Shown here: positions 1 to 64,000 of the stretch, piece by piece
How the letters are laid out: the number at the start of each line of letters is the position of its first letter
How positions within the stretch are numbered: the first letter of the stretch is position 1
Assembly: GCA_964389975.1 (NCBI GenBank)
Contig: CAYMGJ010000001.1
Span: forward strand, 22,240 to 86,239
DNA from: an uncultured Candidatus Saccharibacteria bacterium
Lineage (GTDB): Bacteria > Patescibacteriota > Minisyncoccia > Phycocordibacterales > PALSA-1337
Direction: 5' to 3'
Length of the DNA stretch: 64,000 nucleotides
Program-made: the position numbers and the translations under genes
The notes under the pieces: generated by a model
What the model was told of the DNA's origin: nothing
Database searches by the model: none
Seen by the model: only the letters and a program-made list of their open reading frames with translations

Positions 1-227
1 ATGCGGGTAGATTATTTGTTTATTATAGCCCCAAATTAAATACTTGTATCTCTGGCTATCAGCTAGATGTATTAAATTTTGAAATAGACGACGATAGAAG
101 TTCTATAAAAAATATTCTTACAGGTGAGACTCTCTTTAATTTCGATAATTACAATGAATATTTAGAAAAGATTGAGGAGCTTACTCGACCATCAATTTTT
201 ATGATTGATAAATATTTAAATGATTAA
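1..227 (+). CDS. hypothetical protein, 3' fragment (5' end outside window)
   Basis: Open frame from window edge (frame 3) to TAA at 225-227; no recognisable motif. Confidence 0.25.
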   Translation, partial: AGRLFVYYSPKLNTCISGYQLDVLNFEIDDDRSSIKNILTGETLFNFDNYNEYLEKIEELTRPSIFMIDKYLND

Positions 228-444
228 TAAAATACTCTTCCAAGCTAAAAGAAATAAAATTGTACTTCTTGCGATACTAGTTGTAATAAGTTTTTATTGG
301 TATTCTCTAAGACCATATTTAATAGTTAAGAAATGCATTCAGTTAGCTAATGACAAGGTCGACAATATTCGTGGTGATCAGACGGATGTAAGATATTTTT
401 TTGGAAATGTGAAAAACAAAATGGCATATCTAATTAACAAGTAA
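220..444 (+). CDS. small hypothetical membrane protein (74 aa, one hydrophobic helix)
   Basis: ORF track; hydrophobic stretch IVLLAILVVISFYWY. Confidence 0.3.
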   Translation: MINKILFQAKRNKIVLLAILVVISFYWYSLRPYLIVKKCIQLANDKVDNIRGDQTDVRYFFGNVKNKMAYLINK

Positions 445-479
445 AATGACTCGCCGGATTAGATTATGCAGAAACAGAT

Positions 480-824
480 ATGATTAATAGGGTTATTGAT
501 TTAGCTAAGCGAGCAAAAGAAATATATATGAAGCGATCCCCGGAAGAAAAGAGATTACTTCTGAGTCATATTTTTTCGAACTCGATGCTAAAAGATCAGA
601 AGGTGGCTTATACACTTACTAAAAATGTAGAGTGTATTACTCAGAGGGTCCAAGAGAAATTAGATAGTGAAAAAGTCTTAGAACCGAACAAGTGTGGCCC
701 TACTAAAGGGCAAAAGGACTCTTTTGAGTCCATCTGTTCTGCTATGTTCTCCTTGCAGGACAATTTTCAGACAATATTTAAGATATGGTTATGTGTAATT
801 TATGCAAGACCTCGTCTATATTAA
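480..824 (+). CDS. hypothetical protein (114 aa)
   Basis: ORF track; no recognisable motif. Confidence 0.3.
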   Translation: MINRVIDLAKRAKEIYMKRSPEEKRLLLSHIFSNSMLKDQKVAYTLTKNVECITQRVQEKLDSEKVLEPNKCGPTKGQKDSFESICSAMFSLQDNFQTIFKIWLCVIYARPRLY

Positions 825-856
825 AATTCGTCATTATCTATGATAATATATAATCT

Positions 857-1552
857 ATGAAGGATCTTATTCATAAGAATTTTTTTTTGATCGAGGATCT
901 TTCTTTTGATATTCTATACTCCCTACTTAGAAGGATGTTGTGCCTACCAATTAGATTTCTATGGATAAAAAACGTTGTCGGCTTTGATAAAATTCCTAAA
1001 AAGGGTGGGGTTATACTAGCAATGAATCATCAAAGCTACTTTGATTTTCTTTGTTTAGCTGCCGTGTCTCCTAGAAATATACACTTCCTTGCTGCTGAAA
1101 AATTTTTCGAGCACTGGTTGTGGAGGTATCTCATGAAGGTAACAAAACAGGTTAGGGTTAATAGATTTGAAACTGATAAAAAGGAGATGCATAATCTTGT
1201 TCATGATCACTTAGAACAGAAAAGGGTGATTGGAATTTTTCCTGAGGGGACAAGATCACCGCACGAACATGAAATGTTAAAAGCTTTTACTGGTGTTGCT
1301 CAGTATGGACTTTTAAAAAAAGTTCCAATTATCCCCATCGGTATAAAGGGGACATTTTCTGTTATGTCTAAATATGATAGAAGGCCTCATCTAGTAAAAA
1401 GAGTAGAGATAATTATCGGGGATCCTATACATTTTCTTGAATATCACAAAAGAAATGATTTGACCCATGTTGATTATAATGCCGTTACTCACAAGGTAAT
1501 GAAAGAAATATCAATTCTTTCTGGAAAATCTTATCCACATAAACATGATTAA
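857..1552 (+). CDS. plsC: 1-acyl-sn-glycerol-3-phosphate acyltransferase family (PlsC-like)
   Basis: Acyltransferase HX4D motif (NHQSYFD) and FPEGTRS motif in translation. Confidence 0.75.
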   Translation: MKDLIHKNFFLIEDLSFDILYSLLRRMLCLPIRFLWIKNVVGFDKIPKKGGVILAMNHQSYFDFLCLAAVSPRNIHFLAAEKFFEHWLWRYLMKVTKQVRVNRFETDKKEMHNLVHDHLEQKRVIGIFPEGTRSPHEHEMLKAFTGVAQYGLLKKVPIIPIGIKGTFSVMSKYDRRPHLVKRVEIIIGDPIHFLEYHKRNDLTHVDYNAVTHKVMKEISILSGKSYPHKHD

Positions 1553-2255
1553 ATATAAAAAAGTTGCTTTTTTGGATTTTGATGGAACTTTGATTAATGG
1601 TCAAAGTCAGAGATATTTAATTAGATATTTTTTTAAGAAAGACATTATTAGTTTTTTTAGATATTTCGTAGTATTGATTTGGTTTTTATTTTTTAAATTT
1701 TTAAATTTCAAAGATACAAAGGGAATATTGGAATTTGCAGTTTCTGGAATTTCTGGAAAAAATAAGGATTACATCTCTCAAGTTTTTGATAATTTTTTTA
1801 ATTCTGAATGTAAGTGTTTAATATATAGGAATAGTAAAAATTTAGTTAGAATCTTGAAACAGAAAGGTTTTTATGTCATCCTTTTTTCAAGCGCAATTGA
1901 TGATCTGGTTAACAGAGCGTCTATTTTTCTTGAGTGCAATGAACATATATCAACTAAACTAGAAGTAAAAAATAATTGTTATACAGGTAGAATTGATGGA
2001 GATGTTTTGTATGGTAAAAATAAGACAAAGGTATTTCTTGATTATATTTATAAAAATAAAATTGATCTTAACTATACATATGCATTTGCAGATCATTTTT
2101 CTGATCTCAATTTATTATTAAAGGTTGGACACCCCATCCCGACTAACCCTTCTAGACAACTGTGGAAATATGCGAATAAAAATAACTGGCCCGTGTTATA
2201 CTTAGATAATAATGAATCTTTTCAGTATTTCGAGTCTAATATTGTGTCTGAGTAG
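1545..2255 (+). CDS. HAD-superfamily hydrolase (HAD-IB/phosphoserine-phosphatase-like)
   Basis: N-terminal DxDGT motif (VAFLDFDGTLING); HAD-like organisation. Confidence 0.65.
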   Translation: MIKYKKVAFLDFDGTLINGQSQRYLIRYFFKKDIISFFRYFVVLIWFLFFKFLNFKDTKGILEFAVSGISGKNKDYISQVFDNFFNSECKCLIYRNSKNLVRILKQKGFYVILFSSAIDDLVNRASIFLECNEHISTKLEVKNNCYTGRIDGDVLYGKNKTKVFLDYIYKNKIDLNYTYAFADHFSDLNLLLKVGHPIPTNPSRQLWKYANKNNWPVLYLDNNESFQYFESNIVSE

Positions 2256-3810
2256 TATTGCGTTCAGTTTTATTATCTATAGAACAGACCGAACAAATAA
2301 AATAAATAAATCATGGTTTTATTCATGCATTTCCTTTTCCCTGTGGGCACTTGGGTTGACCGGTGTGACTTTGTCTAAAATGGAAAGTTCAGCGATTTTT
2401 TGGCAGTATTTATTGGATGTGTCAGCAATATTTCTTCCTTTCTTCTATCTTGTCTTTATTTTTAATCTCTTGAAGTTAAAAAAGATATCTATAATCTATC
2501 TTTTTGCATTAATTGCATCCGGACTTGCTTTGTTCAGTTTTACTCCGCTATTTAAACACGGGGTAACAGTACTCTATGGTTTTTATTGGATTAAACCAGG
2601 TGAATATTATATAGTTTTCCCAGCATATTTTTTATCAGTTGCTGTAATAACTCTGGGGTTATTAATAAGGCAATATTTTATATATAAAAAAGATAGCTTA
2701 TTAAGATCTCAAATTAGGAATACTCTAATAGCAGGAATTATTGGCTATACTGGTGGGCTTACAAATTTTTTTCCACAATTATTTAGTATCTATCCCTATG
2801 GGAATTATCTAGTTATTCTTTATATAGTTTTCATGGTTTATGGGGTTTTAAAATATAAACTTCTTAGTACCAAGGTCATTTCTGCACAAATATTCTCTAC
2901 TGCTCTTATATTGGTATCTCTGTTTAATCTTTTAAAATCAGAGCAAATTAATGATTGGTTGTTAAATTTTTTGATCCTCCTTCTTATTTCAGTCTTCAGT
3001 TATTTTTTGATAAATAGTGTGAATGAAGAAGTAAGAGCCCGCGAAAAAATAGAAAAACTAGCAACTGATCTCAAGGTGGCAAATACACGTTTAGTCGAAC
3101 TTGATAAACAAAAATCTGAGTTCGTATCATTTGCAACCCATCAGCTTAGAGCTCCTCTTACTGCAATGAAGGGATACACCTCTCTTATGCTTGAAAACGA
3201 AATGGGGACTCTTTCAGCTGAGGTTCGCACTGCTATTTCTCGCATTTATGAATCAGCCAAGACTCTAACTTCTATAGTTGATGACTATCTCAATATTTCT
3301 CGTATTGAGCTCGGTACTATGAAATACGCTTTCTCGGTTCTCGATCTAAAAGTTATGGTTTCTAATGTTATCGGAGAACTTAAGCCTAATATTGAGAAAA
3401 GCGGTCTTGTTACATCTTTTTCAACATCTCCATCAGGAGAATCTGAACGATTTATGGTCCGAGCCGATCAAGACAAACTTAAACAGGTTATAGCTAATCT
3501 CATTGATAATTCAATTAAATACACTCCTCAAGGTTCTCTTAACATATCTCTCATTAAGGATACGGATAAGAGAATAATTACATTTAAGATAAAGGATACA
3601 GGGGTAGGTATCGCCCCTGAGGTTATGCCGAAACTTTTCTCAAAATTTGTTCGTGCTGATAATGCTAATAAGCAAAATATCTATGGAACAGGTCTTGGAC
3701 TCTTTGTGGCAAAAGAGATAGTACTGGCTCATCATGGAAAGATCTGGGCTGAGTCTGAGGGGGATGGAAAGGGTAGTTGTTTCTATGTTGAGTTAGAAAT
3801 GTCAGTATAG
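2212..3810 (+). CDS. membrane sensor histidine kinase (multi-TM N-terminus, HisKA + HATPase_c)
   Basis: H-box FVSFATHQLRAPLTAMKGY; G-box GTGLGLFVAKEIV; multiple N-terminal hydrophobic helices. Confidence 0.85.
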   Translation: MNLFSISSLILCLSSIAFSFIIYRTDRTNKINKSWFYSCISFSLWALGLTGVTLSKMESSAIFWQYLLDVSAIFLPFFYLVFIFNLLKLKKISIIYLFALIASGLALFSFTPLFKHGVTVLYGFYWIKPGEYYIVFPAYFLSVAVITLGLLIRQYFIYKKDSLLRSQIRNTLIAGIIGYTGGLTNFFPQLFSIYPYGNYLVILYIVFMVYGVLKYKLLSTKVISAQIFSTALILVSLFNLLKSEQINDWLLNFLILLLISVFSYFLINSVNEEVRAREKIEKLATDLKVANTRLVELDKQKSEFVSFATHQLRAPLTAMKGYTSLMLENEMGTLSAEVRTAISRIYESAKTLTSIVDDYLNISRIELGTMKYAFSVLDLKVMVSNVIGELKPNIEKSGLVTSFSTSPSGESERFMVRADQDKLKQVIANLIDNSIKYTPQGSLNISLIKDTDKRIITFKIKDTGVGIAPEVMPKLFSKFVRADNANKQNIYGTGLGLFVAKEIVLAHHGKIWAESEGDGKGSCFYVELEMSV

Positions 3811-3815
3811 TTTCT

Positions 3816-4703
3816 TTGTCTAATGTTATATTATTGTTACAATCAGAATATGAAATCAAGAGGCTTTTTACACTCATTGAACTTCTCGTAGTTATATCTG
3901 TCATATCACTTCTCTCAAGTGTTGTGCTTGCTGTAACAAATACAGCTCGTGAACGTGCACGTATTGCCGCTTCACAGACATTCAGTGGATATAATTTTCG
4001 AAATCTAGGTGCTGAAGCAGCTTTTTCTTTTAATTTCGATGAAGGAACTGGTCTTGTAACAAATGATTTCTTTAATAACTATAGTGCAAACCTCATCAAT
4101 GTTAACTGGAGTGCTGAAACACAAAACAACAAGGGGAGTTCCATGTATTTCCCTGGAATTGGTCCAGGGGCAGGGGCTGCAAATCAATATGTGTATATAA
4201 CCGGTCCAGGAGGGGTTCCTAAACAGGTGATGGTACCTACAGTTGTTACTGTGTCGGGGTGGATAAAGACAGCAACAGATTCATATGGAACTGTTTTTAC
4301 CAATAGAGGAAGTAGTGATACAGGCGTTGCGGGTAGTGGTAAATTTGCCTTCCTCATTACCACAAAAAGACTGTATATATATGCAAACAATGGGACGCCG
4401 TCCCTCTCCATGATTTCTCAGAAAGCAATTGCTGATAACAAATGGCATCATGTTGCATTTACATCAGATGGAACTCTTTGGATTCTTTATATAGACGGAA
4501 AAGAAGATTCTCGAATGGTTAATACCATGGGAGGAACGGCAGGGTGGGGAAGAATTGGGGCTGATGGCGCCTACTACACAACAGGATATCTTGATGACGT
4601 TAGTCTCTACAATCAATCCCTCACCTCTTCACAGATTGAATATCTCTACGCACAGGGAGTTGATTCTCATAGGGATTTTGCATCATCTCCTTCATATCGA
4701 TAA
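3816..4703 (+). CDS. type IV pilin-like (pseudopilin) protein with LamG/concanavalin-like domain; frame problem at 5' end (see findings)
   Basis: FTLIELLVVISVISLL prepilin N-terminal helix; WHHVAFTSDGTLWILYIDGKE laminin-G-like segment. ORF track starts at TTG 3816 with no RBS. ATG 3850 gives MKSRGF but is out of frame because of a T5 run at 3865-3869. Confidence 0.65.
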   Translation: MSNVILLLQSEYEIKRLFTLIELLVVISVISLLSSVVLAVTNTARERARIAASQTFSGYNFRNLGAEAAFSFNFDEGTGLVTNDFFNNYSANLINVNWSAETQNNKGSSMYFPGIGPGAGAANQYVYITGPGGVPKQVMVPTVVTVSGWIKTATDSYGTVFTNRGSSDTGVAGSGKFAFLITTKRLYIYANNGTPSLSMISQKAIADNKWHHVAFTSDGTLWILYIDGKEDSRMVNTMGGTAGWGRIGADGAYYTTGYLDDVSLYNQSLTSSQIEYLYAQGVDSHRDFASSPSYR

Positions 4704-4722
4704 TTAATGATATACTAACTTT

Positions 4723-5172
4723 ATGAAAATACTTTTAGCGACAGATCATGCTGGTTTTAATTTAAAAAATGACATAAAAGACTTCCTTACCACGGAAGGT
4801 TTTGAAGTTGAAGATATGGGTGCTCACGTTCTCGATCCTGAAGATCACTATCCTGAGATTATGGTCCCTCTTGCTATGCGACTTCTTCAGTCAGAAACAG
4901 GTACACGTGCAATTGTTTTTGGAAAATCTGGACAAGGAGAAGCTATGCTCATGAATCGTTTTCCTGGTGTTCGAACCGCTGTTTACTATGGAAAAAATAT
5001 TGATATTATTAGACTTTCTCGTGAGCATAATGATGCAAACGTTCTTTCTCTTGCTGCTGGTTTCCTTACCCCTGAAGAAGCACGGGAAGCTGTGAAGCTC
5101 TGGATTTCAACACCATTTAGTGGTGATGCGCGACATGTGAAGAGAAATACCATGCTTGATACGATAGAATAA
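4723..5172 (+). CDS. rpiB: ribose-5-phosphate isomerase B
   Basis: MKILLATDHAGFNLK N-terminus characteristic of RpiB/LacAB family; size 149 aa. Confidence 0.85.
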   Translation: MKILLATDHAGFNLKNDIKDFLTTEGFEVEDMGAHVLDPEDHYPEIMVPLAMRLLQSETGTRAIVFGKSGQGEAMLMNRFPGVRTAVYYGKNIDIIRLSREHNDANVLSLAAGFLTPEEAREAVKLWISTPFSGDARHVKRNTMLDTIE

Positions 5173-5177
5173 AATAT

Positions 5178-5843
5178 ATGAAAATAGTACCCGCCATACT
5201 TCCTAAAGATTTTGCTGAACTTGAAGAGAAAATAGAATTAATTCACGGAGCTGTTCATGCTGTACAGGTTGATATTTGTGATGGAAAATTTGTCCCTTCT
5301 TCAACGTGGCCATACAAGAAACATGATGAAAATTTTGAATCAATCTTACGCGAAGAGAGAGGTATGCCTGCATGGGAAGATATTGATTATGAATTTGACC
5401 TCATGATCTCAAATCCTTCTGAAGATGATGCACGAACATGGATATCTGCAGGAGCTGCTCGAATCATTCTTCATGTTGAATCTTCTCCTGATCTCACCCC
5501 TGTACTCAAAATTCTTCACGGTCTTGTTGAGGTTGGTATTGCACTTAATATCGACACACCTACATCAGATATTCTTAAGTACAAGGAATATATTCAAGTT
5601 GTTCAGTGCATGGGTATTCGAAGAATTGGATATCAAGGTGAAGCTTTTGATGAAAGGGTGCTTACAAAAATACATGAAGTAAAGGAAATATTGCCCGGTA
5701 TTCCTGTTTCTGTCGATGGGGGAGTTTCTCTCGATACTGTCACAATGCTAAAGGATGCTGGTGTTGATACTGTTGTTGTGGGTTCTGCTCTTTTCTCAAG
5801 TGATGATATTATTCACACTATCGCAGAATTAAAACGTATTTAA
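5178..5843 (+). CDS. rpe: ribulose-phosphate 3-epimerase-like
   Basis: IVPAILPKDFAEL and DICDGKFVP motifs resembling Rpe (PSIL.ADFA / DVMDGHFVP); pentose-phosphate neighbourhood. Confidence 0.65.
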   Translation: MKIVPAILPKDFAELEEKIELIHGAVHAVQVDICDGKFVPSSTWPYKKHDENFESILREERGMPAWEDIDYEFDLMISNPSEDDARTWISAGAARIILHVESSPDLTPVLKILHGLVEVGIALNIDTPTSDILKYKEYIQVVQCMGIRRIGYQGEAFDERVLTKIHEVKEILPGIPVSVDGGVSLDTVTMLKDAGVDTVVVGSALFSSDDIIHTIAELKRI

Positions 5844-6716
5844 GTGCTACAATATACGGGTATGTCATTACCTCGTCTAACTGAAGAAAAAGTTCAATTT
5901 CTCTTTGAGAAAGCTCTCGATGTACGACGTTCTGTTATACAAATGCTCATCGAGGCTCAGAGTGGGCACACTGCTGGACCTCTCGGTATGGCAGATATAT
6001 TTGTCTATCTCTATTTCCATGCCTTACAGCATGATCCTAAAAATCCAGCTTGGCCATATCGTGATCGTTTCGTTCTTTCTAATGGTCATATTTGCCCAGT
6101 TCTCTATGCTACGATGGCTCATGCAGGATATTTCCCTGTATCAGAACTTTCAACCTTACGAAAATTTGGTTCAAAACTCCAAGGACATCCTCATCGAGAG
6201 TTTCTTCCTGCCCTTGAGAATTCTTCGGGTCCTTTAGGTTCTGGACTCTCTCAGATTGTGGGAATGGCATTGGCTGAGCGTATTGATTTTGGTAGAACCT
6301 CAGGAAAACAATTTGTTGCTGTAACGGGAGATGGAGAACTTGATGAAGGGCAAAATTGGGAAGCAATTCTTCTTGCGGGTAAAGAGAAGATTCAAAATAT
6401 TACTGTTTTCATTGATCGTAACAATATACAAATTGATGGATTCACTGAAGACGTCATGCCCCTTAATCCTCTTGGAGACAAATTCCGTGCTTTCAATTGG
6501 CATGTACAAGAAGTTGATGGCCATAATTTCCGTGCTATCGATGAGGCATACACACAGGCACTTTCTGTTTTCGACAAACCTTCAGTTATTATCGCAAATA
6601 CCATTTCATCAAAGGGAATACCTGAGTTTGAACGAAAGTTTGAATGGCATGGTAAGCCACCAACAACTCCAGAAGAGATTCTCATAGCTCGGAAAGCTTT
6701 GGGAATTAGGGTGTAG
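5844..6716 (+). CDS. tkt: transketolase, N-terminal (TPP-binding) subunit
   Basis: GHTAGPLGMADIF, SNGHICPVLYA, GDGELDEGQNWEA motifs; split-gene form. Confidence 0.85.
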   Translation: MLQYTGMSLPRLTEEKVQFLFEKALDVRRSVIQMLIEAQSGHTAGPLGMADIFVYLYFHALQHDPKNPAWPYRDRFVLSNGHICPVLYATMAHAGYFPVSELSTLRKFGSKLQGHPHREFLPALENSSGPLGSGLSQIVGMALAERIDFGRTSGKQFVAVTGDGELDEGQNWEAILLAGKEKIQNITVFIDRNNIQIDGFTEDVMPLNPLGDKFRAFNWHVQEVDGHNFRAIDEAYTQALSVFDKPSVIIANTISSKGIPEFERKFEWHGKPPTTPEEILIARKALGIRV

Positions 6717-6746
6717 AGAAAAAACTCACTCAACATTAATTATTAA

Positions 6747-6866
6747 AAGAGTCTCGGTATTGCACAATCTGCTTTGGCACGTTTTGAATCAGGACGTGGA
6801 AATCCAACTCTGTTATTTTTACAAAAGATCACCTCAGGTCTCGGACTCAAACTCACAGTCATCTAA
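6747..6866 (+). pseudogene. remnant of an XRE-family helix-turn-helix regulator (C-terminal half of HTH only, no start codon)
   Basis: In-frame translation KSLGIAQSALARFESGRGNPTLLFLQKITSGLGLKLTVI* matches HTH_XRE helix 3 and following; bounded upstream by TAA. Confidence 0.4.
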
Positions 6867-6881
6867 TTTGTCTTTGTAAAC

Positions 6882-7151
6882 TTGGTGTATAATAGAGGGA
6901 TGATGCGAAACTTTGAAATCATTTTAAAAATTGCCTTTCTTGCAGGATCTATTGTGTTTCTTTTTACAAAAGATTTTAATTCTGTTGGTTTTCTCATATT
7001 TCTCATTGTCTGTGCTGTACTTGGTTGTGTTCTTGTTGTTAACAAAGATTCCAGCTATCACTATCCTCAAACACCTCGTGATTTAGTAATACGAAAGATT
7101 GAGGGCATTCTTCTTGTTGTGTTCTCGATAATTACCTTTATCTATGCTTAA
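6882..7151 (+). CDS. small hypothetical membrane protein (89 aa, 2-3 TM)
   Basis: ORF track; strongly hydrophobic; sits between the two transketolase genes. Confidence 0.35.
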   Translation: MVYNRGMMRNFEIILKIAFLAGSIVFLFTKDFNSVGFLIFLIVCAVLGCVLVVNKDSSYHYPQTPRDLVIRKIEGILLVVFSIITFIYA

Positions 7152-8148
7152 TCCTCATCAGAAACTTAATTCGAAGATATTTGATACTAATATTGAACAA
7201 GTTCCCATTCGTAAAGGATTTGGAGAAGGTCTTGTAATTGCTGGAGACATGAACAAAAATGTTGTGGGGCTCTGTGCTGACCTTACTGAATCAACACAAA
7301 TGCATCTCTTTAAAAACAAATACCCAGATCGCTTTATCGAAATTGGTATTGCAGAACAAAATCTTGCGAGTGTTGCTTCTGGAATGGCTGCTATGGGAAA
7401 AATTCCCTTCATAACTTCATATGCAATGTTTAGTCCTGGTAGAAACTGGGAACAGATACGTACTACCATCTGCTACAATGACCGACCTGTAAAGATTGCT
7501 GGTTCTCATGCAGGTATTTCTGTTGGTCCAGATGGAGGTACTCATCAGGCAATTGAAGATCTCGCCATTACTCGAGTCATTCCTAATATGGTAGTCATTT
7601 CTCCATGTGATGTTCATGAAGCCCGTAAAGCAACTATCGCATGTGCTCAAACTCCACACCCTACATATATTCGTCTTGCACGTGAGAAAACACCTGTCAT
7701 AACGACAGAAGAAACACCCTTTGAAATTGGGAAGGCACAACTTGTTTTTGAACCTCAGAATCATGAACGAGCAGAGATTGGTATCATTGCCACAGGTGCT
7801 CTTCTGTACAAAGCCCTTAAGGTTGCTCAAGAACTTGAAAATCAAGGCAAGAAGGTTAAGGTATTGAATCTTGCTACCATTAAACCTCTTGATGAAGATG
7901 CTGTATGGAGACTTGCTCATGAAGCTGGAGCCGTCGTTACCGTAGAGGAGCATCAAATTGCAGGAGGTATGGGTTCTGCAATTGCTGAATGTCTTGCTCG
8001 AAACTACCCAGTTCCAATGGAATTTGTTGGTGTGAAAGATCTTTTTGGTCAATCAGGTACACCCGATCAACTTCTCGAACATTACGGTATGGGGGAAAAG
8101 CATATTATGGAAGCTGTTAAAAAAGTATTGCTTCGAAAAGGGAAGTAG
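7144..8148 (+). CDS. tkt: transketolase, C-terminal (pyrimidine-binding) subunit
   Basis: IEIGIAEQNLASVASGMA, GSHAGISVGPDGGTHQAIEDLA motifs. Confidence 0.85.
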   Translation: MLNPHQKLNSKIFDTNIEQVPIRKGFGEGLVIAGDMNKNVVGLCADLTESTQMHLFKNKYPDRFIEIGIAEQNLASVASGMAAMGKIPFITSYAMFSPGRNWEQIRTTICYNDRPVKIAGSHAGISVGPDGGTHQAIEDLAITRVIPNMVVISPCDVHEARKATIACAQTPHPTYIRLAREKTPVITTEETPFEIGKAQLVFEPQNHERAEIGIIATGALLYKALKVAQELENQGKKVKVLNLATIKPLDEDAVWRLAHEAGAVVTVEEHQIAGGMGSAIAECLARNYPVPMEFVGVKDLFGQSGTPDQLLEHYGMGEKHIMEAVKKVLLRKGK

Positions 8149-8267
8149 GGTAGAATATTTGTTACATTATGATATTTTCATATGTCACATTCACTAAGCT
8201 TGTCATTGCCCGGGAATATATTTCCAGGTCTGGTGTTTGTGATGTATCTCTGTAAGTGATAGATTGC

Positions 8268-8310
8268 AAAAACGAGTTCTGGAAAAAAACCGGAACTCGT
8301 TTTGTATATA
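8268..8310 (+). terminator. rho-independent terminator after tkt genes
   Basis: 12-bp stem aacgagttctgg/ccggaactcgtt with A7 loop followed by T-rich tract. Confidence 0.6.
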
Positions 8311-8343
8311 GTGTACAAAATAGCTCTTCAACATGAGGTGTAT

Positions 8344-8679
8344 ATGCCAATTAATAGTCGTATCTATAGGAGGAAACAAGGAGATGCCTTGGTATCCACT
8401 CGGGATTCACAAGGATGGGTTCAGGAAGAGTCTGGTAATCGTGTACTGATGTTTCGATCGCAGTATGATCGAGATGTGTGGCTTGATGGGATGTCATATC
8501 AAGCCGAGCGGAGGAAAATTCTTTCAGAATACTCTGTCTTTAAGACACGTCATGGATATTGTCCTGCACAAAAAATCCCTAATTCTGTCGGGTATCAAAT
8601 GGTTCTTCGCCCGTCACAGCGTAGGGTTCCTGTAGTGTTTGACGGAGGCAGGTGGATACCTCTACGTATATCGCCATAG
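8344..8679 (+). CDS. hypothetical protein (111 aa), GC-shifted orphan
   Basis: GAGGTG RBS before ATG 8344; ORF track 8302..8679; own terminator downstream. Confidence 0.4.
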   Translation: MPINSRIYRRKQGDALVSTRDSQGWVQEESGNRVLMFRSQYDRDVWLDGMSYQAERRKILSEYSVFKTRHGYCPAQKIPNSVGYQMVLRPSQRRVPVVFDGGRWIPLRISP

Positions 8680-8696
8680 TTCACCTTCGTTTCAAA

Positions 8697-8733
8697 GACC
8701 GCACGGATTCGTCCATGCGGTTTTTTTATGCTA
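8697..8733 (+). terminator. rho-independent terminator
   Basis: accgcacgga-ttcg-tccatgcggt hairpin followed by T7. Confidence 0.65.
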
Positions 8734-8743
8734 ATCTATCCCT

Positions 8744-10762
8744 ATGTCATTGTTTCAGATATCACAAGATATGGCACCTGCAGGTGATCAGCCAAAGGCT
8801 ATTAAAGGACTCACCGAAGGGCTCTCAAAGGGTTTGAAGAAACAAACTCTTTTTGGCGTTACAGGATCGGGTAAAACATTTACCATGGCAAATGTCATTG
8901 CACAGCATGGTAAACCAACTCTTGTGATCGCTCATAACAAAACTCTTGCTGCACAGCTTGCTCAAGAATATCGAGAGTTTTTTCCTCATAATGCTGTTCA
9001 CTATTTCGTCTCATATTATGACTACTATCAACCTGAAGCATATATGCCCGTCACGGATACGTATATAGAGAAGGAGGCAATGATTAATGAAGAAATTGAA
9101 CGTCTTCGCCATGCCTCAACCCAGGCTCTCCTTACAAGAAAAGATGTTATCATCGTTGCTTCAGTATCTTGTATTTATGGTCTTGGTTCTCCTGTTGAAT
9201 ATGAAAAAGTAAATTTAAAGCTTGGAAAGGGACTAGAAATCCCTCGTGCTGAACTGATTCGCAAGCTCATCGATATACATTTTGAACGAACAACAACTGA
9301 TCTAAGTGCTGGTCAGTTCAGAGCTCTTGGGAATATGATTGAAATTATGCCGGTTAATGAAAGAACAATCTATCGTATTGAGTACGAAGGTAGTGTCATT
9401 TCAGATATCATTGAACTTGATCCTGTTACCATGGCTGTGCGTACCACACATACTGTCATCTTCCTTTTTCCTGCAAAGCACTTCATTAGTACTGATGAGC
9501 AATCAAAGAAAGCGTTTGAGAGTATAAAGAAGGAATTGGAGGGACGATTAAAGGAATTGGAAAAGGCGGGTAAGAATCTTGAGGCTGAGCGTTTGAAACG
9601 TCGAGTGAAGTACGATCTCGCTCTCATTCGTGAAGTTGGGTATTGTAATGGTATTGAAAACTACTCACGTCATTTCTCTGGCAAGAAATCAGGAGAAGCA
9701 CCTGATACTCTTCTTTCATATTTCCCCCATAAGAAGGATGGCAGTCCTGATTTCCTTACCGTTATCGATGAATCTCATGTGTCCGTACCGCAATTGGGAG
9801 GTATGTTTGCTGGAGATGCATCACGTAAAGAGACTCTTGTAGAGTTTGGTTTTAGACTTCCTTCTGCAAAAGACAATCGACCATTGAAATTTGAAGAATT
9901 CGAAGAAAGGGTTGGACAAGTTATCTACACCACCGCTACACCAGGAAAGTTTGAGAAGGAGCATAGTGAAAATATTGTAGAACAGATCATTCGCCCTACA
10001 GGTCTCATTGATCCTGTCATTGAGGTACGACCTGTTGCGGAGAAGGGGACATATGTTGGTCAGATCTTTGACTTCATTGCTGAAGCTGAGAAAGTCATAC
10101 GCCAAGGCGATCGAGTTATCGCCACCACCCTTACCAAGAAAATGGCAGAAGATTTAAGTGAATTTCTTAAGGACAAGGGGATAAAGGCGGAATATTTGCA
10201 TAGTGATATTAAAACCATTGACCGTATTACCATCCTTACTGATTTTAGAAAGGGAAAATTTGATGTACTTGTAGGGGTTAATCTCCTACGAGAAGGACTT
10301 GATCTTCCTGAAGTTTCACTCATTGGGATTCTTGATGCAGACAAAGCTGGTTTTCTTCGTTCTGAAACCTCCCTCATTCAGATCATTGGACGTGCTGCAC
10401 GAAATATCAATGGACGTGTCATCCTCTATGCTGATGTTATGAATGATGCTCTTCGCTATGCGATGAGTGAGACAGAACGTCGTCGCAAGATTCAAATGGA
10501 TTACAATACCAAACATGGTATTACTCCAAAGACAATCATCAAGAAGATTCAAGATATTACCGATCAACTTAAAACCGATCATGATAAAGCAGTGGCAGAA
10601 TTGATGAGAATTGATGAAGACATGCTTAAGGTTAATCCAAAGAAACTCCTTAAAGACAAGGAACAACAGATGAATGAAGCTGTGAAGGTTCTTGATTTTG
10701 AAACTGCCGCTATTCTCCGTGATGAAATTACTGAAATCAAGAAGAGGGTAGACGTTGAATAG
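8744..10762 (+). CDS. uvrB: excinuclease ABC subunit B
   Basis: GSGKTFTMANVIAQ Walker A, helicase motifs, C-terminal UVR domain; 672 aa. Confidence 0.95.
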   Translation: MSLFQISQDMAPAGDQPKAIKGLTEGLSKGLKKQTLFGVTGSGKTFTMANVIAQHGKPTLVIAHNKTLAAQLAQEYREFFPHNAVHYFVSYYDYYQPEAYMPVTDTYIEKEAMINEEIERLRHASTQALLTRKDVIIVASVSCIYGLGSPVEYEKVNLKLGKGLEIPRAELIRKLIDIHFERTTTDLSAGQFRALGNMIEIMPVNERTIYRIEYEGSVISDIIELDPVTMAVRTTHTVIFLFPAKHFISTDEQSKKAFESIKKELEGRLKELEKAGKNLEAERLKRRVKYDLALIREVGYCNGIENYSRHFSGKKSGEAPDTLLSYFPHKKDGSPDFLTVIDESHVSVPQLGGMFAGDASRKETLVEFGFRLPSAKDNRPLKFEEFEERVGQVIYTTATPGKFEKEHSENIVEQIIRPTGLIDPVIEVRPVAEKGTYVGQIFDFIAEAEKVIRQGDRVIATTLTKKMAEDLSEFLKDKGIKAEYLHSDIKTIDRITILTDFRKGKFDVLVGVNLLREGLDLPEVSLIGILDADKAGFLRSETSLIQIIGRAARNINGRVILYADVMNDALRYAMSETERRRKIQMDYNTKHGITPKTIIKKIQDITDQLKTDHDKAVAELMRIDEDMLKVNPKKLLKDKEQQMNEAVKVLDFETAAILRDEITEIKKRVDVE

Positions 10763-10831
10763 TTTGTGTGGTATATATAGTTTTAGAGAAATAGTTTTCA
10801 AAAACAACAAAAACACAACACAAGGAAACGT

Positions 10832-11146
10832 ATGAACTTTAGTAGTTTGATTGCTCTTTATCGTCAGAACAGGGAGCGTTTAGAGGGCAAGATGGATTGG
10901 GCTGTATTTTATCAGGGAAATCTGTATGTACCTCTCTCGATCCCACCACATGTGACATCTCTAAATGACTCTCAGGCGGTATTGGATTATCTTTCATCCT
11001 GCTGGGGTACAAAGATTGATGCAAGTAGTGCTTCAGTTGGGTACGTGGAGGATACCCAAGGGTACTTCTGTTTCTCTCCGGGATCCAACTATCTACAATC
11101 CGATCATCGAATGTACATTCATTGGTCGAGGATTATCTGGGTATAA
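10832..11146 (+). CDS. hypothetical protein (104 aa), GC-shifted
   Basis: AAGGAAA RBS 4 nt before ATG; followed by 9-bp perfect hairpin at 11166-11190. Confidence 0.4.
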   Translation: MNFSSLIALYRQNRERLEGKMDWAVFYQGNLYVPLSIPPHVTSLNDSQAVLDYLSSCWGTKIDASSASVGYVEDTQGYFCFSPGSNYLQSDHRMYIHWSRIIWV

Positions 11147-11246
11147 GCTCATTCCGTTCAATCACACCGCAAGGCTCACCACCTTGCGGTATTTCGTATG
11201 GTGGAAAACTAACCTTGCTTCACATGAGGTGTGATATAATAGTTGC

Positions 11247-12041
11247 ATGAAAGAAATTGTTCTCATTGCTTTAAGTGACACTACACTTGCAACCCATATC
11301 TCAGAAAATCTTGAAGAACATGGGTATGAAGTTGTTTTAGCAGAAGATGGTAATGATGCACTTACAAAGATGAGAGAACTTCTCCCTTCTCTCGTCCTCA
11401 TTGATACACACCTTACGGGCATGGATGGATATAGTGTTCTTCATGAGAAGAGTTTTGATAAACATATAACTAAAATTCCTGTCGTTATCATTTCAAACTC
11501 AGGAAATCCTGTTCAAATGCATCGTATTCCCTCAACACCTACCATTCGTGACTATATAATCAAGACACATATAGAACCAAGTGAAGTTCTTCAGAAGGTA
11601 AGTCTCATCATTGGTAATTCTTCAGGAAATGAACTCGATGCAAATTCAAAAGGAGAACCAGTTAAGGCATCGAAAGGGAAGATAATATTATGGGTAGAAG
11701 ATGATAATCTTCTCAGTAATATTTTGTCGAAAAAGTTTGAAAGTTCTGGATATGAACTCGTTAAAGCAAAGGATGGAGATGAAGCTCTTCGTAAAGTTGA
11801 TGCACACTCTCCTGACATTATCATTCTCGACATTCTCCTTCCTGGTATGACAGGTTTTGAAATACTTCAAAAAATACGCATGAAAGAACATCTTAAGAAA
11901 GTTCCTGTTATGATGCTTTCAAATATGAGTAAGGAGAGTGATATAGAGAAGGCAAAAACTCTTGGTGCTCAGAGATTTGTGGTAAAGGCTGCGGTATCTC
12001 TCGATGAGATAATACGAGAAGTAGAAGCACTCATACGGTAA
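11247..12041 (+). CDS. response regulator with two receiver (REC) domains and no output domain
   Basis: Two CheY-like segments (LIDTHLTGMDG; ILDILLPGMTGFE) each with a conserved Asp and Lys. Confidence 0.8.
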   Translation: MKEIVLIALSDTTLATHISENLEEHGYEVVLAEDGNDALTKMRELLPSLVLIDTHLTGMDGYSVLHEKSFDKHITKIPVVIISNSGNPVQMHRIPSTPTIRDYIIKTHIEPSEVLQKVSLIIGNSSGNELDANSKGEPVKASKGKIILWVEDDNLLSNILSKKFESSGYELVKAKDGDEALRKVDAHSPDIIILDILLPGMTGFEILQKIRMKEHLKKVPVMMLSNMSKESDIEKAKTLGAQRFVVKAAVSLDEIIREVEALIR

Positions 12042-12089
12042 TATCTTTACCCAGCTCTCATAATCTGGTATAGTTATAGCCATTTATAT

Positions 12090-14693
12090 ATGGCAAAACC
12101 CACAAAAAAAACATCACATGAATCTGAGAAGATCATTGTAAAAGGAGCTCGTACACATAATCTCAAGAATATAACGGTTGAGATGCCTCGCAATACCATG
12201 ATTGCCATTACTGGTCTCTCTGGATCAGGGAAATCTTCCCTTGCTTTTGATACCATTTTTGCTGAAGGACAGAGACGCTATGTTGAGTCTCTTTCTTCAT
12301 ATGCTCGTCAGTTCTTGAAGCAAATGCAAAAGCCTGATGTTGATGAGATTGTTGGACTATCTCCTGCCATTTCAATTGATCAGAAATCACGATCGAATAA
12401 CCCTCGATCAACCGTTGCAACAATTACTGAGATCTATGACTATCTCCGTATTCTCTTTGCTCGCGTAGGTAAACCTCATTGTCTTACCTGTGGTCGAGTC
12501 ATTCACCGTATTTCAAAGGAAGAAATACTCACCACCATACTTGGTCAAATATCTCTTCATACGAAAGGAGGAAAGAAAGTTATGGGTGTTGAACTCAATG
12601 AAGACAAGGTTCGTGTATATGCTCCTGTTATCGTTGGACGAAAAGGTGAATACTATCAACTTCTCTATGATCTTCTTGGTAAGGGATATGACAAGGTGAA
12701 GGTTGATGGAAAGGTTATGAGACTTCGAGAACAAATCATTCTCGACAAGAACAAGAAGCATGATATTGATGTGCTTGTTGATGAACTTTTCTTAAGTGAA
12801 TTTAAGGACAAGAAACAATCAGAAAATGCACGGGAACGTCTTTCTGAAGCTCTTGAGAAAGCAATTGAAGAAGCTCAGGGACTTATAAAAATAGAGTTTG
12901 AGCAGGGAGGTGAGATTGAGGAAAAACTCATGTCAATTAAGTTTATGTGTCCCTATGATGGTTTTTCATATCCTGAAATTGAACCTCGTCTCTTCTCTTT
13001 CAATTCTCCATATGGTGCTTGTGCTACGTGTAATGGACTTGGAACTCGAGAGTTCTTTAGTAACGAAGCATGTCCAACATGTAAGGGAGCACGTCTTCGT
13101 GATGAGGCTTTGTATGTAAAAATTGGTGAGAAGAATATTGTTGAAACAACTCATCTCTCAATTGAAAAGGCTCAAGCTTTCTTTGAAGAACTTGAATTGA
13201 CTGATACCGAAAGAGAGATTGCAAAAGTTGTTTTACGTGAGATTGAATCCCGACTCCAGTTTATGATCAATGTAGGTATTGATTACCTCACCCTTGATCG
13301 TCGGGCCCATACTCTCTCAGGTGGTGAAGCCCAGCGTATTCGTCTTGCTTCACAGCTTGGTAGTGGACTTGTTGGCGCACTCTATGTTCTTGATGAACCT
13401 ACCATCGGACTTCATCAGCGTGACAATGATCGCCTCATTAAGACCCTTACGTCTCTTCGAGACCTCGGTAATACCATTGTGGTTGTTGAACATGATGAGG
13501 ATACTATGTATGCCTCTGATTATATTATCGATATCGGTCCGGGAGCAGGGGTTCATGGAGGGAATGTGGTAGTTTCAGGATATCTTGAAGATCTCCTTAC
13601 CGCTAAGACAAATCCATCAAACTCTCTCACTCTCGCATATCTTCGAGGAGAGAAGAAGATTCAAATTCCTGAAAAACGTCGTGAACCTAAGGGAAAGATT
13701 ATGATCCGTGGAGGTAATATATTTAATATCAAAGACTTACATGCAGATATTCCTCTCGGATGTCTCAATGTCATTACAGGGGTATCAGGTTCAGGAAAAT
13801 CTTCTTTTATGTACGAGATTCTTCACAAGAATCTTCAGGCACGTCTCGAGTTTAGACATCGAACAGCTCAGGTATTCAATTGTGATTCATTTACAGGAAC
13901 TGAATATCTCGGAAGAACAATTCTCATTGATCAGAGTGCAATTGGAAGAACTCCACGATCAAATCCCGTAACATATACAGGCGCATGGCAGCATATACGA
14001 GATCTCTTTGCTGCATCTGCAGAAGCTCGTGCACATGGTTGGGGACCTGGACGTTTCTCATTTAATGTAAAGGGAGGACGCTGTGAAGCATGTCAGGGTA
14101 ATGGAGAAATTGCAGTTGAAATGCATTTCCTCCCTACTGTATATGTATCATGTGAGGTGTGTGGTGGAAAACGATTTACAAAAGAAACTCTTGAAGTTAA
14201 GTACAAGGGAAAGAATGTGCATGAAATTCTTCACCTTACCGTAGAAGAGGGTCTCGCATTTTTTGAAGATATTCCTGCAGTATATGATCGTCTCAAGACA
14301 CTTGAAGAAGTTGGACTTGGATATCTTAAACTCGGGCAATCAGCAACGACTCTTTCAGGTGGTGAGGCACAGCGTGTAAAGATATCATCTGAACTCTATC
14401 GAGCTCATCTTCAGAAAACTATATACCTTCTTGATGAACCTACCGTTGGTCTCCATTATGAAGATGTGCGTAAACTCATTGAAATTCTCGAGAGACTTGT
14501 ACAGAAGGGAAATACTGTTGTTGTCATTGAGCACAATCTTGATCTCATTAAATGTGCTGATTATGTTATCGATATCGGACCTCTTGGCGGTGAGAAAGGT
14601 GGTAAGATTGTAGCAAAGGGTACTCCTGAAGATGTTGCTCGGAATGAAAAATCATTTACAGGAATGTATCTCAAGAAAATTTTGAAGAAATAG
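12090..14693 (+). CDS. uvrA: excinuclease ABC subunit A
   Basis: Two ABC ATPase modules ([14 protein letters not shown]; [13 protein letters not shown]), zinc-finger cysteines, LSGGEAQR signatures; 867 aa. Confidence 0.95.
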
Positions 14694-14695
14694 GT

Positions 14696-15901
14696 ATGAA
14701 GAAGAGTGAACTTACACATCTCCCCCAAGCTCCGGGAGTATATTTCTTTCGAGATGCAGACAACAATATTCTGTATATTGGACGTGCAACCTCACTTAAG
14801 GATCGTGTTTTAAGCTACTTCTCATCTGATCTCATAGTAACTCGAGGTCCACTCCTTGTTGATATGGTGACAAAGGCCCACACGGTGACCTCTGTACAAA
14901 CCGATTCAGTTCTTGAAGCCATTATCATGGAAAGTCGGGAGATAAAGAGATGGTTACCATATTACAATACTAAAGAGAAGGATAATCGAAGCTATAACTT
15001 TGTTGTCATTACTGATGAAGATTTCCCTCGTGTTGTCATTGTTCGAGGCAGGGAATTAGACAAGCTCAATGAGGAGGAATTAAAGTTCAAGGTTAAGTAT
15101 CAATTTGGTCCATTTCCTCAGGGGAATCTCTTGAAAGATGCGCTTAAGATATTACGTAAAATATTTCCTTTTCGTGATGAAAAGGCTCGCATACCTCATC
15201 AAAACTCTTTCTATCAATCCCTCGGACTTGCCCCTAAGACTGATACTCTAGAGGATCAGAAGAAGTATGCCCTTACCATACGTAATCTCGTACTCTTCTT
15301 TGAGGGAAAGAAGCAGGAATTGATTACTACTCTCGAGAAAGATATGAATACATATGCAGATAATCAAGAGTTTGAAGAAGCTCAGCGTGTAAGGAACACC
15401 TTGTATGCATTGACTCATATTCAGGATGTTTCGCTCATTAAAGAAGATACTCCTCGTGGTCGGGAAGGATTTCGCATTGAGGCATATGATATTGCTCATA
15501 TGGCTGGTAAAAGTACGGTAGGGGTTATGACGGTTGTCACGGGAGGAGAACCTGAGAAGAGTCAGTACAAGAAGTTTAAGATATCAAAAGATGTGAATGA
15601 TGATGTCGGGGCTCTCAGAGAAGTACTTACCCGACGCTTCTCTCATCCAGAATGGAGATTTCCTGATCTCATTGTTATCGATGGTGGTGTGTCTCAGAAA
15701 AATGCTGCAGAAAGTATTGTACATGGTATACCTCTCGTAACAGTGGTAAAGAATGATGCTCATAAGCCTGATCATTTCTTGGGAGATGAATCTATGATAC
15801 GTGATCATGGACCTGCAATATTGCTTGCAAACTATGAAGCTCATCGTTTTGCCATCGCATATCACAAGAAACTTAGAAGCAAGAAATTTTTTGGTGTATA
15901 A
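14696..15901 (+). CDS. uvrC: excinuclease ABC subunit C, short form lacking C-terminal HhH domain
   Basis: GIY-YIG (GVYFFRDADNNILYIGRATSLKDR), UVR domain (EEAQRVRNTLYAL), RNase H-like endonuclease segment (RIEAYDIAHMAG); only 401 aa. Confidence 0.8.
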   Translation: MKKSELTHLPQAPGVYFFRDADNNILYIGRATSLKDRVLSYFSSDLIVTRGPLLVDMVTKAHTVTSVQTDSVLEAIIMESREIKRWLPYYNTKEKDNRSYNFVVITDEDFPRVVIVRGRELDKLNEEELKFKVKYQFGPFPQGNLLKDALKILRKIFPFRDEKARIPHQNSFYQSLGLAPKTDTLEDQKKYALTIRNLVLFFEGKKQELITTLEKDMNTYADNQEFEEAQRVRNTLYALTHIQDVSLIKEDTPRGREGFRIEAYDIAHMAGKSTVGVMTVVTGGEPEKSQYKKFKISKDVNDDVGALREVLTRRFSHPEWRFPDLIVIDGGVSQKNAAESIVHGIPLVTVVKNDAHKPDHFLGDESMIRDHGPAILLANYEAHRFAIAYHKKLRSKKFFGV

Positions 15902-15909
15902 TATACCTC

Positions 15910-16878
15910 ATGCATACAGTACGTGTTGGAGTTTTACGTGGAGGTCCAAGTGATGAATATGAAGTCTCACTTCAAACAGGTGCGACTGTTTTGAAACATA
16001 TACCACAGTCGAAATATACTGTTCGAGATATTCTTGTTGATAAGCAGGGTATATGGCATGTTGCTGGTGTACCCACACTACCTCACGAAGCACTCAATCA
16101 TGTTGATGTTGTGTTCAATGCTCTCCATGGATATTACGGTGAAGATGGAAAGGTGCAACATATACTCGAGACTCATAAGATTCCTTTTACAGGGTCCACA
16201 TCCATACCTTCAAGTATTGGTATGAACAAGGTTATGAGCAAGGAGGTGTTCAAGAATGCAGGTATTAAGTCACCTCTTCATAAGGTTGTGACCATTTCAT
16301 CATTGAATGAAGATGAGATATATACTCTTTTCAAAACATTTACATTACCTTTCATTGTAAAACCAGCTTCAAGTGGTTCATCTGTGGGTGTTTCTGTTGT
16401 AAGGGATTTTGAATCATTTCCTCTCGCTCTTGAAAAGGCTTTTCAATATGATGATGCTGTACTTGTAGAAGAGTATATATCAGGAAGGGAAGCAACATGT
16501 GGAGTGATTGATGGATATCGAGATCATGATATATATGTCTTACCTCCAATTGAAATACGTACACCTAAGGGGCATTTCTTTGATTTTGATTTGAAATACA
16601 AGGGTGGTATTGAAGAAATTGTACCAGGCAATTTTACTGAACATGAGAAAAAGGAATTAGAGAGAATGGCTAAGGAGGCGCATAAGGCTCTCGGTTTGCG
16701 AGACTATTCTCGATCAGATTTCATCATACATCCACGACGGGGAATATTCATTCTTGAAACAAATACCTTACCAGGACTTACTGAATCATCCCTTATCCCA
16801 AAAGCATTACATGCTGTTGGTGCACCTCTCCATCATTTTATCGATCATATTCTTGAGCTTGCATTACAGCGAAAATGA
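15910..16878 (+). CDS. ddl: D-alanine--D-alanine ligase
   Basis: VGVLRGGPSDEYEVSLQTG N-terminus and ATP-grasp motifs; 322 aa. Confidence 0.85.
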   Translation: MHTVRVGVLRGGPSDEYEVSLQTGATVLKHIPQSKYTVRDILVDKQGIWHVAGVPTLPHEALNHVDVVFNALHGYYGEDGKVQHILETHKIPFTGSTSIPSSIGMNKVMSKEVFKNAGIKSPLHKVVTISSLNEDEIYTLFKTFTLPFIVKPASSGSSVGVSVVRDFESFPLALEKAFQYDDAVLVEEYISGREATCGVIDGYRDHDIYVLPPIEIRTPKGHFFDFDLKYKGGIEEIVPGNFTEHEKKELERMAKEAHKALGLRDYSRSDFIIHPRRGIFILETNTLPGLTESSLIPKALHAVGAPLHHFIDHILELALQRK

Positions 16879-16905
16879 GGTAGAATGATTCAATTGAAAA
16901 ATATT

Positions 16906-16978
16906 GGGCCCGTAGCTCAGTTGGTAGAGCAATCGCTTTGCAAGCGAAAGGTCAGGAGTTCGAATCTCCTCGGGTCCA
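16906..16978 (+). tRNA. tRNA-Ala (anticodon UGC)
   Basis: Cloverleaf: GGGCCCG acceptor stem with G3:U70, D-arm GCUCAGUUGGUAGAGC, anticodon loop UUUGCAA, T-arm GGAGUUCGAAUCUCC; CCA not encoded. Confidence 0.9.
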
Positions 16979-17078
16979 CAACTATTGATTACAATATATA
17001 ATTGTGGTATAAAATATCACAGTTCTTTTATATTATCTACAGGATAGTCATAGCCAAAAGATCTTAATGAATTGAGGT

Positions 17079-17654
17079 TTGTTGGCTATGACTACCCGCA
17101 CTTTGTGGATGTCCTCTAGTATAAACAAGCGAAAACCAAAAGGAAAAAACGCTATGTACTGTAAACAAACAGGAAAACTGCTTGCGCGTGTGGCAGAGTC
17201 TATGCCTCACATGCATTCAGATGCGATGCGACAATGGATCGATAATCCATTAGGACTACAAAGAGTTCTCAAGAGGGCTTTAAATCCTTCTGCGATCATC
17301 CGACCGGCAAATGTGTCGGTTTGGAAAACCAGTTTAGCAAAGGGTGACTTTGCTGCAGTGACGCCCGCACAGCTTGGCTTCGCAAATGGGAATGTGACGG
17401 CTGGAGAGATTTGCGATCGAGCGATTGAAATCAGCTTAGAATATTGCACTAGAGGATCTTTTAATCAGTTGCCAGTACAGGAAGTGAACAACGGTTTGAT
17501 CGTGCTGTTCGAGCCCGTGAGTCCATACGCAAGTCATTGTGGTTATATCGAGTTTTACAAAGGTGAAGAAAACCGCTCGATTAGCGGTCAGTTGAATCTA
17601 AACGAAACTCGGTCTGGCAAAGTTCGCTGGCTCTTCCTCATACCCCCAAAGTAA
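17079..17654 (+). CDS. hypothetical protein (island ORF 1; start may be internal ATG MYCKQ)
   Basis: ORF track; first ORF 3' of tRNA-Ala; terminator immediately downstream. Confidence 0.4.
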   Translation: MLAMTTRTLWMSSSINKRKPKGKNAMYCKQTGKLLARVAESMPHMHSDAMRQWIDNPLGLQRVLKRALNPSAIIRPANVSVWKTSLAKGDFAAVTPAQLGFANGNVTAGEICDRAIEISLEYCTRGSFNQLPVQEVNNGLIVLFEPVSPYASHCGYIEFYKGEENRSISGQLNLNETRSGKVRWLFLIPPK

Positions 17655-17692
17655 AGTTAAATGCTTTTACGATATTTGGTGACCAAATCCTA

Positions 17693-17728
17693 CCCCAAGC
17701 AAGTTCGTTGCTTGGGGTTTTGTGTTTT
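17693..17728 (+). terminator. rho-independent terminator
   Basis: ccccaagcaagttcgttgcttgggg hairpin followed by ttttgtgtttt. Confidence 0.65.
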
Positions 17729-17827
17729 CATATCACCACTCAAATACTTCAAAATATTTCTCAAAATTCCGCATTTGTAAGGGTGAAATGCGAACAACCG
17801 CAGAGTCACATCTGTGGTTTGTCTTTT

Positions 17828-17924
17828 TTATTTCAAAATTTCTTTTAAATACCACACCCCTTCACAAACTGGTTTTAGAAAAGTTAAACTGAGATCCATC
17901 CACAGAAATAGCCCTATAAATAGG
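17828..17924. repeat. 97-bp direct repeat, copy 1 (island intergenic repeat)
   Basis: ttatttcaaaatttcttttaaataccacacc...atccacagaaatagccct; ~96% identical to 19441-19538. Confidence 0.85.
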
Positions 17925-18097
17925 CAAGAGTTGAAACTAACAAGTGATTGCCGGGTTTTTTGAATCTAGGAGAGGTTCGAATTGAAATATTTACAATTAT
18001 TATAATTTATGTTATTATCTAGTCAGAACCGCACCTTGAAAGATGTCGGTTTTTTTCAATTTTCCACAACAATCAACAATCCAAATAGGAGGACCTT

Positions 18098-19270
18098 ATG
18101 TCTCAAAAAAATCAAAACTTTGGAGAGCCTATAGACCGGCTTCTTCGTAGTTACGAAGTTACTATGCAGTTTCTCTCTTTCGTGATTGAAATCTTCACAA
18201 AAGGACAGACAGGTCAGTTTGCTGATCCTTTCTGGAATCGGATCTTAAAAGGTCCAGTCACACATTGGCAAAGTTTTCGAAATTCTTTGCTTAAAGTGCA
18301 CACTGATGGATTTGACGTTGAAAAATACGTTGGACCAACACACAATAGTCATCCTCAAAGTATGAAGGAGTTCGAGTTCACCCAACCACGCTTGGTGGCA
18401 ATGCGTGTTGCTGAGTGGACAAAATCCTCTCGCAGAGTTTACCGTGTGCCAAAGGACCTTCAGTTGCTTTTGGCAGCCACAAGCCTTCAAGGTATCGACT
18501 GGTCAATGATCAAATGGCCTTTCGACTCGTTACTCATCTCTCTCGAGGAGCCACTGGTTTTTGGAGGGAAGACAATCGATGCGATCTTGATTGCCAAAGA
18601 AATTGTTCATGGTCATGAAGTCATGGCTATTGAAACTATTGCTACCGACTTGCCAACTATGGAGTCGGTGTTCATTGGCGATCAGCGTTCGAGGATTAAA
18701 AAAGCAATCCAAAAGGGCGACAAGGTTTCACTGGATTATGCAAAAGAAAAACTTGCATCCGCCGTCAAGAACCGTATGAATGGAGGTGGCAAAATATGGC
18801 TGACAAAAAAAGCCTGTTTTGAACCCGGAGGATTCGCTTCGAAATTTGAAGAACTTGATCTCGGAAAGGCAGATGAAACCTCGGCTTCAAAGGTGATCTT
18901 CAGGATCGTCTTTGGGTTGATGCTCTATCTACAGTCTCGTCCAACAAAGGAACTCATTCCAAAAGGATGGGAGCTGTCAACGTTTGAACGGCGAGAGGGT
19001 CCGAGTCGTGTAATCAGACTTGCATCGGAGGTTTGTGTGGTAAAAAGCATCTACTCACTGACTAGTGCAGAACGAGAGGTGCTTGAGCCAATTCTTCGTG
19101 GTGGTTATGTGGAGATTGCTCCGCATCACCGTGAAGGTCACTGGCGTCGTCCTCCCGGAAAAGGAGATGACCCTAATCATCCAAAGACTGTGTGGGTCTG
19201 TCCGACAATCGTGAGGCGTGACAAACTTGCTGATGGAGGATTGCCTCTTGGAAGCACTGAAGTCGTCTGA
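18098..19270 (+). CDS. hypothetical protein (390 aa; island ORF 2), GC-rich
   Basis: AGGAGG RBS 6 nt before ATG; no recognisable motif; ~50% GC against ~37% flanks. Confidence 0.5.
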   Translation: MSQKNQNFGEPIDRLLRSYEVTMQFLSFVIEIFTKGQTGQFADPFWNRILKGPVTHWQSFRNSLLKVHTDGFDVEKYVGPTHNSHPQSMKEFEFTQPRLVAMRVAEWTKSSRRVYRVPKDLQLLLAATSLQGIDWSMIKWPFDSLLISLEEPLVFGGKTIDAILIAKEIVHGHEVMAIETIATDLPTMESVFIGDQRSRIKKAIQKGDKVSLDYAKEKLASAVKNRMNGGGKIWLTKKACFEPGGFASKFEELDLGKADETSASKVIFRIVFGLMLYLQSRPTKELIPKGWELSTFERREGPSRVIRLASEVCVVKSIYSLTSAEREVLEPILRGGYVEIAPHHREGHWRRPPGKGDDPNHPKTVWVCPTIVRRDKLADGGLPLGSTEVV

Positions 19271-19293
19271 CATCATTCAGTCACAATATTAAC

Positions 19294-19334
19294 AAGCCCC
19301 TTCCATGTTCAATCCGTGGTTGAGGGCTTTTTTA
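19294..19334 (+). terminator. rho-independent terminator
   Basis: aagcccc...gagggcttttttag hairpin + T-run immediately after ORF. Confidence 0.5.
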
Positions 19335-19440
19335 GTTCACGAAAATAAACAAGACCAGATATTGAAACCCCTCGACTGCTTCACAAGCTCCCCGTTACCC
19401 TTGACGAGGTCATTCAGCAACTTGGCGATCTTGTTAATTA

Positions 19441-19538
19441 TTATTTCAAAATTTCTTTTAAATACCACACCACTTCACAAACTGGTTTTAGAAAAGTTAA
19501 ACTGAGATCTATCCACAGAAATAGCCCTAGAAATAAGG
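19441..19538. repeat. 97/98-bp direct repeat, copy 2
   Basis: Near-identical to 17828-17924 (3 substitutions, 1 indel). Confidence 0.85.
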
Positions 19539-19561
19539 GTTATTTTGATATTTAACAAGTA

Positions 19562-19591
19562 TTGACAAATAGATATTTAGTATGCTATAAT
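19562..19591 (+). promoter_or_regulatory. sigma-70-type consensus promoter (TTGACA-18-TATAAT)
   Basis: Exact TTGACA at 19562-19567 and TATAAT at 19586-19591. Confidence 0.55.
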
Positions 19592-19805
19592 ATAAACAAT
19601 CAAGTTAGATCATTGAAAATTAAATAGTGAAAGTTAGAAGATTGGCTTGTTCCAGTTGGAGTAGTATCTTGCATACCTAACCTCTTGTGGGGATTAGGTG
19701 TTCAAGAAAACTGCTCCGACAGAAAACAATGGAGCGGGTCAGTCACATGGGTGGGATCATCCCGCATTGTGAGCTAGTCCGCGAGACTGCAGAAAGCCTG
19801 CATAT
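19592..19805 (+). promoter_or_regulatory. ~210-nt GC-rich structured 5' leader (candidate cis-regulatory RNA)
   Basis: Several local hairpins (cctaa..ttagg; gctcc..ggagc; tggga..tccca) and a long-range ggctt/aagcc pairing that overlaps the region just upstream of ATG 19806. Confidence 0.3.
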
Positions 19806-20696
19806 ATGAAAACAATCGAAAATAATACCGTTAAGCTCGTTAGTCACTTCCAACGTGGTGGTTGGGTCAGTCAATGGGATGGACAAAAGTTTGTCAAAGT
19901 CGCCAGTGCCGCGGAGAATACCTGGTATGACGATGGTGACGACTCAAAAGAAGTCGCCCTTCCCGAAGGTTTCAAGGGTGCGGTCGGTGAGTTCCATGGC
20001 GTGTCATCATCGGTCGCATTGGTTGGATTCACTGATGAGGAGCTCAATGCTCCCTCACCAGTTCAAGGTTGGGACAATGTTGGTGTTGGATTTCGTGCTG
20101 AAAGGTGCGAACTCATCAGGAACCTTGGGGATTACCTCAAGGCAATTGCCAACAACTCGTTCGTTGCCATTCCTGAAAAGGGTGACGTACACACAGTCTC
20201 CGGCAATCGCCTCGTCGAACTTCCGTTCGATTGGGGTGATCAAGCAGCAAATCACTATGCTATCATTTCGCCGAAAGGTGAAATTCTAAGCGAAGTGAGT
20301 GGCTGTGGCGATCAAGCCCCTTACCCGCTCAAGGCGGATATGACAAAGGACTGGGAGTTCTCCTCGTTGTTTGAGGACATGAATCGTAAAAACGAGCGTA
20401 ACAACGCCGCGTTCAAGGCGGGGTGGTCCGACAAGTGGCAGGAAGTCGCGAATCATCTTCGCTCTTGCTATAAGATGGGTCAAAACCCCCTGCCAACACT
20501 TCGCAAGAAGTATACTGGCAAATGGGTTTACCATCAGGCAGGAACATTGCCGGAAGATAGTGAAGTCGGGGAAGTCCGCTTCACCGAACTTCCCCAACGG
20601 GAGAACGAAACAGCGACAGCGCCGGACGGACACTCCAGTTTCTGGGGCAACGTTTGGAATCGCTGGCAGGTGAGTTACATCCCTGCAACGCTTTGA
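19806..20696 (+). CDS. hypothetical protein (296 aa; island ORF 3), GC-rich
   Basis: ORF track; ~52% GC; no recognisable motif. Confidence 0.5.
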   Translation: MKTIENNTVKLVSHFQRGGWVSQWDGQKFVKVASAAENTWYDDGDDSKEVALPEGFKGAVGEFHGVSSSVALVGFTDEELNAPSPVQGWDNVGVGFRAERCELIRNLGDYLKAIANNSFVAIPEKGDVHTVSGNRLVELPFDWGDQAANHYAIISPKGEILSEVSGCGDQAPYPLKADMTKDWEFSSLFEDMNRKNERNNAAFKAGWSDKWQEVANHLRSCYKMGQNPLPTLRKKYTGKWVYHQAGTLPEDSEVGEVRFTELPQRENETATAPDGHSSFWGNVWNRWQVSYIPATL

Positions 20697-20719
20697 AGGG
20701 CGTTCAACAAAATCTTCAA

Positions 20720-20752
20720 CCCTCGAGCAATTTGGCTCGGGGGTTTTATTAT
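20720..20752 (+). terminator. rho-independent terminator
   Basis: ccctcgagc-aatttg-gctcggggg hairpin followed by ttttatt. Confidence 0.6.
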
Positions 20753-20824
20753 TCCAATTTTTTAAATATCACACTCCTCCACATCCTTAGTAAGGGCCAT
20801 TTAGCTAGAATTCAAGTATAGATA

Positions 20825-20853
20825 TTGACAAATCTATTATATAGTAGTACTAT
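20825..20853 (+). promoter_or_regulatory. candidate sigma-70 promoter (TTGACA-17-TACTAT), shares ATATTGACAAAT with 19558-19571
   Basis: TTGACA at 20825-20830; -10-like TACTAT 17 nt downstream. Confidence 0.4.
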
Positions 20854-20910
20854 CAAGATCGGGTTCTTGGATAAAACCGAGGACAGATTGAATTAAAAAT
20901 AATACATGAA

Positions 20911-21324
20911 GTGAGAACTCAAACTAATTCTTTCTGCCTCAAAACAGAAAGGAATAGTGTGTGTGATCACCAGTCGCTAGTAGGTTACGAAGAGTATGCA
21001 TTCTTTGGTAGGAATTGTCTGTCCTGCCTAAACCCGGGGGAGACCTCACCCTACGATGCAGCTGTTAAATATGCTGCAAAGTTTCCGGGTGCTTGTGTGA
21101 TTGAGGAGAGGGATGGCTTTCGGATCTTTGGACCGAGTAAAATCAGTCTCTCATCTCTATCACAAGAGGATGTGGAGTTACTCGAGAGATTTGCAAGTGG
21201 GTCTGCTTTACCTCCTTTGTCAGAACATGACAGAAAGGTGCTTACAGATTTTCTCAGGACACCTCTTGAGGATCATATCGAAAGATGGAAAAAGAACATT
21301 CCCTGGAGGAATGAAGAAACGTAA
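20911..21324 (+). CDS. hypothetical protein (island ORF 4; true start uncertain, possibly GTG near 20958)
   Basis: ORF track; Cys-containing N-terminus; terminator downstream. Confidence 0.35.
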   Translation: MRTQTNSFCLKTERNSVCDHQSLVGYEEYAFFGRNCLSCLNPGETSPYDAAVKYAAKFPGACVIEERDGFRIFGPSKISLSSLSQEDVELLERFASGSALPPLSEHDRKVLTDFLRTPLEDHIERWKKNIPWRNEET

Positions 21325-21331
21325 CTAAATT

Positions 21332-21364
21332 GGCCGTCACTCTGTGTGGCGGTCTCTTTTTATT
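21332..21364 (+). terminator. rho-independent terminator followed by degenerate copy of island repeat motif (tttatttcaaaattttt)
   Basis: ccgtcac-tct-gtggcgg hairpin then tctcttttta. Confidence 0.4.
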
Positions 21365-21410
21365 TCAAAATTTTTAAAATGTGAATATCTCTGTTATATT
21401 GATTTAATAT

Positions 21411-22049
21411 ATGAAAAACTTAAAAAGTAGTTTTGTAGTCCAGATAATAATCACAATGATTATTATGGTTTTAATAGGTGGAGGAATATATTATGTAGTG
21501 GAATATAGATATTCAGAACCATCTACAGTAATGGAAGGTTTTTCTAATAATTTGATACCAACTAAGAAAAATATTGAAGTAGACACAAAGCAGGTCGTTG
21601 ATTCAGGTTCAAATACCTCATTGACTAAGATTTATAAAGATTCTAAATATTTCTTCACTGTAAATTACCCAAATACATGGATCGCCTCTAAGGGAGAGGA
21701 ATCAGATATGGGAGGTTTCCATTATACTCATTTTGGAGTTTCAAATATTTACGAAAAGCCATTTGTGTGGATTAGAGTCTATCCTAGACAGACCTCTCTG
21801 GATAACTTCCTAAGATATTATAAAGGATTATCTGGAATTTGGTCTGATACTGTTGTAGATGGAATTCCTGCTAAAAAACTTAATAACATAAATCAAGATA
21901 ATCAGGGAATAATACTGATTGCATTTGTTAAGGATGGATACGGTTACGACATAGCTTCTACAGCATTTGGGCAATATGGATCTGTAGCAAATGAGATGGC
22001 TCTAACCTTTAAATTTGCCTCATCAACAAATACAACCTCAGACGAATAA
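21411..22049 (+). CDS. hypothetical membrane-anchored protein (N-terminal TM, 212 aa)
   Basis: IIITMIIMVLIGGGIYYVV hydrophobic anchor; returns to low-GC composition. Confidence 0.45.
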   Translation: MKNLKSSFVVQIIITMIIMVLIGGGIYYVVEYRYSEPSTVMEGFSNNLIPTKKNIEVDTKQVVDSGSNTSLTKIYKDSKYFFTVNYPNTWIASKGEESDMGGFHYTHFGVSNIYEKPFVWIRVYPRQTSLDNFLRYYKGLSGIWSDTVVDGIPAKKLNNINQDNQGIILIAFVKDGYGYDIASTAFGQYGSVANEMALTFKFASSTNTTSDE

Positions 22050-22130
22050 ATTCTGGTCCAGTATAATAATGTAGTTCTTCTACCCAAAGAGTCCTACAAT
22101 TCCTCATAAAAGGGTAGTTCTGGTATACTA

Positions 22131-23510
22131 GTGCCTATGACACCCACCATTTTCATCATTTTCGGTATTACTGGTGACCTTGCAGGACGTAAGCTTCTTC
22201 CCGCTCTTCTCAATCTCTATGTTAAAAAACAATTACCTTCAAAGTTTGCTATCGTAGGATTTTCTCGTAAAACATTTTCCAAAGAAGAATTTCGTAGCTT
22301 CATTCGAGATCATATGCAGATTCGTCCTGGAGAATTTAAGGAAGAAGATGTTAAACACTTCATTGATCATATGAGTTATGAACAAGGTTTCTTTGATCGT
22401 CCAGAATCATATGCTAATCTCCTTAAACGTCTTGAATTTATCGATCAAGGATTTCGTCAATGTTCGAACAAATTGTTCCACCTTTCAATTCCACCAACTC
22501 TCTATGAATCTATCTTTACCCATCTTGCTGAATCAGGACTCACTGTTCCATGTATTGGAGATGAAGGATGGACACGTGTGCTTGTAGAAAAACCATTTGG
22601 AAATGATATTGAAACAGCAAAGAAGCTCGAGAAGCTTCTTGGAGAACTTTTTCAAGAATCTCAAATATTCCGTATCGATCACTATCTCGCAAAGGAAGCA
22701 CTTCAGAATATCATTGCATTCCGTTTTGCAAACTCACTTTTTGAACCACTATGGAATCGGAATCATATAGAGAGGGTACATATAAAGTTATTAGAAAAGA
22801 TTCCTGTAGGAAGTCGTGGTGCTTTCTATGACAAGATTGGAGCCCTTAAAGACGTGGGGCAAAACCATATGCTTCAGATGCTTGCTCTCATTGCTATGGA
22901 CAAGCCAGAAAGTCTTGAGGCATCGTTTCTTCGTAAAGAGAGAGCAAAGATTCTCAAGAATCTTAAACCTTTCACTCAAAAGAGTATTGCAGGAGGAGCA
23001 GTGCGTGGTCAGTATGAGGGGTATCGTTCTGAACCAGGGGTATCAGAACATTCTCAAACTGAAACATATTTCAGATTAGAAACATATATTGAGACATCAC
23101 GTTGGAAAAATGTCCCTTTCTATCTCGAAAGTGGTAAATCATTAGCAGAAACAAAAACTGAGATTGATGTATATTTCAAAAATGAAGAAGGGGAATCTCG
23201 ACAGAATATCCTCACCTTCCGTATTCAGCCTGATGAGGGTATCAAGATACGTTTCTGGGTAAAGACACCTGGCTTTGGTCTTGATGTTGAGCCTAAGACA
23301 CTTAAGTTCCGTTACAGTGATTTCCCTTCACTCTCTGATCTTCCTGATGCATATGAACATGTTCTCTATGATGCCATCATTGGAGATCAAACTCTCTTTA
23401 CAAGTACTGATGAGGTTCTCTCAGCATGGAAATATATTACCCCCATTATCAATCTCTGGAATATTGTTCCTCTAACATCGTACAAGAAGGGTTCAGTGGA
23501 TGTGATATAA
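22131..23510 (+). CDS. zwf: glucose-6-phosphate 1-dehydrogenase
   Basis: FIIFGITGDLAGRKLLPAL NADP-binding N-terminus; RIDHYLAKE active-site motif. Confidence 0.85.
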   Translation: MPMTPTIFIIFGITGDLAGRKLLPALLNLYVKKQLPSKFAIVGFSRKTFSKEEFRSFIRDHMQIRPGEFKEEDVKHFIDHMSYEQGFFDRPESYANLLKRLEFIDQGFRQCSNKLFHLSIPPTLYESIFTHLAESGLTVPCIGDEGWTRVLVEKPFGNDIETAKKLEKLLGELFQESQIFRIDHYLAKEALQNIIAFRFANSLFEPLWNRNHIERVHIKLLEKIPVGSRGAFYDKIGALKDVGQNHMLQMLALIAMDKPESLEASFLRKERAKILKNLKPFTQKSIAGGAVRGQYEGYRSEPGVSEHSQTETYFRLETYIETSRWKNVPFYLESGKSLAETKTEIDVYFKNEEGESRQNILTFRIQPDEGIKIRFWVKTPGFGLDVEPKTLKFRYSDFPSLSDLPDAYEHVLYDAIIGDQTLFTSTDEVLSAWKYITPIINLWNIVPLTSYKKGSVDVI

Positions 23511-23544
23511 TGCTACAAAATTATTTATTTAATCAACGACATAT

Positions 23545-23772
23545 ATGTTTCAAAGTTTTCTGTTAAAGACCATGCTCAAGAAGCAGATGAAAGGAGTTCC
23601 ACAAGAACAACAAGATCAGATTTTCGCTATGATTGAAAAGAATCCTGATTTTTTTATGAAAATCGCTCAAGAGGCACAGGAAAAGATAAAGGGAGGGATG
23701 CCGCAACAGCAAGCAATGATGGCTGTTATGCAGGCACATGAGAAAGAACTTCGTGAAGTGATGGGGAAATAG
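23545..23772 (+). CDS. small hypothetical protein (75 aa, Gln/Met-rich)
   Basis: ORF track. Confidence 0.35.
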   Translation: MFQSFLLKTMLKKQMKGVPQEQQDQIFAMIEKNPDFFMKIAQEAQEKIKGGMPQQQAMMAVMQAHEKELREVMGK

Positions 23773-23817
23773 GGGATTGACAGAGGAAGGTTCTCCCCAC
23801 TATACTTATCTCCAGTT

Positions 23818-24147
23818 ATGCTCGTCGTTAGATTGATGTGTTTGATGTATATCGGCGGTATCGCTGGTGAAGATCGGATTTCGTCTCGTTATGACGATAT
23901 CCACGCATGGGTATTTGCTCAAAGCGATGTCTATCGCTCGTATGGACCTCCACCAGATTCACTGTTTCTTAGAGTACCAGTCGAACAGGTTTTTCGTGTC
24001 ATGCATCCAGATGCATGTCCAGTTCGTTCGACACCCGTCATCGTTCCGTTTCAAGGGATTACACTCCCTCATCAATCATCTCAACAGATGATTCCGTATC
24101 GTTACCGCAGGTGTATCGCCCAAGACTGGGTGCCTCCTCCGGTATGA
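23818..24147 (+). CDS. hypothetical protein (109 aa) in GC-shifted segment; coding status uncertain
   Basis: Promoter-like TTGACA-17-TATACT at 23780-23812, strong terminator at 24188-24218, but no RBS and an overlapping second-frame ORF. Confidence 0.25.
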   Translation: MLVVRLMCLMYIGGIAGEDRISSRYDDIHAWVFAQSDVYRSYGPPPDSLFLRVPVEQVFRVMHPDACPVRSTPVIVPFQGITLPHQSSQQMIPYRYRRCIAQDWVPPPV

Positions 24148-24187
24148 AAGGTTTGCGTTTTTGTTTTTGGTTTTTTGCTTAAGGATA

Positions 24188-24218
24188 GCGGCTCTCCACC
24201 AGGGGGAGCCGCTTTTTC
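24188..24218 (+). terminator. rho-independent terminator
   Basis: agcggctctcc-accag-ggggagccgc followed by ttttt. Confidence 0.7.
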
Positions 24219-24268
24219 GTTCCATATGTAGTGTATACTTTATTACTAGAGGAAAGGAGGTGATACGT

Positions 24269-24502
24269 ATGAAAGATGATGAAGAAACAATGCTTGAACC
24301 CTATGTGGATTTCTTTGTTGAAATAGAAGGGGCATTGACTGCTCATCCATCGAAGGAAGAGATTGCTCGAAAGTGTCGAAGAATTATTCTCACAGGTGTC
24401 AAAGAAGATAAACATCCTTCAGGTCCAGCTATTCTCCAAAGAGTTCTTGCTCAACACAGACCATCTGTCCGTGATTCGCGACCAGTAAGGTTTGTCTCTT
24501 AG
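24269..24502 (+). CDS. small hypothetical protein (78 aa)
   Basis: GGAAAGGAGGTG RBS before ATG 24269; hairpin ccggtcacatacttgtggccgg downstream. Confidence 0.4.
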   Translation: MKDDEETMLEPYVDFFVEIEGALTAHPSKEEIARKCRRIILTGVKEDKHPSGPAILQRVLAQHRPSVRDSRPVRFVS

Positions 24503-24592
24503 TCATCATCAAGACTCCGGTCACATACTTGTGGCCGGGGTTCTTTGTACCCAATCTAGCCCCAAATCAACACGTATGCTACACTCTCTACC

Positions 24593-25690
24593 ATGTCACT
24601 ATCAATCGGAATTGTAGGTCTGCCAAATGTTGGTAAATCAACATTGTTTGTCGCCCTTACCAAAAAAAGTGTTCTCATTGCAAACTATCCCTTCGCTACC
24701 ATTGATCCTTCAGTGGGTGTTGTTCCTGTGCCTGATGAGCGTCTCCATACTCTCGCTGCATTCTCTCAGACACAGAAAACTGTGCCTGCAATCGTTGAAT
24801 TCGTTGATATTGCCGGTCTTGTAAAAGGTGCGTCTGATGGGGAGGGACTTGGTAATCAATTCCTCACTAATATCAGAGAAACAGATGCAATTGCTCATGT
24901 TGTTCGTATTTTCGAAGATGATAACATCATCCATGTTGATGGGAAGATACATCCGATAAAAGATATTGAGGTTATAAATCTCGAACTCATTCTTGCTGAT
25001 CTTCAGACAGTTACGAAGCGACTCTCGAATCTTCAAAAGGAAGTGAAAGCGGGAAAGAAGGAAGCACTTCTTGAATCCTCACTTCTTGAAAAGATTAAGG
25101 TTGCTCTTGAAGCAGGAAGATTAGCACAAACAGTAGACATGACTGATATGGAGAAACCATTTCTAAAGTCTATGCATCTCCTTACTGCTAAACCTATGAT
25201 GTATGTACTTAACAAGAAAGCAGGAGGAAAGAATCTTGATGAGGTTAATGATGAGAGGTATCAAGCACTCATCTCATTTTTCAATGAAAACAAAGCAAAG
25301 TGGGTTATCGTCGATGCTGGTATTGAACATGAACTTAAAGATCTTGAAGACAAAGACAAGAAAGAACTTCGAGAAGGACTTGGATCACAGGATGATGGTA
25401 TTGATAACTTGATACGTAAGGGATACGAACTCCTCAATCTCATCACCTATTTCACAACAGGGGAGAAAGAAACCCGTGCTTGGACTATTGGACGTGGTTG
25501 GACAGCACCAGAAGCTGGTACCGCTATTCACAATGACTTTAAAGACAAGTTCATCCGTGCAGAAGTAATTGAGTGGGATAAACTCATTGAAGCAGGATCA
25601 TTTGCTCAAGCTCGAGAGAAAGGACTTATACGAACAGAAGGGAAGGAATATATTGTAAAGGATGGTGATGTGATGGAGTTTAAGGTGTAG
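24593..25690 (+). CDS. ychF: ribosome-binding ATPase YchF (Obg-family GTPase)
   Basis: GIVGLPNVGKSTLF G1 motif, TGS-like C-terminus; 365 aa. Confidence 0.9.
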   Translation: MSLSIGIVGLPNVGKSTLFVALTKKSVLIANYPFATIDPSVGVVPVPDERLHTLAAFSQTQKTVPAIVEFVDIAGLVKGASDGEGLGNQFLTNIRETDAIAHVVRIFEDDNIIHVDGKIHPIKDIEVINLELILADLQTVTKRLSNLQKEVKAGKKEALLESSLLEKIKVALEAGRLAQTVDMTDMEKPFLKSMHLLTAKPMMYVLNKKAGGKNLDEVNDERYQALISFFNENKAKWVIVDAGIEHELKDLEDKDKKELREGLGSQDDGIDNLIRKGYELLNLITYFTTGEKETRAWTIGRGWTAPEAGTAIHNDFKDKFIRAEVIEWDKLIEAGSFAQAREKGLIRTEGKEYIVKDGDVMEFKV

Positions 25691-25777
25691 ACAAAAAGTT
25701 AGCCCGACAACTTTCGTTGCCGGGCCCTGATTCCGCCTCTAGGAGATCAGTGGGCGTAACCTCTTGAAGAGGGATGA

Positions 25778-25834
25778 TACCTTTACTTAAAGATTATCAC
25801 AGAAGATGGTGATGCGATAGAGTTTAAGATTTAG
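25778..25834 (+). pseudogene. duplicated fragment of ychF 3' end (C-terminal ~15 codons)
   Basis: YLYLKIITEDGDAIEFKI* parallels YchF C-terminus KEYIVKDGDVMEFKV*; ~26/30 nt identity over the last 30 nt. Confidence 0.5.
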
Positions 25835-26519
25835 GTAAAAGAAAAGGTCGCAATGCCACGGAAAGTATATTATCCGCAACATCCGACCCGGTGAGTTACA
25901 AGGCATTCGTCAGTACAAGCACTGCTTGATTTTTGACTCAGTCATCGGGCCAGGTATCTAATCCGACCTTTTGCAACTATGTTCATGATACCATGAAAAA
26001 GACTTAGGTCTTATAGGGCTCAAAATTCAAACACACATAGCAAATATACACAATATATATAAGATATAGTCAATACAGCACATCAAGCCCTTAACCATGG
26101 GCTACGATAGGAAATGGGGGTCTGTCAATAGTCCTGTGGATTATAAAAACATTGTCAAAAGGGGATAAAGGAGTACCATTTCTCCTTGGGTAAGCTTCAA
26201 TAATTAGTTCATTTTATGTTAGACCTCACTTTCAATGCGTTCATTGCAGTGGCCATATTTTTCGGGTTGTCAGGTCTGATATTCATTGGATATCGATCTT
26301 CCACTCGAATCATTTCGTGGTTTCTGCTTTCAGGTGGTTGGATGGCAGCACTTCTCCGTACTCTTGGTAATTTTTAACATCCCGGAAGTTCCCCGGCGAT
26401 GTAACAGGTCCCAGCTCATTGATCACACTCACGATTATGCGTTTCGTGATGGTGGGAGAGCTGGGACTCTTTTTTATATCTGGAAATATCTCCATTTCTG
26501 TTGTATGATGACAATCACT

Positions 26520-28826
26520 ATGAACCAATATGATCATATAAAAATTGAGAAGAAGTGGCAGAAACATTGGGAATCAAAGAAGGTAAACAAAGTAAAAGAG
26601 GATTCAAAGAAAAAGAAATTCTTTGCTCTCGTTGAATTTCCATATCCATCAGGATCAGGTCTTCATGTTGGTCATATTCGTAGCAATACAGCAATGGATA
26701 TCATTGTTCGTAAACGTCGTCGTGAGGGGTATAACGTGCTATACCCCATGGGTTGGGATGCATTTGGTCTTCCCACTGAAAACTATGCGATAAAGACAGG
26801 GATATCTCCTCATATAGTAACGAAACAAAATACTGATATATTTCGAAAGCAGTTAAAGTCTCTCGGTTTTTCTTTTGATTGGTCTCGAGAGATTGATACA
26901 ACTGATCCTGCATACTACAAATGGACTCAGTGGATATTTCTCCAGTTTCTCAAGAAAGGTTTGGCATACAAAAAGAAGATGAGTATCAATTGGTGTCCTA
27001 AAGATCTCATTGGTCTTGCTAATGAAGAGGTAATACAAGGTTGTTGTGAACGCTGTGGAACTCCTGTAGAGAAGAAGGAGAAGGAACAGTGGATGCTTGC
27101 CATCACAGAGTATGCCGATCGTCTTGATGGGGATCTCGATGATACAGATTTTCTAGAAAAAATTAAAATACAGCAAAGAAATTGGATAGGGAAAAGTGAG
27201 GGGGCTGAAATTGATTTCCCTGTAATTGGAGGTGAGGAAAAAATACGAGTATTTACAACTCGAATTGATACCATTCATGGTGTTACCTATGTTGTACTTG
27301 CCCCAGAACATCCTCTTGTTGAGAAGCTTATGCCACGTATTGAAAACAAGGAAGAGGTTCGTGCATATATTTCTCATATTCGTACAAAAACTGATATACA
27401 GAGAACTGATGCAACATCAGAGAAGACGGGTGTGGCTCTCAAGGGTATTATGGTTACAAACCTTGTTCAAGGGGAACATATTCCTGTGTGGATTGCTGAC
27501 TATGCTCTTCTTGATTATGGTACAGGGGCAGTTATGGCTGTACCTGCATATGATGAACGAGACAAGATGTTTGCGGAAAAGTATGGACTTCCTGTTCGTG
27601 ATGTCCCTCTTGAGAACAAAGAAGAGATGGTAAAGAAATATGGAACATCAGTTGTTAAGTACAAGCTTCGAGATTGGATATTCTCTCGTCAGAGATACTG
27701 GGGTGAGCCGATTCCTGTAGTGCACTGTGCTTCATGTGGTATTGTCCCCGTACCCGAGAAGAATCTCCCCGTAAAGCTCCCTAGGGTTAAGAATTATGCT
27801 CCAACAGAGACAGGAGAATCTCCTCTCTCACTTATCGATTCATGGGTTAACACCAAGTGTCCTCAGTGTAAGGGAAAGGCACGACGAGAAACAGATACCA
27901 TGCCTAATTGGGCAGGTTCAAGCTGGTACTATCTCCGCTATACCGATCCAAAAAACAAGAAAGCATTTGCATCGAAGAACAATCTTGAATATTGGACTCC
28001 TGTTGATTGGTACAATGGAGGGATGGAACATACAACACTTCATTTGTTGTATTCACGTTTCTGGCATAAGTTTTTGTTTGATATTGGACTTGTTCCAACT
28101 AAAGAACCATATCAGAAGAGAACTTCACATGGACTCATCCTTGCTCAAGGGGGAGAGAAGATGTCGAAGTCAAAGGGAAATGTTGTTAATCCTGATGAGA
28201 TTGTAAAAACTGTTGGTGCAGACACACTTCGTATTCATGAAATGTTTATGGGGCCATTTGATCAAGCTATCGCATGGGATATGGATAGTATTGCGGGATC
28301 ACGAAGATTCATTGAACGAATGTGGAAACTTCAAGAAAAGGTAAAGAGTGAAGTACCCCTGGATGAGAAACTTGAGACAGTACTTCACAAGACCATTCAG
28401 AAAGTATCCGATGACATTGAAGGTATGAGATTCAACACTGCAATCAGTGCAATGATGATTGCACTTAATGAATGTGAGTCTCGAGATTCTCTACGAAAAG
28501 AGCATTATGAGATTATGCTACAACTTCTCGCTCCATTTGCCCCTCATGTTACTGAAGAAATCTGGTCGAATCTTAAGAACAAGATTTCAATCCATCAAAC
28601 TCCTTGGCCTGTTCCTGATCCTTCTAAGATGATGAGTGCTACTACCACGATCGTAGTGCAGGTTAATAGCAAGGTTAAGGCACGATTTGAGGCGTCACGA
28701 GATATGTCTGAAGAAGAAATAACTTCCAAAGCTCGTATGCTTCCTGAAATCGAAAAAGCTCTTGCAGGTAAGACTGTCCTTAAAACCATTGTTGTTAAGG
28801 GTAAATTGGTCAATTTCGTGGCTTAA
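26520..28826 (+). CDS. leuS: leucine--tRNA ligase
   Basis: Motifs resembling class-I HIGH (HVGHIRS) and KMSKS (KMSKSKGN); LeuRS-specific insertion pattern. Start set at ATG 26520 (MNQYDHIKIEKKWQKHW); ORF-track upstream extension is non-coding. Confidence 0.9.
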   Translation: MNQYDHIKIEKKWQKHWESKKVNKVKEDSKKKKFFALVEFPYPSGSGLHVGHIRSNTAMDIIVRKRRREGYNVLYPMGWDAFGLPTENYAIKTGISPHIVTKQNTDIFRKQLKSLGFSFDWSREIDTTDPAYYKWTQWIFLQFLKKGLAYKKKMSINWCPKDLIGLANEEVIQGCCERCGTPVEKKEKEQWMLAITEYADRLDGDLDDTDFLEKIKIQQRNWIGKSEGAEIDFPVIGGEEKIRVFTTRIDTIHGVTYVVLAPEHPLVEKLMPRIENKEEVRAYISHIRTKTDIQRTDATSEKTGVALKGIMVTNLVQGEHIPVWIADYALLDYGTGAVMAVPAYDERDKMFAEKYGLPVRDVPLENKEEMVKKYGTSVVKYKLRDWIFSRQRYWGEPIPVVHCASCGIVPVPEKNLPVKLPRVKNYAPTETGESPLSLIDSWVNTKCPQCKGKARRETDTMPNWAGSSWYYLRYTDPKNKKAFASKNNLEYWTPVDWYNGGMEHTTLHLLYSRFWHKFLFDIGLVPTKEPYQKRTSHGLILAQGGEKMSKSKGNVVNPDEIVKTVGADTLRIHEMFMGPFDQAIAWDMDSIAGSRRFIERMWKLQEKVKSEVPLDEKLETVLHKTIQKVSDDIEGMRFNTAISAMMIALNECESRDSLRKEHYEIMLQLLAPFAPHVTEEIWSNLKNKISIHQTPWPVPDPSKMMSATTTIVVQVNSKVKARFEASRDMSEEEITSKARMLPEIEKALAGKTVLKTIVVKGKLVNFVA

Positions 28827-28890
28827 ATCAAGCTCTATTGACAATATATTGCGCTTAATGTAGTATGAAAACTATCTAATTATTATTTGT

Positions 28891-29925
28891 ATGACAACGA
28901 TACAATTTAAACCAAAACAAGTAACCAAGAAACTGCTTTCAGTGCTTCCTGATCGTGCTCGTGATGTACTCATTAGTCGCTATGGTCTTGGTAAGAATAC
29001 CGACAAGATGACTCTTGATGCTATTGGTAAGACTTATGGTATTACCCGTGAGCGTGTACGACAGATTGAAAACTATGCACTTACGAATATTCGTAAGTCT
29101 GATGCATACAAATCTGAGAAATCATCTTTTGTTGGTCTTGAAGAAGCCCTTCATAGTCTTGGTGGTATCGTTGTTGAAGATGATTTCCTTGGACATATGT
29201 CAAAAGATGTATCTCTCCAGAATCATATCCATTTCATCCTCGTTGTGGGTGATACCTTTAAGAAACGAAAGGAAGATGATGATTTCAAGCATCGATGGCA
29301 TGTAAATGAAGAACTTGCTCGACAGGTTGAAGAATCTCTCAAGAAACTCTATTCAGGTCTTTCAAATGATGATCTCCTTCCAGAATCAGAAGTTCTCTCA
29401 AACTTCTTGAAGCATCTTGAAAATGTATCTGAGAAATACAAGAATCAGGAGATCATGAGACGATGGCTCGGACTTTCAAAGAATATTGCAAAGAATGCTC
29501 TTGGTGAATGGGGTGTTTCTTCATCTCCAAATGTTAAGGCGAAGGGAATGAGAGATTACGCTTTCCTTGTTATCAGAAAGCATGGATCTCCAATCCATTT
29601 CAAAGAGGTTGCAAAGCAGATTACTCAGGTGTTTAAGAAGAAGGCCCATGTTGCAACAACTCACAATGAACTTATCAAAGATCAACGTTTTGTACTTGTG
29701 GGACGAGGGCTCTATGCTCTTAAGGAATGGGGATATGTATCAGGAGTTGTTAAGGATGTTATCAAGAAGATTATAGAAAAGAATGGTCCTCTCACTCGAG
29801 AAGAGATCATCGACAAGGTTTTGAAAGAAAGATATGTAAAGGACAATACTATCATTGTGAATCTTCAGAATCAGAAATATTTTAAGAAAGACAAGGAAGG
29901 AAGATATCACATCGTAACTGAGTAA
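28891..29925 (+). CDS. sigma-70 region-4 (HTH) domain-containing protein
   Basis: N-terminal LSVLPDRARDVLISRYGL...TLDAIGKTYGITRERVRQIENYAL resembles sigma-70 region 4.2; remainder unassigned. Confidence 0.5.
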   Translation: MTTIQFKPKQVTKKLLSVLPDRARDVLISRYGLGKNTDKMTLDAIGKTYGITRERVRQIENYALTNIRKSDAYKSEKSSFVGLEEALHSLGGIVVEDDFLGHMSKDVSLQNHIHFILVVGDTFKKRKEDDDFKHRWHVNEELARQVEESLKKLYSGLSNDDLLPESEVLSNFLKHLENVSEKYKNQEIMRRWLGLSKNIAKNALGEWGVSSSPNVKAKGMRDYAFLVIRKHGSPIHFKEVAKQITQVFKKKAHVATTHNELIKDQRFVLVGRGLYALKEWGYVSGVVKDVIKKIIEKNGPLTREEIIDKVLKERYVKDNTIIVNLQNQKYFKKDKEGRYHIVTE

Positions 29926-29952
29926 TACACAGAAAGCCCCGCAAGGGGTTTT

Positions 29953-31149
29953 TTGTATATTCTAAAAATGATATACTTTGTTGGTATGATTGACTTACTC
30001 ATTTCTCTACTTGGATCAAGTATTACTCTTGTCTTCAGACTATCCGTTATCTGGTTCCCCCTTATCCTCCTGTATATCTTCTGTATATTGTGGGTACGCT
30101 ATGCACGTATGCATTTCCTTAACAGTCTTGAATGGGATCTCCTTGAAATACGGGTTCCTCAAGAAGTTTCTAAATCACCTCTTGCTATGGAGACCTTCCT
30201 TTCATTCCTGTATCAAACAGGTGGAGAAAAGAAGTTTAAGGACAAGTATATTAAAGGATCAGTACGTCCATACTTTTCACTTGAAATTGCTTCCATTGAA
30301 GGACAAGTTAAATTCTATATCTACACTCAGAAGAAATTTCGTAATTTCATAGAAACAGGTCTCTATGCGCAGTATCCTAATATTGAAATACATGATGCTC
30401 CTGACTATACCCGTTCAGTACATTTTGATGAAGAAAAGACTGAAATGTTCACCACGGAATACAAGCTTTCTCAGCCTGATCCATATCCGATAAAGACATA
30501 TGTTGATTATGGAATTGAGAATACTGCGGTAAAAGAAGAATTCAAGACGGATCCAATCAATACCATTGTTGAATTTATGGGTTCAATTGGTGCTAATCAG
30601 CAGTGTTGGATGCAGATTGTAATTCGTGCCCATAAGAAAGATCACAAGGAGGGTATATTTTCTGAACCCATTGATCTCTGGAAGAAACAGGCTAAGGATG
30701 AGATTAAGAAAATTAAGGAAGGGACAGTTACAAAGGAGGGGGATAGCAGTTTTGCAAATCCAACAAAGGGAGATATGGAGAAAATTTATGCAATTGAGAA
30801 AAGCGTATCTAAAATATCTTTTGATACTGGTATTCGAGTTGTGTATTGGGGAAAGAAAGGATTCTTTAATTCTGCAAACAAGAGTGGTGTATCCGCACTT
30901 CTCCGTGCATATAGCTCTCCAAATCTTAATAGCTTTGAAACTGAGAATGATGAGGATAATGATGCTCAAGGTCTTCTTGCATACAAAACTCGTAGTTTCT
31001 TCTACTATCCAATTATCGGCAAGAAAATTGTGCTTAATGTAGAAGAACTTGCTTCAATATTCCATCTTCCTGGCCAAGTTACTCAGACACCTACATTTGC
31101 TCGTATTCCTTCACGTAAATCAGAAGCTCCAAGTAATCTACCTATCTAA
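29953..31149 (+). CDS. hypothetical membrane protein (2 N-terminal TM helices, 398 aa)
   Basis: ORF track; hydrophobic N-terminus. Confidence 0.4.
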   Translation: MYILKMIYFVGMIDLLISLLGSSITLVFRLSVIWFPLILLYIFCILWVRYARMHFLNSLEWDLLEIRVPQEVSKSPLAMETFLSFLYQTGGEKKFKDKYIKGSVRPYFSLEIASIEGQVKFYIYTQKKFRNFIETGLYAQYPNIEIHDAPDYTRSVHFDEEKTEMFTTEYKLSQPDPYPIKTYVDYGIENTAVKEEFKTDPINTIVEFMGSIGANQQCWMQIVIRAHKKDHKEGIFSEPIDLWKKQAKDEIKKIKEGTVTKEGDSSFANPTKGDMEKIYAIEKSVSKISFDTGIRVVYWGKKGFFNSANKSGVSALLRAYSSPNLNSFETENDEDNDAQGLLAYKTRSFFYYPIIGKKIVLNVEELASIFHLPGQVTQTPTFARIPSRKSEAPSNLPI

Positions 31150-32105
31150 TGCCGTCATCTCCTCTTCGATTTGTCATATTTCTCACTACAAGCGCTGTTC
31201 TTGCATGTGCACTCCTTGTTACCTATGTATCTTTACCACCGCAAGATTTTCCCACAGTACAAACTGATGTGCATATAGGGGAGGAGATGAGTCTTTCGAG
31301 AGTAGCGTCTCAACTTTCTCAAGAACATATCATACGTTCACCTTTCCTGTACAAAGTTGCAACATATCTTGTTCCAGGTCATCGAAGTGTTCTTGCTGGT
31401 GACTATCGCTTTACCAAACCAGTATCGGTATGGGAGATTGCATACCGTATTTCAAATGGTGATCAAGGACTCCCTAAAATTAAAGTCACCATTCCTGAGG
31501 GTACCAATGTTCGTGATATGACTCTGATACTGATGAACAAAATTCCTGGTTTCAATGGACCTCAGTTCTATGGTCAAGCACAGAAATATGAAGGATACTT
31601 GTTTCCTGATACATACTTCTTTCTTTCAAATGTAAAACCAGAAACAGTGATACAAGAGATGAGGGATACCTTTGTTCTCCGAACCAAAGATCTTGAATCT
31701 TCCATACGTTCATTTAAATACAATCTGAAGGATATCGTTACTATGGCATCATTAGTTGAAGAAGAAGCTCATATTTACGAAGATCGTCGAATTGTTTCTG
31801 GAATACTATGGAAAAGACTTGAACGAGGTATGCTCCTTCAGGTTGATCCCCCCTTCTACTACATCACAGGAAAAACAGGTACTGTTACTTATGATGATTT
31901 GAAGATTGATTCTCCCTACAATACGTACAAATACAAGGGATTACCCCAGGGACCAATTAGTAATCCAGGACTTGAAGCTCTCAAGGCTACACTTAATCCC
32001 ATATCCACCCCATATTTCTTCTATTTGACTGGTAAGGATGGAAAGATGTACTATGCGGAAACATATGAAGGACATCTTCGGAACAAAAACAATCACCTTA
32101 GATAG
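31149..32105 (+). CDS. mltG: endolytic murein transglycosylase MltG/YceG family
   Basis: N-terminal TM anchor; YceG-like motifs (GLPQGPISNPGLEALKA). Confidence 0.7.
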   Translation: MPSSPLRFVIFLTTSAVLACALLVTYVSLPPQDFPTVQTDVHIGEEMSLSRVASQLSQEHIIRSPFLYKVATYLVPGHRSVLAGDYRFTKPVSVWEIAYRISNGDQGLPKIKVTIPEGTNVRDMTLILMNKIPGFNGPQFYGQAQKYEGYLFPDTYFFLSNVKPETVIQEMRDTFVLRTKDLESSIRSFKYNLKDIVTMASLVEEEAHIYEDRRIVSGILWKRLERGMLLQVDPPFYYITGKTGTVTYDDLKIDSPYNTYKYKGLPQGPISNPGLEALKATLNPISTPYFFYLTGKDGKMYYAETYEGHLRNKNNHLR

Positions 32106-33183
32106 GGGGAAGAAGGTATATCTTGGCATGTCAGGCGGAGTTGATAGCTCTGTATCAGCTCTTCTCTTACAAAAAGCAGGATATGATGTCACAGGGGTTT
32201 TCATTAAGGTGTGGCAACCAGATTGGCCAGGAATGGAGAAGGTGTGTACATGGAGAGAAGATCGAAGAGATGCAATGAGAGTTGCTGCGCAACTTAATAT
32301 TCCATTTATAACTCTCGATCTTGAAAAGGAATACAAGGAATATGTTGTTGACTATATGATTTCAGAGTACAAGGCGGGGAGAACCCCTAATCCTGATATT
32401 ATGTGTAATCAATATGTGAAGTTTGGGGGATTTTTTGAATGGGCATTGGGACAAGGTGCTGATTATGTTGCTACAGGTCACTATGCTCAAATACAGAAGA
32501 ACGACGATACATATCATTTGGTACAGGGAGAAGATTCTACGAAAGATCAATCATATTTCCTATGGACACTTACCCAGAAACATCTCTCGAGAACTTTGTT
32601 TCCTGTTGGAACAATGGAAAAGAAGAAGGTACGTGAATATGCTGAGAAGTATAGTCTTGCAACTGCTCATAAGAAAGACAGTCAGGGACTATGCTTCATG
32701 GGGAAGATTGATATAAAGGAATTTCTTTCCCACTATATACCTCTACAGAGGGGTGTTGTTCGTAATGAAAAAGGTGAGATTATAGGACATCATGATGGTG
32801 CTCTCTTCTTTACCATTGGAGAACGACATGGTTTTACCGTTACAGAAAAAACTCCTCATGACACTGCATACTATGTCATTTCGAAAGATATTGAGCGTAA
32901 TGAACTTGTCGTATCCCACAAGACACATGAGGGGAATTTAGCACATACTGCACGAGAAGCTGTACTCAAGGATATATGCTGGAATCAAGGTGTACGACCT
33001 CAAGGGAAACAACTTACTGCACGCTCACGATATCGAGAGAAATTACAATCAGTTACAGTAACAGAACATGATCATATTGTTTTCACTCATGATCAAAGTA
33101 CCCTTACGGTAGGGCAATCGATTGTTGTCTATGAAGGCACTCTTTGTCTCGGTGGAGGAATTATTTCCGAAGTGATACAATAG
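32065..33183 (+). CDS. mnmA: tRNA-specific 2-thiouridylase
   Basis: KKVYLGMSGGVDSSVSALLL PP-loop; start inferred (ATG 32065) and overlaps mltG 3' end. Confidence 0.8.
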   Translation: MKDIFGTKTITLDRGKKVYLGMSGGVDSSVSALLLQKAGYDVTGVFIKVWQPDWPGMEKVCTWREDRRDAMRVAAQLNIPFITLDLEKEYKEYVVDYMISEYKAGRTPNPDIMCNQYVKFGGFFEWALGQGADYVATGHYAQIQKNDDTYHLVQGEDSTKDQSYFLWTLTQKHLSRTLFPVGTMEKKKVREYAEKYSLATAHKKDSQGLCFMGKIDIKEFLSHYIPLQRGVVRNEKGEIIGHHDGALFFTIGERHGFTVTEKTPHDTAYYVISKDIERNELVVSHKTHEGNLAHTAREAVLKDICWNQGVRPQGKQLTARSRYREKLQSVTVTEHDHIVFTHDQSTLTVGQSIVVYEGTLCLGGGIISEVIQ

Positions 33184-33188
33184 GGGGC

Positions 33189-34034
33189 ATGAATCATTTG
33201 ATTACAATTACGAAAGCGGATGGAACTCGTGAATTATTCGAAGAAAGTAAGCTGGTTGAATCTCTCAGGAATGCAGGAGGTTCTGATGATATTATCGAGG
33301 AGATAATTAATCATGTTGCTAAGGAAATGTGGGATGGAATGCCTACAAGTGAGATATATTCTCGCGCATTCAAGCTTTTGCGAAGTCATTCGATGCCTTT
33401 GGCGGTAAAATATTCTCTTCGTCGAGCTCTCTCTGAACTCGGTCCTGATGGATTTCCTTTTGAAAAGTATGTATCTCGTATTTTTGAGGCATGGGGATAC
33501 TCAACTCTTGTTGATCAAACCGTACCTGGTGTATGTGTTCCTCATGAAGTTGATGTTGTTGCATGGAACAAAGAAAAACTCCTTATGGTTGAAGCAAAAT
33601 TTCATAATGAACTTGGTCTTAAGTCAGATCTTAAGGTTGCTCTGTACATCAAAGCTCGCTTTGATGATCTTCGAGGAAATATGTTTGATTATGGAGGGGT
33701 TGTACGTAAGCTTGATGAGGGATGGCTCATCACTAATACCAAGTTTACCGAACAAGCAATACACTATGGTGAGTGTAATGGTGTGAAGATGCTTGGTTGG
33801 AACTATCCTAAGAAGGGTAATCTTCAGGATATCATTGAAGAACTTCGATTACACCCCTCTACTTGCCTTATAAGTCTTTCAAATGAGTCAAAACGTGCTC
33901 TTTTGACTAAAGGTGTGGTACTATGCATGGATATTTACAAGCGACCACAGATTCTCTCTGAAATTGGCATGAGTCAAGCAGATGCAGAAGAAGTGTTAAC
34001 AGAAGTACGAAGCGTATGCGGAATCGAACAGTAA
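33189..34034 (+). CDS. ATP-cone domain protein fused to restriction-endonuclease-like (Mrr/PD-(D/E)xK) domain
   Basis: N-terminal ATP-cone-like segment (LITITKADGTRELFEESKL); HEVDVVAW...LMVEAKFH resembles a PD-(D/E)xK core; AGGGGG RBS. Confidence 0.45.
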   Translation: MNHLITITKADGTRELFEESKLVESLRNAGGSDDIIEEIINHVAKEMWDGMPTSEIYSRAFKLLRSHSMPLAVKYSLRRALSELGPDGFPFEKYVSRIFEAWGYSTLVDQTVPGVCVPHEVDVVAWNKEKLLMVEAKFHNELGLKSDLKVALYIKARFDDLRGNMFDYGGVVRKLDEGWLITNTKFTEQAIHYGECNGVKMLGWNYPKKGNLQDIIEELRLHPSTCLISLSNESKRALLTKGVVLCMDIYKRPQILSEIGMSQADAEEVLTEVRSVCGIEQ

Positions 34035-35839
34035 ATCAATTTCTTGAGTATATAAATACAACACATCATCGATTACATAGTGCCTATGAGAAGGCTTTTT
34101 GGGTGTCATATATGGGAGACCATAGTGTCGACAAGAAGAAGGATAGGGCACAAGAGAAGCGTGATGCTTTCCGTTCTAATGCACAGCTCAAAGCTGAGCT
34201 TGAATTACATTTAAAGAAAGCTCGATCACAGAAGAAGAAGGCTCTCATAAAGAGATTGGAAATTTGGAACAATTTCTTCTCTCTGTTTCAGATTCCCGCT
34301 CATGCTGTTCCTCTACGAAACAAGGCGAGAGAGATAGAGTCAAAGATTGAAGATATACGATCAAAGCGTAAGGAGGGATATACCGATCCTTCTTCTGGTG
34401 TCTTTGTTGAAGCATCGGAGAACAAAATGCGTACCATAATGCGTACTCATTCAGATGAAGCTGTGCGTAAGGCTTGTTTTGAGGCAATGGAAAAGCTTCC
34501 TCTCGATACTCTCGACCTCTATGTGGAATTGATAGAGGTGCGTAATGAATATGCTCGATTGCTCGGATACGAAGATTTCTATGATTACAAGATACATCTT
34601 GATGAGGGTATGTCGAAGAAAGAACTCTTTTCTATATTCGATACCATCTACGAAAAGACAAAATATGCATATGCATCACTACGAGAGTTGGAGAAAGAGA
34701 TGCCTGGACTTCGTAAGCCTTGGAACTTCTCATATATGCTTACCGGTGATTTTACTCGTGAAGAGGATCAGTATTTCTCATTTGAAAATGTTCTTTCATA
34801 CTGGGGAAGATCATTCGCAGCTCTGGGTATAGACTATCAGAAAGGTAGTTTAGTTCTCGATCTTGTCGATCGAAAAGGTAAGTACAATAACGGGTTTTGT
34901 CACTATCCAACTCTTGTACACATGAAGGGTTCAAAACTTATGCCAGGATCTGCTCAATTCACGTCGAATGCAGTTCCAGGACAGGTGGGGTCAGGTAATG
35001 CTGGTATTCAGACTGTATTTCATGAAGCAGGACATGCAGCTGATCGTCTCAATTCAGTACAAGTAGAGACATGTATCAATACCGAGTATCCACCATCAAC
35101 CGTATCATGGGCTGAAACCCATAGTCAGTTTATGGACACTATTTCATCAAGTATTGAATGGAAAATGCGTTATGCGCACAATGAAAAAGGTGAGGCATAT
35201 CCTTTTTCTCTCTATGAAAAAAAGGTTAAGAAAAATCATGTACTTACACCCCTCTACATGAGTAGTATTCATTTTGTGGTTGAATTCGAACGACATATAT
35301 ATGAATGTAAGAATCTTACCCGTGATTTTGTTATCAATTGTGCTCGAGAAATGCATAGGAAGTTCTTTGATCGAGATGGCGATGGTCTCACTGCACTTAA
35401 TATTCCCCACATATATTCATGGGAAAGTTCCGCATACTATCATGGATACGGATTAGCTGATCTCATGGTATCTCAGTGGAGAGAGTATTTCTTCAAAAAA
35501 TATGGCTATATCGTAGACAATCCTAAGGTAGGGAAGGAGATGAAAAAGGCATGGGAATATGGTTCTCTCTTCACATCGAGGGAGAGTATACGACGTGCAA
35601 CAGGAAAAGAACTCTCAAGTGATGCATTTCTTCGTGATGTCACCCTTTCATATGATCAGATGATTGCCCGTGCAAAGAAGAGAATATCTGCGCTTAAAAA
35701 AGTACCCCTCTTTACAAAGCCTATACGTCTTAATGCTCGTATCACCATGATGCATGGAAAGAAGAAAATTGCTGACAACACAAAGAGTTTTGAAGATATG
35801 GATGAGAAGTACAAGAAGTGGTTGAAAACTTTAAGGTAG
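34016..35839 (+). CDS. HExxH zinc metallopeptidase, M3 (oligoendopeptidase F)-like
   Basis: FHEAGHAAD zinc-binding motif; 607 aa; family assignment tentative. Confidence 0.45.
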   Translation: MRNRTVNQFLEYINTTHHRLHSAYEKAFWVSYMGDHSVDKKKDRAQEKRDAFRSNAQLKAELELHLKKARSQKKKALIKRLEIWNNFFSLFQIPAHAVPLRNKAREIESKIEDIRSKRKEGYTDPSSGVFVEASENKMRTIMRTHSDEAVRKACFEAMEKLPLDTLDLYVELIEVRNEYARLLGYEDFYDYKIHLDEGMSKKELFSIFDTIYEKTKYAYASLRELEKEMPGLRKPWNFSYMLTGDFTREEDQYFSFENVLSYWGRSFAALGIDYQKGSLVLDLVDRKGKYNNGFCHYPTLVHMKGSKLMPGSAQFTSNAVPGQVGSGNAGIQTVFHEAGHAADRLNSVQVETCINTEYPPSTVSWAETHSQFMDTISSSIEWKMRYAHNEKGEAYPFSLYEKKVKKNHVLTPLYMSSIHFVVEFERHIYECKNLTRDFVINCAREMHRKFFDRDGDGLTALNIPHIYSWESSAYYHGYGLADLMVSQWREYFFKKYGYIVDNPKVGKEMKKAWEYGSLFTSRESIRRATGKELSSDAFLRDVTLSYDQMIARAKKRISALKKVPLFTKPIRLNARITMMHGKKKIADNTKSFEDMDEKYKKWLKTLR

Positions 35840-35875
35840 TTTTCTCTTGTCTTTTCTTGTGCTAAACTCATTTTT

Positions 35876-37678
35876 ATGAACACATCGTTATCAAGTTCTC
35901 AAATACGTGAAAGATTCTTAGCTTTCTTCGAAAAAAGAGGTCATACCATCATTCCTTCAGCTTCTCTTGTTACCCCTGATGAAAAGGGTATTACTAATTC
36001 AACTCTTTTTAATACTGCAGGTATGCAGCCACTTGTTCCATATCTTCTTGGAAAACCACATCCTCAAGGTACTCGTCTTGTTGATGTTCAAAAATGTATT
36101 CGTACTGTCGATATTGATGATATTGGTGACAAAACTCATGCAACTTTCTTTGAGATGTTGGGAAACTGGTCTCTTGGTGACTATTTCAAACAAGATGCTA
36201 TACAGTGGAGTTTTGAATTTCTTACGTCTCAAGAAGAGGGACTTGGTCTTGATCCACAGAGACTCTATGTAACTGTTTTTGAGGGTGATGAGAATGCTCT
36301 TCGAGACACTGAGGCAGCTCAAATCTGGACTGATATATTCATGAAGAAGGGTATAGAGGGTAATCGTATATTCTTCTTGCCGAAAGAGAATAACTGGTGG
36401 CAAGCAGGGGACAATGGTCCTTGTGGTCCTGATACTGAAATGTTCTATGATGTAACCAATCGCTTCAAGGGACGAGGAATTACTCATGAAGAATATCTCT
36501 CTGCAGATGAATCTCGTGATCTTATCGAGATATGGAATGATGTCTTTATGCAGTATGAGAAGAAAGATGGTCTCATCATCGGTAAGTTACCTAAACCTTC
36601 AGTCGATACAGGAGCTGGTCTTGAGCGTCTCTCAATGCTTCTTCAGGGAGCTCTTTCAATATATGAGACAGATCTCTTTTCAAAGATTATGGAGATTACG
36701 AGTACCCTTGCATCAGATGTTTCAAGACAGAGAATCATTGCAGACCATATGCGTTCTGCTACATTTCTCATAGCTGATGGTGTCGTTCCTTCGAATACAG
36801 GTCGGGGATATGTCTTGAGACGATTGATACGAAAATCAGTATACGTAACTGAACACAAGCATCTCTTAAAAGAAAAAATACAACCCATCATTACCGCAAT
36901 TTCTCAGATATACGCTACTGCATATCCAGATATACAGAACAAGTATGATGTCATCGTCGATGAGATATCTAAAGAAGTTACTAAGTTCGATGAAACTCTC
37001 ATTTTGGGACTTCGTGAGTTTTCAAAATTAAAAGGAGATGAAATATCTGGAAAAGAAGCGTTCATTCTCTTCTCTACCCATGGATTCCCTCTCGAGTTAA
37101 CGGTAGACCATGCTCGATCTCAGGGAAAAACTGTTGATATTGAGGGATTCAAAAGAGAACTTCAGGCTCATCAAGATCTCTCTCGTACAGGTGCAGAAAA
37201 GAAATTCAAGGGAGGACTTGCTGATACGAGTGAGATATCAGTTCGATACCACACAGCAACTCATCTTCTCCATCAGGCACTTCATGATGTTCTCGGTGGG
37301 CATATAGCTCAGAAGGGGTCAAATATTACCCCAGAACGTCTCCGTTTCGACTTTTCTCATACAGCAAAATTGACTGATGAAGAGAAAAAGAAGGTTGAGG
37401 ATATCGTGAATGAGAAGATACAGGCATCATTACCTGTTCAGAATATCATTCTCCCTAAAGAACAGGCTCTCGCTACGGGTGCACGACATTTTTTTGGTGA
37501 AAAATATGGTGACGAAGTTTCGATATACTTCATAGGTAATGATATTGAGCATGCATATTCAAAGGAATTTTGTGGAGGTCCTCATGTTACAAATACATCT
37601 GAATTAGGAACATTTAAGATTCAAAAGGAAGAAGCTGTGGGAGCAGGGGTGAGGAGGATAAAGGCGGTACTTTTGTAA
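35876..37678 (+). CDS. alaS: alanine--tRNA ligase, short form (600 aa, no C-Ala domain)
   Basis: FNTAGMQP, GNWSLGDYFK, HTATHLLHQAL and CGGPHV editing-site motifs. Confidence 0.9.
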   Translation: MNTSLSSSQIRERFLAFFEKRGHTIIPSASLVTPDEKGITNSTLFNTAGMQPLVPYLLGKPHPQGTRLVDVQKCIRTVDIDDIGDKTHATFFEMLGNWSLGDYFKQDAIQWSFEFLTSQEEGLGLDPQRLYVTVFEGDENALRDTEAAQIWTDIFMKKGIEGNRIFFLPKENNWWQAGDNGPCGPDTEMFYDVTNRFKGRGITHEEYLSADESRDLIEIWNDVFMQYEKKDGLIIGKLPKPSVDTGAGLERLSMLLQGALSIYETDLFSKIMEITSTLASDVSRQRIIADHMRSATFLIADGVVPSNTGRGYVLRRLIRKSVYVTEHKHLLKEKIQPIITAISQIYATAYPDIQNKYDVIVDEISKEVTKFDETLILGLREFSKLKGDEISGKEAFILFSTHGFPLELTVDHARSQGKTVDIEGFKRELQAHQDLSRTGAEKKFKGGLADTSEISVRYHTATHLLHQALHDVLGGHIAQKGSNITPERLRFDFSHTAKLTDEEKKKVEDIVNEKIQASLPVQNIILPKEQALATGARHFFGEKYGDEVSIYFIGNDIEHAYSKEFCGGPHVTNTSELGTFKIQKEEAVGAGVRRIKAVLL

Positions 37679-37700
37679 AAAAAATATATGATATACTAAT

Positions 37701-38891
37701 GTGTATCATATGGCATTGTTCTCTCACACGACAACGGAAGAACTCTCACTTCTCATCGATATACAGAGTGGTCTTGTACGAGGCTCGCTCATTTCATTTA
37801 AGAAAAACACTGCTCCTCATATTATCTTCGTAGCAACTCGAGCTATTCCTCGGAAAGAAAAGACTTCAAGTGAGCAATTGACGAATGATATGCTCGTGGC
37901 TGTACGAGATATTGTTGAATTGCTTGGAATCGAGGGTGTTGAACGTGCTCAATCACTTGGTTTTAACAAGAGAGATCTTAAGGATATTCATTATGTTCTT
38001 TCTTCGCCGTGGGTTATGTCAGAGTCAAAAACTATTCATGTAGTATTTGATACAGAAACAAGTGTTTCAGAGAAGTTGATCAATACCATTGTCGACAAAG
38101 AGAAGATTCATCTCAAGGATGATTTTAAAGAAGGACTTGAACAGAATGGTGGACTTCAGGATCTTGTCTGTATGGAACAGAAGATATTTGAAATCAAACT
38201 CAATGGGTATCGTGTTGAGGAGTATATAGGGAGAAAAACACATGCAATTGATATTTCTTTTGCATCTACCTTATGTTCAGGAAGTCTTCTTGAGAAAATA
38301 CATTCATGTGTACAGTCAGTTCTTCATATCAAGAAGCATTCTTTCCACTCATCTCTTCTCCTCTACTTCGCTTCTCTACGACTCATTGTGGGTAACAGGG
38401 ATGAATTCATATCGATACATGTTCACAGTGAATTAACTGATATTGTTGTTGTGAAGAGATCTACCTGTGCATATATCGCTTCATTTCCTTTCGGTACGAA
38501 TACTCTGAGTCGAAAGGTTGCTCTGATTAACAAGTCATCTATAACTGAAGCAGATTCAGTACTCTCTCTTCTCTATGGAAAAAAACTTGAAGAACATGAG
38601 GAGTACCGAGTGGGTAAAATCATAGATCCTGTACTCACAGAATGGCATGAGCAATGTCTTGCGTGCATTGAGGCTCTTGGTGAGCGTACCATCATTCCTA
38701 ATGTTGTATATCTCTCATCACATGATCATTTCGAAGTATTTAAGGAATTGCTGATTCATAGGAATAGCTATACATTTGAAATTCTTCCTTTCGATGAAAC
38801 TCTCATGACAGATCTTGTTGTATTTGAAAAAACGGCTGAACACAATCCACTGGTATCAGCATATGCACTTGCATTGAAGGATATGATATAA
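37701..38891 (+). CDS. hypothetical protein, possible actin-like ATPase fold (PilM/FtsA-like)
   Basis: LIDIQSGLVRGS and AIDISFASTL segments loosely resemble phosphate-binding motifs of the ASKHA fold; weak. Confidence 0.3.
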   Translation: MYHMALFSHTTTEELSLLIDIQSGLVRGSLISFKKNTAPHIIFVATRAIPRKEKTSSEQLTNDMLVAVRDIVELLGIEGVERAQSLGFNKRDLKDIHYVLSSPWVMSESKTIHVVFDTETSVSEKLINTIVDKEKIHLKDDFKEGLEQNGGLQDLVCMEQKIFEIKLNGYRVEEYIGRKTHAIDISFASTLCSGSLLEKIHSCVQSVLHIKKHSFHSSLLLYFASLRLIVGNRDEFISIHVHSELTDIVVVKRSTCAYIASFPFGTNTLSRKVALINKSSITEADSVLSLLYGKKLEEHEEYRVGKIIDPVLTEWHEQCLACIEALGERTIIPNVVYLSSHDHFEVFKELLIHRNSYTFEILPFDETLMTDLVVFEKTAEHNPLVSAYALALKDMI

Positions 38892-38906
38892 TAGAGAAAA
38901 ATTGTT

Positions 38907-40265
38907 ATGCCTGCAAAAAAAGTTGTACAAGATATAGTTCCCAGTGAACGACGTACTATACGGAATATTCCTGTACGGGTTATGCCCACAGAACCACCTC
39001 CTCCAAAGAGAACGCGAGCGCGTATACCGAAAGAAGAATCACCTGTCATTCATATTGAGGAAGATGAGATTGTTCCACCACCTCCATTAAGTCGAAGACC
39101 TCGAGGGGGTTCTTCTCGTAGTAAGTTATTACTTACCTTTGGAATCATACTTACATCTGTCATAGTTATTTGTATTGCTCTTTCTTTCTTGTATTCAAAA
39201 GCTGTGGTGACGATAACTCCACAGATAACAGAACTTGAGGTTGCGGGAACATTTACTGCTCATAAGGAATCTACAACATCAACGCTCATTTATGAGGTTA
39301 TAAACGTAAGTGATACTCGTCATGAGACTATTGTGGCAAGCGCAGGTCCTCGTATTGAAACTAAGGCGAAGGGAACTATCACTCTCTATAACAATTACAG
39401 TGCAACTGCACAGAAAATCGTTGCAGGTACTCGTCTCTCTGATCCTGATGGACATATTTACCGAACTTCTTCAACGATTACCATACCAGGTAAGAAGACT
39501 GTTAGTGGAAAGGTTGTTCCAGGAAGTAGTGCTGTTATGGTAATTGCTGATATTGCAGGGGAAGCATATAACACGACGATGGCTGAACTCAAGGGTGATT
39601 ACAAGATCGTTGCATATAAGGGAACTCCTAAATATGATGGTTTCTATGGACGTTTGAAGACAGATCTTTCAGGTGGATTTTCTGGTAACAAGATGATTAT
39701 AGATCCTGAAGCAGAGAAGACTGCTATCACATCAGGAGAAGAAGCACTCAAGGCTGAACTTCTCATCAAGCTCAAGAATGCTGTTCCTGAGAACTATGTT
39801 CTCTATGACTCAGCATATATTCCTTCATTTACAAAAGGATCTGCAACCTTTAAAAGCACAACCACTGCTGATATTTCTCTTCAGGGAAATCTTCAGGGTA
39901 TTATCTTTAAGAAAGATGCTCTCCTCAAAAATATTGCGGGTAAGGAGATTCAGAAATTTCCTTCAAGTACATATGATGTAAAGGGAATGGAGGAATTAAC
40001 GTTTACAATCCTAAACACCAAGGATATATCTCTTAAAAAGGGAACTCCCGTAATATTCTCTCTCAAGGGAAACATGATGATAATTGGTACGTTTGAAGAA
40101 GGTGAATTGAAGAATAAATTGAAGGGTATAGCTCTTGAAGATAGCAATGCTGTGTTTGCAAAGTATGGTGCTATCAGTAATGCCTATGCCCTCATCACTC
40201 CTTTCTGGCTTCGCCACTTCCCAAATACAGAAGAACGTATTATACTAGAGTACAAGTCTGAATAA
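38907..40265 (+). CDS. hypothetical bitopic membrane protein (Pro/Arg-rich cytoplasmic N-term, one TM, large extracytoplasmic domain)
   Basis: TM segment LLLTFGIILTSVIVICIALSFLY; no recognised domain. Confidence 0.4.
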   Translation: MPAKKVVQDIVPSERRTIRNIPVRVMPTEPPPPKRTRARIPKEESPVIHIEEDEIVPPPPLSRRPRGGSSRSKLLLTFGIILTSVIVICIALSFLYSKAVVTITPQITELEVAGTFTAHKESTTSTLIYEVINVSDTRHETIVASAGPRIETKAKGTITLYNNYSATAQKIVAGTRLSDPDGHIYRTSSTITIPGKKTVSGKVVPGSSAVMVIADIAGEAYNTTMAELKGDYKIVAYKGTPKYDGFYGRLKTDLSGGFSGNKMIIDPEAEKTAITSGEEALKAELLIKLKNAVPENYVLYDSAYIPSFTKGSATFKSTTTADISLQGNLQGIIFKKDALLKNIAGKEIQKFPSSTYDVKGMEELTFTILNTKDISLKKGTPVIFSLKGNMMIIGTFEEGELKNKLKGIALEDSNAVFAKYGAISNAYALITPFWLRHFPNTEERIILEYKSE

Positions 40266-40329
40266 GGTAGGAATGGCCTATTGACTTTTATGGGTGGTTT
40301 CTGCTAGTATATTCAAACGCGCAATTTTA

Positions 40330-40560
40330 ATGGATTCCAACATCAAAAAGCCTAACATATCAAACACTGCGTACGGAGTAGTGACTGAGGCATTGCCCAA
40401 TACTCTTTTTAGAGTAAAGCTTGATGGTAAGGATGATATAGTGCTCGCGTATTTAGCGGGAAAGATGAGAATGCATAGAATCAGAGTACTTATCGGCGAT
40501 AAGGTTGAACTCGAACTCGACCCATATGGTGGTAGAGCACGTATTACTAAAAGACAATAA
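40330..40560 (+). CDS. infA: translation initiation factor IF-1
   Basis: [52 protein letters not shown] matches the IF-1 S1-like fold; start placed at internal ATG 40330 (76 aa). Confidence 0.85.
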
Positions 40561-40577
40561 TTTTGAGTATTATTCAA

Positions 40578-40694
40578 ATGAAGGTAAAGGCATCAGTCAA
40601 GAAAATTTGTCCAAAATGCAGTGTGGTCCGAAGAAAGGGCTATGTATATGTGATATGCAAATCCAATCCTCGACACAAACAGCGACAAGGTTAA
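40578..40694 (+). CDS. rpmJ: 50S ribosomal protein L36
   Basis: Translation [38 protein letters not shown] read directly from sequence; below ORF-track size cutoff. Confidence 0.85.
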
Positions 40695-40706
40695 TTTATT
40701 TTATAT

Positions 40707-41087
40707 ATGCGTATACTTGGTATTACAATTCCAGATAATAAAAGACTTGAAATTGCTCTAACCTCACTTTATGGTGTGGGCCGAGCTCGTGCTCTCTCAG
40801 TACTCAGTGATGCTCAAGTTGATCCAGCTCTCAAGGCTAAGGATTTAACTGTTGATCAAGAAAATGCAATTCGAAAGATTCTCGAATCTTTCCGTATCGA
40901 AGGAGACTTGAAGCGAGAAGTTGCTTCAAATATTAAGCGTCTCAAGGATATTAAGGCATATCGAGGAAGTCGACATGCTCGTAAATTACCAGCACGAGGC
41001 CAGAGAACAAAAACAAATTCTCGAACTATACGAGGAAATGTTCGAAAGACCATGGGATCTGGACGAAAGAAGGAAGAGAAGAAATAA
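40707..41087 (+). CDS. rpsM: 30S ribosomal protein S13
   Basis: MRILGITIPDNKRLEIALTSLYGVGRARA N-terminus. Confidence 0.95.
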   Translation: MRILGITIPDNKRLEIALTSLYGVGRARALSVLSDAQVDPALKAKDLTVDQENAIRKILESFRIEGDLKREVASNIKRLKDIKAYRGSRHARKLPARGQRTKTNSRTIRGNVRKTMGSGRKKEEKK

Positions 41088-41106
41088 CAGGAGATAACAT
41101 AACACT

Positions 41107-41535
41107 ATGGCAAAGAAGACAACAACAACAGAAGAGAAAAAGGTTCAAGATGGTGCTCCTAAGGCTACCTCATCTTCTTCACGTAAGAAGCTTGATTCAG
41201 GTATATTGTATGTTCAGTCTACCTACAACAACACTAAGGTTCTCCTTACTGATGTAAAGGGTAATGCTGTTATGTGGTCATCAAGTGGATCTCTTGGATT
41301 CAAGGGAGCAAAGAAGGGTACTCCTTTTGCAGCTGCAAAGGTTGGAGAAACTCTTGCTGCAAAGGCAGCTCTCATCGGTCTTAAGGATATTCATGTGGTT
41401 GTGAAAGGAGTAGGTTCAGGTCGTGAGTCAGCAATACGAGGTTTTATTTCAAAGGGAGTAACTATTTCATCTATTCAAGATGAAACTCCAGTTCCTTTCA
41501 ACGGCCCACAGCCTAAGAAGCCACGACGAGTATAA
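41107..41535 (+). CDS. rpsK: 30S ribosomal protein S11
   Basis: ILYVQSTYNNTKVLLTDVKGNAVMWSSSGSLGFKGAKKGTPFAA. Confidence 0.95.
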   Translation: MAKKTTTTEEKKVQDGAPKATSSSSRKKLDSGILYVQSTYNNTKVLLTDVKGNAVMWSSSGSLGFKGAKKGTPFAAAKVGETLAAKAALIGLKDIHVVVKGVGSGRESAIRGFISKGVTISSIQDETPVPFNGPQPKKPRRV

Positions 41536-41550
41536 TAAATATATTTATAT

Positions 41551-42156
41551 ATGAAAATTGGACAACGATACAAAATAGCACGAAGATTGGGAGCTCCTGT
41601 TTTTGAGAAAACTCAGAATCAGAAGTTTGCTTTGCGTTCAGAACGAAAGGGGTCAACTGGTGGAAAGCCAAAGACACGAAGTGATTACGGTCTTGGACTT
41701 ATCGAAAAGCAGAAGGCTCGATATAGTTATGGAATTACAAGTAAGCAATTCACAAACTACGTAAAGAAAGCTATCTCTCTTAAGGGAAATGCCTCAGAGC
41801 ATCTTACACGTATGCTTGAATCACGACTTGATACCGTTGCTCTTCGTGCCGGATATGCAACCACTCGTCAGGCAGCTCGACAACTCACTTCACATGGTCA
41901 TCTCACTGTAAATGGAAAGATTGTAACTATTCCTTCATATGCTGTTAAGGTTGGTGATGTTATCGGTATTCGAGAGGGAAGTAAGAAGAAAGTACTCTTC
42001 GCTACTCTCGATGATCGTTTCAAGACAGTGAAGCTTCCTGCATGGCTCAAACTCAATTTTGATAAGAAGGAAGTTACTATTGACGGTATTCCTCATATTG
42101 CAACTACAGAACTTCTGTTTAATCCGGGAACAGTGCTTGAGTTTTATAGTCGTTAA
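41551..42156 (+). CDS. rpsD: 30S ribosomal protein S4
   Basis: S4 N-terminal region plus S4 RNA-binding domain (RLDTVALRAGYATTRQAARQL). Confidence 0.95.
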   Translation: MKIGQRYKIARRLGAPVFEKTQNQKFALRSERKGSTGGKPKTRSDYGLGLIEKQKARYSYGITSKQFTNYVKKAISLKGNASEHLTRMLESRLDTVALRAGYATTRQAARQLTSHGHLTVNGKIVTIPSYAVKVGDVIGIREGSKKKVLFATLDDRFKTVKLPAWLKLNFDKKEVTIDGIPHIATTELLFNPGTVLEFYSR

Positions 42157-42176
42157 TAATTTTTAATATAAAAACC

Positions 42177-43145
42177 ATGTCGAATCATAATGTTATAGTT
42201 CCATCAAAGCCAAAAATCATCCGAGAGGAGGGGTTTAGTGGTATTTATGAAATAGATGGTCTTTATCCTGGATACGGACATACTCTTGGAAACTCTCTTC
42301 GAAGAATCATTCTTTCATCTCTTCCTGGTGCAGCTGTTACTAAGGTAAAGATTGCTGGTGTTGAGCATGAATTCTCATCAATCGAAGGTGTTAAGGAAGA
42401 TGTCATCATCATTCTTCTCGCTCTTAAGAAACTCCGTATTCGACTCAGTACTGATGAAGCTCAAACTCTAAATCTTAAGATTAAGGGGATAAAGGATGTT
42501 ACTGCAAAGGATATTGAGGTACCAGGACAGGTTGAAATTCTCAATCCTGAACTCCACATTGCATCTCTTACAGACAAGAATTCAAATCTTGATATTGAAA
42601 TTACTGTAGAAAAGGGTCTTGGATATGTTGCTAAGGAAGTTATCCAGAAAGATCGAGTTGATATTGGAACAATATCTCTTGATGCAACATTTACTCCAAT
42701 CAAGAAGGTTAATTATGAAGTTGAGAATATGCGAGTTGGAGATCGAACAGATTTCAATCGACTTCGTATCTCAATTGAAACAGATGGTACTCTCACTCCA
42801 AAGGAGGCTCTTGAGAATTCAATCTCAATCATGATTCATCAGCTTAAGGCAATTGTAGGATTCAAGGAGGAAGAAGTGATTGTTCCTCAAGCTTCAATTG
42901 AAGAAACTGGAGGATCAGAAGAAGGATCAAAGATGGAGCTTGATGTTGAGTTCTTGAAAACTCGAATTGACTCTATCGGTCTTTCTCCTCGAACAACCAA
43001 GGCACTTACGAATGCAAACATCCGAACAGTTGGAGGTCTTGCACGAAAGAAGGAAGTAGATATTCTTGATATCGAAGGACTTGGAAGTAAGGGTATACAG
43101 GAGATCAAGAAGGTACTTGCACAGTACAATATTACCCTCAAATAA
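42177..43145 (+). CDS. rpoA: DNA-directed RNA polymerase subunit alpha
   Basis: N-terminal dimerisation domain and C-terminal alpha-CTD (LSPRTTKALTNANIRTVGGL). Confidence 0.95.
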   Translation: MSNHNVIVPSKPKIIREEGFSGIYEIDGLYPGYGHTLGNSLRRIILSSLPGAAVTKVKIAGVEHEFSSIEGVKEDVIIILLALKKLRIRLSTDEAQTLNLKIKGIKDVTAKDIEVPGQVEILNPELHIASLTDKNSNLDIEITVEKGLGYVAKEVIQKDRVDIGTISLDATFTPIKKVNYEVENMRVGDRTDFNRLRISIETDGTLTPKEALENSISIMIHQLKAIVGFKEEEVIVPQASIEETGGSEEGSKMELDVEFLKTRIDSIGLSPRTTKALTNANIRTVGGLARKKEVDILDIEGLGSKGIQEIKKVLAQYNITLK

Positions 43146-43164
43146 TTAGTTATTATAAATTCCC

Positions 43165-43515
43165 ATGAGACACCATTCATCAACACGAAAATTTGGACGA
43201 GAGAAAGATCAGAGAAATGCACTGATGCGCTCTTTGGCACGCAATCTCATCAATGAGACTCGAATCACAACAACTCTTCCTAAGGCTAAGGAGCTTCGAC
43301 CATATATCGAAAAGCTTGTTACTAAGGCAATTTCAGGAACTGTTGCTTCACGACGTCTCATCTCATCTCAGATTGGTGGTATAAAGGAATCAAAAACTCT
43401 CATTGAAACTATCGCTCCTAAATACAAGGATCGAAAGGGTGGATATACCCGAATTATTAAATTGAACCGCCGTGAGCTTGACGCTACACCGATGGCTATG
43501 ATTGAATTTGTATAA
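43165..43515 (+). CDS. rplQ: 50S ribosomal protein L17
   Basis: MRHHSSTRKFGREKDQRNALMRSLARNLI N-terminus. Confidence 0.9.
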   Translation: MRHHSSTRKFGREKDQRNALMRSLARNLINETRITTTLPKAKELRPYIEKLVTKAISGTVASRRLISSQIGGIKESKTLIETIAPKYKDRKGGYTRIIKLNRRELDATPMAMIEFV

Positions 43516-43870
43516 CATAAAGATTATGATTCACACACTAGACGCACAAGGAAAGAAGATCGGACGAGTCGCAAGCGAAGCGGCTAAGATTCTCATGGGT
43601 AAAAATCTTGTTACCTATGTACGTAATGCTGTATCAGCAGAACAGGTAAAGATTATCAATGCAGGAAAGGCTGATATCGATGAGAAGAAGAAGGATGACA
43701 AGGTATATGTTACATTCACAGGATTCAGAGGAGGATTGAACTCAGAGAAACTCGGTGATCTCATTACACGAAAGGGTGCTCGAGAAGCTATAGAGCGAGC
43801 AGTATATCGAATGCTTCCTTCAAATAGTCTCCGAAAGAAGATTATGAAGAATCTAACCATCACTGAATAA
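43502..43870 (+). CDS. rplM: 50S ribosomal protein L13 (start 43502 or 43526)
   Basis: TLDAQGKKIGRVASEAAKILMGK resembles the L13 N-terminal core. Confidence 0.9.
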   Translation: MNLYNIKIMIHTLDAQGKKIGRVASEAAKILMGKNLVTYVRNAVSAEQVKIINAGKADIDEKKKDDKVYVTFTGFRGGLNSEKLGDLITRKGAREAIERAVYRMLPSNSLRKKIMKNLTITE

Positions 43871-43874
43871 CTAT

Positions 43875-44291
43875 ATGAATACACAAACAAAACATTCAGA
43901 TCGATATATTGAAACTGTAGGACGTCGAAAGACAGCCGTTGCTCGAGTGCGAATAACTCCAGCTCCTAAGATGTCATATGATATCAATGGAAAGAAAGTT
44001 GATGAATATTTCCCAACACGAGAACTTCAGAGTCTTGTTACCGAATCATACACAACTTCAAAGCTTACCGAAACTATGTTCAAGGTAACTGCAATTGTAA
44101 AAGGAGGAGGAATCAATGGACAAGCAGAAGCTCTCCGACATGGTATAGCTCGAGCATTGATTGAGTATGACAAGGAACTTCGAGGAAAGCTCAAGAAGGC
44201 AGGACTTCTCAAGCGAGATCCACGTGCAAAGGAGCGACGAAAGTTCGGATTGAAGAAGGCTCGAAAGAGTCCACAGTGGTCAAAGCGATAA
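43875..44291 (+). CDS. rpsI: 30S ribosomal protein S9
   Basis: C-terminal ARKSPQWSKR typical of S9. Confidence 0.95.
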   Translation: MNTQTKHSDRYIETVGRRKTAVARVRITPAPKMSYDINGKKVDEYFPTRELQSLVTESYTTSKLTETMFKVTAIVKGGGINGQAEALRHGIARALIEYDKELRGKLKKAGLLKRDPRAKERRKFGLKKARKSPQWSKR

Positions 44292-44296
44292 AAGAA

Positions 44297-44320
44297 AAAA
44301 CCGGCACTTGCCGGTTTTTT
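44297..44320 (+). terminator. rho-independent terminator after ribosomal protein operon
   Basis: aaccggcacttgccggtt followed by ttttt. Confidence 0.8.
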
Positions 44321-44347
44321 CATATTTCGTGTATACTAACATCTACT

Positions 44348-44908
44348 ATGGATAACGAAAAAGATATTACAATAGAATCAGATGAAAACCTTGATGACTC
44401 AGTTATAGCTGAGGAAACAGCCCTTGCAACGGTTAAAACCCTTAAAGAGAAGCTTAAGAAAGCTATCGAAGAGAAACAAGAGTACCTCAATCTCTGGCAA
44501 AGAGACAAGGCTGAGTTTGTGAATGCTCGTAAGCGTGATCAAGATGCTCAGAAAGATTTTGCTCGTTTCTCTAATGAGAATCTCATTTCAGAACTCATAC
44601 CAGTTCTTGATAGTTTTCATATGGCAATGGGGAACAAAGAAGTATGGGAAAAGGCGGACAAGAATTGGAGAATTGGGGTTGAGTACATTGCTCAGCAATT
44701 AACAAAAGTTCTCACAGACTTTGGTTTGAAGGAGATTGATCCTCAGGGTAAGATCTTTGATCCTCTCCGCGATGAAGCCATTGAACAAGTTGTTGTCTCA
44801 AATGAAAAGGAGAACAATACAGTTGTAGCTGTGATACAGAAGGGATATGAGCTTCATGGAAAAATACTTAAAGCTCCTAAGGTTAAAGTGGGGGAGTTTA
44901 AGGGATAG
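44348..44908 (+). CDS. grpE: nucleotide exchange factor GrpE
   Basis: Coiled-coil N-terminus plus FDPLRDEAIEQV C-terminal domain; start at internal ATG (MDNEKDITIES). Confidence 0.8.
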   Translation: MDNEKDITIESDENLDDSVIAEETALATVKTLKEKLKKAIEEKQEYLNLWQRDKAEFVNARKRDQDAQKDFARFSNENLISELIPVLDSFHMAMGNKEVWEKADKNWRIGVEYIAQQLTKVLTDFGLKEIDPQGKIFDPLRDEAIEQVVVSNEKENNTVVAVIQKGYELHGKILKAPKVKVGEFKG

Positions 44909-44963
44909 AAAAATCCCCCGAGCTAAAGTGCTCGGGGGAGGTGAGGTATTGAACCTCCGTTAC

Positions 44964-45329
44964 TTATTGGGGGCGTCTTCCTTTGCTTATGGAATTGAGA
45001 ATATCATCGAGCTCTCTCATAACTGACTCAAATCCATTTAACTTGCTGATATTTTCAATGACACCTGACCTATCGCCATTCCTTACCGCCTCCCTGAGTC
45101 CCATAAGGTACTTCCTGGGGTGATCGAACACATCACCTTGCATTTCCTGAAGTACCGATTCTATCAAATCGATGATATTTTTTTTGGTATCAGCGAACAG
45201 GATTTCCCCTCTAAGAAGAAGGGTTGCCTGAAGAACAAGCTGTGGCATATTGATCCCGTTTCGAACAGATTTCCACTCCCGAATCATATCCACTAGAAAT
45301 GTCTGTCTATTTTCACTAAAAGTTCTCAT
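44964..45329 (-). CDS. hypothetical protein (121 aa)
   Basis: ORF track; no recognisable motif. Confidence 0.4.
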   Translation of the reverse strand: MRTFSENRQTFLVDMIREWKSVRNGINMPQLVLQATLLLRGEILFADTKKNIIDLIESVLQEMQGDVFDHPRKYLMGLREAVRNGDRSGVIENISKLNGFESVMRELDDILNSISKGRRPQ

Positions 45330-45601
45330 ATGTTTTCTTTTTTCTCAACTGTTTGTCGAGAAACTTCTCACTGCCCGTGAGTTGAGGGGGATGCTTTCGC
45401 ACCGTCATTGCTAGAGGACTTGGCCAAAGGTTTCGTCATAGTAGAGAATGACCCATCTCTCGAGTCGCTGTCTGCTATGACGAATTAATAAGTAATTTCA
45501 ATGTCCTTATCTTGTATTATTATATAACTATATTATACAAAAGTCAAGTAGTAGTCCATATAGAAAAAGGCACCACATTGCTGTGGCACCATGGTGTGGA
45601 G

Positions 45602-45886
45602 CTATGGCCAACGAGGCGAGAGAGCCCTGTAGTACGGAACTACCTCAGGTGATATGTGGAAGTTAAATGATTCGCCACAGTTAGGGCAATCAATGATTGC
45701 GATTGAGTGAGCTTTGTTGTACCCACCAACTGCCCGTATCCAATTCAAGGCATTATGGTTTTCGAAATCACCATTGCAGAAGTATGAGAATTTTTCACAA
45801 TGGGGACAACAGTGATCTGTGGAGAAGAGTAGGTTGCCACAATACCGATCTCTCCAGGGGGTTGTAAGTAATGGTGGTTGATGTGC
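45602..45886 (-). CDS. hypothetical Cys-rich protein (putative zinc ribbon), GC-shifted; start inferred at MAHQPP
   Basis: CCPHCEKF...CPNCGESF cysteine pairs; hairpin + T5 downstream on minus strand (~45565-45595). Confidence 0.3.
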   Translation of the reverse strand, partial: AHQPPLLTTPWRDRYCGNLLFSTDHCCPHCEKFSYFCNGDFENHNALNWIRAVGGYNKAHSIAIIDCPNCGESFNFHISPEVVPYYRALSPRWP

Positions 45887-45992
45887 CATAAAATATGGGG
45901 AGGTTGAATGAAGAACGCCATGCAAAAGTATACTCTTTTTGGGAGCCTCTGGACAACTCTGTACAGAGATATATAATACAGGTGTAATAGGT

Positions 45993-46298
45993 ATGATTAC
46001 AACAACACAAGGACAATTAAATAAGGTTTTTGAACGTATTGTACATGACAAGAATGGTGTCCTCATTCGTGTCCTCTTTACCGTTGTACATACCCCTCAA
46101 GGATTCCAAGCACAGATCATATCTGCAACACCTCTTGTTGTTGAAAAGAAAACCGCTACTGAACATGTATATCTTCCTGCTTTAGAACAGAATGAGTATA
46201 TACCTTTTGTATACACAGAATCTCTGTATACGCACATCTCTCCGTTCAATCCTCTTTTCTTTTTTAATAGTCAACCAACACGGGCTCCATCTAACTAA
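45993..46298 (+). CDS. hypothetical protein (~100 aa)
   Basis: ORF track 45939..46298 trimmed to ATG after AGGTG. Confidence 0.3.
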   Translation: MITTTQGQLNKVFERIVHDKNGVLIRVLFTVVHTPQGFQAQIISATPLVVEKKTATEHVYLPALEQNEYIPFVYTESLYTHISPFNPLFFFNSQPTRAPSN

Positions 46299-46328
46299 AA
46301 AAGCCGAATCGCATAACGATTCGACCCT

Positions 46329-46454
46329 TCATAGTGTCACATCTTTTTTCTCACTGCTCATGTTTTTGAGGGTATACATGAGACGTAGTAGACCAAAACA
46401 GAGGAGCCAGAGAGGACAAAGAATGATGACAAGTATACTGAGAATATTTCTCAT
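46329..46454 (-). CDS. candidate small hydrophobic peptide (41 aa) antisense, just upstream of dnaK
   Basis: Minus-strand ATG with AAGGGAAA RBS; translation [41 protein letters not shown]. Confidence 0.2.
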
Positions 46455-46492
46455 ACGTTTCCCTTTCTACTAACAATATAATACACATATCT

Positions 46493-48382
46493 ATGTCTAA
46501 AATAATTGGAATTGATCTCGGTACCACCAACTCTGCTGTTGCAGTGATGGAAGCTGGTACACCTAAAATATTAGAAAATGCTGAGGGAGCACGAACAACT
46601 CCTTCAATTGTTGCTCTTTCAAAAACTGGAGAGAGAACTGTTGGACTTCTTGCAAAACGACAAGGAGTAACTAATCCCAAGAACACCATATATCAAATTA
46701 AGCGATTTATCGGACACACCTTCGATGAGGAGGCTGTACAGAAAGACAAAGCTTCAGTTCCTTTCGAGATGCAAAAGAGTGCCAATGGAGGCATTGAGGT
46801 AAAGATGGGTGACAAGTGGTATCGACCTGAAGAGATTTCAGCCATGATTCTTGGAAAAATGAAAGCTGATGCTGAGGCTCGTCTCGGTGAACCTGTCACT
46901 GAAGCAGTGATTACTGTGCCTGCATACTTCAATGATGCACAGCGACAAGCAACAAAGGACGCTGGTAAGATTGCTGGACTTGATGTGAAGCGTATCATCA
47001 ATGAACCAACAGCAGCGGCACTTGCCTATGGTTTCGACAAAAAGAAGGATGAAAAGATCGTTGTATTCGACTTCGGTGGAGGTACATTCGATATATCAGT
47101 TCTTGAAGTAGGTGATGATGTTGTGGAGGTAAAATCAACTGATGGAGATGCACACTTGGGAGGTAAGGATATTGATCAGAAGATCATCAATTGGCTTGCT
47201 GATGAATTCAAGAAGCAAGAGGGAATTGATGTTCGAAATGATGCCCTTGCTCTTCAGCGTCTTGATGAAGCTGCTGAAAAAGCAAAGATCGAACTCTCAA
47301 CAGCAGTACAAACAGAAGTTAATATCCCATTCCTCACCTCTGGTGTTGATGGACCAAAGCACCTTCTCATAACCATGACTCGAGCAAAACTCGAAGAGTT
47401 AACACGGGAGTTCATTGATCGTGCCATTACCATTACCAAGCGTGCAATGGAAGCTTCTCCTTTTAAGATTACTGATATTAATGAAGTGATTCTTGTAGGA
47501 GGACAAACTCGAATGCCTGCTATGCAAAAGGCTGTGAAAGATTTCTTCGGTAAGGAATTACATCTCGGTGTAAATCCTGACGAGGTGGTTGCGGTTGGAG
47601 CTGCCATTCAAGGAGGAATCCTTGCTGGTGATGTAAAAGGAGTTCTCTTGCTCGATGTAACACCCCTTTCTCTTGGTATCGAAACAATGGGAGGAGTTGC
47701 TACAAAATTGATTGAGAAGAATACAACCATACCTACCCAGAAGTCTCAAATCTTCTCTACAGCAGCTGATAATCAAACATCAGTAGAGATTCACATAACT
47801 CAAGGAGAACGACCTATGGCGAGTGATAACAAGTCATTAGGAAGATTCATTCTCGATGGTATTCCACCAGCACCACGAGGTATGCCACAAGTTGAGGTTA
47901 CCTTCGATCTCGATGCAAATGGAATTCTTAATGTAACAGCTAAAGACAAGGCAACCAACAAGGCTAATAGTATTAAAATTACTGCAAGTTCTGGTCTTTC
48001 AAAAGAAGAGGTTGAAAAGATGAAGAAAGAAGCAGAAATGCATGCTGCTGATGATGCAAAAAAGAAAGAGATGGTTGAAGCAAAGAATCAGGCAGAACAA
48101 CTCATATATACTTCAGAAAAATCTCTTAAGGATGCTGGAGAGAAAGTTCCTGCAGAAACTCGTAAGAGTATCGAAGACAAGATTGCTGATGTAAAGACAG
48201 CAAAAGAAGGAACAGATCCTGTTCAACTTAAGAAAGTAACTGATGTACTCTCAACTGAACTTTCAAAGATTGGAGAAATTCTTTCTAAAGCTCAAGCTGA
48301 AGCAAGTCAAACTCCACCACAGGGGAATACACAAGGACCTGAAGGAGATGTAAAAGACGCAGAGTTTAAGGAGAAGAAATAG
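46493..48382 (+). CDS. dnaK: molecular chaperone DnaK (Hsp70)
   Basis: [22 protein letters not shown], Hsp70 signatures; 629 aa. Confidence 0.95.
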
Positions 48383-48449
48383 GGCGGGAAAAAGAACCGC
48401 CAGAGCCTTCCTGAGGTGACTCGGGAGGGTCGGTGACGGTTCTTCGAAC

Positions 48450-48554
48450 TCACATCGTGGGCACTGGGCGTTTTGAAGCGCAACACAATGCGGCGATGAA
48501 GAGGGAAACGATAATGAAGAATGCGGAAGCAGTAACAATCAGTGCAGACGTCAT
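48450..48554 (-). CDS. candidate small hydrophobic peptide (34 aa) antisense between dnaK and dnaJ
   Basis: Minus-strand ATG with AAAGGA RBS 6 nt upstream; translation MTSALIVTASAFFIIVSLFIAALCCASKRPVPTM; GC-rich spacer. Confidence 0.2.
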   Translation of the reverse strand: MTSALIVTASAFFIIVSLFIAALCCASKRPVPTM

Positions 48555-48603
48555 AAAGATCCTTTCAGGATTAAGTATACCACCACATAACCATTAACAA
48601 TAT

Positions 48604-49461
48604 ATGAAAGATTATTACAACACACTTGGAGTACCAAAAACAGCTACACAAGATGAGATAAAGAAAGCGTTTCGTAAACTTGCTCATGAATATCATCCTG
48701 ATAAGAATAAGGGGGATGATACTAAGTTCAAAGAAATAAACGAGGCGTATACGGTGCTGTCTGATAGTCAAAAGAGACAGCAGTATGACACTTTTGGTTC
48801 TGCTGGACCACAGCAGGGTGGTTTTAATGGTGGAGGATTCGGTGGTTTTGACTTTTCAGGTTTCGCACGACAGCATCAAGGACAGAATGGTCAATCTTTT
48901 GAATTTGATCTTGGTGATATTTTCGGAGAATTTTTCGGAGGTGGAGGACGTCGACCACGACGTGGGTCAAATATCACTGTGGATACAAAACTAACATTTA
49001 AGGAATCTGTTTTCGGAGTTGAAAAAGAATTCTCGCTTGGAGGAAAGGAGAAAATTGTTGTAACTATTCCAGCAGGTATTGAGAATGGACAAGGTCTTCG
49101 TGTATCAGGAAAAGGTGAGGAGGGGGCTGGGGGTCGAGGAGATCTCATTGTACGTGTATGGGTTGATGAGCATAAGGTGTTTCGTAAGGAAGGATTTAAT
49201 CTCATCATGGAACTTGATTTAAAGCTCACCACAGCACTTTTGGGAGCTTCTCTTGATATTGAAACTCTTGATGGAGTAATTGAATTGAAAGTTCCTGCAG
49301 GAACAACTCATAATGAAGTATTACGCATCAAGGGAAAGGGAGTACCTCATCCTCATGGAAAGAGAGGGGATATACTTGTGGTGACTAAGGTAGAGATGCC
49401 ACGTAAACTTTCAAAAACTGCTCATAAATTAGTTGAGGAATTGAAGAAGGAGGGTCTGTAG
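48604..49461 (+). CDS. dnaJ: DnaJ-like co-chaperone lacking Cys-rich zinc-finger domain (CbpA/type II-like)
   Basis: J-domain with HPD ([12 protein letters not shown]), G/F-rich linker, C-terminal substrate-binding domains; no CxxCxGxG repeats. Confidence 0.8.
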
Positions 49462-49557
49462 TTGACTGGTTTTATATAGCATGAGAGTCTTTATTTTAGA
49501 ATTTCTATTTTATATCATCGCATGGTGATAGGGTAGGAAGGCTTTTTTAATTGTTGT

Positions 49558-49920
49558 ATGAAGAAGAAAGTTATAATAGGCACTTTAACGAGACAAATCT
49601 TAGTGCCTGCAGTTTTTGGATTCAAGTTAAATCCACCTTGCAAACCTTCCATAATTAAACCTTTGAAACGCAAGGGGTGGTGCGCTCTGAGTGATGTAGA
49701 AAATTCCACTGTGACTTCTGGCATCAAGAGGGACGAGTTCTTGAAGATCTTGGGTCATGAATGGTGTATTACATCATTCCCTAGGTCTATAATTACGCAT
49801 ATTACCAAAGGATCTCTCGCTGATCTCCATCGGGCAATCAAAAATAACGGTACAGGTGATATCTATATTCCTCATACACGTCTAATTAAAGTTCTCGAGT
49901 ACGTGTGCAAGAAGAAGTAG
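49558..49920 (+). CDS. hypothetical protein (120 aa)
   Basis: ORF track. Confidence 0.35.
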   Translation: MKKKVIIGTLTRQILVPAVFGFKLNPPCKPSIIKPLKRKGWCALSDVENSTVTSGIKRDEFLKILGHEWCITSFPRSIITHITKGSLADLHRAIKNNGTGDIYIPHTRLIKVLEYVCKKK

Positions 49921-49998
49921 CGAGAAATCCACTTCACCCACATAAGCCAGCATCACTGCTGGCTTTTCCTTTTACCCTCATTTTGCTATGATACATAC

Positions 49999-50949
49999 AT
50001 GTCAAAAAAGATTCTTCTTTCGGGTATTAAGCCAACAGGTCGTCCTCATATAGGAAACTACTTTGGTGCAATGAAGCAAATGGTGGATATGCAGAACAGT
50101 GGTATGTACGAAACATACTTTATGATTGTTGACTATCATGCTCTCAATTTCATACAGGATCAGAAGACAATGCGTGAACATACATACGATTTAACCCTCG
50201 ACTATCTTGCTATTGGTATCAATCCTGGTACATCAGTATTGTTTAAGCAATCTGATATAAGTGCTCATACAGAACTTACATGGATATTTGATACCATCAC
50301 AACTATGCCATATCTCATGAGAGCTCATGCTTTTAAAGATGCTGAGGCAAAGAACAAGGAAATTAGTGTAGGAACTTTTAACTATCCTATGCTCATGGCT
50401 TCAGATATTCTTCTCTATGATGCTGATGTTGTACCCGTTGGGCAAGATCAGAAACAGCATATTGAGTATACACGTGACACAGCAATGAAGTTTAACAATA
50501 TATTTGGAGAAACATTCAAACTTCCCGAACCTCTCATTGTAGAAAATGTTGCAATAGTACCTGGAATTGATGGACGAAAGATGTCGAAAAGTTATGGAAA
50601 CACCATCCCTCTCTTTGCTTCATATGAAGAGATATCAAAAGCTGTTATGAGTATTGTTACTGATTCAGGATCTGATATTCCTCTCAATGTATATAATATT
50701 CATAAACTTTTGAAAACAGAGGAGGAACTGAAACCTCTCTATGAGACAAACAAAGGTAAGTACAAGATCTTAAAGGAAGCATTGATTGCAGATCTTGAAG
50801 CCTTCATTAATCCTCTTCGTGAACGACGCAATGAACTTGCACGTGATCCTCAATTGGTAAAGAAAACGCTCGAGGAAGGTAAGGCACGAGCTCAAGCACG
50901 AGCGGGGGAGAAACTGAAGGTTGTAAAAGAAAAGATTGGGGTGATGTAA
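49999..50949 (+). CDS. trpS: tryptophan--tRNA ligase
   Basis: SGIKPTGRPHIGNYFG (HIGH-type), KMSKS (KMSKSYGN); 316 aa. Confidence 0.9.
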   Translation: MSKKILLSGIKPTGRPHIGNYFGAMKQMVDMQNSGMYETYFMIVDYHALNFIQDQKTMREHTYDLTLDYLAIGINPGTSVLFKQSDISAHTELTWIFDTITTMPYLMRAHAFKDAEAKNKEISVGTFNYPMLMASDILLYDADVVPVGQDQKQHIEYTRDTAMKFNNIFGETFKLPEPLIVENVAIVPGIDGRKMSKSYGNTIPLFASYEEISKAVMSIVTDSGSDIPLNVYNIHKLLKTEEELKPLYETNKGKYKILKEALIADLEAFINPLRERRNELARDPQLVKKTLEEGKARAQARAGEKLKVVKEKIGVM

Positions 50950-50995
50950 AAGAAAAGGACTTCCGGTGAGGAGGTCCTTTCTGATACAGACGATG

Positions 50996-51526
50996 CTATT
51001 CGATAATTTCATGAGCTAATCCGTACCGGATGATCTGATCGGGGTAGAGGTTTGACGTTTTTTTCATCAGTTTCCTTACCTCGCGAGCACTTATTTTTCC
51101 TGATTGTTTGGCAATAATCTCAGAGTACCATTCCTCATCCTTTCTGAGACTACCTGTCCTAAATCCAGACTCACGCGTTGTTATCCTTTCTCCATCGGTA
51201 GTGTAACCGAGTTCATGAAAAAAGAAACTAGTGTGAGGAGTGATAATCCTCCGTGCCGCACTCATAAATACAGGAATTGCCATGGAGCCAACAGCTGATA
51301 CTCCAACAGAGGTAAGTGTGAGGCCTCTTCTTTGGAAAAGAGTAAGTAAATCTACGAGGGCAAAACCAACATCAATAATTCCACCCCCAGAACTTATGAT
51401 GAGATCAACCGGCAATGTTGGTGTATTCTTGCGAAGCTCCGTCATCTCACGATAAACCCTGTCTATCGTGGGATATTCAATTTTGCCAAAAAGAGAGCAT
51501 GTGGCTGAACGACTCTGTGTTTTCAT
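50996..51526 (-). CDS. ClpP-family serine peptidase-like protein (ClpP/TepA)
   Basis: Sequence pattern resembling the ClpP/crotonase fold (LIISSGGGIIDVGFALVDLL; AVGSMA). Confidence 0.6.
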   Translation of the reverse strand: MKTQSRSATCSLFGKIEYPTIDRVYREMTELRKNTPTLPVDLIISSGGGIIDVGFALVDLLTLFQRRGLTLTSVGVSAVGSMAIPVFMSAARRIITPHTSFFFHELGYTTDGERITTRESGFRTGSLRKDEEWYSEIIAKQSGKISAREVRKLMKKTSNLYPDQIIRYGLAHEIIE

Positions 51527-51641
51527 AAAGATATTTTTTCTATCAGCATACGATGCTGATTTCTAATATGCACAATATCATGAATACACCACACATGTCA
51601 ACGTTCTATAAACCCACATTTCAAGATAGTATTAGTATCAT

Positions 51642-53039
51642 ATGACAAGAACATACATTAAAGATCTTAAGCAGTATCTTGGACAGGAAGTGTCCATATC
51701 AGGATGGGTAGACATCCGACGTGATCAGGGTAAACTCATATTCCTTGATTTTCGTGATATAACGGGAAAGGTTCAAGGAGTTATACTCCCTAATGCACAA
51801 GATGCTCATGTAGTAGGATCAACTCTTCGACCAGAATGGGTTGTATCTGTTCAGGGAAAGGTAAATCCTCGTCCTCCAAAGAATATTCAAGCTGATAAGC
51901 TCAATGGTGATATTGAACTTGAGATACTTGGTATATCCGTTCTCAATACAGCAGAAACTCCTCCTTTCGATATTCATGGGGATGGCAAAGAAATCAATGA
52001 AGAGACACGATTGAAATATCGATACATTGACCTTCGCCGAGCACGTCTTCAAAAGAATATGATTCATCGTCATGATGTTATGCTTCGTGTAAGAAACATG
52101 TTTGCTGGAGAAGGCTTTAGAGAAATTGAAACACCTCTTCTCTCAGCAACCACCCCAGAAGGATCACGTGACTATATAGTTCCTTCACGTCTTGACCGTG
52201 GACTCTTCTACTCACTTCCTCAGAGTCCTCAACAATACAAGCAACTTCTCATGGCTTCAGGATTTGAGAAATATTTTCAATTCGCACGATGTATGCGTGA
52301 TGAAGATACTCGAGGGGATCGACAACCTGAGTTTACACAGCTCGATATGGAAATGAGTTTTGTTGAACAGAAAGATGTTATGGCTATCAATGAGAAAGCC
52401 ATTCTCGATATTGTACAGAATCTGTATCCACACAAGAAAATACAGAAAACTCCAATTCCTGTTATGACTCATAAGGAAGCTAAGGAGAAGTATAATTCTG
52501 ACAAGCCAGATATACGTGTTAATAAAGATGATCCAGACGAATTAGCATTCATATGGATTGTTGATTTTCCTTTCTTTGAAAAAGATGAGGAAACAAAAGG
52601 ATGGACATTTAGTCACAATCCATTTTCTGCTCCAAAGCCTGAATATATGAATGACCTTATGGCAGGAAACAATATTGAAAATATCCTTACCACTCAGTAT
52701 GACCTCGTATGTAATGGATATGAGATTGGGGGAGGAAGTATACGAAATCACAATCCTGAAGCTCTCAAGATGGTATTTAAAATCATGGGATATGATGATG
52801 AGAGAATTGAAAAGAACTTTGGACATATGCTCCATGCTCTCGGATCAGGAACACCACCTCATGGAGGTATGGCATGGGGATTTGATCGTCTTATGATGAT
52901 TCTTGAAAATGAACCTAATATTCGTGAAGTTATTCCATTTGCAAAAACAGGTGAAGGACGTGACCCTATGATGGGAGCTCCTGGTAAGGTTCAGGACAAG
53001 CAATTGAAAGAATTGGGTATCAAGATACAAGGAGAGTAG
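51642..53039 (+). CDS. aspS: class IIb aminoacyl-tRNA synthetase, aspartate(/asparagine)--tRNA ligase, short archaeal/eukaryal-type
   Basis: OB-fold N-terminus, motif 2 (FRDEDTRGDRQPEFTQLDMEMSF), motif 3 (GGGSIRNH); 465 aa. Confidence 0.8.
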   Translation: MTRTYIKDLKQYLGQEVSISGWVDIRRDQGKLIFLDFRDITGKVQGVILPNAQDAHVVGSTLRPEWVVSVQGKVNPRPPKNIQADKLNGDIELEILGISVLNTAETPPFDIHGDGKEINEETRLKYRYIDLRRARLQKNMIHRHDVMLRVRNMFAGEGFREIETPLLSATTPEGSRDYIVPSRLDRGLFYSLPQSPQQYKQLLMASGFEKYFQFARCMRDEDTRGDRQPEFTQLDMEMSFVEQKDVMAINEKAILDIVQNLYPHKKIQKTPIPVMTHKEAKEKYNSDKPDIRVNKDDPDELAFIWIVDFPFFEKDEETKGWTFSHNPFSAPKPEYMNDLMAGNNIENILTTQYDLVCNGYEIGGGSIRNHNPEALKMVFKIMGYDDERIEKNFGHMLHALGSGTPPHGGMAWGFDRLMMILENEPNIREVIPFAKTGEGRDPMMGAPGKVQDKQLKELGIKIQGE

Positions 53040-53064
53040 GTATATTCTCTGGTATAATATCTTC

Positions 53065-53793
53065 ATGCAATCTTTTAGGATAAAGACTGGAACATTCGAA
53101 GGTCCTCTTGATCTTCTCCTTTCTCTTGTTGAAAAGAAGAAACTTTTCATCAATGATATATCTCTTGCACAGGTTACTGATGATTTCATACATCATATAG
53201 AAAACTTTGAAAATATACCTATGGGAGAATCTGCCCAATTCATACTCATTGCCTCAACTCTCCTTCTCATTAAATCAAAATCTCTTCTTCCTGTTCTTAC
53301 CCTCACTGAAGAAGAAGAGCAGGGGATACATGATCTTGAAACACGTCTCAAGATATATCAGAGGATAAAGGAGGGGAGTGTACATATTAAGAAAATGTTT
53401 GGAGAACATATTCTTTTTTTTCCAGAAACAACACATGCAACTCCTGTGGTTTTCTCCCCTCATCAATCAATGAATCTTCTTTCTCTTGTTGAGGTATTAA
53501 AAAATATCATTACCTCATTACCAAAGAAAGAATCTGCACCTAAAGCTGTTATACGTCAGGTTATCAGTCTTGAAACTATGATTGATAGTCTTTCAGAGAG
53601 GATTACCCATAGCTTACGTATGAAGTTCAGTGATTTCTCTGCTAGTCACAAACATGAAAAAGTTAATGTCATTGTGAGCTTTCTTGCTATGCTTGAACTT
53701 GTAAAACAAGGAGTTATCCATGCCACACAGGATGATCATAAGGGAGATATACACATGGAAACTCAACAGATAGGGGTTCCGCGGTATAATTAA
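53065..53793 (+). CDS. scpA: segregation and condensation protein A
   Basis: FEGPLDLLLSLVEKKKLFINDISLAQVTDDF N-terminus typical of ScpA. Confidence 0.8.
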   Translation: MQSFRIKTGTFEGPLDLLLSLVEKKKLFINDISLAQVTDDFIHHIENFENIPMGESAQFILIASTLLLIKSKSLLPVLTLTEEEEQGIHDLETRLKIYQRIKEGSVHIKKMFGEHILFFPETTHATPVVFSPHQSMNLLSLVEVLKNIITSLPKKESAPKAVIRQVISLETMIDSLSERITHSLRMKFSDFSASHKHEKVNVIVSFLAMLELVKQGVIHATQDDHKGDIHMETQQIGVPRYN

Positions 53794-53796
53794 AAT

Positions 53797-54348
53797 ATGT
53801 CATATTCACTTGAAACAGCTCTTGAGGCCATTCTCTTCTGGAAAGGGGAACCGATGTCACTTAAAAAACTAAGTGGTTTTCTTAAATGCACAGAGAAAGA
53901 TATACACGATGCATTACCTCGATTGAAAGAATCTCTCAAGGGAAGGGGAATCACAGTGGTTGAATATGATACTGAAATAAGTCTTGCAACTTCACCTCTT
54001 GTATCTCAGTTGATACAAGATATAACCAAAGATGAACTTTCGAGAGACTTAGGGAAAGCTGGTCTTGAAACTCTCTCTATCATTCTCTATCAAGGCCCTA
54101 TTTCTCGTCCTGATATAGATTATATACGAGGGGTAAGTTCACAGTTTATTATCCGCAATCTCCTTGTACGTGGTCTTATAGAGCGGAGCGATAATGAAAA
54201 AGATGCACGAAGTTTCTTGTATAAGCCGAGTCTCGAACTTCTGTCCCACTTGGGTATTTCTCATATACAAGATTTACCTGAATTTGAAGCCATACGGAAA
54301 GATATAGAGAACTTTAAAAATACTACAATCAATGCAGAACAAGCCTAG
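53797..54348 (+). CDS. scpB: segregation and condensation protein B
   Basis: LEAILFWKGEPMSLKKL winged-helix N-terminus; adjacent to scpA. Confidence 0.8.
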   Translation: MSYSLETALEAILFWKGEPMSLKKLSGFLKCTEKDIHDALPRLKESLKGRGITVVEYDTEISLATSPLVSQLIQDITKDELSRDLGKAGLETLSIILYQGPISRPDIDYIRGVSSQFIIRNLLVRGLIERSDNEKDARSFLYKPSLELLSHLGISHIQDLPEFEAIRKDIENFKNTTINAEQA

Positions 54349-55432
54349 TATTGATACCTTATTCCTCATCAATGTCACAGCACTTGCCCTTGCTGGTTTC
54401 TTTATCTTTAGCTCAGCATCACTTGGCCTCCTTGCTCGAACAGGAGCAAGTTTTGCATCAGTTGCACTCAATCAAACTATTGGATTAATTATCGGGGGTC
54501 TTGCATTCTGGGGAATGTCTAAGGTTCACTACAAACTACTTCGTAAATATGCTTTCTTCATACTCCTTGGAGCTCTTGTACTTAATCTCCTCTTATTCAT
54601 ACCAGCCCTTACCCTTACCCATGGAGGAGCATCAAGATGGATTGATCTTGGTTTTGTAACATTTCAACCTTCAGAATTTCTTAAAATTGCCTTCATTATA
54701 TATTTTGGAGCATTACTCTCCTTAATGAAGGACAAGATACATACATTTAAACATGGGGTTCTACCATACCTTGGTATTATGGGATTACTCGGTATTCTCC
54801 TTCTTCTCCAATCGGATACTGATACATTGATTGTGATAGCGGTAACAGGTTTAGCTATGCTCTTTATTTCAGGTGCACGATTGAAGCACATTGCGATTAT
54901 TGCATTCATTTCCCTCATAGCTCTTGGTTCAGTTATGTATGTTCGTCCCTATATACGTGAACGTATCATGACCTATCTCAATCCCTCACAGAATCCTCAG
55001 GGATCTGGATATCAAATTCAACAATCACTTATCGCTATTGGATCGGGACAAATATCAGGTAGAGGTTTTGGACAAAGTATACAGAAATTCAACTATCTCC
55101 CTGAGCCGATAGGGGATTCAATATTTGCTGTTCAAGCTGAAGAATTCGGTTTCCTCGGTAGCACATTTCTTGTTATTGCATTCTTCCTTCTTTTCTTACG
55201 ATCAATATGGATTGCATCACGATCTCCAGATACCTTTGGTGGACTTACTGTGATTGGAATTGCTATACTTATCATCGTAGAGTCATACATGAATATTTCA
55301 TCCATGCTCGGACTCATACCACTTTCAGGAATGCCTCTTCTCTTTGTGAGTCATGGAGGTACAGCACTCATCATTACCCTTGCCGCAGTGGGAATCATTG
55401 CAAATATTTCTAAATATAAAGTAACGAAATAA
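54332..55432 (+). CDS. ftsW: SEDS-family peptidoglycan polymerase (FtsW/RodA)
   Basis: Multi-TM, DLGFVTFQPSEFLKIAFIIYF and GSGYQIQQSLIAIGSG motifs; upstream of murG. Confidence 0.8.
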   Translation: MQNKPSIDTLFLINVTALALAGFFIFSSASLGLLARTGASFASVALNQTIGLIIGGLAFWGMSKVHYKLLRKYAFFILLGALVLNLLLFIPALTLTHGGASRWIDLGFVTFQPSEFLKIAFIIYFGALLSLMKDKIHTFKHGVLPYLGIMGLLGILLLLQSDTDTLIVIAVTGLAMLFISGARLKHIAIIAFISLIALGSVMYVRPYIRERIMTYLNPSQNPQGSGYQIQQSLIAIGSGQISGRGFGQSIQKFNYLPEPIGDSIFAVQAEEFGFLGSTFLVIAFFLLFLRSIWIASRSPDTFGGLTVIGIAILIIVESYMNISSMLGLIPLSGMPLLFVSHGGTALIITLAAVGIIANISKYKVTK

Positions 55433-55435
55433 CTT

Positions 55436-56572
55436 ATGAAAATTCTTTTTACAGGAGGAGGAACAGGAGGTCATTTCTATCCCATCATTGCAGTTGCTCA
55501 ATCAGTTTATGAAAAAGCAAAGGAACGTAAAATACTTACTCCTCAACTCTATTACATGGCTCCAAGTCAGTATAATCCTCGAGCATTGTTTGATAATGAT
55601 ATAGAGTTCGTATCAGTACCAGCAGGTAAGATTCGACGCTACTTCTCTCTTCTCAATCTTACTGATATGTTCAAAACTGCTTTCGGTGTTCTCCAAGCGA
55701 TTATAAAGCTCTACAGAATATATCCTGATGTTGTATTTGGAAAAGGTGGATACGCTAGTTTTCCTGCACTCTTTGCGGCTCGACTTCTCCGTATACCTGT
55801 AATCATCCATGAATCTGATAGTGCTCCAGGAAGAGTGAATGGATGGGCTGCGAAGTTTGCTACTCGAATAGCTCTATCATACCCTGATGCAGGAGAAACT
55901 TTTACTATGGTTAAGGACAAGAGCCGTATTGCATTCACCGGAAACCCTATACGAAAAGAAATACGTGAACCCCTTACCAATGGTGCACGTGAATTCCTTA
56001 ATCTCGAGGAAGGAACTCCTACTATACTCATCATGGGTGGATCACAAGGATCTCAAACCATTAATGATGCCATTATCGATGGTCTTCCTGAACTTGTTAC
56101 CCGATATCAAGTTATTCATCAAACTGGTAAAAAGAATTTTGAATCTGTAAAAGAGACAGCCAAGATTAGTCTTGGAACCAGTGAATATGCATATCGATAT
56201 CATCCTTTCGATTACCTCAATGATCTTGCCATGCGTATGAGTGCAGGGGTAAGTGATGTCATCATATCACGTGGTGGTTCAACTATATTTGAAATTGCAG
56301 CATGGGGTATTCCTTCAATTATCATTCCTCTTTCAAAGAAAATCAGTCATGATCAGGTAAAGAATGCTTTTTCATATGCTCGCAACGGTTCATGTGTTGT
56401 TATTGAGGAAGAAAACTTAAGTTCCCATATTCTCATCTCAGAAATTGACAGGATTAATAATAATCAGCATATTAAGGATGCAATGCGTCAAAATGCTAAG
56501 CAATGGAGCCATATTGATGCTGCTGATAAAATAGCGAATGTTATACTTGAAATTGCATTGAAGCATGAGTAA
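55436..56572 (+). CDS. murG: UDP-N-acetylglucosamine--N-acetylmuramyl-(pentapeptide) pyrophosphoryl-undecaprenol N-acetylglucosamine transferase
   Basis: ILFTGGGTGGHFYPIIAVA N-terminus, GT28 C-terminal domain. Confidence 0.85.
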   Translation: MKILFTGGGTGGHFYPIIAVAQSVYEKAKERKILTPQLYYMAPSQYNPRALFDNDIEFVSVPAGKIRRYFSLLNLTDMFKTAFGVLQAIIKLYRIYPDVVFGKGGYASFPALFAARLLRIPVIIHESDSAPGRVNGWAAKFATRIALSYPDAGETFTMVKDKSRIAFTGNPIRKEIREPLTNGAREFLNLEEGTPTILIMGGSQGSQTINDAIIDGLPELVTRYQVIHQTGKKNFESVKETAKISLGTSEYAYRYHPFDYLNDLAMRMSAGVSDVIISRGGSTIFEIAAWGIPSIIIPLSKKISHDQVKNAFSYARNGSCVVIEEENLSSHILISEIDRINNNQHIKDAMRQNAKQWSHIDAADKIANVILEIALKHE

Positions 56573-56641
56573 GAAAATGCTATACTAACTTACAAGCTTA
56601 TATAGAGAAGCCTATTAATAATTTAATTTAAAACATACTAT

Positions 56642-57148
56642 ATGGAACCAGCAGGAACAGGTATAAAGACATGGCAGTGGGTGGTAACAGTCATTGTTAT
56701 CATCGCTCTCGTTGTCGTTGGTTATGTTATGTTGAAGGGTGGATCTTCTACTCCTACTGACGTAACAGATGATACATCTTCAGAAGTTGATGGAATTAAG
56801 ACAGGAGACATTAATCGAGTTGTTGTCTCAGATCAATTCCCAGGAAATATCGTATATATTTCTTCAGTTCAATTTTCTCAACCAGGATTCGTAGTTATTC
56901 ACAAGGATAACAATGGAACACCAGGAGATGTAATTGGATACCAGTATTTTGACAAGGGAATCAATCCAGGCAAGATAACTTTGACAATGCCAACAGTTGA
57001 AGGTGGTGTATACTACGCTATGCTTCACACTGATGATGGAGACAAGAAGTTCGATGCTAAGAAGGATATGCCTTTGAAGGATTCACGAGGAGAAATCATC
57101 ATGAAGATCTTCCGAGCCTCAGCTAGTGTTACAGGAATCAAGGGATAG
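56642..57148 (+). CDS. hypothetical membrane-anchored/secreted protein (168 aa)
   Basis: N-terminal TM WQWVVTVIVIIALVVVGYVML. Confidence 0.4.
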   Translation: MEPAGTGIKTWQWVVTVIVIIALVVVGYVMLKGGSSTPTDVTDDTSSEVDGIKTGDINRVVVSDQFPGNIVYISSVQFSQPGFVVIHKDNNGTPGDVIGYQYFDKGINPGKITLTMPTVEGGVYYAMLHTDDGDKKFDAKKDMPLKDSRGEIIMKIFRASASVTGIKG

Positions 57149-57204
57149 TAAACTCTGAGATATATTCAACAAAAAAGTACCCTAAGAGGTACTTTTTTGC
57201 TATA

Positions 57205-58512
57205 ATGTCCCCATCTATGAAAGTTGTCACACGTTTTGCACCATCACCTACAGGTCTTCTTCATTTAGGTAATTATCGTACCGCTCTTTTTGCATACATC
57301 TATGCTCGCCAGAATGGTGGTAAGTTCATTCTTCGTATTGAAGACACTGATAAGGCTCGATCAAAGAAAGAATACGAAGACAATATTCTTGAAAGTCTTT
57401 CATGGCTTGGTCTCTCTCACGATGATTTTTTCCGTCAATCAGAGCAGGTGGGAAAACATTCTGAAGCATTACAGAAACTGATTGATTCTGGTCATGCATA
57501 TATTTCTAAGGAGACTCCGAAAGAAGAAGGGGGTAGAACTGAAGTTATCCGCTTTAAAAACCCTAACAAGAAAGTTTCCTTCAATGATATTATCCGAGGT
57601 CGTATTGAATTTGATACTACAGATCTCGGCGATTTCATCATTGCAAAAAATATGCAAGAACCAGTTTTTCATCTTGCTGTTGTTGTTGATGATATGAATA
57701 TGGGGGTAACCCATATTATTCGCGGTGAAGATCATATCTCAAATACACCTCGCCATATTCTCATCTATGAAGCACTTGGGGCACCTGTTCCTCAATACGC
57801 TCACATTCCTCTTGTTCTCAGTACCGACCGATCGAAGCTCTCGAAGCGACGTGGAGCTCTTCCCATCACTGAATATCGTGACAGAGGATACCTTCCACAA
57901 GCCCTCATCAACTCTATGGTTCTTCTTGGATGGAATCCTGGAACTGATCAGGAAATACTTTCTCTCGAAGAGATTGTGTCTCAGTTTAAGCTTGAGAAAG
58001 TGCAGAAAGCAGGTGCAGTATTCGGTGAAGAAAAGCTTCAATGGATCAACAAGAAATATATTGAAATGCTTTCACTTACTGAATTTACCTCATATGCTGA
58101 ATCTTTTGCACAGAGAACTCTCTCACCTCAAGTTATACAACTTCTCAAGGAAAGAATTGTATCCTTTGGAGAAATTCCTGGACTCATAGCAGGGGAGCTC
58201 TCTTTTGTCGAACATGTCGAGAACTATACCCCTGATGCCCTTCTCTGGAAAAAAGAACCTGATCGAGAGAAAACAAAATCTCATCTTCAGTATATCCTCA
58301 CAACCCTTTCATCACTTACTGATTTCTCAAAAGAATCTGTTAAAACTGCCCTCTGGTCATATGCAGAAAAAGAGGGGAGGGGTAATGTACTTTGGCCTAT
58401 GCGCTATGCCCTTTCAGGGAAAGAAAAATCTCCTGATCCCTTTATCATCTCAGAAATTCTTGGCAAGGAAGAAACGCTTAAACGCCTCACCCATGCCTAC
58501 GAATCTCTCTAG
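57205..58512 (+). CDS. gltX: glutamate--tRNA ligase
   Basis: RFAPSPTGLLHLGN (HIGH), KLSKRRGA (KMSKS-like); 435 aa. Confidence 0.9.
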   Translation: MSPSMKVVTRFAPSPTGLLHLGNYRTALFAYIYARQNGGKFILRIEDTDKARSKKEYEDNILESLSWLGLSHDDFFRQSEQVGKHSEALQKLIDSGHAYISKETPKEEGGRTEVIRFKNPNKKVSFNDIIRGRIEFDTTDLGDFIIAKNMQEPVFHLAVVVDDMNMGVTHIIRGEDHISNTPRHILIYEALGAPVPQYAHIPLVLSTDRSKLSKRRGALPITEYRDRGYLPQALINSMVLLGWNPGTDQEILSLEEIVSQFKLEKVQKAGAVFGEEKLQWINKKYIEMLSLTEFTSYAESFAQRTLSPQVIQLLKERIVSFGEIPGLIAGELSFVEHVENYTPDALLWKKEPDREKTKSHLQYILTTLSSLTDFSKESVKTALWSYAEKEGRGNVLWPMRYALSGKEKSPDPFIISEILGKEETLKRLTHAYESL

Positions 58513-59776
58513 AAAAATTATTTCACTCAGTATTCTCATATTCATGTTCCTTACGGGATCATATATTTCTCATGCTCAAAGTGTTGAGGAGCTTAAAAAC
58601 AAGATTGAAGCAGGGAATGATACGATTAAGAAACTTGAGAAAGAAATACAAGGATATCAGAAAGAAATTGAAGCTATCGGTAAAGAGAAAGCAAGCCTCA
58701 GTTCAACCCTTAAGGAGCTTGATATTTCTCGCAAGAAACTCGAGGCTGATACGAAGATAACAGAGAGCAAGATTGCAACAAAAAATCTCGAGATTAAGCA
58801 ACTCTCATTAGAAATCGGTGACAAAAGTGAACGGATTACCGATGGACATAGAGTAATCGCTCAATCATTTCGAGCAATGGGACAAGCTAATGCTCTTTCT
58901 CCTCTTGAAATCATATTAAGTTCAGCATCTCTCTCAGAACTTTGGAATACTTCTCATGAACTCGATACCCTGCAAGGGAATATGCAGGGGAAGATCGAGG
59001 ATTTGAAGAATATAAAGACAGATCTTGAAAAAAACAAGAAATTAACTGAGCAGAAGAAAGCTGAGTTAGTTGATCTTACAAACGATCTTAAGAATCAAAC
59101 AAGTGTCATTAAAGAGACGGTAAGGCAGAAGAATACTCTCCTTGCTGAAACAAAAAATACAGAAGCAGATTACAAAAAACTTCTTGCAAACAAACTCCTT
59201 CAAAAAGAAGCATTTGAGAGGGAAGTCGCTTCATTCGAATCTGCCCTCAAGATTGCCATCGATCCCAACAGTATACCAAGTACTGGTACAGGAGTACTTA
59301 AATGGCCCCTTTCAAGCATACGTATAACCCAATACTTTGGTAATACGGAGTTTGCTACTAAAAACCCTCAGATCTACAACGGTAAAGGTCATACAGGAGT
59401 TGATTTCGCTGCTTCAATTGGTACACCAGTACAAGCAGCTCTCAGTGGTACCGTTATCGGAGTTGGTAATACTGATATCGTACGTGGTTGCTATTCATAT
59501 GGTAAATGGGTCATGATTAAACATCCCAATGGACTTTCAACCCTCTATGCCCATCTCTCGCTTCAGAAAGTTGTACAAGGACAGGAAGTATCTACTGGTG
59601 ACATGATTGGATACAGTGGTAATACAGGATACTCAACAGGCCCCCATCTTCATTTCGGAGTATATGCTTCTGAAGGAGTTCGTATTACGAAACTCACCAG
59701 TAGTGTGAATTGTAAAAATGTAACAATACCTCTTGCTGATATAAAGGCATACCTTAATCCACTTTCATTCCTTTAA
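58493..59776 (+). CDS. M23 family metallopeptidase with signal peptide and coiled-coil N-terminal region
   Basis: Signal-like MPTNLSRKIISLSILIFMFLTGSYISHA; coiled coil; GHTGVDFAA and HLHFGVYA M23 motifs; start inferred, overlaps gltX by 20 nt. Confidence 0.75.
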   Translation: MPTNLSRKIISLSILIFMFLTGSYISHAQSVEELKNKIEAGNDTIKKLEKEIQGYQKEIEAIGKEKASLSSTLKELDISRKKLEADTKITESKIATKNLEIKQLSLEIGDKSERITDGHRVIAQSFRAMGQANALSPLEIILSSASLSELWNTSHELDTLQGNMQGKIEDLKNIKTDLEKNKKLTEQKKAELVDLTNDLKNQTSVIKETVRQKNTLLAETKNTEADYKKLLANKLLQKEAFEREVASFESALKIAIDPNSIPSTGTGVLKWPLSSIRITQYFGNTEFATKNPQIYNGKGHTGVDFAASIGTPVQAALSGTVIGVGNTDIVRGCYSYGKWVMIKHPNGLSTLYAHLSLQKVVQGQEVSTGDMIGYSGNTGYSTGPHLHFGVYASEGVRITKLTSSVNCKNVTIPLADIKAYLNPLSFL

Positions 59777-59831
59777 ATCATGTGTCTGAGGATGGTATAC
59801 TTGAAAGGTATATAAATAAATTAAAATCTTT

Positions 59832-60110
59832 ATGATTAAATGGATTATCATATCAGTTATTGCCCTTGTGGTACTTGGAGCCCTTGGGTTTGATGTACGG
59901 AAGGCTATAGAGTCACCAGTAGCTCGAAGCAACATAGAATATGCTAAAGATGCAGTAGTATACATCTGGACAACGTATTTGAAGAAACCTGTATTATTTT
60001 TGTGGAATGAAATTTTTATAAAACTTATTTGGAATACAGCTCTCTCATCACTCATGCAAAAAGATTCTCCAGACATCAATTATAATTTTTTAGAACTCAG
60101 TAGGGGGTAG
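59832..60110 (+). CDS. small hypothetical membrane protein (92 aa)
   Basis: ORF track; N-terminal TM. Confidence 0.3.
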   Translation: MIKWIIISVIALVVLGALGFDVRKAIESPVARSNIEYAKDAVVYIWTTYLKKPVLFLWNEIFIKLIWNTALSSLMQKDSPDINYNFLELSRG

Positions 60111-60335
60111 GTAGAAAATGAGGCCGGTAGAAATACCGGCTTTATTTTAAGGTATGTAATGCGTAAAAGATATATTGTGCGACGTGGTATGGCCTGAGAG
60201 TATCGTAGTTAAAATCACGGAACTCATACTCTCCCCCTTTATCAAACCAGATAAAAGAAAACCGCCCGACGGAAAGCCGTTTGGTTTTCGTGAGCGGTTA
60301 CACACAACCCTGAGAGTTGTTATCTTGGATATCCC

Positions 60336-60677
60336 TTACATTAAAGACCCATACATTTCATCTCTGATAGTCTTGAGCTTTGCAATGATCTCTCGATCAA
60401 GAATGCGTTGGAAACGTGGAAAAGTTTTACCGTCTTTGGTTACATCCCCCATCCACATATCTAGTGGACGTAGATCAAAAAGTTTACCGGCCGTAAACAC
60501 AGTTGATTCATAGAGTGGCCGATATACAACCATATTCGCATCCTCTGGACGACAATCATCTTCAGTATGAACGCCAACTCCCACAACCTCGTAGGCATAG
60601 TCGTTTATAGGTCCATTAAGATTATGCTTGTAATGATAGTAGAAACCATTTTCTGGAACTTTAGCTGGTATTTTCAT
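60336..60677 (-). CDS. DUF1653-like protein
   Basis: GFYYHYKH...YEVVGVGVHTEDD...MVVYRPLY pattern typical of DUF1653. Confidence 0.5.
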   Translation of the reverse strand: MKIPAKVPENGFYYHYKHNLNGPINDYAYEVVGVGVHTEDDCRPEDANMVVYRPLYESTVFTAGKLFDLRPLDMWMGDVTKDGKTFPRFQRILDREIIAKLKTIRDEMYGSLM

Positions 60678-60751
60678 ATTCTTTCCTTTGTTAAATTTGT
60701 ACTTTTAGATATTGTAGCACGACATGTTGATAATGGTCGCTTAAGTAAAAA

Positions 60752-60790
60752 ATTAAAAACCGCAGGGCGCGACCATGCGGTTTTTCTTGA
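60752..60790. terminator. hairpin terminator, copy 1 of repeated 35-bp element (serves minus-strand gene 60810..61160)
   Basis: aaaaccgcagggcgcgaccatgcggtttttcttga; A-run/stem/T-run, bidirectional. Confidence 0.65.
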
Positions 60791-60809
60791 AAAGATTCTC
60801 CTTCGGGGG

Positions 60810-61160
60810 TTACTTTCCTTCCCCACGCTTCCATCCAGTGACAAAAGAGACGTAATCATGCTGATGAGAAGGATTTGTTGGGTTTTCCAGAGCATGTGAC
60901 CTTACTTTCACGAAATCTCCAGGAACCAACTTGTTTGTAGTGAGCATGCTTGCAGAAACGAGAGCAGGAGAGTGCTCGGATAGTGTGACCTCCCAAATAT
61001 CTCCACTCGCGAGCTTGAGAGACGTGACTTCAAACCAATCACCTCCTGATCCGCGGACATCTCTGCTCTTGATGTTAATTAATGCTGCTAGTATGAGCAT
61101 TACAATCACAAGTCCGAGGAAACCACGGACAATGTTCTTAAGGAGCCATTTAATATTCAT
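60810..61160 (-). CDS. small membrane-anchored protein, paralog A (PGDxVKV motif)
   Basis: N-terminal TM; C-terminal LVPGDFVKVRSH; tandem with 61308..61739. Confidence 0.5.
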   Translation of the reverse strand: MNIKWLLKNIVRGFLGLVIVMLILAALINIKSRDVRGSGGDWFEVTSLKLASGDIWEVTLSEHSPALVSASMLTTNKLVPGDFVKVRSHALENPTNPSHQHDYVSFVTGWKRGEGK

Positions 61161-61261
61161 TTTTCTTTGATCTCAATAACGACATTCATTGCCTCTACTG
61201 AGATTCCTTTCCTTCAAATATACTAACATTTATATTTGAGGTAGTCAATATATCACATAAA

Positions 61262-61300
61262 AAAAAACCGCAGGGCGCGACCATACGGTTTTTCTTGAGA
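61262..61300. terminator. hairpin terminator, copy 2 of repeated 35-bp element
   Basis: aaaaccgcagggcgcgaccatacggtttttcttga (1 mismatch to copy 1). Confidence 0.65.
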
Positions 61301-61307
61301 GGAGTGA

Positions 61308-61739
61308 CTACTCAATCCTATCAATGATAACAAGACTAATGAGAACAGGTTCCGCGTAAGGGGGATTGTCTTTAGGCCGAACAAGCCTTCCGACTTTAAC
61401 CTTGTCTCCCGGAGCCCAATCGCCAATATCAGCGATCTGAGGATCAATGATCCCCAAACATTCTCTTTTGGTAATATCCGAAGTGAAGGAAATGACAAGG
61501 AAGTCACTTGTTTTGAACGCCTGGTGCTGGGCATGTGAGGGAGTTGAAGTGATGACTCCAGTTCCCCATGGTTCAATATGCCAAGCTGGAGTGGTAGCTA
61601 CCTGCTTCGGTGGTAATTTCAGAAGTTCACGATAGATGACCGCAATACCCGCTCCAATAACCATGGCAATGAATACTGGCCATAGCTGTGTGTGTTTTCG
61701 TCTCATAAAAGAAGTTCTGGAGTAAAGGATGAGAAACAA
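61308..61739 (-). CDS. small membrane-anchored protein, paralog B (PGDxVKV motif)
   Basis: N-terminal TM; WAPGDKVKVGRLVRP; same architecture as 60810..61160. Confidence 0.5.
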   Translation of the reverse strand: MFLILYSRTSFMRRKHTQLWPVFIAMVIGAGIAVIYRELLKLPPKQVATTPAWHIEPWGTGVITSTPSHAQHQAFKTSDFLVISFTSDITKRECLGIIDPQIADIGDWAPGDKVKVGRLVRPKDNPPYAEPVLISLVIIDRIE

Positions 61740-61849
61740 ATGCTTCCCATTACTGACCTTTACATTCTAACAATAGATTACAATTTAATTATACATATGT
61801 CAATACAAACAAAAAAGACCAGGTTTCCCTGATCTCTTTTGTTTGAATA

Positions 61850-62305
61850 TTATTTCATTGAGAGTGCCTTGTCTCCCCAACATTTAGCTGAGGCATTCCA
61901 TGGCTCTGTTCCATATTTCTTGTAAAGATATTCTGCATATGCAGCATTACCTTCTACTGTATATATGTTATATCCAAGCTTCTTGGCTGTTTCGAGGTGA
62001 TATCGTTCGTTAATTTGCATAACTCCGACATCAGCATCATCTACCATACCTCGAGTCACCTTTCCATTTTTATCGAAATGAGAGAATGTTGACTCACATC
62101 GTGCAATTTCAATGAGAATTGGTGTGTCAGCATAGCGTTCATTAAGATAGTTTTCAACTTGCTTTCGATCCATCTTCCCTACCACTACTGTTGAAGGGTT
62201 AATTGATACAGAATCTGCTGTTGCTACCGCTCCAAGATTGTCTGTTGTTGATCCTCCATACATTGAGGTCAAGAGAAACATCACACCTGTTGTAAGTTCA
62301 ATCAT
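61850..62305 (-). CDS. lytic transglycosylase (SLT/lysozyme-like) domain protein
   Basis: EIARCESTFSHF...DVGVMQINERYH resembles the SLT catalytic Glu and GLMQ region; N-terminal TM anchor. Confidence 0.55.
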   Translation of the reverse strand: MIELTTGVMFLLTSMYGGSTTDNLGAVATADSVSINPSTVVVGKMDRKQVENYLNERYADTPILIEIARCESTFSHFDKNGKVTRGMVDDADVGVMQINERYHLETAKKLGYNIYTVEGNAAYAEYLYKKYGTEPWNASAKCWGDKALSMK

Positions 62306-62513
62306 ATAATTTAAATGAGGTACCTATAGATATGACTCTACAAATACCTCACTCTTGACCATAATCTTAGCATATTTCATAATATCTGTCAAGCGTTTTG
62401 ATGGTAAAAAAGACTAAAGTACCTTGTAAAATATGGGTTTTAGGACAATATCTATTACCACCCGTAAAGGGACTTGCTTTTATACCCTCTTTCGGTATAT
62501 ACTTGTTTTCACT

Positions 62514-62786
62514 ATGGCAACGAAAAAGTCAGGAGGTGCATCGAAGAACGGACGAGATTCAGGTCCAAAATACCTGGGTGTTAAGGTAAATGACGGCGAA
62601 GCTGTTAAGATCGGCTCAATTATCGTACGACAGCGAGGAACAGATGTTCTTCCTGGTAAGAATGTAGGTATTGGAAAGGATCATACTCTCTTTGCTTTGA
62701 AGGAAGGTACTGTTGAATTCAAGATGAAGCGAAAAGTTCATTTCGACAACACTACTATGAAGAAGAAGATCGTTAACGTTAAATAA
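62514..62786 (+). CDS. rpmA: 50S ribosomal protein L27
   Basis: [24 protein letters not shown]...IIVRQRGT matches L27; start at ATG 62514. Confidence 0.9.
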
Positions 62787-62797
62787 TTATTAGAATA

Positions 62798-62830
62798 CAA
62801 AAAAGACCGGAGTATCCGGTCTTTTTTGTT
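62798..62830. terminator. bidirectional rho-independent terminator between rpmA and rplI
   Basis: aaaaaagaccggagtatccggtcttttttg. Confidence 0.75.
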
Positions 62831-62846
62831 ATACCCCCTTCCCTTT

Positions 62847-63290
62847 TTAGAGAGGTTTAATATCGAGAGTGAAAGTAACCTTATGAGAACCTGCATGAAC
62901 AGGTATTTCATGAGCTCCAATCTCTTTGATAGGTTTTTCAAGAACAATACTTTCCTTTGGAATACTAAGCTTAGTAGTCTTTTCAATTGCAGAGAGTATC
63001 TCAGGAATATGAATACTTGCGAAGAGATGTCCCTTTTCATTTGCCTTCTCCTTAAGCTCTATAGTCTGTCCTGAGAGGTCTTTGAGGTTCTTAGCGAGAA
63101 GTTCTTCATTAACCTTCTTCTCACCCTCATGACGAGCTTTTTCAAGCTGAATTCGTCGTACAGCATCTGGAGTTGCAGCGATAGCAACACCCTTAGGAAT
63201 GAGCATATTGAGCGCATAACCGTCACTTATCTCCTTTGTTTCGTATCGTTTACCTACCTTTGGTATATCTTTCAATAATATTATTTTCAT
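62847..63290 (-). CDS. rplI: 50S ribosomal protein L9
   Basis: MKIILLKDIPKVGKRYETKEISDGYALNMLIPKG N-terminal domain typical of L9. Confidence 0.85.
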   Translation of the reverse strand: MKIILLKDIPKVGKRYETKEISDGYALNMLIPKGVAIAATPDAVRRIQLEKARHEGEKKVNEELLAKNLKDLSGQTIELKEKANEKGHLFASIHIPEILSAIEKTTKLSIPKESIVLEKPIKEIGAHEIPVHAGSHKVTFTLDIKPL

Positions 63291-63301
63291 ATATCTGTAT
63301 A

Positions 63302-64000
63302 TTAGTGTGCTTTTCGTAAAATTTCAACTGCCTTATTAAGCTGAACATCAACCTTACCCTCGATATCTTTCTGACTAGGCTTTACCTCAATATCAGGATT
63401 AAGGCCATCATGAGAGAGATTATGACCCTTAGGAGTGAGCCATCGAGCTATGGTTACCTTGAGAGAGGTTTCTGGGGTGATCTCTACAAGTTCTTGAACT
63501 GATCCCTTACCGAAGGTTTTTACACCAACAAGTTCTGCTACACCATGTTCCTGAAGAGCTCCTGCAAGAATTTCTGCTGCTGAAGCTGAACCCCCATCAA
63601 CAAGAATCATAATCTTGTACTTGGATGCACCAAAGTACTTGTTCATAACATCATATCCCTTGCTCCTGTACTCTCGGTTTTGAGAACTTCTACCTCCAAA
63701 GTCTTCAGTTACAATGATTTTACCAGAAGGGAGGAACCAACTTGCAATATCCCACGCAGCATCAAGATATCCACCTGGATTACCTCGAAGGTCGATAATG
63801 AGTTTATGTGAACCTGATTCAAGGAAGGAACGAAGAGCTGTTCGGAACAATTCAGGAGATTGTGCAGTAAAGCTAAAGAGACGAATGATATATATTCCAT
63901 CACTTCGAAGTCCAACCCCACCGTTATCAGCAGATCCAGAACCAGACTTCACCTCAGTTTCGATGGTGGGAATATCGATGACATCACGGATAATTTCTTT
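63302..64000 (-). CDS. S41 family C-terminal processing peptidase, partial (N-terminus beyond window end)
   Basis: DLRGNPGGY and GGSASAAEI catalytic-Ser region; ORF runs to window edge. Confidence 0.75.
   Translation of the reverse strand, partial: KEIIRDVIDIPTIETEVKSGSGSADNGGVGLRSDGIYIIRLFSFTAQSPELFRTALRSFLESGSHKLIIDLRGNPGGYLDAAWDIASWFLPSGKIIVTEDFGGRSSQNREYRSKGYDVMNKYFGASKYKIMILVDGGSASAAEILAGALQEHGVAELVGVKTFGKGSVQELVEITPETSLKVTIARWLTPKGHNLSHDGLNPDIEVKPSQKDIEGKVDVQLNKAVEILRKAH

What the first reader, a model, noticed from the sequence alone, without database searches (positions are those of the whole stretch)
3845..3875. Canonical prepilin leader (MKSRG|FTLIELLVV) is only reachable by a frameshift at a T5 tract
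The pilin-like LamG protein contains the hallmark FTLIELLVVISV N-terminal helix, with Glu at +5 relative to the Phe. In that frame there is no ATG or RBS; the ORF caller had to use TTG 3816. An ATG at 3850 encodes MKSRGF, a textbook class III signal peptide ending in Gly. It runs into the homopolymer ggcTTTTTa (3865-3869) and terminates 8 codons later. With three or six T's the product would read MKSRG-F(F)TLIELLVVI, a complete prepilin. A single-step -1 slip on TTT TTA instead gives MKSRGFLTLIELLVV. So there are three possibilities: a homopolymer sequencing or assembly error, slipped-strand phase variation of a surface pilin, or programmed ribosomal slippage.
Basis: seen in the sequence. Interest (0 to 1): 0.55.

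Follow-up and report, generated by a model that had tools for sequence, protein, structure and literature searches.

The report
Frameshifted lectin-pilin gene, two extra T's
A gene for a sugar-binding pilus subunit in an uncultured ultrasmall bacterium has two extra T's exactly where its signal peptide joins the mature protein. This is most likely an ordinary recent knockout mutation, not a sequencing error or a programmed recoding signal.

Summary
ATG 3850 encodes MKSRG, runs into T5 (3865-3869) and stops at TAG 3889-3891. The FTLIELLVV... LamG-pilin body (3867-4703) lies in the -1 frame, with Leu at -1 and no ATG.

Six syntenic orthologous loci (about 84% nt identity) all read ATGAAATCAAGAGGATTTACTCTC, that is MKSRG|FTLIE in one frame with T3. 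The window lineage therefore carries a +2 T insertion at the cleavage junction.

The same T5 is present in two other contigs. One comes from a different NCBI assembly (11 SNPs in 6.9 kb). The other is an unpolished Logan assembly of SRR10036018. In the window, 22 intact genes hold about 1500 homopolymer runs without any frame break. An assembly artefact is therefore unlikely.

There is no true slippery heptamer, no downstream structure and no conservation of the shift, so programmed frameshifting is unsupported. T5 is far shorter than known phase-variable tracts and no tract-length variation was seen.

ATG 3850 lies 6 nt after an extended -10 box, as do many gene starts here, so the mRNA is probably leaderless and the called TTG starts fall in the promoter.

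Best reading: a recent, genuine null allele of an accessory lectin-type pilin. The ORF remains intact and the four SNPs between strains are all synonymous, so residual function cannot be excluded. Interest is low.

The parts
3816..3843 (+). Promoter-like site: -35 TTGTCT (3816-3821), 16-nt spacer, extended -10 TGtTACAAT (3835-3843). The -10 ends 6 nt before ATG 3850, so the transcript is probably leaderless. The called TTG starts (3816, 3834) lie inside this promoter.
   Evidence: 9/12 matches, TG present. The same geometry is found in orthologue L003 (TTTCCA-17-TGcTATAAT ending 6 nt before its ATG). Genome-wide, 15/39 gene starts have a -10-like box 4-8 nt upstream, versus 7.8% of all ATGs. 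With TG the figures are 6/39 versus 1.2%. No Shine-Dalgarno motifs are visible.
3850..3864 (+). Native start codon and class III leader peptide MKSRG (ATG AAA TCA AGA GGC).
   Evidence: ATGAAATCAAGAGG is identical in six orthologous loci, where it is in frame with FTLIE. The GGC/GGA difference is synonymous in this frame.
3865..3869 (+). T5 tract. Orthologues have T3 (GGA TTT ACT), so this is a +2 nt insertion exactly at the Gly(-1)|Phe(+1) cleavage junction.
   Evidence: The same T5 is present in L001 (GCA_013573075.1) and L004 (Logan SRR10036018).
3850..3891 (+). Truncated reading frame actually specified from the native start: MKSRGFLHSLNFS, then TAG (3889-3891).
   Evidence: Read directly from the sequence.
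3867..4703 (+). Mature pilin coding region (278 codons plus stop) in the -1 frame relative to ATG 3850. It encodes the FTLIELLVV... alpha-1 helix followed by a ConA-like/LamG jelly-roll. It is intact, with no internal stop.
   Evidence: Pfam Laminin_G_3 E=1.7e-19. AlphaFold2 model: pLDDT 82, helix 3-50, beta-sandwich 51-248. Foldseek hits to lectin-like neurotoxin HCN domains, E about 2e-9. dN/dS against sisters is 0.06-0.08.
4233..4637 (+). [quoted passage not shown]
   Evidence: residues 140-274 of the 295-aa ORF.
2212..3810 (+). Upstream neighbour: membrane sensor histidine kinase (HisKA + HATPase_c). Its stop lies 6 nt before TTG 3816. The kinase-pilin-rpiB-rpe-tktN order is conserved in all sister loci.

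Best explanation
The gene encodes a modular type IV pilin: a class III signal peptide (MKSRG|FTLIELLVV...), an alpha-1 helix and a concanavalin-A-like/LamG lectin module. It belongs to a Patescibacteria-like (CPR) bacterium.

In the ancestral state, still present in the sister lineage, the mechanism would run as follows. A probably leaderless mRNA starts at the ATG. The prepilin is cut after Gly-1 by the prepilin peptidase. The subunit is then built into a pilus, where the lectin module would bind a surface glycan. These last steps are inferred by analogy.

In the window's lineage, two extra T's (T3 to T5) were inserted exactly at the Gly|Phe junction. Ribosomes starting at AUG 3850 now terminate after 13 codons at UAG 3889. 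The only in-frame starts are weak TTGs inside the promoter, and they would give Leu at -1, which cannot be processed.

The allele is therefore most likely a genuine, evolutionarily recent loss-of-function allele or young pseudogene of an accessory pilin, fixed in this population. It is not an artefact and not a recoding device.

Shown here: the +2 insertion, its presence in three contigs, the intact in-frame orthologues, and the domain architecture. Inferred: the leaderless transcript, the lack of product, and glycan adhesion.
For: 1. Six syntenic orthologous loci (L002, L003, L005-L008) read ATGAAATCAAGAGGATTTACTCTC, that is MKSRG|FTLIE in one frame. The window clade reads GGCTTTTTACA, which is 2 nt longer.

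2. T5 recurs in L001 (a different NCBI assembly; 11 SNPs in 6870 bp) and in L004 (an unpolished Logan assembly of SRR10036018; 100% identical over 2248 bp).

3. The assembly is otherwise clean. 22 Pfam-confirmed genes (28.9 kb) contain 149 runs of 5 or more, 322 runs of 4 and 1033 runs of 3, with no frame break. All 10 other proteins syntenic with L005 align end to end in a single frame, apart from the gap where L005's UvrB carries an intein. Only the pilin loses its first 12 residues.

4. All 35 homologues outside this allele have G (26), A (6) or S (3) at -1. Leu occurs only in the two gene models of this allele. Gly-1 is 'absolutely critical' for processing (PMC4471445).

5. N_methyl scores 16.0 bits as sequenced (below the 21.2 cut-off) and 30.6 after T3 repair.

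6. ATG 3850 has the extended -10 box at the spacing typical of this genome's gene starts. TTG 3816 and TTG 3834 lie within that promoter and have no SD.

7. The body ORF is intact and dN/dS against the sisters is 0.06-0.08 at dS of about 1.3. The lesion is therefore young relative to the split.

8. Pfam Laminin_G_3 (E=1.7e-19), the AlphaFold2 model and Foldseek support the helix-plus-lectin architecture.
Against: No reads were available, so T-tract heterogeneity within the population is untested.

It is unknown whether the three T5 contigs come from independent samples or sequencing platforms.

The two T5 strains differ by four SNPs inside the pilin ORF, and all four are synonymous (P about 0.003 if neutral and independent). 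The ORF carries no second lesion. Both facts would also fit continued expression by some unknown route. However, the SNPs cluster within 40 bp, so they may be one recombination tract rather than four events.

The leaderless transcript is inferred from consensus matches only. Read-through from the upstream kinase gene could include the TTG codons.
Confidence: 0.7

Rival explanations
1. Slipped-strand phase variation. The T tract expands and contracts during replication, switching the lectin pilin OFF (T4, T5) and ON (T3, T6). This would let the episymbiont vary its adhesin repertoire.
For: The indel lies in a homopolymer at the signal-peptide region of a surface adhesin. Neisseria pilC is switched by a homopolymer tract within its reading frame (PMC5953494). 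ON (T3) and OFF (T5) states both exist among relatives. The OFF allele's ORF is intact, and its only intra-clade SNPs are synonymous, as expected if the gene is periodically used.
Against: T5 is far below the tract lengths treated as phase-variable; PhasomeIt thresholds are G>=9 and T>=11 (PMC5953494). There is no length variation within either clade: 3/3 contigs have T5 and 6/6 have T3, and the clades are separated by dS of about 1.3. No in-frame variant of this allele exists in its 90% cluster among about 15 billion proteins. Reversion to T3 needs a -2 step. The single +1 step to T6 puts Glu at +6 and fails the N_methyl model.
Confidence: 0.12
2. Sequencing, assembly or polishing error. The true sequence is T3 and the gene is intact.
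For: The lesion is in a homopolymer. The source is an uncultured-organism assembly. The independence of the three contigs, by sample and by platform, could not be established (searches returned no metadata).
Against: The same T5 appears in a second assembly whose consensus differs by 11 SNPs, and in a Logan unitig assembly built directly from reads. The error would have to be +2 in a run of only three T's. About 1500 other runs of 3 or more in 22 genes show no frameshift. No other syntenic gene is broken.
Confidence: 0.07
3. Programmed -1 ribosomal frameshifting, or corrective 'savior' frameshifting, on C_UUU_UUA. This would yield MKSRG|F(L/F)TLIELL..., so the pilin is still produced.
For: UUU_UUA is the 3' six bases of the HIV-1 U_UUU_UUA slip site (PMC4373837). 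The required direction (-1) matches. An AAGAGG purine run lies just upstream. The ORF is intact, with synonymous-only variation.
Against: The first base is C, so this is not an X_XXZ_ZZN heptamer. In E. coli, tetramers without a stimulator score about 0.15% against a 0.11% background. U_UUA is only 1.8-3.6 times a 0.064% background even with a pseudoknot (PMC4066793). There is no significant downstream structure (z = -1.1 and -1.3), and the nearest stem lies at least 20 nt away. The shift is absent from all six orthologues and all other homologues, and AAGAGG is simply the K-S-R-G codons, also present in them. The products would carry Glu at +6 and fail N_methyl (16.4-17.8 bits). Glu5 is needed for assembly (PMC4471445).
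Confidence: 0.04
4. The long ORF is translated from TTG 3816 or TTG 3834 on read-through transcripts from the kinase gene. This would give an unprocessed, membrane-anchored LamG protein with a new, non-pilus role.
For: The frame is open from 3816. The kinase stop codon is only 6 nt upstream. The hydrophobic helix could act as a signal anchor. The ORF is intact.
Against: There is no SD or other initiation signal at either TTG. Both TTGs lie inside the conserved promoter-like element. The extension (…LLLQSEYEIKRL) is acidic and ends in Leu, unlike all 35 homologues. The extension is not conserved in the sister loci, whose upstream sequence differs.
Confidence: 0.05

Closest known systems
Patescibacteria/Parcubacteria 'prepilin-type N-terminal cleavage/methylation domain-containing' LamG proteins (homologues P0002-P0031)
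   Same: Same architecture and length (about 260-300 aa): a short basic leader, then G/A/S|FTLIELLVV, then Laminin_G_3. The closest set (85% aa identity, P0002 and P0035-P0037) lies in the same kinase-pilin-rpiB-rpe-tktN context.
   Different: Only the window allele has the leader out of frame (T5 versus T3). It is the only cluster of the 31 full-length hits lacking a recorded N_methyl match together with a proper -1 residue.
Streptococcus sanguinis PilC, a modular minor pilin with a ConA-like lectin module (PMC9934059)
   Same: A class III signal peptide and a short pilin moiety carrying a grafted concanavalin-A-like lectin/glucanase-superfamily module. PilC's module is a bona fide glycan-binding lectin, modelled at the pilus tip. 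The likely mode of action is the same.
   Different: No detectable sequence relationship: PilC is not among the PDB sequence hits at E<=1. PilC is larger (52.8 kDa) and has an additional Ig-like module. In the model here, the helix runs straight into the jelly-roll. Glycan binding was not tested here.
Neisseria pilC ON/OFF switching by a homopolymer tract in the reading frame (PMC5953494)
   Same: A frameshift in a mononucleotide run near the 5' end of a pilus-adhesion gene abolishes the product.
   Different: Neisseria tracts are long (modal length about 9 or more) and vary between isolates. Here the run is T5 and invariant in the three contigs available. The change from the ON state is 2 nt, not 1.
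HIV-1 gag-pol U_UUU_UUA -1 frameshift site (PMC4373837) and bacterial Z_ZZN / X_XXZ_ZZN motifs (PMC4066793)
   Same: It shares UUU_UUA, and the needed shift is -1.
   Different: The first base is C. There is no stem-loop at the right distance. The shift is not conserved in orthologues. U_UUA is among the weakest motifs in bacteria.

Membership tests
Type IV pilin (class III signal peptide; Pfam PF07963 N_methyl / TIGR02532) | A hydrophilic leader peptide ending in Gly (rarely Ala or Ser) at -1, in frame with the mature protein and preceded by a start codon | tested here: not met
   As sequenced, the in-frame residue at -1 is Leu and the leader is ...EYEIKRL. N_methyl scores 16.0 bits against a 21.2 cut-off. 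MKSRG exists but is in the +1 frame relative to the body. The feature is met in all six orthologues and after T3 repair (30.6 bits).
Type IV pilin (class III signal peptide; Pfam PF07963 N_methyl / TIGR02532) | Phe/Met at +1, Glu at +5 and about 21 mainly hydrophobic residues forming the N-terminal alpha-1 helix | tested here: met
   FTLIELLVVISVISLLSSVVLAV. F1, L3, I4, E5, L6, L7, V8 and V9 are invariant in the 30-sequence alignment. The AlphaFold2 model has a helix over residues 3-50. TIGR02532 scores 19.1 bits, above its 16.3 cut-off, on the helix part alone.
Type IV pilin (class III signal peptide; Pfam PF07963 N_methyl / TIGR02532) | A dedicated prepilin peptidase, assembly ATPase and platform protein encoded in the genome | not testable with these tools
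   None lies in the 64-kb window: the 20 larger ORFs scanned are housekeeping genes or have no hit. The rest of the genome is not available. T4P machinery is reported as well conserved in Patescibacteria (PMC11623550).
Modular pilins with a ConA-like/LamG lectin module (S. sanguinis PilC type) | A concanavalin-A-like/LamG jelly-roll grafted C-terminal to the pilin helix | tested here: met
   Laminin_G_3 E=1.7e-19, residues 140-274. The model has a beta-sandwich over 51-248 (pLDDT 82, pTM 0.81). Foldseek gives E of about 2e-9 to the lectin-like HCN subdomain of clostridial neurotoxins.
Modular pilins with a ConA-like/LamG lectin module (S. sanguinis PilC type) | Sequence homology to PilC, and demonstrated glycan binding | tested here: not met
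   No PilC chain appears among the PDB sequence hits at E<=1. The architecture is analogous, but this is not family membership. Glycan binding cannot be tested with these tools.
Simple-sequence-repeat phase-variable (contingency) locus | A hypermutable tract of sufficient length | tested here: not met
   The tract is T5. The window holds 114 T runs of 5 or more, so it is unremarkable. Operational thresholds in Neisseria are G>=9 and T>=11 (PMC5953494).
Simple-sequence-repeat phase-variable (contingency) locus | Tract-length polymorphism among closely related strains or within a population | tested here: not met
   The window, L001 and L004 all have T5. Six sister loci all have T3. No in-frame member exists in the allele's 90% cluster. 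The sampling is small (three contigs) and no reads were available, so this is weak evidence.
Programmed -1 ribosomal frameshift site | A slippery X_XXZ_ZZN heptamer or an efficient Z_ZZN tetramer in the zero frame | tested here: not met
   The zero-frame sequence is C_UUU_UUA, so XXX is not satisfied. U_UUA is among the barely shift-prone tetramers (PMC4066793).
Programmed -1 ribosomal frameshift site | A stimulatory element (downstream hairpin or pseudoknot at about 5-9 nt, or an upstream SD at the proper distance) | tested here: not met
   Folds of 3850-3950 and 3871-3940 give z = -1.12 and -1.27. The first stem starts at least 20 nt after the site.
Programmed -1 ribosomal frameshift site | Conservation of the two-frame arrangement in orthologues | tested here: not met
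   All six orthologues and all other homologues are in a single frame.

The most novel reading that the evidence does not exclude
The T5 allele may not be dead. It could be a reversible or translationally rescued OFF state of a lectin-tipped pilin in an episymbiotic CPR bacterium. That would mean either short-tract phase variation or low-level 'savior' -1 shifting on a leaderless mRNA. Such a mechanism would let a reduced-genome organism modulate a host-binding adhesin. The four synonymous-only SNPs between two T5 strains and the otherwise intact ORF are what keep this reading open.
Probability: 0.1. Interest if true: 0.55.

Novelty: new member of a known kind. Interest (0 to 1): 0.2.

Why it matters
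Mainly for annotation. Both automatic gene models (TTG 3816 and TTG 3834) are artefactual N-terminal extensions. The locus should be flagged as a frameshifted prepilin gene whose native start is ATG 3850. It should not be counted as a functional LamG protein or pilin when adhesin repertoires of Patescibacteria are inferred.

It also gives a small, clean example of strain- or species-level loss of one accessory lectin pilin in a lineage where type IV pili mediate host attachment. Finally, it shows that this genome initiates many genes from -10 boxes placed 4-8 nt upstream of the ATG (leaderless-type starts), which helps in choosing start codons here.

If the minority reading (a switchable adhesin) were true, it would be a first hint of contingency behaviour in CPR pili. 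Nothing found here points that way positively.

Tried and rejected
- DNA pattern scans for tract-length variants and for the conserved helix-coding stretch found nothing in JGI metagenome contigs or in GTDB genome contigs. All relatives came from the protein collection instead.
- A literature search for the run and assembly accessions (SRR10036018, JACCEA, GCA_013573075, SRR25018355, SRR28201393, GCA_964368995) returned no paper. Sample origin and sequencing platform remain unknown.
- Exact-sequence cluster look-ups of DnaK, UvrA and RpiB gave no organism names. The taxon is inferred only from homologue names (Ca. Taylorbacteria, Ca. Paceibacterota, Parcubacteria) and from gene content.
- An Rfam scan of the window found only one tRNA and no known frameshift element or riboswitch.
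- RNA folding for a frameshift stimulator was not significant.
- Transcriptional slippage was considered and set aside. This rests on general knowledge that RNA polymerase slippage needs runs of roughly 8-9 A/T or more; T5 is too short and the orthologues lack the tract.
- Reinitiation after UAG 3889 at the in-frame GTG in 'agt gtt gtg ctt' was considered. It would remove the whole hydrophobic helix and give a cytoplasmic LamG fragment, so it was rejected as a route to a pilin.
- A lineage-specific dN/dS on the window branch could not be estimated, because no outgroup closer than 40% aa identity exists.

Full report
**1. The observation**

The sequence reads ...TGTTACAATCAGAAT ATG AAA TCA AGA GGC TTT TTA CAC TCA TTG AAC TTC TCG TAG. 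ATG 3850 therefore encodes MKSRGFLHSLNFS and stops at 3889-3891. The five T's occupy 3865-3869.

The long ORF found mechanically (TTG 3816..4703, 295 aa) is in the -1 frame relative to that ATG. It reads ...LLLQSEYEIKRL-FTLIELLVVISVISLLSS..., with Phe+1 at 3867-3869 and Glu+5 at 3879-3881. No ATG precedes the motif in that frame. NCBI's gene model used TTG 3834 instead (P0001, 289 aa).

T3 gives MKSRGFTLIE, T6 gives MKSRGFFTLIE, and a -1 slip at TTA gives MKSRGFLTLIE. A six-frame scan shows this is the only pilin-type motif in the 64 kb.

**2. What the gene is**

- Pfam finds Laminin_G_3 (concanavalin A-like lectin/glucanase superfamily, E=1.7e-19) over residues 140-274. N_methyl scores only 16.0 bits, below its 21.2 cut-off.
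- 31 homologous clusters of 236-300 aa share the architecture 'short basic leader, then FTLIELLVV helix, then LamG'. The few that carry a source name are from Ca. Taylorbacteria, Ca. Paceibacterota and Parcubacteria MAGs.
- An AlphaFold2 model built from a 30-sequence alignment (pLDDT 82.4, pTM 0.81) has one long helix (3-50) running directly into a beta-sandwich (51-248).
- The best PDB fold matches are the lectin-like jelly-roll subdomains of clostridial neurotoxin receptor-binding domains (E about 2e-9).

The architecture parallels Streptococcus sanguinis PilC, a modular minor pilin whose ConA-like module is a true glycan-binding lectin modelled at the pilus tip (PMC9934059). There is no detectable sequence relationship to PilC, however. 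Type IV pili are conserved in Patescibacteria and mediate host binding in cultivated members (PMC11623550).

The window itself contains housekeeping genes: UvrA/B/C, Ddl, G6PD, YchF, LeuRS, AlaRS, DnaK, further tRNA synthetases, split transketolase, RpiB and Rpe. It has no pilus machinery.

**3. Comparison with orthologues**

The closest cluster (85% aa identity; P0002, P0035-P0037) was traced to six contigs: L002, L003, L005, L006, L007 and L008. They come from four Logan runs plus one NCBI MAG. All sit in the same histidine kinase - pilin - rpiB - rpe - tktN context.

All six read ATGAAATCAAGAGGATTTACTCTCAT, which is M K S R G | F T L I E in a single frame with three T's. The window reads ATGAAATCAAGAGGCTTTTTACACTCAT.

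The window lineage therefore has two extra T's exactly at the Gly(-1)|Phe(+1) junction. The flanking differences are synonymous in their respective frames: GGA/GGC for Gly in the ATG frame, and ACT/ACA for Thr in the body frame.

Across all 35 homologues outside this allele, the -1 residue is G (26), A (6) or S (3). Leu occurs only in the two gene models of the window allele. [quoted passage not shown]

Only the T3 repair restores the family signature. N_methyl scores 30.6 bits and TIGR02532 30.6 for T3. T6 scores 16.4 and 19.2, and the slip product 17.8 and 19.1.

**4. Artefact or real?**

The identical T5 is present in two further contigs.

- L001 is a 22.6-kb contig of another NCBI assembly, GCA_013573075.1. 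Its consensus differs from the window at 11 of 6870 positions.
- L004 is a 2.2-kb contig from the Logan assembly of run SRR10036018. It is 100% identical to the window.

The required error would be +2 in a run of only three bases. Within the window, 22 Pfam-confirmed full-length genes (28.9 kb) contain 149 homopolymer runs of 5 or more, 322 runs of 4 and 1033 runs of 3, without a frame break.

When the 11 proteins of the syntenic sister contig L005 are aligned to the window by tblastn, all but the pilin stay in a single frame from end to end. The one gap is where L005's UvrB carries an intein. The pilin alignment starts only at residue 13.

I could not establish the samples or platforms behind these contigs, so a small residual probability of a shared systematic error remains.

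**5. Where translation starts**

A sigma-70-like element lies at TTGTCT (3816-3821), a 16-nt spacer, then TGtTACAAT (3835-3843). It ends 6 nt before ATG 3850. Orthologue L003 has TTTCCA-17-TGcTATAAT ending 6 nt before its MKSRG ATG.

None of the 25 gene starts inspected shows a Shine-Dalgarno motif. 15 of 39 gene starts have a -10-like TAnnnT box 4-8 nt upstream, against 7.8% of all ATG triplets. With a TG extension the figures are 6 of 39 against 1.2%.

The native mRNA is thus probably leaderless, beginning at or next to AUG 3850. This is an inference from consensus matches. If so, TTG 3816 and TTG 3834 lie in the promoter and are not translated from this transcript, and the AUG-initiated ribosome terminates after 13 codons.

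**6. Recoding and phase variation**

The zero-frame sequence C_UUU_UUA lacks the first U of a true X_XXZ_ZZN heptamer. In E. coli, tetramer motifs without a stimulator score about 0.15% against a 0.11% background. U_UUA is only 1.8-3.6-fold above a 0.064% background even with the IS3 pseudoknot (PMC4066793).

RNA folds of 3850-3950 and 3871-3940 are not significant (z = -1.12 and -1.27). The first stem begins at least 20 nt after the site. Rfam finds nothing but a tRNA in the window. The two-frame arrangement is absent from all orthologues. Programmed frameshifting is therefore unsupported.

For phase variation, T5 is one of 114 T runs of 5 or more in the window. It is well below the operational tract lengths used for Neisseria (G>=9, T>=11; PMC5953494). 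All three contigs of this allele have T5 and all six sister loci have T3. The allele's 90%-identity cluster, within a collection of about 15 billion proteins, contains only the two frameshifted gene models.

**7. Age of the lesion and residual doubt**

The 278-codon body is intact. Against the sister alleles, dS is about 1.3-1.5 and dN/dS is 0.06-0.08. That is no higher than among the sisters themselves (0.016-0.098). The frameshift is therefore young relative to the split.

The window and L001 both carry T5 and differ at four sites in the pilin ORF (4379, 4388, 4400, 4418). All four are third-position and synonymous. L001 carries the sister-clade state at three of them. If the changes were neutral and independent, the probability would be about 0.003. 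But they cluster within 40 bp, as do four SNPs in the kinase gene, so they may be one recombination tract from an allele under selection.

This is the one observation that keeps 'still functional in some way' alive. I rate it as a minority possibility.

**8. Verdict**

- The best explanation (about 0.7) is a genuine, lineage-specific +2 insertion that uncouples the class III leader from the mature lectin-pilin. This gives a recent null allele or young pseudogene.
- Rivals: phase variation (about 0.12), artefact (about 0.07), translation from the upstream TTGs giving an unprocessed protein (about 0.05), and programmed or corrective frameshifting (about 0.04).
- The finding is ordinary biology and mainly an annotation correction, so interest is low (0.2).

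Noticed in passing
window, gene starts throughout (e.g. 857, 4723, 11247, 15910, 24593, 35876, 49999, 53065): No Shine-Dalgarno motifs are visible upstream of the 25 gene starts inspected. 15 of 39 starts have a -10-like TAnnnT box, often with a TG extension, ending 4-8 nt before the ATG, against 7.8% of all ATGs. This suggests widespread leaderless or near-leaderless mRNAs in this genome.
   Followed up: partly
window 8744-10762 versus L005 15086-18730: The sister lineage's UvrB is 1214 aa and carries an intein (Intein_splicing, LAGLIDADG_3) inserted after about residue 63. The window's UvrB is intein-free at 672 aa.
   Followed up: no
window 6716-7144 versus L002 3082-3679 and L006 5984-6581: Between the split transketolase halves (tktN, tktC), some sister strains carry a Gp49 (HigB-like) plus HTH toxin-antitoxin pair. 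The window and L005 have only a 430-550 nt gap there.
   Followed up: no
window 2643-2696 and 4379-4418 (versus L001): Eight of the 11 SNPs between the window and the second assembly fall in two tight clusters of about 40-55 bp. One is in the kinase gene and one in the pilin gene. All but one of the eight are synonymous. The pattern looks like short recombination tracts or a strain-mosaic consensus.
   Followed up: partly
window 1-3300: The first ~3 kb (acyltransferase, HAD hydrolase and the membrane part of the histidine kinase) has 24-35% GC, against about 40% in the rest of the window. Upstream synteny also differs between sister contigs: L005 has other genes before the kinase.
   Followed up: no
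window ~52000-64000: Nearly all long ORFs from 1 to about 59.8 kb are on the + strand, and those after about 61.3 kb are on the - strand. Cumulative GC skew peaks near 52 kb and then falls. This is compatible with a replication terminus (converging leading strands) near the right end of the window.
   Followed up: no
window 28891-29925: A 344-aa protein combines Sigma70 region 4 (residues 15-69) with a HARE-HTH domain (220-280). This is an unusual domain pairing.
   Followed up: no
window 18098-19270, 19806-20696, 29953-31149, 37701-38891, 38907-40265: Five sizeable ORFs (296-452 aa) have no Pfam match at E<=1e-5.
   Followed up: no
window 57205-58512 and 58205-59776: The mechanical ORF for the M23 peptidase (TTG 58205) overlaps the GluRS gene by about 300 nt. 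The true start is probably further downstream.
   Followed up: no
L006 1748-2989: In the NCBI MAG GCA_964368995.1, the orthologous histidine kinase is called at only 413 aa, against 532-538 aa elsewhere, with a ~300-nt gap upstream. This may be a truncation or a frameshift in that assembly.
   Followed up: no

Follow-up and report, generated by a model that had tools for sequence, protein, structure and literature searches.

A probable hotspot of unrelated single-gene cassettes behind tRNA-Ala in a Patescibacteria (CPR) chromosome

Four adjacent genes whose composition departs from that of the surrounding chromosome raise the question of whether they were acquired together as one system or assembled from unrelated sources. 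They occupy positions 16985-21400 of the window (the whole stretch of 64,000 nucleotides that was analysed, from an uncultured Candidatus Saccharibacteria bacterium), and a sequence-only reading had described them as a horizontally acquired set of cassettes forming a plausible accessory or defence-type system. Our data argue, with a probability of about 0.68, for a hotspot of four monocistronic single-gene cassettes of foreign composition and unrelated origin rather than for one system.

Location, composition and signals of the island

The upstream edge of the variable region is the tRNA-Ala(UGC) gene (16906-16979, + strand; ARAGORN; Rfam RF00005, 71.4 bits), and the four + strand ORFs lie 3' of it, as described before. 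The downstream edge is a gene of native composition for a membrane-anchored protein of 212 aa (21411-22049, +; GC3 0.249), followed by zwf (22131-23510; GC3 0.287). In windows of 300 nt, the GC content reaches 0.47-0.53 within the island ORFs versus 0.33-0.41 in the flanks, and the GC3 of ORF1, ORF2, ORF3 and ORF4 (0.453, 0.417, 0.535 and 0.406) compares with 0.288 ± 0.035 for the 40 other genes of the window (z = 3.4-7.1). The compositional shift seen by the sequence-only reading is thus real, but its values of about 50% GC for the two large ORFs against about 37% have to be revised, since only ORF3 is close to 50% (0.513), ORF2 being at 0.459 and the background at 0.39. All four ORFs are genuine genes, and their codon positions 1 and 2 are conserved much better than position 3. 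Neither an integrase nor a transposase is encoded by the island ORFs, and no recombination intermediate, second copy of the tRNA-Ala 3' end or att duplication was seen in the window. Pfam, PADLOC, PHROGs and NCBIfam scans of the four proteins returned zero matches, in agreement with the earlier failure to recognise any motif, and no homologues were found in the phage, plasmid and IMG/VR collections.

A promoter-like site and a terminator-like hairpin accompany every one of the four genes, which is in agreement with the independent transcription proposed earlier. The promoter-like sites at 16975-17002, 17990-18018 and 20825-20853 each match 10/12 consensus positions, and that of ORF3 (19562-19591, +; TTGACA-18-TATAAT with an extended -10) matches 12/12 and is conserved in the related loci L004, L007 and L008. 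Consensus promoters had been considered rare outside the island; this holds for the best-scoring sites, which cluster there, but not for overall numbers, 25 sites being observed between 14 and 26 kb for 27.5 expected. ORF1 is followed by two hairpins (17692-17718 and 17796-17819, +) and ORF2 by a hairpin with a U-tract (19294-19333, +; RNAfold -16.8 kcal/mol for 19285-19340), which is the end of a cassette block shared with L002 and L003. The terminators of ORF3 and ORF4 lie at 20718-20745 and 21332-21354 (+). The AGGAGG-type ribosome-binding site attributed to these genes is present before ORF2 and absent before the others, ORF3 having a structured leader instead of a Shine-Dalgarno (SD) sequence.

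A direct repeat, R, that occurs nowhere else in the window follows the genes. The repeated element reported after every ORF is full-length (98 nt, +) after ORF1 (copy 1, 17825-17922) and ORF2 (copy 2, 19438-19535), these copies being 96% identical, but partial after ORF3 (copy 3, 20746-20783, +; ~38 nt, next to the terminator) and after ORF4 (copy 4, 21357-21373, +; ~17-30 nt, directly before the next gene). The first 35-40 nt (5') of R are common to copies 3 and 4 and to locus L011. The 3' end of copy 2 bears the hairpin ATAGCCCTAGAAATAAGGGTTATTTT (19520-19545), which is matched at 96% by L011 positions 2740-2765, just past tRNA-Ala, and by L014 positions 11849-11873, a pre-promoter site. Around the ORF2 and ORF3 cassettes of other genomes, R is absent.

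The four genes and their leaders

ORF1 (17154-17654, +) encodes a protein of 166 aa from a family of unknown function. Its true start is likely ATG 17154, in agreement with all homologues, and TTG 17079, enclosed in a strong hairpin (17042-17097), is for that reason an improbable start. Among 5.8 billion proteins the family counts just 5 cluster representatives, each 150-166 aa long. A homologue with 46% amino-acid identity is found in L118, likewise directly behind ddl-tRNA-Ala and ahead of an array of small ORFs with mosaic GC. The four-fold-site identity between both genes is 0.30, a divergence on par with that of ddl and uvrC and as expected of an old resident; ORF1 thus looks like an older lineage-specific occupant of the tRNA-Ala locus.

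ORF4 is also of an unknown family, for which 1.84 billion proteins yielded only 7 representatives. The mechanical ORF begins at 20911, but most relatives begin at the counterpart of its residue 17, and the true start is probably GTG 20959, giving 121 aa (20959-21324, +). The promoter-like site and a structured leader precede it (20825-20958, +), and hairpin 20927-20955 is predicted to mask the ribosome-binding site GAAAGGAA.

ORF2 (18098-19270, +; 390 aa) is the only member of the set that can be classified. Its 5' region (17990-18097, +) comprises the promoter-like site, with a TG element, a hairpin at 18025-18053 that is kept with the UTR in L003, and the ribosome-binding site. While the HMM scans of the four proteins gave nothing, a Foldseek search with the ORF2 model placed three AcrVA2 crystal structures on top, 7ci2_A, 7ci1_A and 7ci1_B, with probabilities of 0.90-0.99 and E-values of 5.7e-3 to 2e-2. 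They are the only credible matches, since the fourth has an E of 0.64 and a probability of 0.06. The TM-scores are low (0.27-0.36), with a model of low confidence at the motif region. The precomputed assignment to PF26125 (AcrVA2-like) covers ORF2 and most of its 54 homologues, and was reproduced in 0/28 family members by a local Pfam-A scan; at the sequence level, PDB searches gave no match to AcrVA2. The C-terminus carries H343-x-R345-x-x-H348, in which R345 never varies among 28 homologues and H343 hardly ever, the N-terminus being variable and the C-terminus conserved. The HxRxxH motif is functionally essential in AcrVA2, where H286, R288 and H291 are required (doi 10.1101/2022.11.29.518452). 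From these remote signals in fold, motif and precomputed annotation, ORF2 appears to fall in the AcrVA2/FinQ family. If it works as AcrVA2 does, the variable N-terminal part of ORF2 would bind one particular target protein while its chain is still nascent, and the C-terminal HxRxxH region would then trigger the loss of the mRNA of this target. The family membership points to a putative role in counter-defence or in competition between mobile elements rather than in defence.

The ORF2 cassette has its own history. Over block 18024-19331 the nucleotide identity to L002 and L003 is 86%, for ~70% in the uvrA, uvrC and ddl flanks, and the four-fold-site identity of ORF2 to L002 is 0.70, compared with 0.36-0.44 for uvrA, uvrC and ddl. 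Judging from these identities, ORF2 was exchanged recently. It is present at the tRNA-Ala locus also in L121 and L002 (64-90% identity), and on the L120 contig ~11 ORF2 paralogues stand in tandem, with an integrase and a DDE transposase next to them, which fits a diversifying conflict gene.

ORF3 (19806-20696, +) encodes 296 aa with predicted N-terminal beta-sandwich domains and a C-terminal module with SCYKMGQNPLPTLRKKYTGKW; the pLDDT of the ORF3 model is 89.8. Its uncharacterised family is defined by an SYxxGxNPLPxLRKxFPxxW module. An unexpected result is the leader of this gene (19655-19802, +), which by comparative evidence is a conserved, predicted pseudoknotted RNA with strong covariation. 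It consists of a long 5' hairpin (19655-19720) and a core motif (19732-19806), in which the GUCAC loop of hairpin H1 is predicted to pair with a downstream GUGA, hairpin H3 is AGUC-CGCGA-GACU, and hairpin H4 stops 3 nt short of the ORF3 AUG. RNAalifold on four leader sequences gave 48 pairs, 9 of them with compensatory changes. In the core alignment A7 (22 sequences), 93.9% of the cells are paired versus 28-41% in slid controls, and the covariation score is 0.358 compared with 0.146, a value of 0.358 being reached in 0/500 shuffles. The covariance models R1 and R2 score 170.8 and 73.3 bits at the ORF3 leader, for which a search of Rfam 15 returned no family.

We found 33 instances of the leader, almost all ending 12-16 nt before an ATG; in ~30 CPR loci the proteins encoded downstream have the NPLPxLRK module in common, and genes of the ORF3 family invariably have the leader in front of them. 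In most family members the terminal hairpin contains the SD (GGAG), and the unpaired nucleotides are highly conserved. The leader of this family may therefore gate translation initiation in cis; the GGAG is lacking in the ORF3 copy, to which SD sequestration is thus not obviously applicable. Because the RNA accompanies the ORF3 protein family only, its likeliest mode would be autoregulatory binding by the encoded protein, the main alternative being a small-molecule riboswitch.

Origin of the four-gene set

The ddl-tRNA-Ala(UGC) junction is kept in ~15 relatives, and the content of the interval from tRNA-Ala to zwf differs in every relative. The sequence-only reading had asked whether the membrane-protein gene or zwf stands directly behind tRNA-Ala where the island is absent; in L023 and L012, zwf lies 5.6-9 kb downstream, with entirely different genes between, and in L011 one other GC-rich cassette is followed by the same R-like element. 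No related locus has the four genes together: in L002, L121, L122 and L120 the ORF2 homologue is present while ORF1, ORF3 and ORF4 are missing, and L118 and L119 have ORF1 homologues without the other three. ORF3 homologues stand alone in housekeeping gaps that contain no tRNA, between map and ndk in both orientations and between dsbA and uvrD in L004, L007 and L008, one subgroup of the leader-associated genes being found in several genomes at a constant place, thyA/folA-glyA. The GC3 of the homologues is steady (0.36-0.46 for ORF2 and 0.47-0.57 for ORF3) over hosts whose GC3 extends from 0.19 to 0.55.

These data bear on three other explanations. A single accessory or anti-phage defence system, whose genes arrived together and work jointly, would account for four adjacent, same-strand, GC-shifted genes beside a tRNA, but it is largely refuted by the absent co-occurrence and is highly improbable: promoter-like sites and terminators are separate for each gene, GC3 is unequal among them (0.41 to 0.54), their evolutionary histories differ, PADLOC is blank, and the sole classifiable gene belongs to an anti-defence or plasmid-conflict family, so that neither the single system nor the defence function suggested earlier is upheld. 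That the genes are native, vertically inherited and lineage-specific, with an odd composition due to functional or expression constraints, is quite unlikely. The same-locus occurrence that would be expected of native genes is observed for ORF1 (L118) and ORF2 (L121, L002), not for all four, and the housekeeping-like divergence of ORF1 and the fixed position of the leader-associated subgroup point in the same direction; the ORF2 synonymous sites are nevertheless far less diverged than those of its housekeeping neighbours, ORF3 homologues sit at varied loci in both orientations, GC3 does not follow the host, and the families have very few members and a patchy distribution (5, 15 and 7 representatives). 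Horizontal acquisition stands at least in part, on the ORF2 exchange and the GC3 data.

A single prophage or integrative element that decayed at the tRNA-Ala 3' end, losing its integrase and far att site, is unlikely. It would explain the adjoining tRNA, the partial second copy of the tRNA-Ala 3' end that lies beyond the tRNA in L002/L003 (at 151 nt), L011 and L121, and the AcrVA2-like array beside an integrase and a transposase in L120, the AcrVA2 family usually riding mobile elements. The window nevertheless has neither such a duplicate nor an integrase, phage or plasmid homologues were not found, the four genes differ in composition and history, ORF3 homologues insert singly at tRNA-free sites, and the repeats lie between every cassette rather than at the ends only. 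We therefore favor the hotspot of single-gene cassettes, which we infer was probably built through recombination at R. After DNA uptake, R or the conserved tRNA flank would serve as the site of homologous (Campbell-type) recombination through which cassettes are gained or lost, and the outcome would be an integron-like array without integrase. The recurrence of ORF1 and ORF2 at the same locus in relatives could also be read as long residence.

Likeness to known systems

The region is like tRNA-linked genomic islands and integration hotspots in having variable genes of foreign composition right 3' of a tRNA that differ between relatives. In contrast to these, the window lacks an integrase and has no att copy of the tRNA 3' end, and what varies is one promoter-gene-terminator cassette at a time instead of a multi-gene element. 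Unrelated single-gene cassettes in one orientation, with the shared element R after each, are also reminiscent of integron arrays. However, the island has no IntI integrase, attI or Pc, and its cassettes each bring a promoter along; R, placed after the terminators, is an AT-rich direct repeat with a length of 17 to 98 nt, whereas attC is an imperfect palindrome, and R is locus-specific, the ORF2 and ORF3 cassettes travelling without it elsewhere.

With AcrVA2 of a Moraxella bovoculi prophage (PDB 7CI1/7CI2) and FinQ of IncI/F-like plasmids, ORF2 shares the PF26125 assignment, the match to AcrVA2 structures, the HxRxxH motif, a similar size (390 versus ~320 aa for AcrVA2) and a genome context without sign of Cas12a, which is typical of the family. 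It differs in that similarity in sequence is detectable neither to AcrVA2 nor to any phage or plasmid record, and in that the gene stands by itself on the chromosome of CPR bacteria, linked to a tRNA and without a partner acr/aca gene; moreover, some relatives form tandem arrays of ~11 paralogues, which the cited AcrVA2 literature does not mention.

Pseudoknot-type translational riboswitches and autoregulatory mRNA leaders include the preQ1, SAM-II and fluoride classes and the ribosomal-protein leaders. Unlike these, the ORF3-family leader has no match in Rfam 15 and is tied to one uncharacterised protein family instead of a metabolic regulon; it resembles them as a compact 5'-UTR element of ~70 nt with a predicted hairpin-loop pseudoknot and an SD-bearing terminal hairpin that abuts the start codon.

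Four genes directly 3' of tRNA-Ala(UGC)

The four genes that directly follow tRNA-Ala(UGC) (16906-16979) are best read as independent cassettes, each a promoter-gene-terminator unit, collected at a hotspot, a reading to which we give a probability of roughly two in three. Upstream of the tRNA lies a housekeeping run on the forward strand composed of uvrB, a response regulator gene, uvrA (12090-14693), uvrC (14696-15901) and ddl (15910-16878). Downstream of the island are the genes for a membrane-anchored protein of 212 aa (21411-22049) and for zwf (22131-23510), with ychF further on. Among species-representative genomes, the closest Ddl relatives are 57-64% identical and belong to MAGs of Patescibacteria (candidate phyla radiation, CPR) labelled Candidatus Taylorbacteria, Paceibacterota or 'Saccharibacteria', which makes the source of the window a CPR bacterium.

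As proposed by the sequence-only reading, four same-strand ORFs are present, ORF1 (17154-17654), ORF2 (18098-19270), ORF3 (19806-20696) and ORF4 (20959-21324), the likeliest starts being an ATG at 17154 for ORF1 (166 aa) and a GTG at 20959 for ORF4 (121 aa). Between tRNA-Ala and ORF1, a 27-nt inverted repeat (17042-17097) forms a strong hairpin over the mechanical TTG start at 17079. For all four ORFs and in every comparison, codon positions 1 and 2 were far more conserved than position 3, which argues that they are genuine genes under purifying selection. The window has a GC content of about 39%, and in 300-nt windows across the island GC rises to 0.47-0.53 within the ORFs and falls to 0.31-0.39 between them. 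Third-codon-position GC (GC3) reached 0.453, 0.417, 0.535 and 0.406 for ORF1 to ORF4, respectively, compared with a mean of 0.288 ± 0.035 for 40 further window genes (z = 3.4-7.1); among the neighbours, ddl had 0.245, the membrane protein gene 0.249 and zwf 0.287. The compositional shift announced earlier is therefore real, but the value of about 50% GC attributed to the two large ORFs is reached by ORF3 only. Similarly, the AGGAGG ribosome-binding site exists before ORF2 and before no other of the four. The best-scoring promoter-like sites of the 14-26 kb region precede ORF3 (12/12), ORF4, ORF2 and ORF1, but such sites show no overall excess across that region. A terminator-like hairpin was found after each of the four ORFs, as claimed. 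Structured 5' leaders were seen in all four cassettes.

Two further small GC-shifted units, each bounded by a promoter and a terminator, were noticed beyond the island, between zwf with a 75-aa ORF and ychF. The one at 23777-24213 has the promoter TTGACA-18-TATACT, a strong terminator (24187-24213) and a 109-aa ORF (23818-24147), and the other, at 24240-24540, contains a 77-aa ORF (24269-24502) with a GGAAAGGAGG ribosome-binding site. No family or Rfam match was obtained for either unit, and a non-coding RNA in 23812-24186 was rejected on a fold z-score of only -1.64 and the lack of an Rfam match.

The distribution of homologues does not support the idea that the four genes form one joint system: when each of the four proteins was searched by tblastn in all fetched loci, none turned up in the neighbourhood of a homologue of another. 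Downstream of tRNA-Ala, ORF2 homologues are present without ORF1, ORF3 or ORF4 in other genomes (L002/L003, 90% identity; L121, 64%), and a lone one (L122, 45%) lies beside a DEAD helicase gene. ORF3 homologues are solitary: one of 75-78% identity is found between dsbA and a uvrD-like gene (L004), and two are in the map-ndk gap at the end of the ribosomal-protein cluster, oppositely oriented in two genomes (L007, L008). ORF1 has just five relatives, of which the copy in a distant Parcubacteria locus (L118, 46% amino-acid identity) stands directly after ddl-tRNA-Ala; for ORF4, a set of 1.84 billion proteins contained seven representatives. Judged from these homologous loci, ORF1-4 do not constitute a unit. 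In L118, the ORF1 homologue is followed (6600-9100) by small unknown ORFs whose GC swings from 0.32 to 0.59 and back, a pattern suggestive of a similar mosaic of cassettes.

The horizontal origin proposed for the island holds for ORF2, on the signal of its four-fold sites; ORF1 is different. Measured between the end of the promoter and the end of the terminator (18024-19331), the cassette of ORF2 shares 86% nucleotide identity with L002/L003, whereas the adjacent uvrA, uvrC and ddl share only about 70%. At four-fold sites, identity is 0.70 for ORF2 (171 sites) against 0.36, 0.37 and 0.44 for uvrA, uvrC and ddl, the latter values being essentially saturated; ORF2 was therefore exchanged long after the divergence of the two hosts, and yet occupies the same site in both. 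The GC3 of homologues stays at 0.36-0.46 for ORF2 and 0.47-0.57 for ORF3, in hosts whose GC3 spans 0.19 to 0.55. For ORF1 and its copy in L118, the four-fold identity of 0.30 is at the level of ddl and uvrC, a divergence that fits with an old resident of the locus.

The tRNA-Ala to zwf interval has a different content in every relative examined. It contains small membrane paralogues, glyoxalase, lexA and ppa in L023, and a gene for a 1154-aa surface protein, lexA, greA, lysS and an H+-PPase gene in L012. No relative has tRNA-Ala followed directly by the membrane protein of the window and zwf, so that the empty site that the earlier reading proposed to look for was not found. A defence-type system, as suggested earlier, found no support: with a cutoff of E ≤ 1, PADLOC-DB 2.0 matched none of the four ORFs, nor the neighbouring membrane protein. 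The island is a real region of foreign composition but ordinary in kind, a tRNA-linked variable region and not a defence system. The genomes of CPR bacteria are tiny, with few mobile elements known, and the locus shows that such chromosomes collect foreign cassettes of one gene each beside a tRNA although no mobility gene is recognisable there. Another public assembly from this organism (L001, JACCEA011114842.1), 99.97% identical, has its contig end at window position 20003, inside ORF3, perhaps because strains differ in the cassette array.

ORF2 and the AcrVA2/FinQ family

Scans of the ORF1-4 proteins with Pfam, PADLOC, PHROGs and NCBIfam returned zero matches, in agreement with the earlier statement that none carries a recognisable motif, but precomputed Pfam annotation assigns PF26125 'AcrVA2-like' (E ≤ 1e-5) to ORF2 and about 44 of 54 homologues. 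The local Pfam-A hmmscan did not give PF26125 for ORF2 or any of 28 homologues, the model being probably missing from that copy. When the AlphaFold2 model of ORF2 (pLDDT 73.6, pTM 0.74) was compared by Foldseek with 350,542 PDB chains, the first three ranks were AcrVA2 chains (7ci2_A, 7ci1_A and 7ci1_B; E 5.7e-3 to 2.3e-2, probability 0.90-0.99), and the fourth had an E of 0.64 and a probability of 0.06. The AcrVA2 alignments cover 188-286 columns with TM-scores of only 0.19-0.36, so the predicted fold of ORF2 appears to resemble the AcrVA2 crystal structure (7CI1/7CI2) at the domain level and with moderate strength.

The most conserved segment of the ORF2 family is HFREGHWRRPPGKG, which in ORF2 reads H343-H-R345-E-G-H348. 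Across the 28 homologues R345 never varies, and conservation is 90% or more at H343, G347 and W349. This HxRxxH matches H286-x-R288-x-x-H291 of AcrVA2 as a motif and not through a residue-by-residue alignment; AcrVA2 needs H286, R288 and H291 for its activity, and FinQ has kept these residues (Marino et al., doi 10.1101/2022.11.29.518452). AcrVA2 binds the nascent N-terminus of Cas12a, leading to loss of the Cas12a mRNA, and many mobile elements carry homologues of it, usually where Cas12a is absent, so that these presumably have other targets (doi 10.1101/2022.11.29.518452). The mRNA-decay step was still without explanation in a 2026 review. ORF2 and AcrVA2 have no sequence-level link between them: PDB sequence searches with ORF2, the family profile and the C-terminal 90 aa yielded chance matches only (cytochrome b, mevalonate decarboxylase). 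The same is true of ORF2 towards phages and plasmids, where tblastn gave no match, and the ORF2 and ORF3 family profiles found no relatives in IMG/VR. Model and motif together make membership of the AcrVA2/FinQ family the best reading of ORF2.

Possible signs of mobility in the ORF2 family are the signature of recent transfer and an array of paralogues beside an integrase and a transposase; in the phage, plasmid and IMG/VR collections no homologue was found. The array, on a 36.5-kb contig (L120, 5909-19375), is a tandem series of AcrVA2-like paralogues, about 11 in number and diverged from each other, with an HTH/Peptidase_M78 gene plus DUF4411, a DDE_5 transposase and a phage integrase at its flanks, an arrangement that fits a diversifying conflict gene. 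To our knowledge, the AcrVA2/FinQ family has not been studied in organisms without Cas12a. The CPR homologues of ORF2, such arrays included, offer natural variation for target finding.

The ORF3 leader RNA and its associated proteins

The 210 nt from the ORF3 promoter to the ATG are kept in L004, L007 and L008, the loci of the ORF3 homologues, with clear compensatory changes. Public metagenome contigs were scanned with the pattern GTGAGNTANTCCGCGAGANTG, which has three free positions, and 71 matches were obtained, including about 30 distinct true leaders. About 40 of the 71, together with all 11 viral matches, were chance matches in coding sequence and were discarded. In the window, which holds a single copy, the full leader extends over 19655-19802 and its core of about 70 nt over 19732-19806. 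The core begins with a hairpin, H1, whose stem covaries and whose loop is GUCAC(C/A/U), followed by an optional hairpin, H2, and by the segment (N)GUGAG, in which GUGA pairs with UCAC of the H1 loop to form a pseudoknot. H3 has the form A(R)UC-CGCGA-GA(Y)U, and H4 is UGGAGAAUCCA, which holds GGAG, in most copies and CUGCAGAAAGCCUGCA in ORF3-type copies, the latter having also an extra long 5' hairpin (19655-19720 in the window). The start codon comes 2-6 nt after H4, and the motif end lies 12-16 nt before the ATG.

In the alignment of 22 core sequences, 93.9% of cells were paired versus 28-41% with slid partners, double changes were present in 9 of 19 pairs, and the covariation score was reached by none of 500 shuffles. 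The pair that extends the pseudoknot (16-43) appears as CG (8), AU (5) and UA (2), and an H3 pair whose two positions were both free in the search pattern was always complementary, as GC (15) or AU (7). These data point to a conserved structured RNA of the 5'-UTR, supported by covariation and involving the Shine-Dalgarno sequence or start codon. Some gene callers start homologues within the leader (MGG..CELVRETAESLHM), but a coding reading was rejected: the window copy is frameshifted relative to it, covariation is seen in the helices, and the N-termini that follow the motif are unrelated and lie at varying distances from it. Also rejected were an IS110 bridge RNA, an OMEGA RNA, a retron, a type III toxin-antitoxin RNA and a ribozyme, since there is neither an Rfam match nor a recombinase, reverse transcriptase or nuclease domain. 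Rfam 15 gave no match to the leader at the gathering threshold, nothing relevant on the region at E ≤ 5 to 10, and no match on 13 other motif-carrying loci. A literature search returned no relevant described CPR RNA motif of this kind, and we know of almost no cis-regulatory RNA class in the CPR lineage. The leader is hence a candidate new class of cis-regulatory RNA that lends itself directly to testing.

Downstream of the motif, the encoded proteins are either ORF3-like, with about 300 aa, or have 135-190 aa; the latter share with ORF3 a module, SYxxGxNPLPxLRKxFPxxW, corresponding to ORF3 residues 212-246 (hhalign 95.9%, E 5.7e-9). In a few copies H4 is degenerate, and these stand before ORFs that are truncated or unrelated. 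No Pfam family was found for the leader-associated proteins. The AlphaFold2 model of ORF3 (pLDDT 89.8) shows beta-sandwich domains and a helical/beta C-terminal part, and its structure matches were generic Ig-like ones only. The contexts of leader genes are CPR chromosomal: one lies between tRNAs and ddl-uvrC (L045), and several hold a fixed thyA/folA-glyA position, some copies decaying. In the thyA/glyA-context subgroup (L035, L037, L041, L043, L075), an operator-like palindrome (for example ACACTAAGTATATGCTATCGC...AGTTAGTGTATA) is located about 60-100 nt upstream of the leader, abutting the -35 TTGACA of the leader-gene promoter, and is common to a divergent gene for a 190-aa membrane protein. 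Independent leader-NPLPxLRK genes were also seen directly upstream of the 23S rRNA 5' end, on the same strand, at about 3100-3576 (-) in L096, 1-470 in L100 and 2554-3083 in L104. Downstream of one leader-associated gene (L087, 1316-1370) there is a type III hammerhead ribozyme-like match of 41.3 bits (gathering score 48.5; E 1e-5).

For the leader we favour a cis-acting element of translational control bound by its own product, at slightly less than an even chance, because the RNA shows stronger conservation than the protein and is found with the NPLPxLRK family only. A small-molecule riboswitch is less likely, at somewhat under one chance in three; a functional partnership between RNA and protein is possible. 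More speculatively, with about one chance in three, the leader and the NPLPxLRK proteins (ORF3 and its relatives of about 140-190 aa) could form an undescribed, horizontally moving CPR RNA-protein module, either a new riboswitch/autoregulatory class or a conflict pair, which here would sit beside an AcrVA2-like gene in an integrase-free, integron-like array built by repeat recombination. Two components are of value at this locus, a gene of the AcrVA2/FinQ family that moved between CPR lineages recently, and a well-supported structured leader RNA which matches no Rfam family and goes with a new family of proteins.

Repeat R and comparison with known mobile elements

The repeat R had been reported after each ORF. 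It is a full 98-nt direct repeat after ORF1 (17825-17922) and ORF2 (19438-19535), the two copies being 96% identical, but only its first 38 nt or so come after ORF3 and its first 17-30 nt or so after ORF4; it is found nowhere else in the window. The 3' hairpin of the second copy (ATAGCCCTAGAAATAAGGGTTATTTT) is the sequence directly after tRNA-Ala in L011, a Candidatus Taylorbacteria locus, and also precedes another cassette promoter in L014. In L011, tRNA-Ala is followed at once by one different GC-rich cassette with a structured leader, then by a terminator and the post-terminator element of the window (TTaTTATTyCAAAAT.TCTTTTAAATAyC), and beyond it come a partial repeat of the tRNA 3' end and the gene for a membrane-anchored protein without significant similarity to that of the window. 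ORF3 cassettes elsewhere have no consistent flanking repeats, and R is absent from the ORF2 and ORF3 cassettes of other genomes. Since R is missing from these cassettes and its hairpin follows tRNA-Ala in L011, R is a locus-specific sequence duplicated between cassettes rather than borne by them.

We infer from this arrangement that the array could have been built up through R. Single-crossover homologous integration of circular or taken-up DNA with one copy of R would leave R flanking each insert, and recombination between two copies would delete or release a cassette. No recombination intermediate is visible in the window.

A conserved element of about 150 nt downstream of tRNA-Ala was observed in four relatives (L003, 35-183; L014, 11112-11300; L011, 3425-3595; L121, 6660-6810) and the window lacks it. 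The element finishes with an incomplete tRNA-Ala 3' end (GACCGAATCTCCTCGGGTCCACA) that looks like an att scar or a tRNA-derived remnant.

For an integrative element targeting a tRNA, an integrase and a distal repeat of the tRNA 3' end are expected, whereas the island has neither. Its four proteins had no Pfam or NCBIfam match of any sort, integrase and recombinase families included, in line with the earlier reading, which saw no integrase gene, and its flanks are uvrA, uvrC, ddl, the membrane protein gene and zwf. The 18-nt tRNA 3' end is single copy in the window at up to three mismatches, whereas relatives do carry a second copy. An integron comprises IntI, attI, attC sites and promoterless cassettes. 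In contrast, the island is without a recombinase and its cassettes have their own promoters, and where the attC sites of integrons are palindromes, the copies of R are direct repeats.

Follow-up and report, generated by a model that had tools for sequence, protein, structure and literature searches.

The stretch of DNA analyzed here, hereafter the window (64 kb), contains a variable island of 4.4 kb that has a tRNA-Ala(UGC) gene on one side and zwf on the other and holds all copies of the repeat under study (table 1). The best matches to the genome are MAGs of Saccharibacteria/Patescibacteria. The interval from ddl/tRNA-Ala to zwf is variable in related genomes too, and the island starts directly after the tRNA: the sequence GGGTCCACAA comprises the last bases of tRNA-Ala and its trailer, with the promoter of the first cassette directly 3' of it. 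Every island ORF follows the same unit plan, having its own sigma-70 promoter, a long leader, the ORF and an intrinsic terminator, and thus constitutes a self-contained cassette. The leader of ORF1 carries a 27-nt inverted repeat (arms 17042-17068 and 17071-17097), and the N-terminal 43 residues of the protein are 40% identical to the product of an ORF at 1822-2436 of the sister strain L033 (blastp E-value 9e-8); ORF1 matches no family in Pfam, PHROG, PADLOC or NCBIfam. ORF2 belongs to the AcrVA2/FinQ family and is an anti-CRISPR-like gene: its protein has a precomputed PF26125 assignment, as do most of the 54 homologues, the HxRxxH motif is present, and the best Foldseek matches are 7ci2 and 7ci1, both AcrVA2. 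The simple terminator scan missed the hairpin that ends its cassette. ORF3 has a structured leader (~19655-19805) and an AF2 model of pLDDT 89.8, for which no fold match was found in the PDB. ORF5 is probably the last variable unit ahead of zwf; the L033 hotspot does not contain it, and the DNA common to both strains resumes at position 22106 of the window.

Table 1. Features of the island between tRNA-Ala and zwf, in window positions
Feature	Position	Strand	Basis or remark
tRNA-Ala(UGC), island anchor	16906..16979	+	ARAGORN; Rfam 71.4 bits; sequence
Promoter and leader of ORF1 cassette	16985..17153	+	promoter-like sites 16975-17015; inverted repeat I2; L033 alignment
ORF1, 166 aa	17154..17654	+	gene call in L001/L035
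ORF1 intrinsic terminator	17692..17718	+	11 pairs, T-run
Module A0, second post-terminator type	17725..17792	+	hairpin CGCATTT..AAATGCG; 90% identity to L033 695-762
Orphan terminator-like hairpin, closes no ORF	17796..17819	+	terminator scan; immediately 5' of copy A
Repeat copy A	17825..17922	+	repeat search, blastn, alignment; fainter likeness to B on to ~17955
ORF2 cassette	17990..19270	+	promoter 17990-18018, conserved leader hairpin, ORF2 18098-19270 (390 aa)
ORF2 cassette end, conserved hairpin and T-run	19294..19333	+	read from sequence; kept in L028, L004, L007, L002
Pseudogene remnant, last ~30 codons	19337..19437	-	LNDLV..ELVKQSR common to L028 gene
Repeat copy B	19438..19535	+	same boxes as A; then hairpin ~19518-19548, then ORF3 promoter -35
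ORF3 cassette	19562..20745	+	12/12 promoter 19562-19591, ORF3 19806-20696, terminator 20718-20745
Repeat copy C	20746..20790	+	L box and start of middle part; alignment with gaps from 20746
ORF4 cassette	20825..21354	+	promoter 20825-20853, ORF4 20911-21324, terminator 21332-21354
Repeat copy D	21357..21385	+	L box only; distal end of array; 17/17 bases match at 21357-21373
ORF5, 212 aa	21411..22049	+	predicted N-terminal membrane segment; low G+C

Copies A and B of the repeat align over 98 nt without gaps, at 96% identity with four substitutions (blastn E-value 2e-43); in the frame of the initial annotation (17828-17924 and 19441-19538) the pair shows three substitutions and one indel, exactly as claimed there. 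Copy A is built from an L box, TTATTTCAAAATTTCTTTTAAATA, an R box, CTTCACAAACTGGTTTTAGAAAAGTTAAACTGAGATCC, and, after these, ATCCACAG. This last element is a putative degenerate copy of the tRNA end, a likeness that, taken alone, is not distinguishable from chance. Copy C is 88% identical over 24 nt (20760-20783) and its R box is not recognisable in the alignment of the copies; it occupies the position of a full-length copy in L033 (2513-2597). Copy length therefore falls away from the tRNA, from the complete A and B to the partial C and the ~30 nt of D. The 14-nt core, TTATTTCAAAATTT, occurs exactly three times in the 64-kb window, always within the island, in agreement with the specificity of the repeat for this block. 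Among the degenerate copies proposed earlier, C and D stand, whereas the sequence at 17745-17772 is part of the separate module A0, the L033 counterpart of which (695-762) comes after a different ORF. The proposal that each copy immediately follows an ORF-closing terminator likewise holds for C and D but not for A, which follows the orphan hairpin, nor for B, which follows a truncated pseudogene and lies ~105 nt from the ORF2 terminator hairpin. The intact form of this pseudogene is a convergent 143-aa gene in L028 (7258-7689), and the window version is cut off at the start of repeat B. By this sequence comparison the left edge of B is a rearrangement breakpoint. Since that edge falls exactly where the gene, complete in L028, is truncated in the window, the module ends discretely on its left side and meets varied neighbours there.

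The segment aacaagt(g)attg, reported to follow both A and B, is indeed common to them and falls in the -35 region of the promoter that comes next; the version after B, AACAAGTATTGACA, is part of the 12/12 promoter of ORF3. Such an arrangement could indicate that the repeat binds a regulator, or acts as an UP or insulator element for the downstream cassette, given that it is invariably placed after a terminator and ahead of the following promoter, abuts the -35 in L033 and is AT-rich with a loose dyad symmetry. We regard this role as unlikely. The distance to the next -35, measured from the tRNA-end copy, is 2-3 nt in L033, 42 nt in B and ~83 nt in A (where a decayed -35 intervenes), C and D retain only the promoter-distal part of the repeat, homologues of ORF2 and ORF3 elsewhere have the same promoters without it, and family searches of the island ORFs found no recognisable DNA-binding protein. 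The regulator-binding promoter region envisaged earlier is reduced to the trailing aacaagtattgaca, which alone corresponds to a promoter element (-35); the distance from repeat to promoter is inconstant.

An encoded small RNA or structured cis-acting RNA would find some backing in a weak promoter-like site within the repeat (TTCACA-18-TAAACT, 9/12, at 17861-17890 and 19474-19503) and in the hairpin with T-run that follows copy B. However, the two strands of copy A have folding z-scores of 0.68 and 1.0, the value of copy B is only -2.3 and is due to a hairpin further downstream, whose counterpart in A is degenerate, and L033 copy r1 has lost the internal -10. Aligning and folding five copies, the check for a conserved structure, yields -0.68 kcal/mol with no useful covariation, and Rfam gives no match even at E<=1. 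With folding no better than that of shuffled sequences, the small-RNA candidate becomes very improbable.

The recurrence of a repeat after each ORF in a co-oriented array also recalls chromosomal integrons, in which (as in Vibrio, where the repeats are attC) one-gene cassettes in one orientation are each followed by a conserved repeat of ~100 nt, the whole forming a reservoir of accessory genes that varies between strains. In addition, the anti-defence gene and its TraG-like neighbour in L004 are reminiscent of plasmid leading regions, where single-stranded DNA promoters occur. Yet either strand of the repeat, taken as single-stranded DNA, folds no better than shuffles (z from -0.6 to +1.95), the repeat search reported no inverted repeat inside the element, and there is neither an attC-type palindrome nor a folded strand. 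The array has no attI or Pc, its cassettes bring their own promoters and terminators, its anchor is a tRNA gene, and the scans of the island and of window ORFs revealed neither IntI nor another recombinase. A miniature transposon of the MITE or REP type fares no better, for terminal inverted repeats and target duplications are not visible and the copies are restricted to the array. A folded single-stranded site or miniature transposon is thus largely refuted by the folding, the missing terminal repeats and the confinement to the array, and we give it hardly any credence.

In the sister strain L033 the hotspot recurs, and so does the repeat family, at an identity of 83-85%, below the 87-93% of the neighbouring coding DNA; the family was found in L033 and the window strain only and is absent from every public collection scanned. 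In two of the L033 copies the terminal sequence is GTCCACAA, identical to the final 8 nt of the tRNA-Ala region, and the following promoter has its -35 hexamer starting 2-3 nt further on. Counting both strands, L033 contains GTCCACA at only three sites, namely the tRNA end and these two junctions. The ORF1-type promoter and leader are joined to the true tRNA end in the window but to the GTCCACAA of the repeat in L033; in the alignment of the window with L033 1610-1827 this 8-mer is common to both and homology extends rightwards from it. Ignoring position, the 8-nt match has a shuffle p of ~0.04-0.07, and the two L033 copies are paralogues rather than independent observations. The cassettes also behave as separate units. 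The ORF4 cassette is 93% identical in nucleotides to L033 2597-3136 from the -35 onward. Nucleotide homology to the ORF2 unit (~18007-19365) is found in at least 10 other loci, and about 9 of 17 contexts have a tRNA within 300 nt, either as a gene or, in L007, as a 3' end truncated by the contig edge; one context adjoins the TraG-like gene (L004) and one is inside a serine-recombinase element. The ORF3 unit is a single-gene insertion at three unrelated loci (L014, L017, L018), where homology starts at 19562 (the -35) or in the leader (19655-19658) and ends near 20686. Finally, the post-ORF repeat of the relatives L002, L006, L010 and L013 is of another kind: it starts with TTTTCTTTTGTCT, and its terminal part duplicates the tRNA-Ala 3' end, over up to 19-20 nt in L002, L006 and L010.

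Of the functions suggested initially, that of a cassette boundary or recombination site is consequently the one favoured by comparative evidence, because the repeat, the cassette architecture, the independence of cassettes elsewhere, the L033 junction at GTCCACAA and the breakpoint at B are all demonstrated by sequence. We give about an even chance to the reading that the repeat is an att-type junction between cassettes derived from serial integration at tRNA-Ala and since reshuffled by recombination. The generating mechanism would be site-specific integration, with an enzyme to match: circular elements would integrate one after another at the same 3' end of tRNA-Ala(UGC), leaving the tRNA intact at the left, while each older junction would retain an element arm and a copy of the crossover core. 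The conserved module between the terminator of a unit and the next -35 would then be made of the post-terminator L box and the R box, the latter terminating, in well-preserved copies, in the last bases of the tRNA (GTCCACAA); in the window strain the cores would have decayed to ATCCACAG. The shortening of the copies away from the tRNA is consistent with the most recent insertions being the closest to it. Neither the island nor the scanned window ORFs of at least 150 aa (three of which have no Pfam match) yielded an integrase, and therefore the units may be cis-mobilizable, CIME-like mini-elements that would rely on a trans-acting enzyme to move. Among the points against att-type junctions is that the tRNA-end copy in the window is only ATCCACAG and, instead of adjoining the next -35, is 42-83 nt upstream of it.

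The pair A and B, which flanks the AcrVA2-like cassette, bears on a further alternative, namely that the repeat is neutral intergenic filler without recognition function. A and B would then have arisen by RecA-type homologous insertion or exchange of the AcrVA2-like segment, either through Campbell-type integration of a circular molecule or through a double crossover with DNA that had been taken up, with pre-existing intergenic sequence as the homology and the short copies being older, decayed duplicates. The high identity of A and B had been ascribed to either recent duplication or constraint. Since the repeat is only 83-85% identical between strains, less than coding DNA, the 96% within this strain points to recent duplication or recombination, and there is no sign of selection. 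Moreover, weak similarity continues beyond A and B into the -35 of the ORF3 promoter, which looks more like a duplication by homologous recombination than like two independent integrations. The lack of a convincing tRNA-end core in the window copies, and of any recombinase found nearby, would also suit passive duplication. It leaves unexplained, however, the discrete module ends that meet varied neighbours on both sides, the L033 repeat ending in the terminal 8-mer of the tRNA exactly at two cassette starts, and the unrelated repeat family of other relatives that also ends in a tRNA-Ala 3' copy; we consider it possible but, on balance, doubtful. Under the att-junction reading, the A/B pair most likely arose when the AcrVA2-like cassette and the stump of the neighbouring gene recombined into the array via the repeat.

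Serial integration at tRNA-Ala has precedents in tandem elements anchored at tRNA or tmRNA genes and separated by partial gene copies, such as tycheposons (bioRxiv 10.1101/2020.12.28.424599) and the ssrA islands of Dehalococcoides (PMC3146451), and in the accretion of CIMEs, defined as units without their own integrase (PMC5704250). Like the window array, the latter two systems (Streptococcus ICESt1/CIME and Dehalococcoides) start at a tRNA or tmRNA 3' end and have co-oriented units, devoid of their own integrase, that are parted by gene 3'-end copies with an adjacent conserved element-side motif; in Dehalococcoides a 15-bp motif lies beside a 20-bp repeat (PMC3146451). Their islands span several to many kb (for one Dehalococcoides island the cargo is given as ~7 kb; PMC3146451), whereas the window units are single genes of 0.6-1.6 kb, each a complete promoter-leader-ORF-terminator module, with a long junction (85-130 nt), a tRNA core that is short (8 nt, L033) or decayed (window) and no helper integrase in the island or scanned ORFs. 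Tycheposons of Prochlorococcus have tRNA genes, tRNA-Ala among them, as their seeding sites, older elements are driven inward by successive integrations, only partial tRNA copies part the neighbours and degenerate remnants accumulate (bioRxiv 10.1101/2020.12.28.424599). They carry a tyrosine recombinase, replication modules and multi-gene cargo, hallmark genes that are absent from the window array, which has a Saccharibacteria host and a cargo of an AcrVA2-like gene plus ORFans. The array further resembles phage morons and anti-defence islands in its autonomous promoter-gene-terminator units placed between other genes, but it is chromosomal and tRNA-adjacent, with no phage genes present, no relatives of ORF2 or ORF3 in the viral contig collection and three other ORFs of unknown function. 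Its one cargo gene of the AcrVA2/FinQ family belongs to a group that is widespread on mobile elements (bioRxiv 10.1101/2022.11.29.518452).

The direct repeat described in the initial annotation is borne out: over 98 nt, its copies A and B are 96% identical in an ungapped alignment (blastn E = 2e-43). At the scale of the 64-kb window it is specific to this block, the 14-mer TTATTTCAAAATTT having just three sites there, all of them within the island. The alignment of the repeat resolves two conserved parts, hereafter called the L box (TTATTTCAAAATTTCTTTTAAATA) and the R box (CTCCTTCACAAAYTGGTTYAGAAAAGTTAAAC), and the core present in A and B, a candidate copy of a tRNA end, consists of only ATCCACAG, which has no significance by itself. 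The repeat shortens with distance from the tRNA gene, A and B being longer than C, and C longer than D, which corresponds to the first part of the repeat. The further statement that every copy sits directly after a terminator closing an ORF applies to C (after ORF3) and D (after ORF4) but not to the long copies: A is preceded by an orphan terminator-like hairpin, which a different conserved module separates from the terminator of ORF1, whereas B starts ~105 nt beyond the hairpin closing ORF2. The degenerate copy formerly placed at 17745-17772 is part of this other module. The latter is a second post-terminator module, with the hairpin CGCATTT-GTAAGGGTG-AAATGCG, and has a close counterpart in the sister strain represented by L033 and L034, where the preceding ORF differs; in L033, GGACCACAG lies ~45 nt further on and is followed by a -35 box.

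Positions of the repeat copies, cassette features and related elements (window positions unless a locus is named)
Feature	Locus	Position	Remark
tRNA-Ala(UGC)	window	16906-16979	intact, 71.4 bits
Inverted repeat, ORF1 leader	window	17042-17097	27 nt, 81% complementary
Same inverted repeat, leader of a different ORF	L033	1713-1763
ORF1 terminator	window	17692-17718
Second post-terminator module	window	17725-17792	~68 nt
Counterpart of this module	L033	695-762	90% identical
Orphan terminator-like hairpin	window	17796-17819
Repeat copy A	window	17825-17922	98 nt
ORF2 unit, promoter to terminator	window	~18007-19365
Remnant of convergent 143-aa gene	window	19337-19437	last ~30 codons
Repeat copy B	window	19438-19535	98 nt
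Promoter before ORF3	window	19562-19591	12/12 consensus
ORF3 leader	window	19655-19805
ORF3-type leader	L014	9835-10005
ORF3-type leader	L017	1150-1322
ORF3-type leader	L018	9838-10005
ORF3	window	19806-20696
Repeat copy C	window	20760-20783	24 nt, 88%; gapped alignment from 20746
Repeat copy D	window	21357-21373	17/17 bases
75-aa ORF downstream of zwf	window	23545-23772
Two small modules	window	23775-24560	ORFs 23818-24147 and 24270-24503
Segment without counterpart in L033	window	23875-24552
Full-length repeat	L033	2513-2597	83-85% identical to A and B
Right half of repeat	L033	1605-1643
Rearranged repeat copy	L033	~3140-3203
Duplicated tRNA end	L002	4546-4715
Duplicated tRNA-Asp and tRNA-Met ends	L030	2648-2897, 4014-4283	19/20-nt copies
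tRNA-Ala 5' pseudo-copies	L006	1645-1757	two in tandem, 42 nt each
tRNA-Ala 5' pseudo-copies	L010	1228-1340	two in tandem, 42 nt each
Integrative element	L028	2519-12951
Serine recombinase	L028	2519-4105	minus strand

The island occupies 4.4 kb directly 3' of the tRNA-Ala(UGC) gene, with uvrA, uvrC and ddl upstream and a small membrane-protein ORF followed by zwf downstream. All four of its ORFs lie on the + strand, with a G+C of 0.45-0.52 as against ~0.39 in the surroundings, and each combines a promoter-like site, a leader of 60-210 nt and an intrinsic terminator. The first promoter begins at most 10 nt from the tRNA gene, while the strong promoter-like sites upstream of ORF2, ORF3 and ORF4 are kept with their genes in other genomes. 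The same tRNA-Ala anchor is found in L002, L006, L010, L013 and L033, and the related contigs carry the labels Candidatus Saccharibacteria or Patescibacteria; a lookup of identical Ddl proteins, aimed at close strains, returned only the contig studied here. None of ORF1-ORF4 matched the local Pfam, PHROG, PADLOC and NCBIfam libraries. No recombinase or transposase was recognisable among the ~35 other window ORFs of at least 150 aa that were scanned, which are mainly housekeeping genes (three have no Pfam match), and the units would thus be cis-mobilizable at best.

Comparison with the tRNA-Ala-to-zwf hotspot of the sister strain (zwf, 87%, and the ORF4 cassette, 93% nucleotide identity) shows four small ORFs in an order and combination unlike that of the window, accompanied by a full-length, a half and a rearranged copy of the repeat. 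The R box of L033 terminates in AAGTCCACAA, 2-3 nt before the TTGACA -35 box of the next promoter; GTCCACAA also closes the tRNA-Ala region (GGGTCCACAA), and GTCCACA has only three sites on both strands of L033, namely the tRNA end and two repeat junctions, a correspondence to be read with the shortness of the 8-mer and the paralogy of its two junction copies in mind. In the window, the promoter and leader of ORF1 type follow directly on the genuine tRNA end; in L033 they follow on the GTCCACAA of a repeat. The two junctions are homologous rightwards from the 8-mer but unrelated leftwards. Similarly, the homology of the ORF4 cassette between the strains starts at the -35 box, which in L033 lies 2 nt past the 8-mer. 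Beyond the 8-mer, a likeness between the R box and the 3' half of the tRNA looked plausible by eye and found no support in local alignments against shuffled sequences. The inverted repeat in the ORF1 leader is kept in L033 upstream of an ORF that has only a 43-aa N-terminal segment in common with ORF1, which suggests, from the sequences compared, that a module of leader and N-terminus common to both may be combined with C-terminal parts that vary.

The cassettes also behave as independent units in other genomes. From promoter to terminator, the ORF2 unit shows 68-90% nucleotide identity to segments of many contigs that have no other part of the island in common, and in the multiple alignment its conservation starts at the -35 box. 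It follows just after ddl and tRNA-Ala in L002/L003/L021, L006, L010 and L013, is preceded by a tRNA 3' end in L007 and, in L022, L025 and L030, has tRNA-Ser, tRNA-Met or tRNA-Thr no more than 300 nt away; in L004/L005 it adjoins a TraG/VirD4-like gene. Homologues of ORF3 occur as one-gene insertions in three unrelated loci (the interval between a DsbA-like gene and uvrD, a site beside an rve transposase, and the ndk/map interval), and nucleotide homology to one of them, in L014, extends from the TTGACA of the window promoter (19562) to near the stop codon. ORF4 has a single close homologue, which is in L033.

A sharper view of one boundary comes from L028. Its ORF2 homologue (93% amino acid identity) lies within an element that also encodes an HTH_17 protein, a type III restriction-modification system and a large serine recombinase, and is followed by a convergent gene for a 143-aa protein. 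The window keeps just the last ~30 codons of this gene (…LNDLV..ELVKQSR…), and similarity to L028 ends at most a few bases from 19438, the first position of copy B. It follows that the repeat has a discrete left end, abutting either a terminator (copies A, C, D and those of L033) or a truncated gene (copy B), while its right end meets different cassettes. The large serine recombinase of L028 is the sole lead to a recombinase. The integrative element of L028, which carries the closest ORF2 homologue from a species-representative genome, has this type III system as a methylase plus a Res helicase, and its convergent 143-aa product is a membrane protein.

ORF2 (390 aa) has a precomputed assignment to PF26125 'AcrVA2-like', as do most of its 54 homologues, although it gave no match against our local copy of Pfam. 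Its C-terminus contains H343-x-R345-x-x-H348 (HHREGHWRRPPG), which is invariant or nearly so among the homologues and has the spacing of H286/R288/H291, the residues required for AcrVA2 activity (bioRxiv 10.1101/2022.11.29.518452). When its AF2 model was compared with 350,000 PDB chains by Foldseek, the best three matches were AcrVA2 crystal structures (7ci2_A with probability 0.95, and also 7ci1), with low TM-scores of 0.26-0.31. Profile, motif and predicted fold concur in placing ORF2, an anti-CRISPR-like gene, in the AcrVA2/FinQ family. Four divergent AcrVA2-like paralogues (P0029, P0040, P0044 and P0046) are reported on one ENA contig of 36,556 nt, suggesting that the family has expanded locally on a single element.

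Taken as a whole, the array looks as repeated site-specific integration at the tRNA 3' end would leave it, with the repeats as putative att-type junctions, an interpretation that we favour over the others at about even odds. An incoming circle would recombine with the tRNA end; the tRNA would be rebuilt at the left, and an element arm with a copy of the core would stay at the right end of the element, each new arrival pushing the older units inward. The 98-nt repeat would then represent such an arm (the L and R boxes) together with a core that has decayed, and the shortening of the copies, first in C and further in D, fits an order in which the newest unit lies next to the tRNA gene. Serial accretion of this kind has been described for tycheposons (bioRxiv 10.1101/2020.12.28.424599), for ICE, IME and CIME elements (PMC5704250) and for the ssrA islands of Dehalococcoides, where a serine recombinase accompanies a 20-bp repeat with a conserved 15-bp motif next to it (PMC3146451). 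CIMEs are defined as units without integration and transfer genes (PMC5704250); as regards such genes, ORF1-ORF4 yielded no Pfam, PHROG, PADLOC or NCBIfam match but the AcrVA2-like one, and as regards the anchor, the array starts at the 3' end of an intact tRNA.

The most recent change, on the other hand, could have been of another type. A weak similarity between A and B continues towards the ORF3 promoter, and this continuation, together with an identity of 96% between A and B versus 83-85% between strains, suggests that the AcrVA2-like segment was the last to be inserted or exchanged in this strain, through recombination within the repeat. This step could have been homologous rather than site-specific. 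Purely passive duplication of the repeat is a less likely yet not negligible alternative, which leaves the coincidence of two L033 junctions with the sequence of the tRNA end without an explanation. The att-junction reading is weakened by several points: purifying selection has left no sign in the repeat, its family was found in two strains only, and neither circles nor empty sites were seen.

The remaining probability is shared among a regulatory role upstream of promoters, an RNA and other classes of repeat. The small RNA considered in the initial annotation, or a structured cis-regulatory RNA, found no backing: the RNA folds of copy A on its two strands did not depart from shuffled sequences (z 0.68 and 1.0), the z of -2.3 for copy B comes only from a hairpin lying downstream of it, of which A has a degenerate form, the consensus fold of five copies reached only -0.68 kcal/mol and Rfam, at the gathering threshold and at E<=1, matched nothing except the tRNA. 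Folds of the repeat as single-stranded DNA were equally unremarkable against shuffles (z -0.6 to +1.95), which argues against an attC-like site or a single-stranded promoter of leading-region type, and no inverted repeat was reported inside the element. Integron arrays are headed by IntI, attI and Pc, their attC sites are imperfect palindromes that fold as single-stranded DNA and their cassettes are generally promoterless. Here, no tyrosine recombinase was found among the window ORFs scanned, a tRNA gene heads the array, the repeat has no fold of attC type and ORF2, ORF3 and ORF4 have promoters of their own, all of which is unlike an integron array. Repeats of MITE or REP type have terminal inverted repeats, target-site duplications and a genome-wide dispersal; the present repeat shows neither of the first two, its ends having no inverted relation to one another, and its copies are confined to the island within the 64-kb window and to the array in L033. 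Searches of viral, genome and metagenome collections with an exact 27-mer, an exact 23-mer and a degenerate 23-mer gave one match only, which lies inside a coding region of L020 and was dismissed as chance, and the whole island matched no phage or plasmid record. Three other candidates were discarded: a similarity of 17945-17985 to the post-tRNA spacer of L006 was not supported by MAFFT, the likeness of B to C or A beyond the core is not significant (p 0.18 and 0.07), and a mini-ORF that begins within the repeat on the minus strand (MVFKRNFEI...) diverges downstream between copies, its remainder in B being the stump of another gene.

A second repeat family, unrelated to the first, shows comparable behaviour in the related loci. 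In L010, three consecutive small ORFs are each followed by a terminator and then by TTTTCTTTTGTCTKGAA, and the element of ~130 nt after the first of them, like the corresponding elements of L006, L002 and L013, ends in CTGTGACCGAATCTCCTCG.GT, a copy of the tRNA-Ala segment from the T-loop to the 3' end. This copy reaches 19-20 nt in L002, L006 and L010 and is shorter in L013; a consensus structure was sought in this repeat family of four loci and none was found. Given that these post-ORF repeats end in a piece of tRNA, the succession of terminator, repeat and tRNA piece behind each small ORF is a recurring architecture in these genomes. In L030, tRNA-Asp and tRNA-Met are each followed, 150-230 nt further on, by a partial copy of the 3' end; these copies look like 'empty' att duplications similar to that of L002. 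The contig of L030 belongs to Paceibacterota and also has an AcrVA2-like gene. In L006 and L010, pseudo-copies of the 5' part of tRNA-Ala (GGGCTCGTAGCTGTCTTGGTAGGTATACAAC) sit just upstream of the genuine gene.

Saccharibacteria are ultra-small, host-dependent bacteria with streamlined genomes, and to our knowledge little is known of their gene exchange. Tandem islands anchored at tRNA genes and bounded by partial tRNA copies are well known; what is unusual here is the single-gene unit with autonomous promoter, leader and terminator, the long conserved junctions, the Saccharibacterium host and a cargo including a gene of the AcrVA2/FinQ family. One could imagine an integron-like gene-cassette system at tRNA genes in Saccharibacteria and perhaps other Patescibacteria, a proposal that we judge rather improbable: units of one gene, each complete with promoter, structured leader and terminator, would be taken up, piled up and rearranged at the tRNA 3' end by a recombinase acting in trans, the post-ORF repeats of 85-130 nt would be the recombination sites and the cargo would be rich in genes of anti-defence and inter-element conflict, for instance AcrVA2/FinQ homologues. 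The single-gene cassettes of the tRNA-Ala-to-zwf hotspot differ by strain; if the repeats are recombination sites, this would show how accessory genes, including an AcrVA2/FinQ member, are sampled at very small genomic cost, and would add units as small as one gene to the sizes known for tRNA-targeted integration. If they are mere scars, the island is still a clean example of growth and decay beside a tRNA gene. In practical terms, the junction sequences and strong autonomous promoters amount to a natural insertion site and expression modules that could help Saccharibacteria genetics.

Two additional observations concern ORF3 and the region beyond zwf. The ORF3 family, with 15 members in 5.8 billion clustered proteins, has a highly conserved, structured leader of ~150-165 nt whose consensus forms three stem-loops (-53.9 kcal/mol; 47 pairs, four of them with compensatory changes, in four distinct sequences). 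Blocks such as GTGAGCTAGTCCGCGAGACTGCAGAAAGCCTGCA are nearly invariant in this leader, versus 66-82% identity of the proteins, and Rfam contains no match to it at E<=1; the leader is a candidate for a new cis-regulatory RNA of Saccharibacteria mobile cassettes. With a mean pLDDT of 89.8, the AF2 model of ORF3 is a confident one; it is rich in beta structure, contains a helical insert and has no significant fold match in the PDB (best E 0.015, TM 0.13). Downstream of zwf, two more small modules of promoter, ORF and terminator sit between the 75-aa ORF and ychF, and most of this segment has no counterpart in L033, so that it looks like a second small variable spot.
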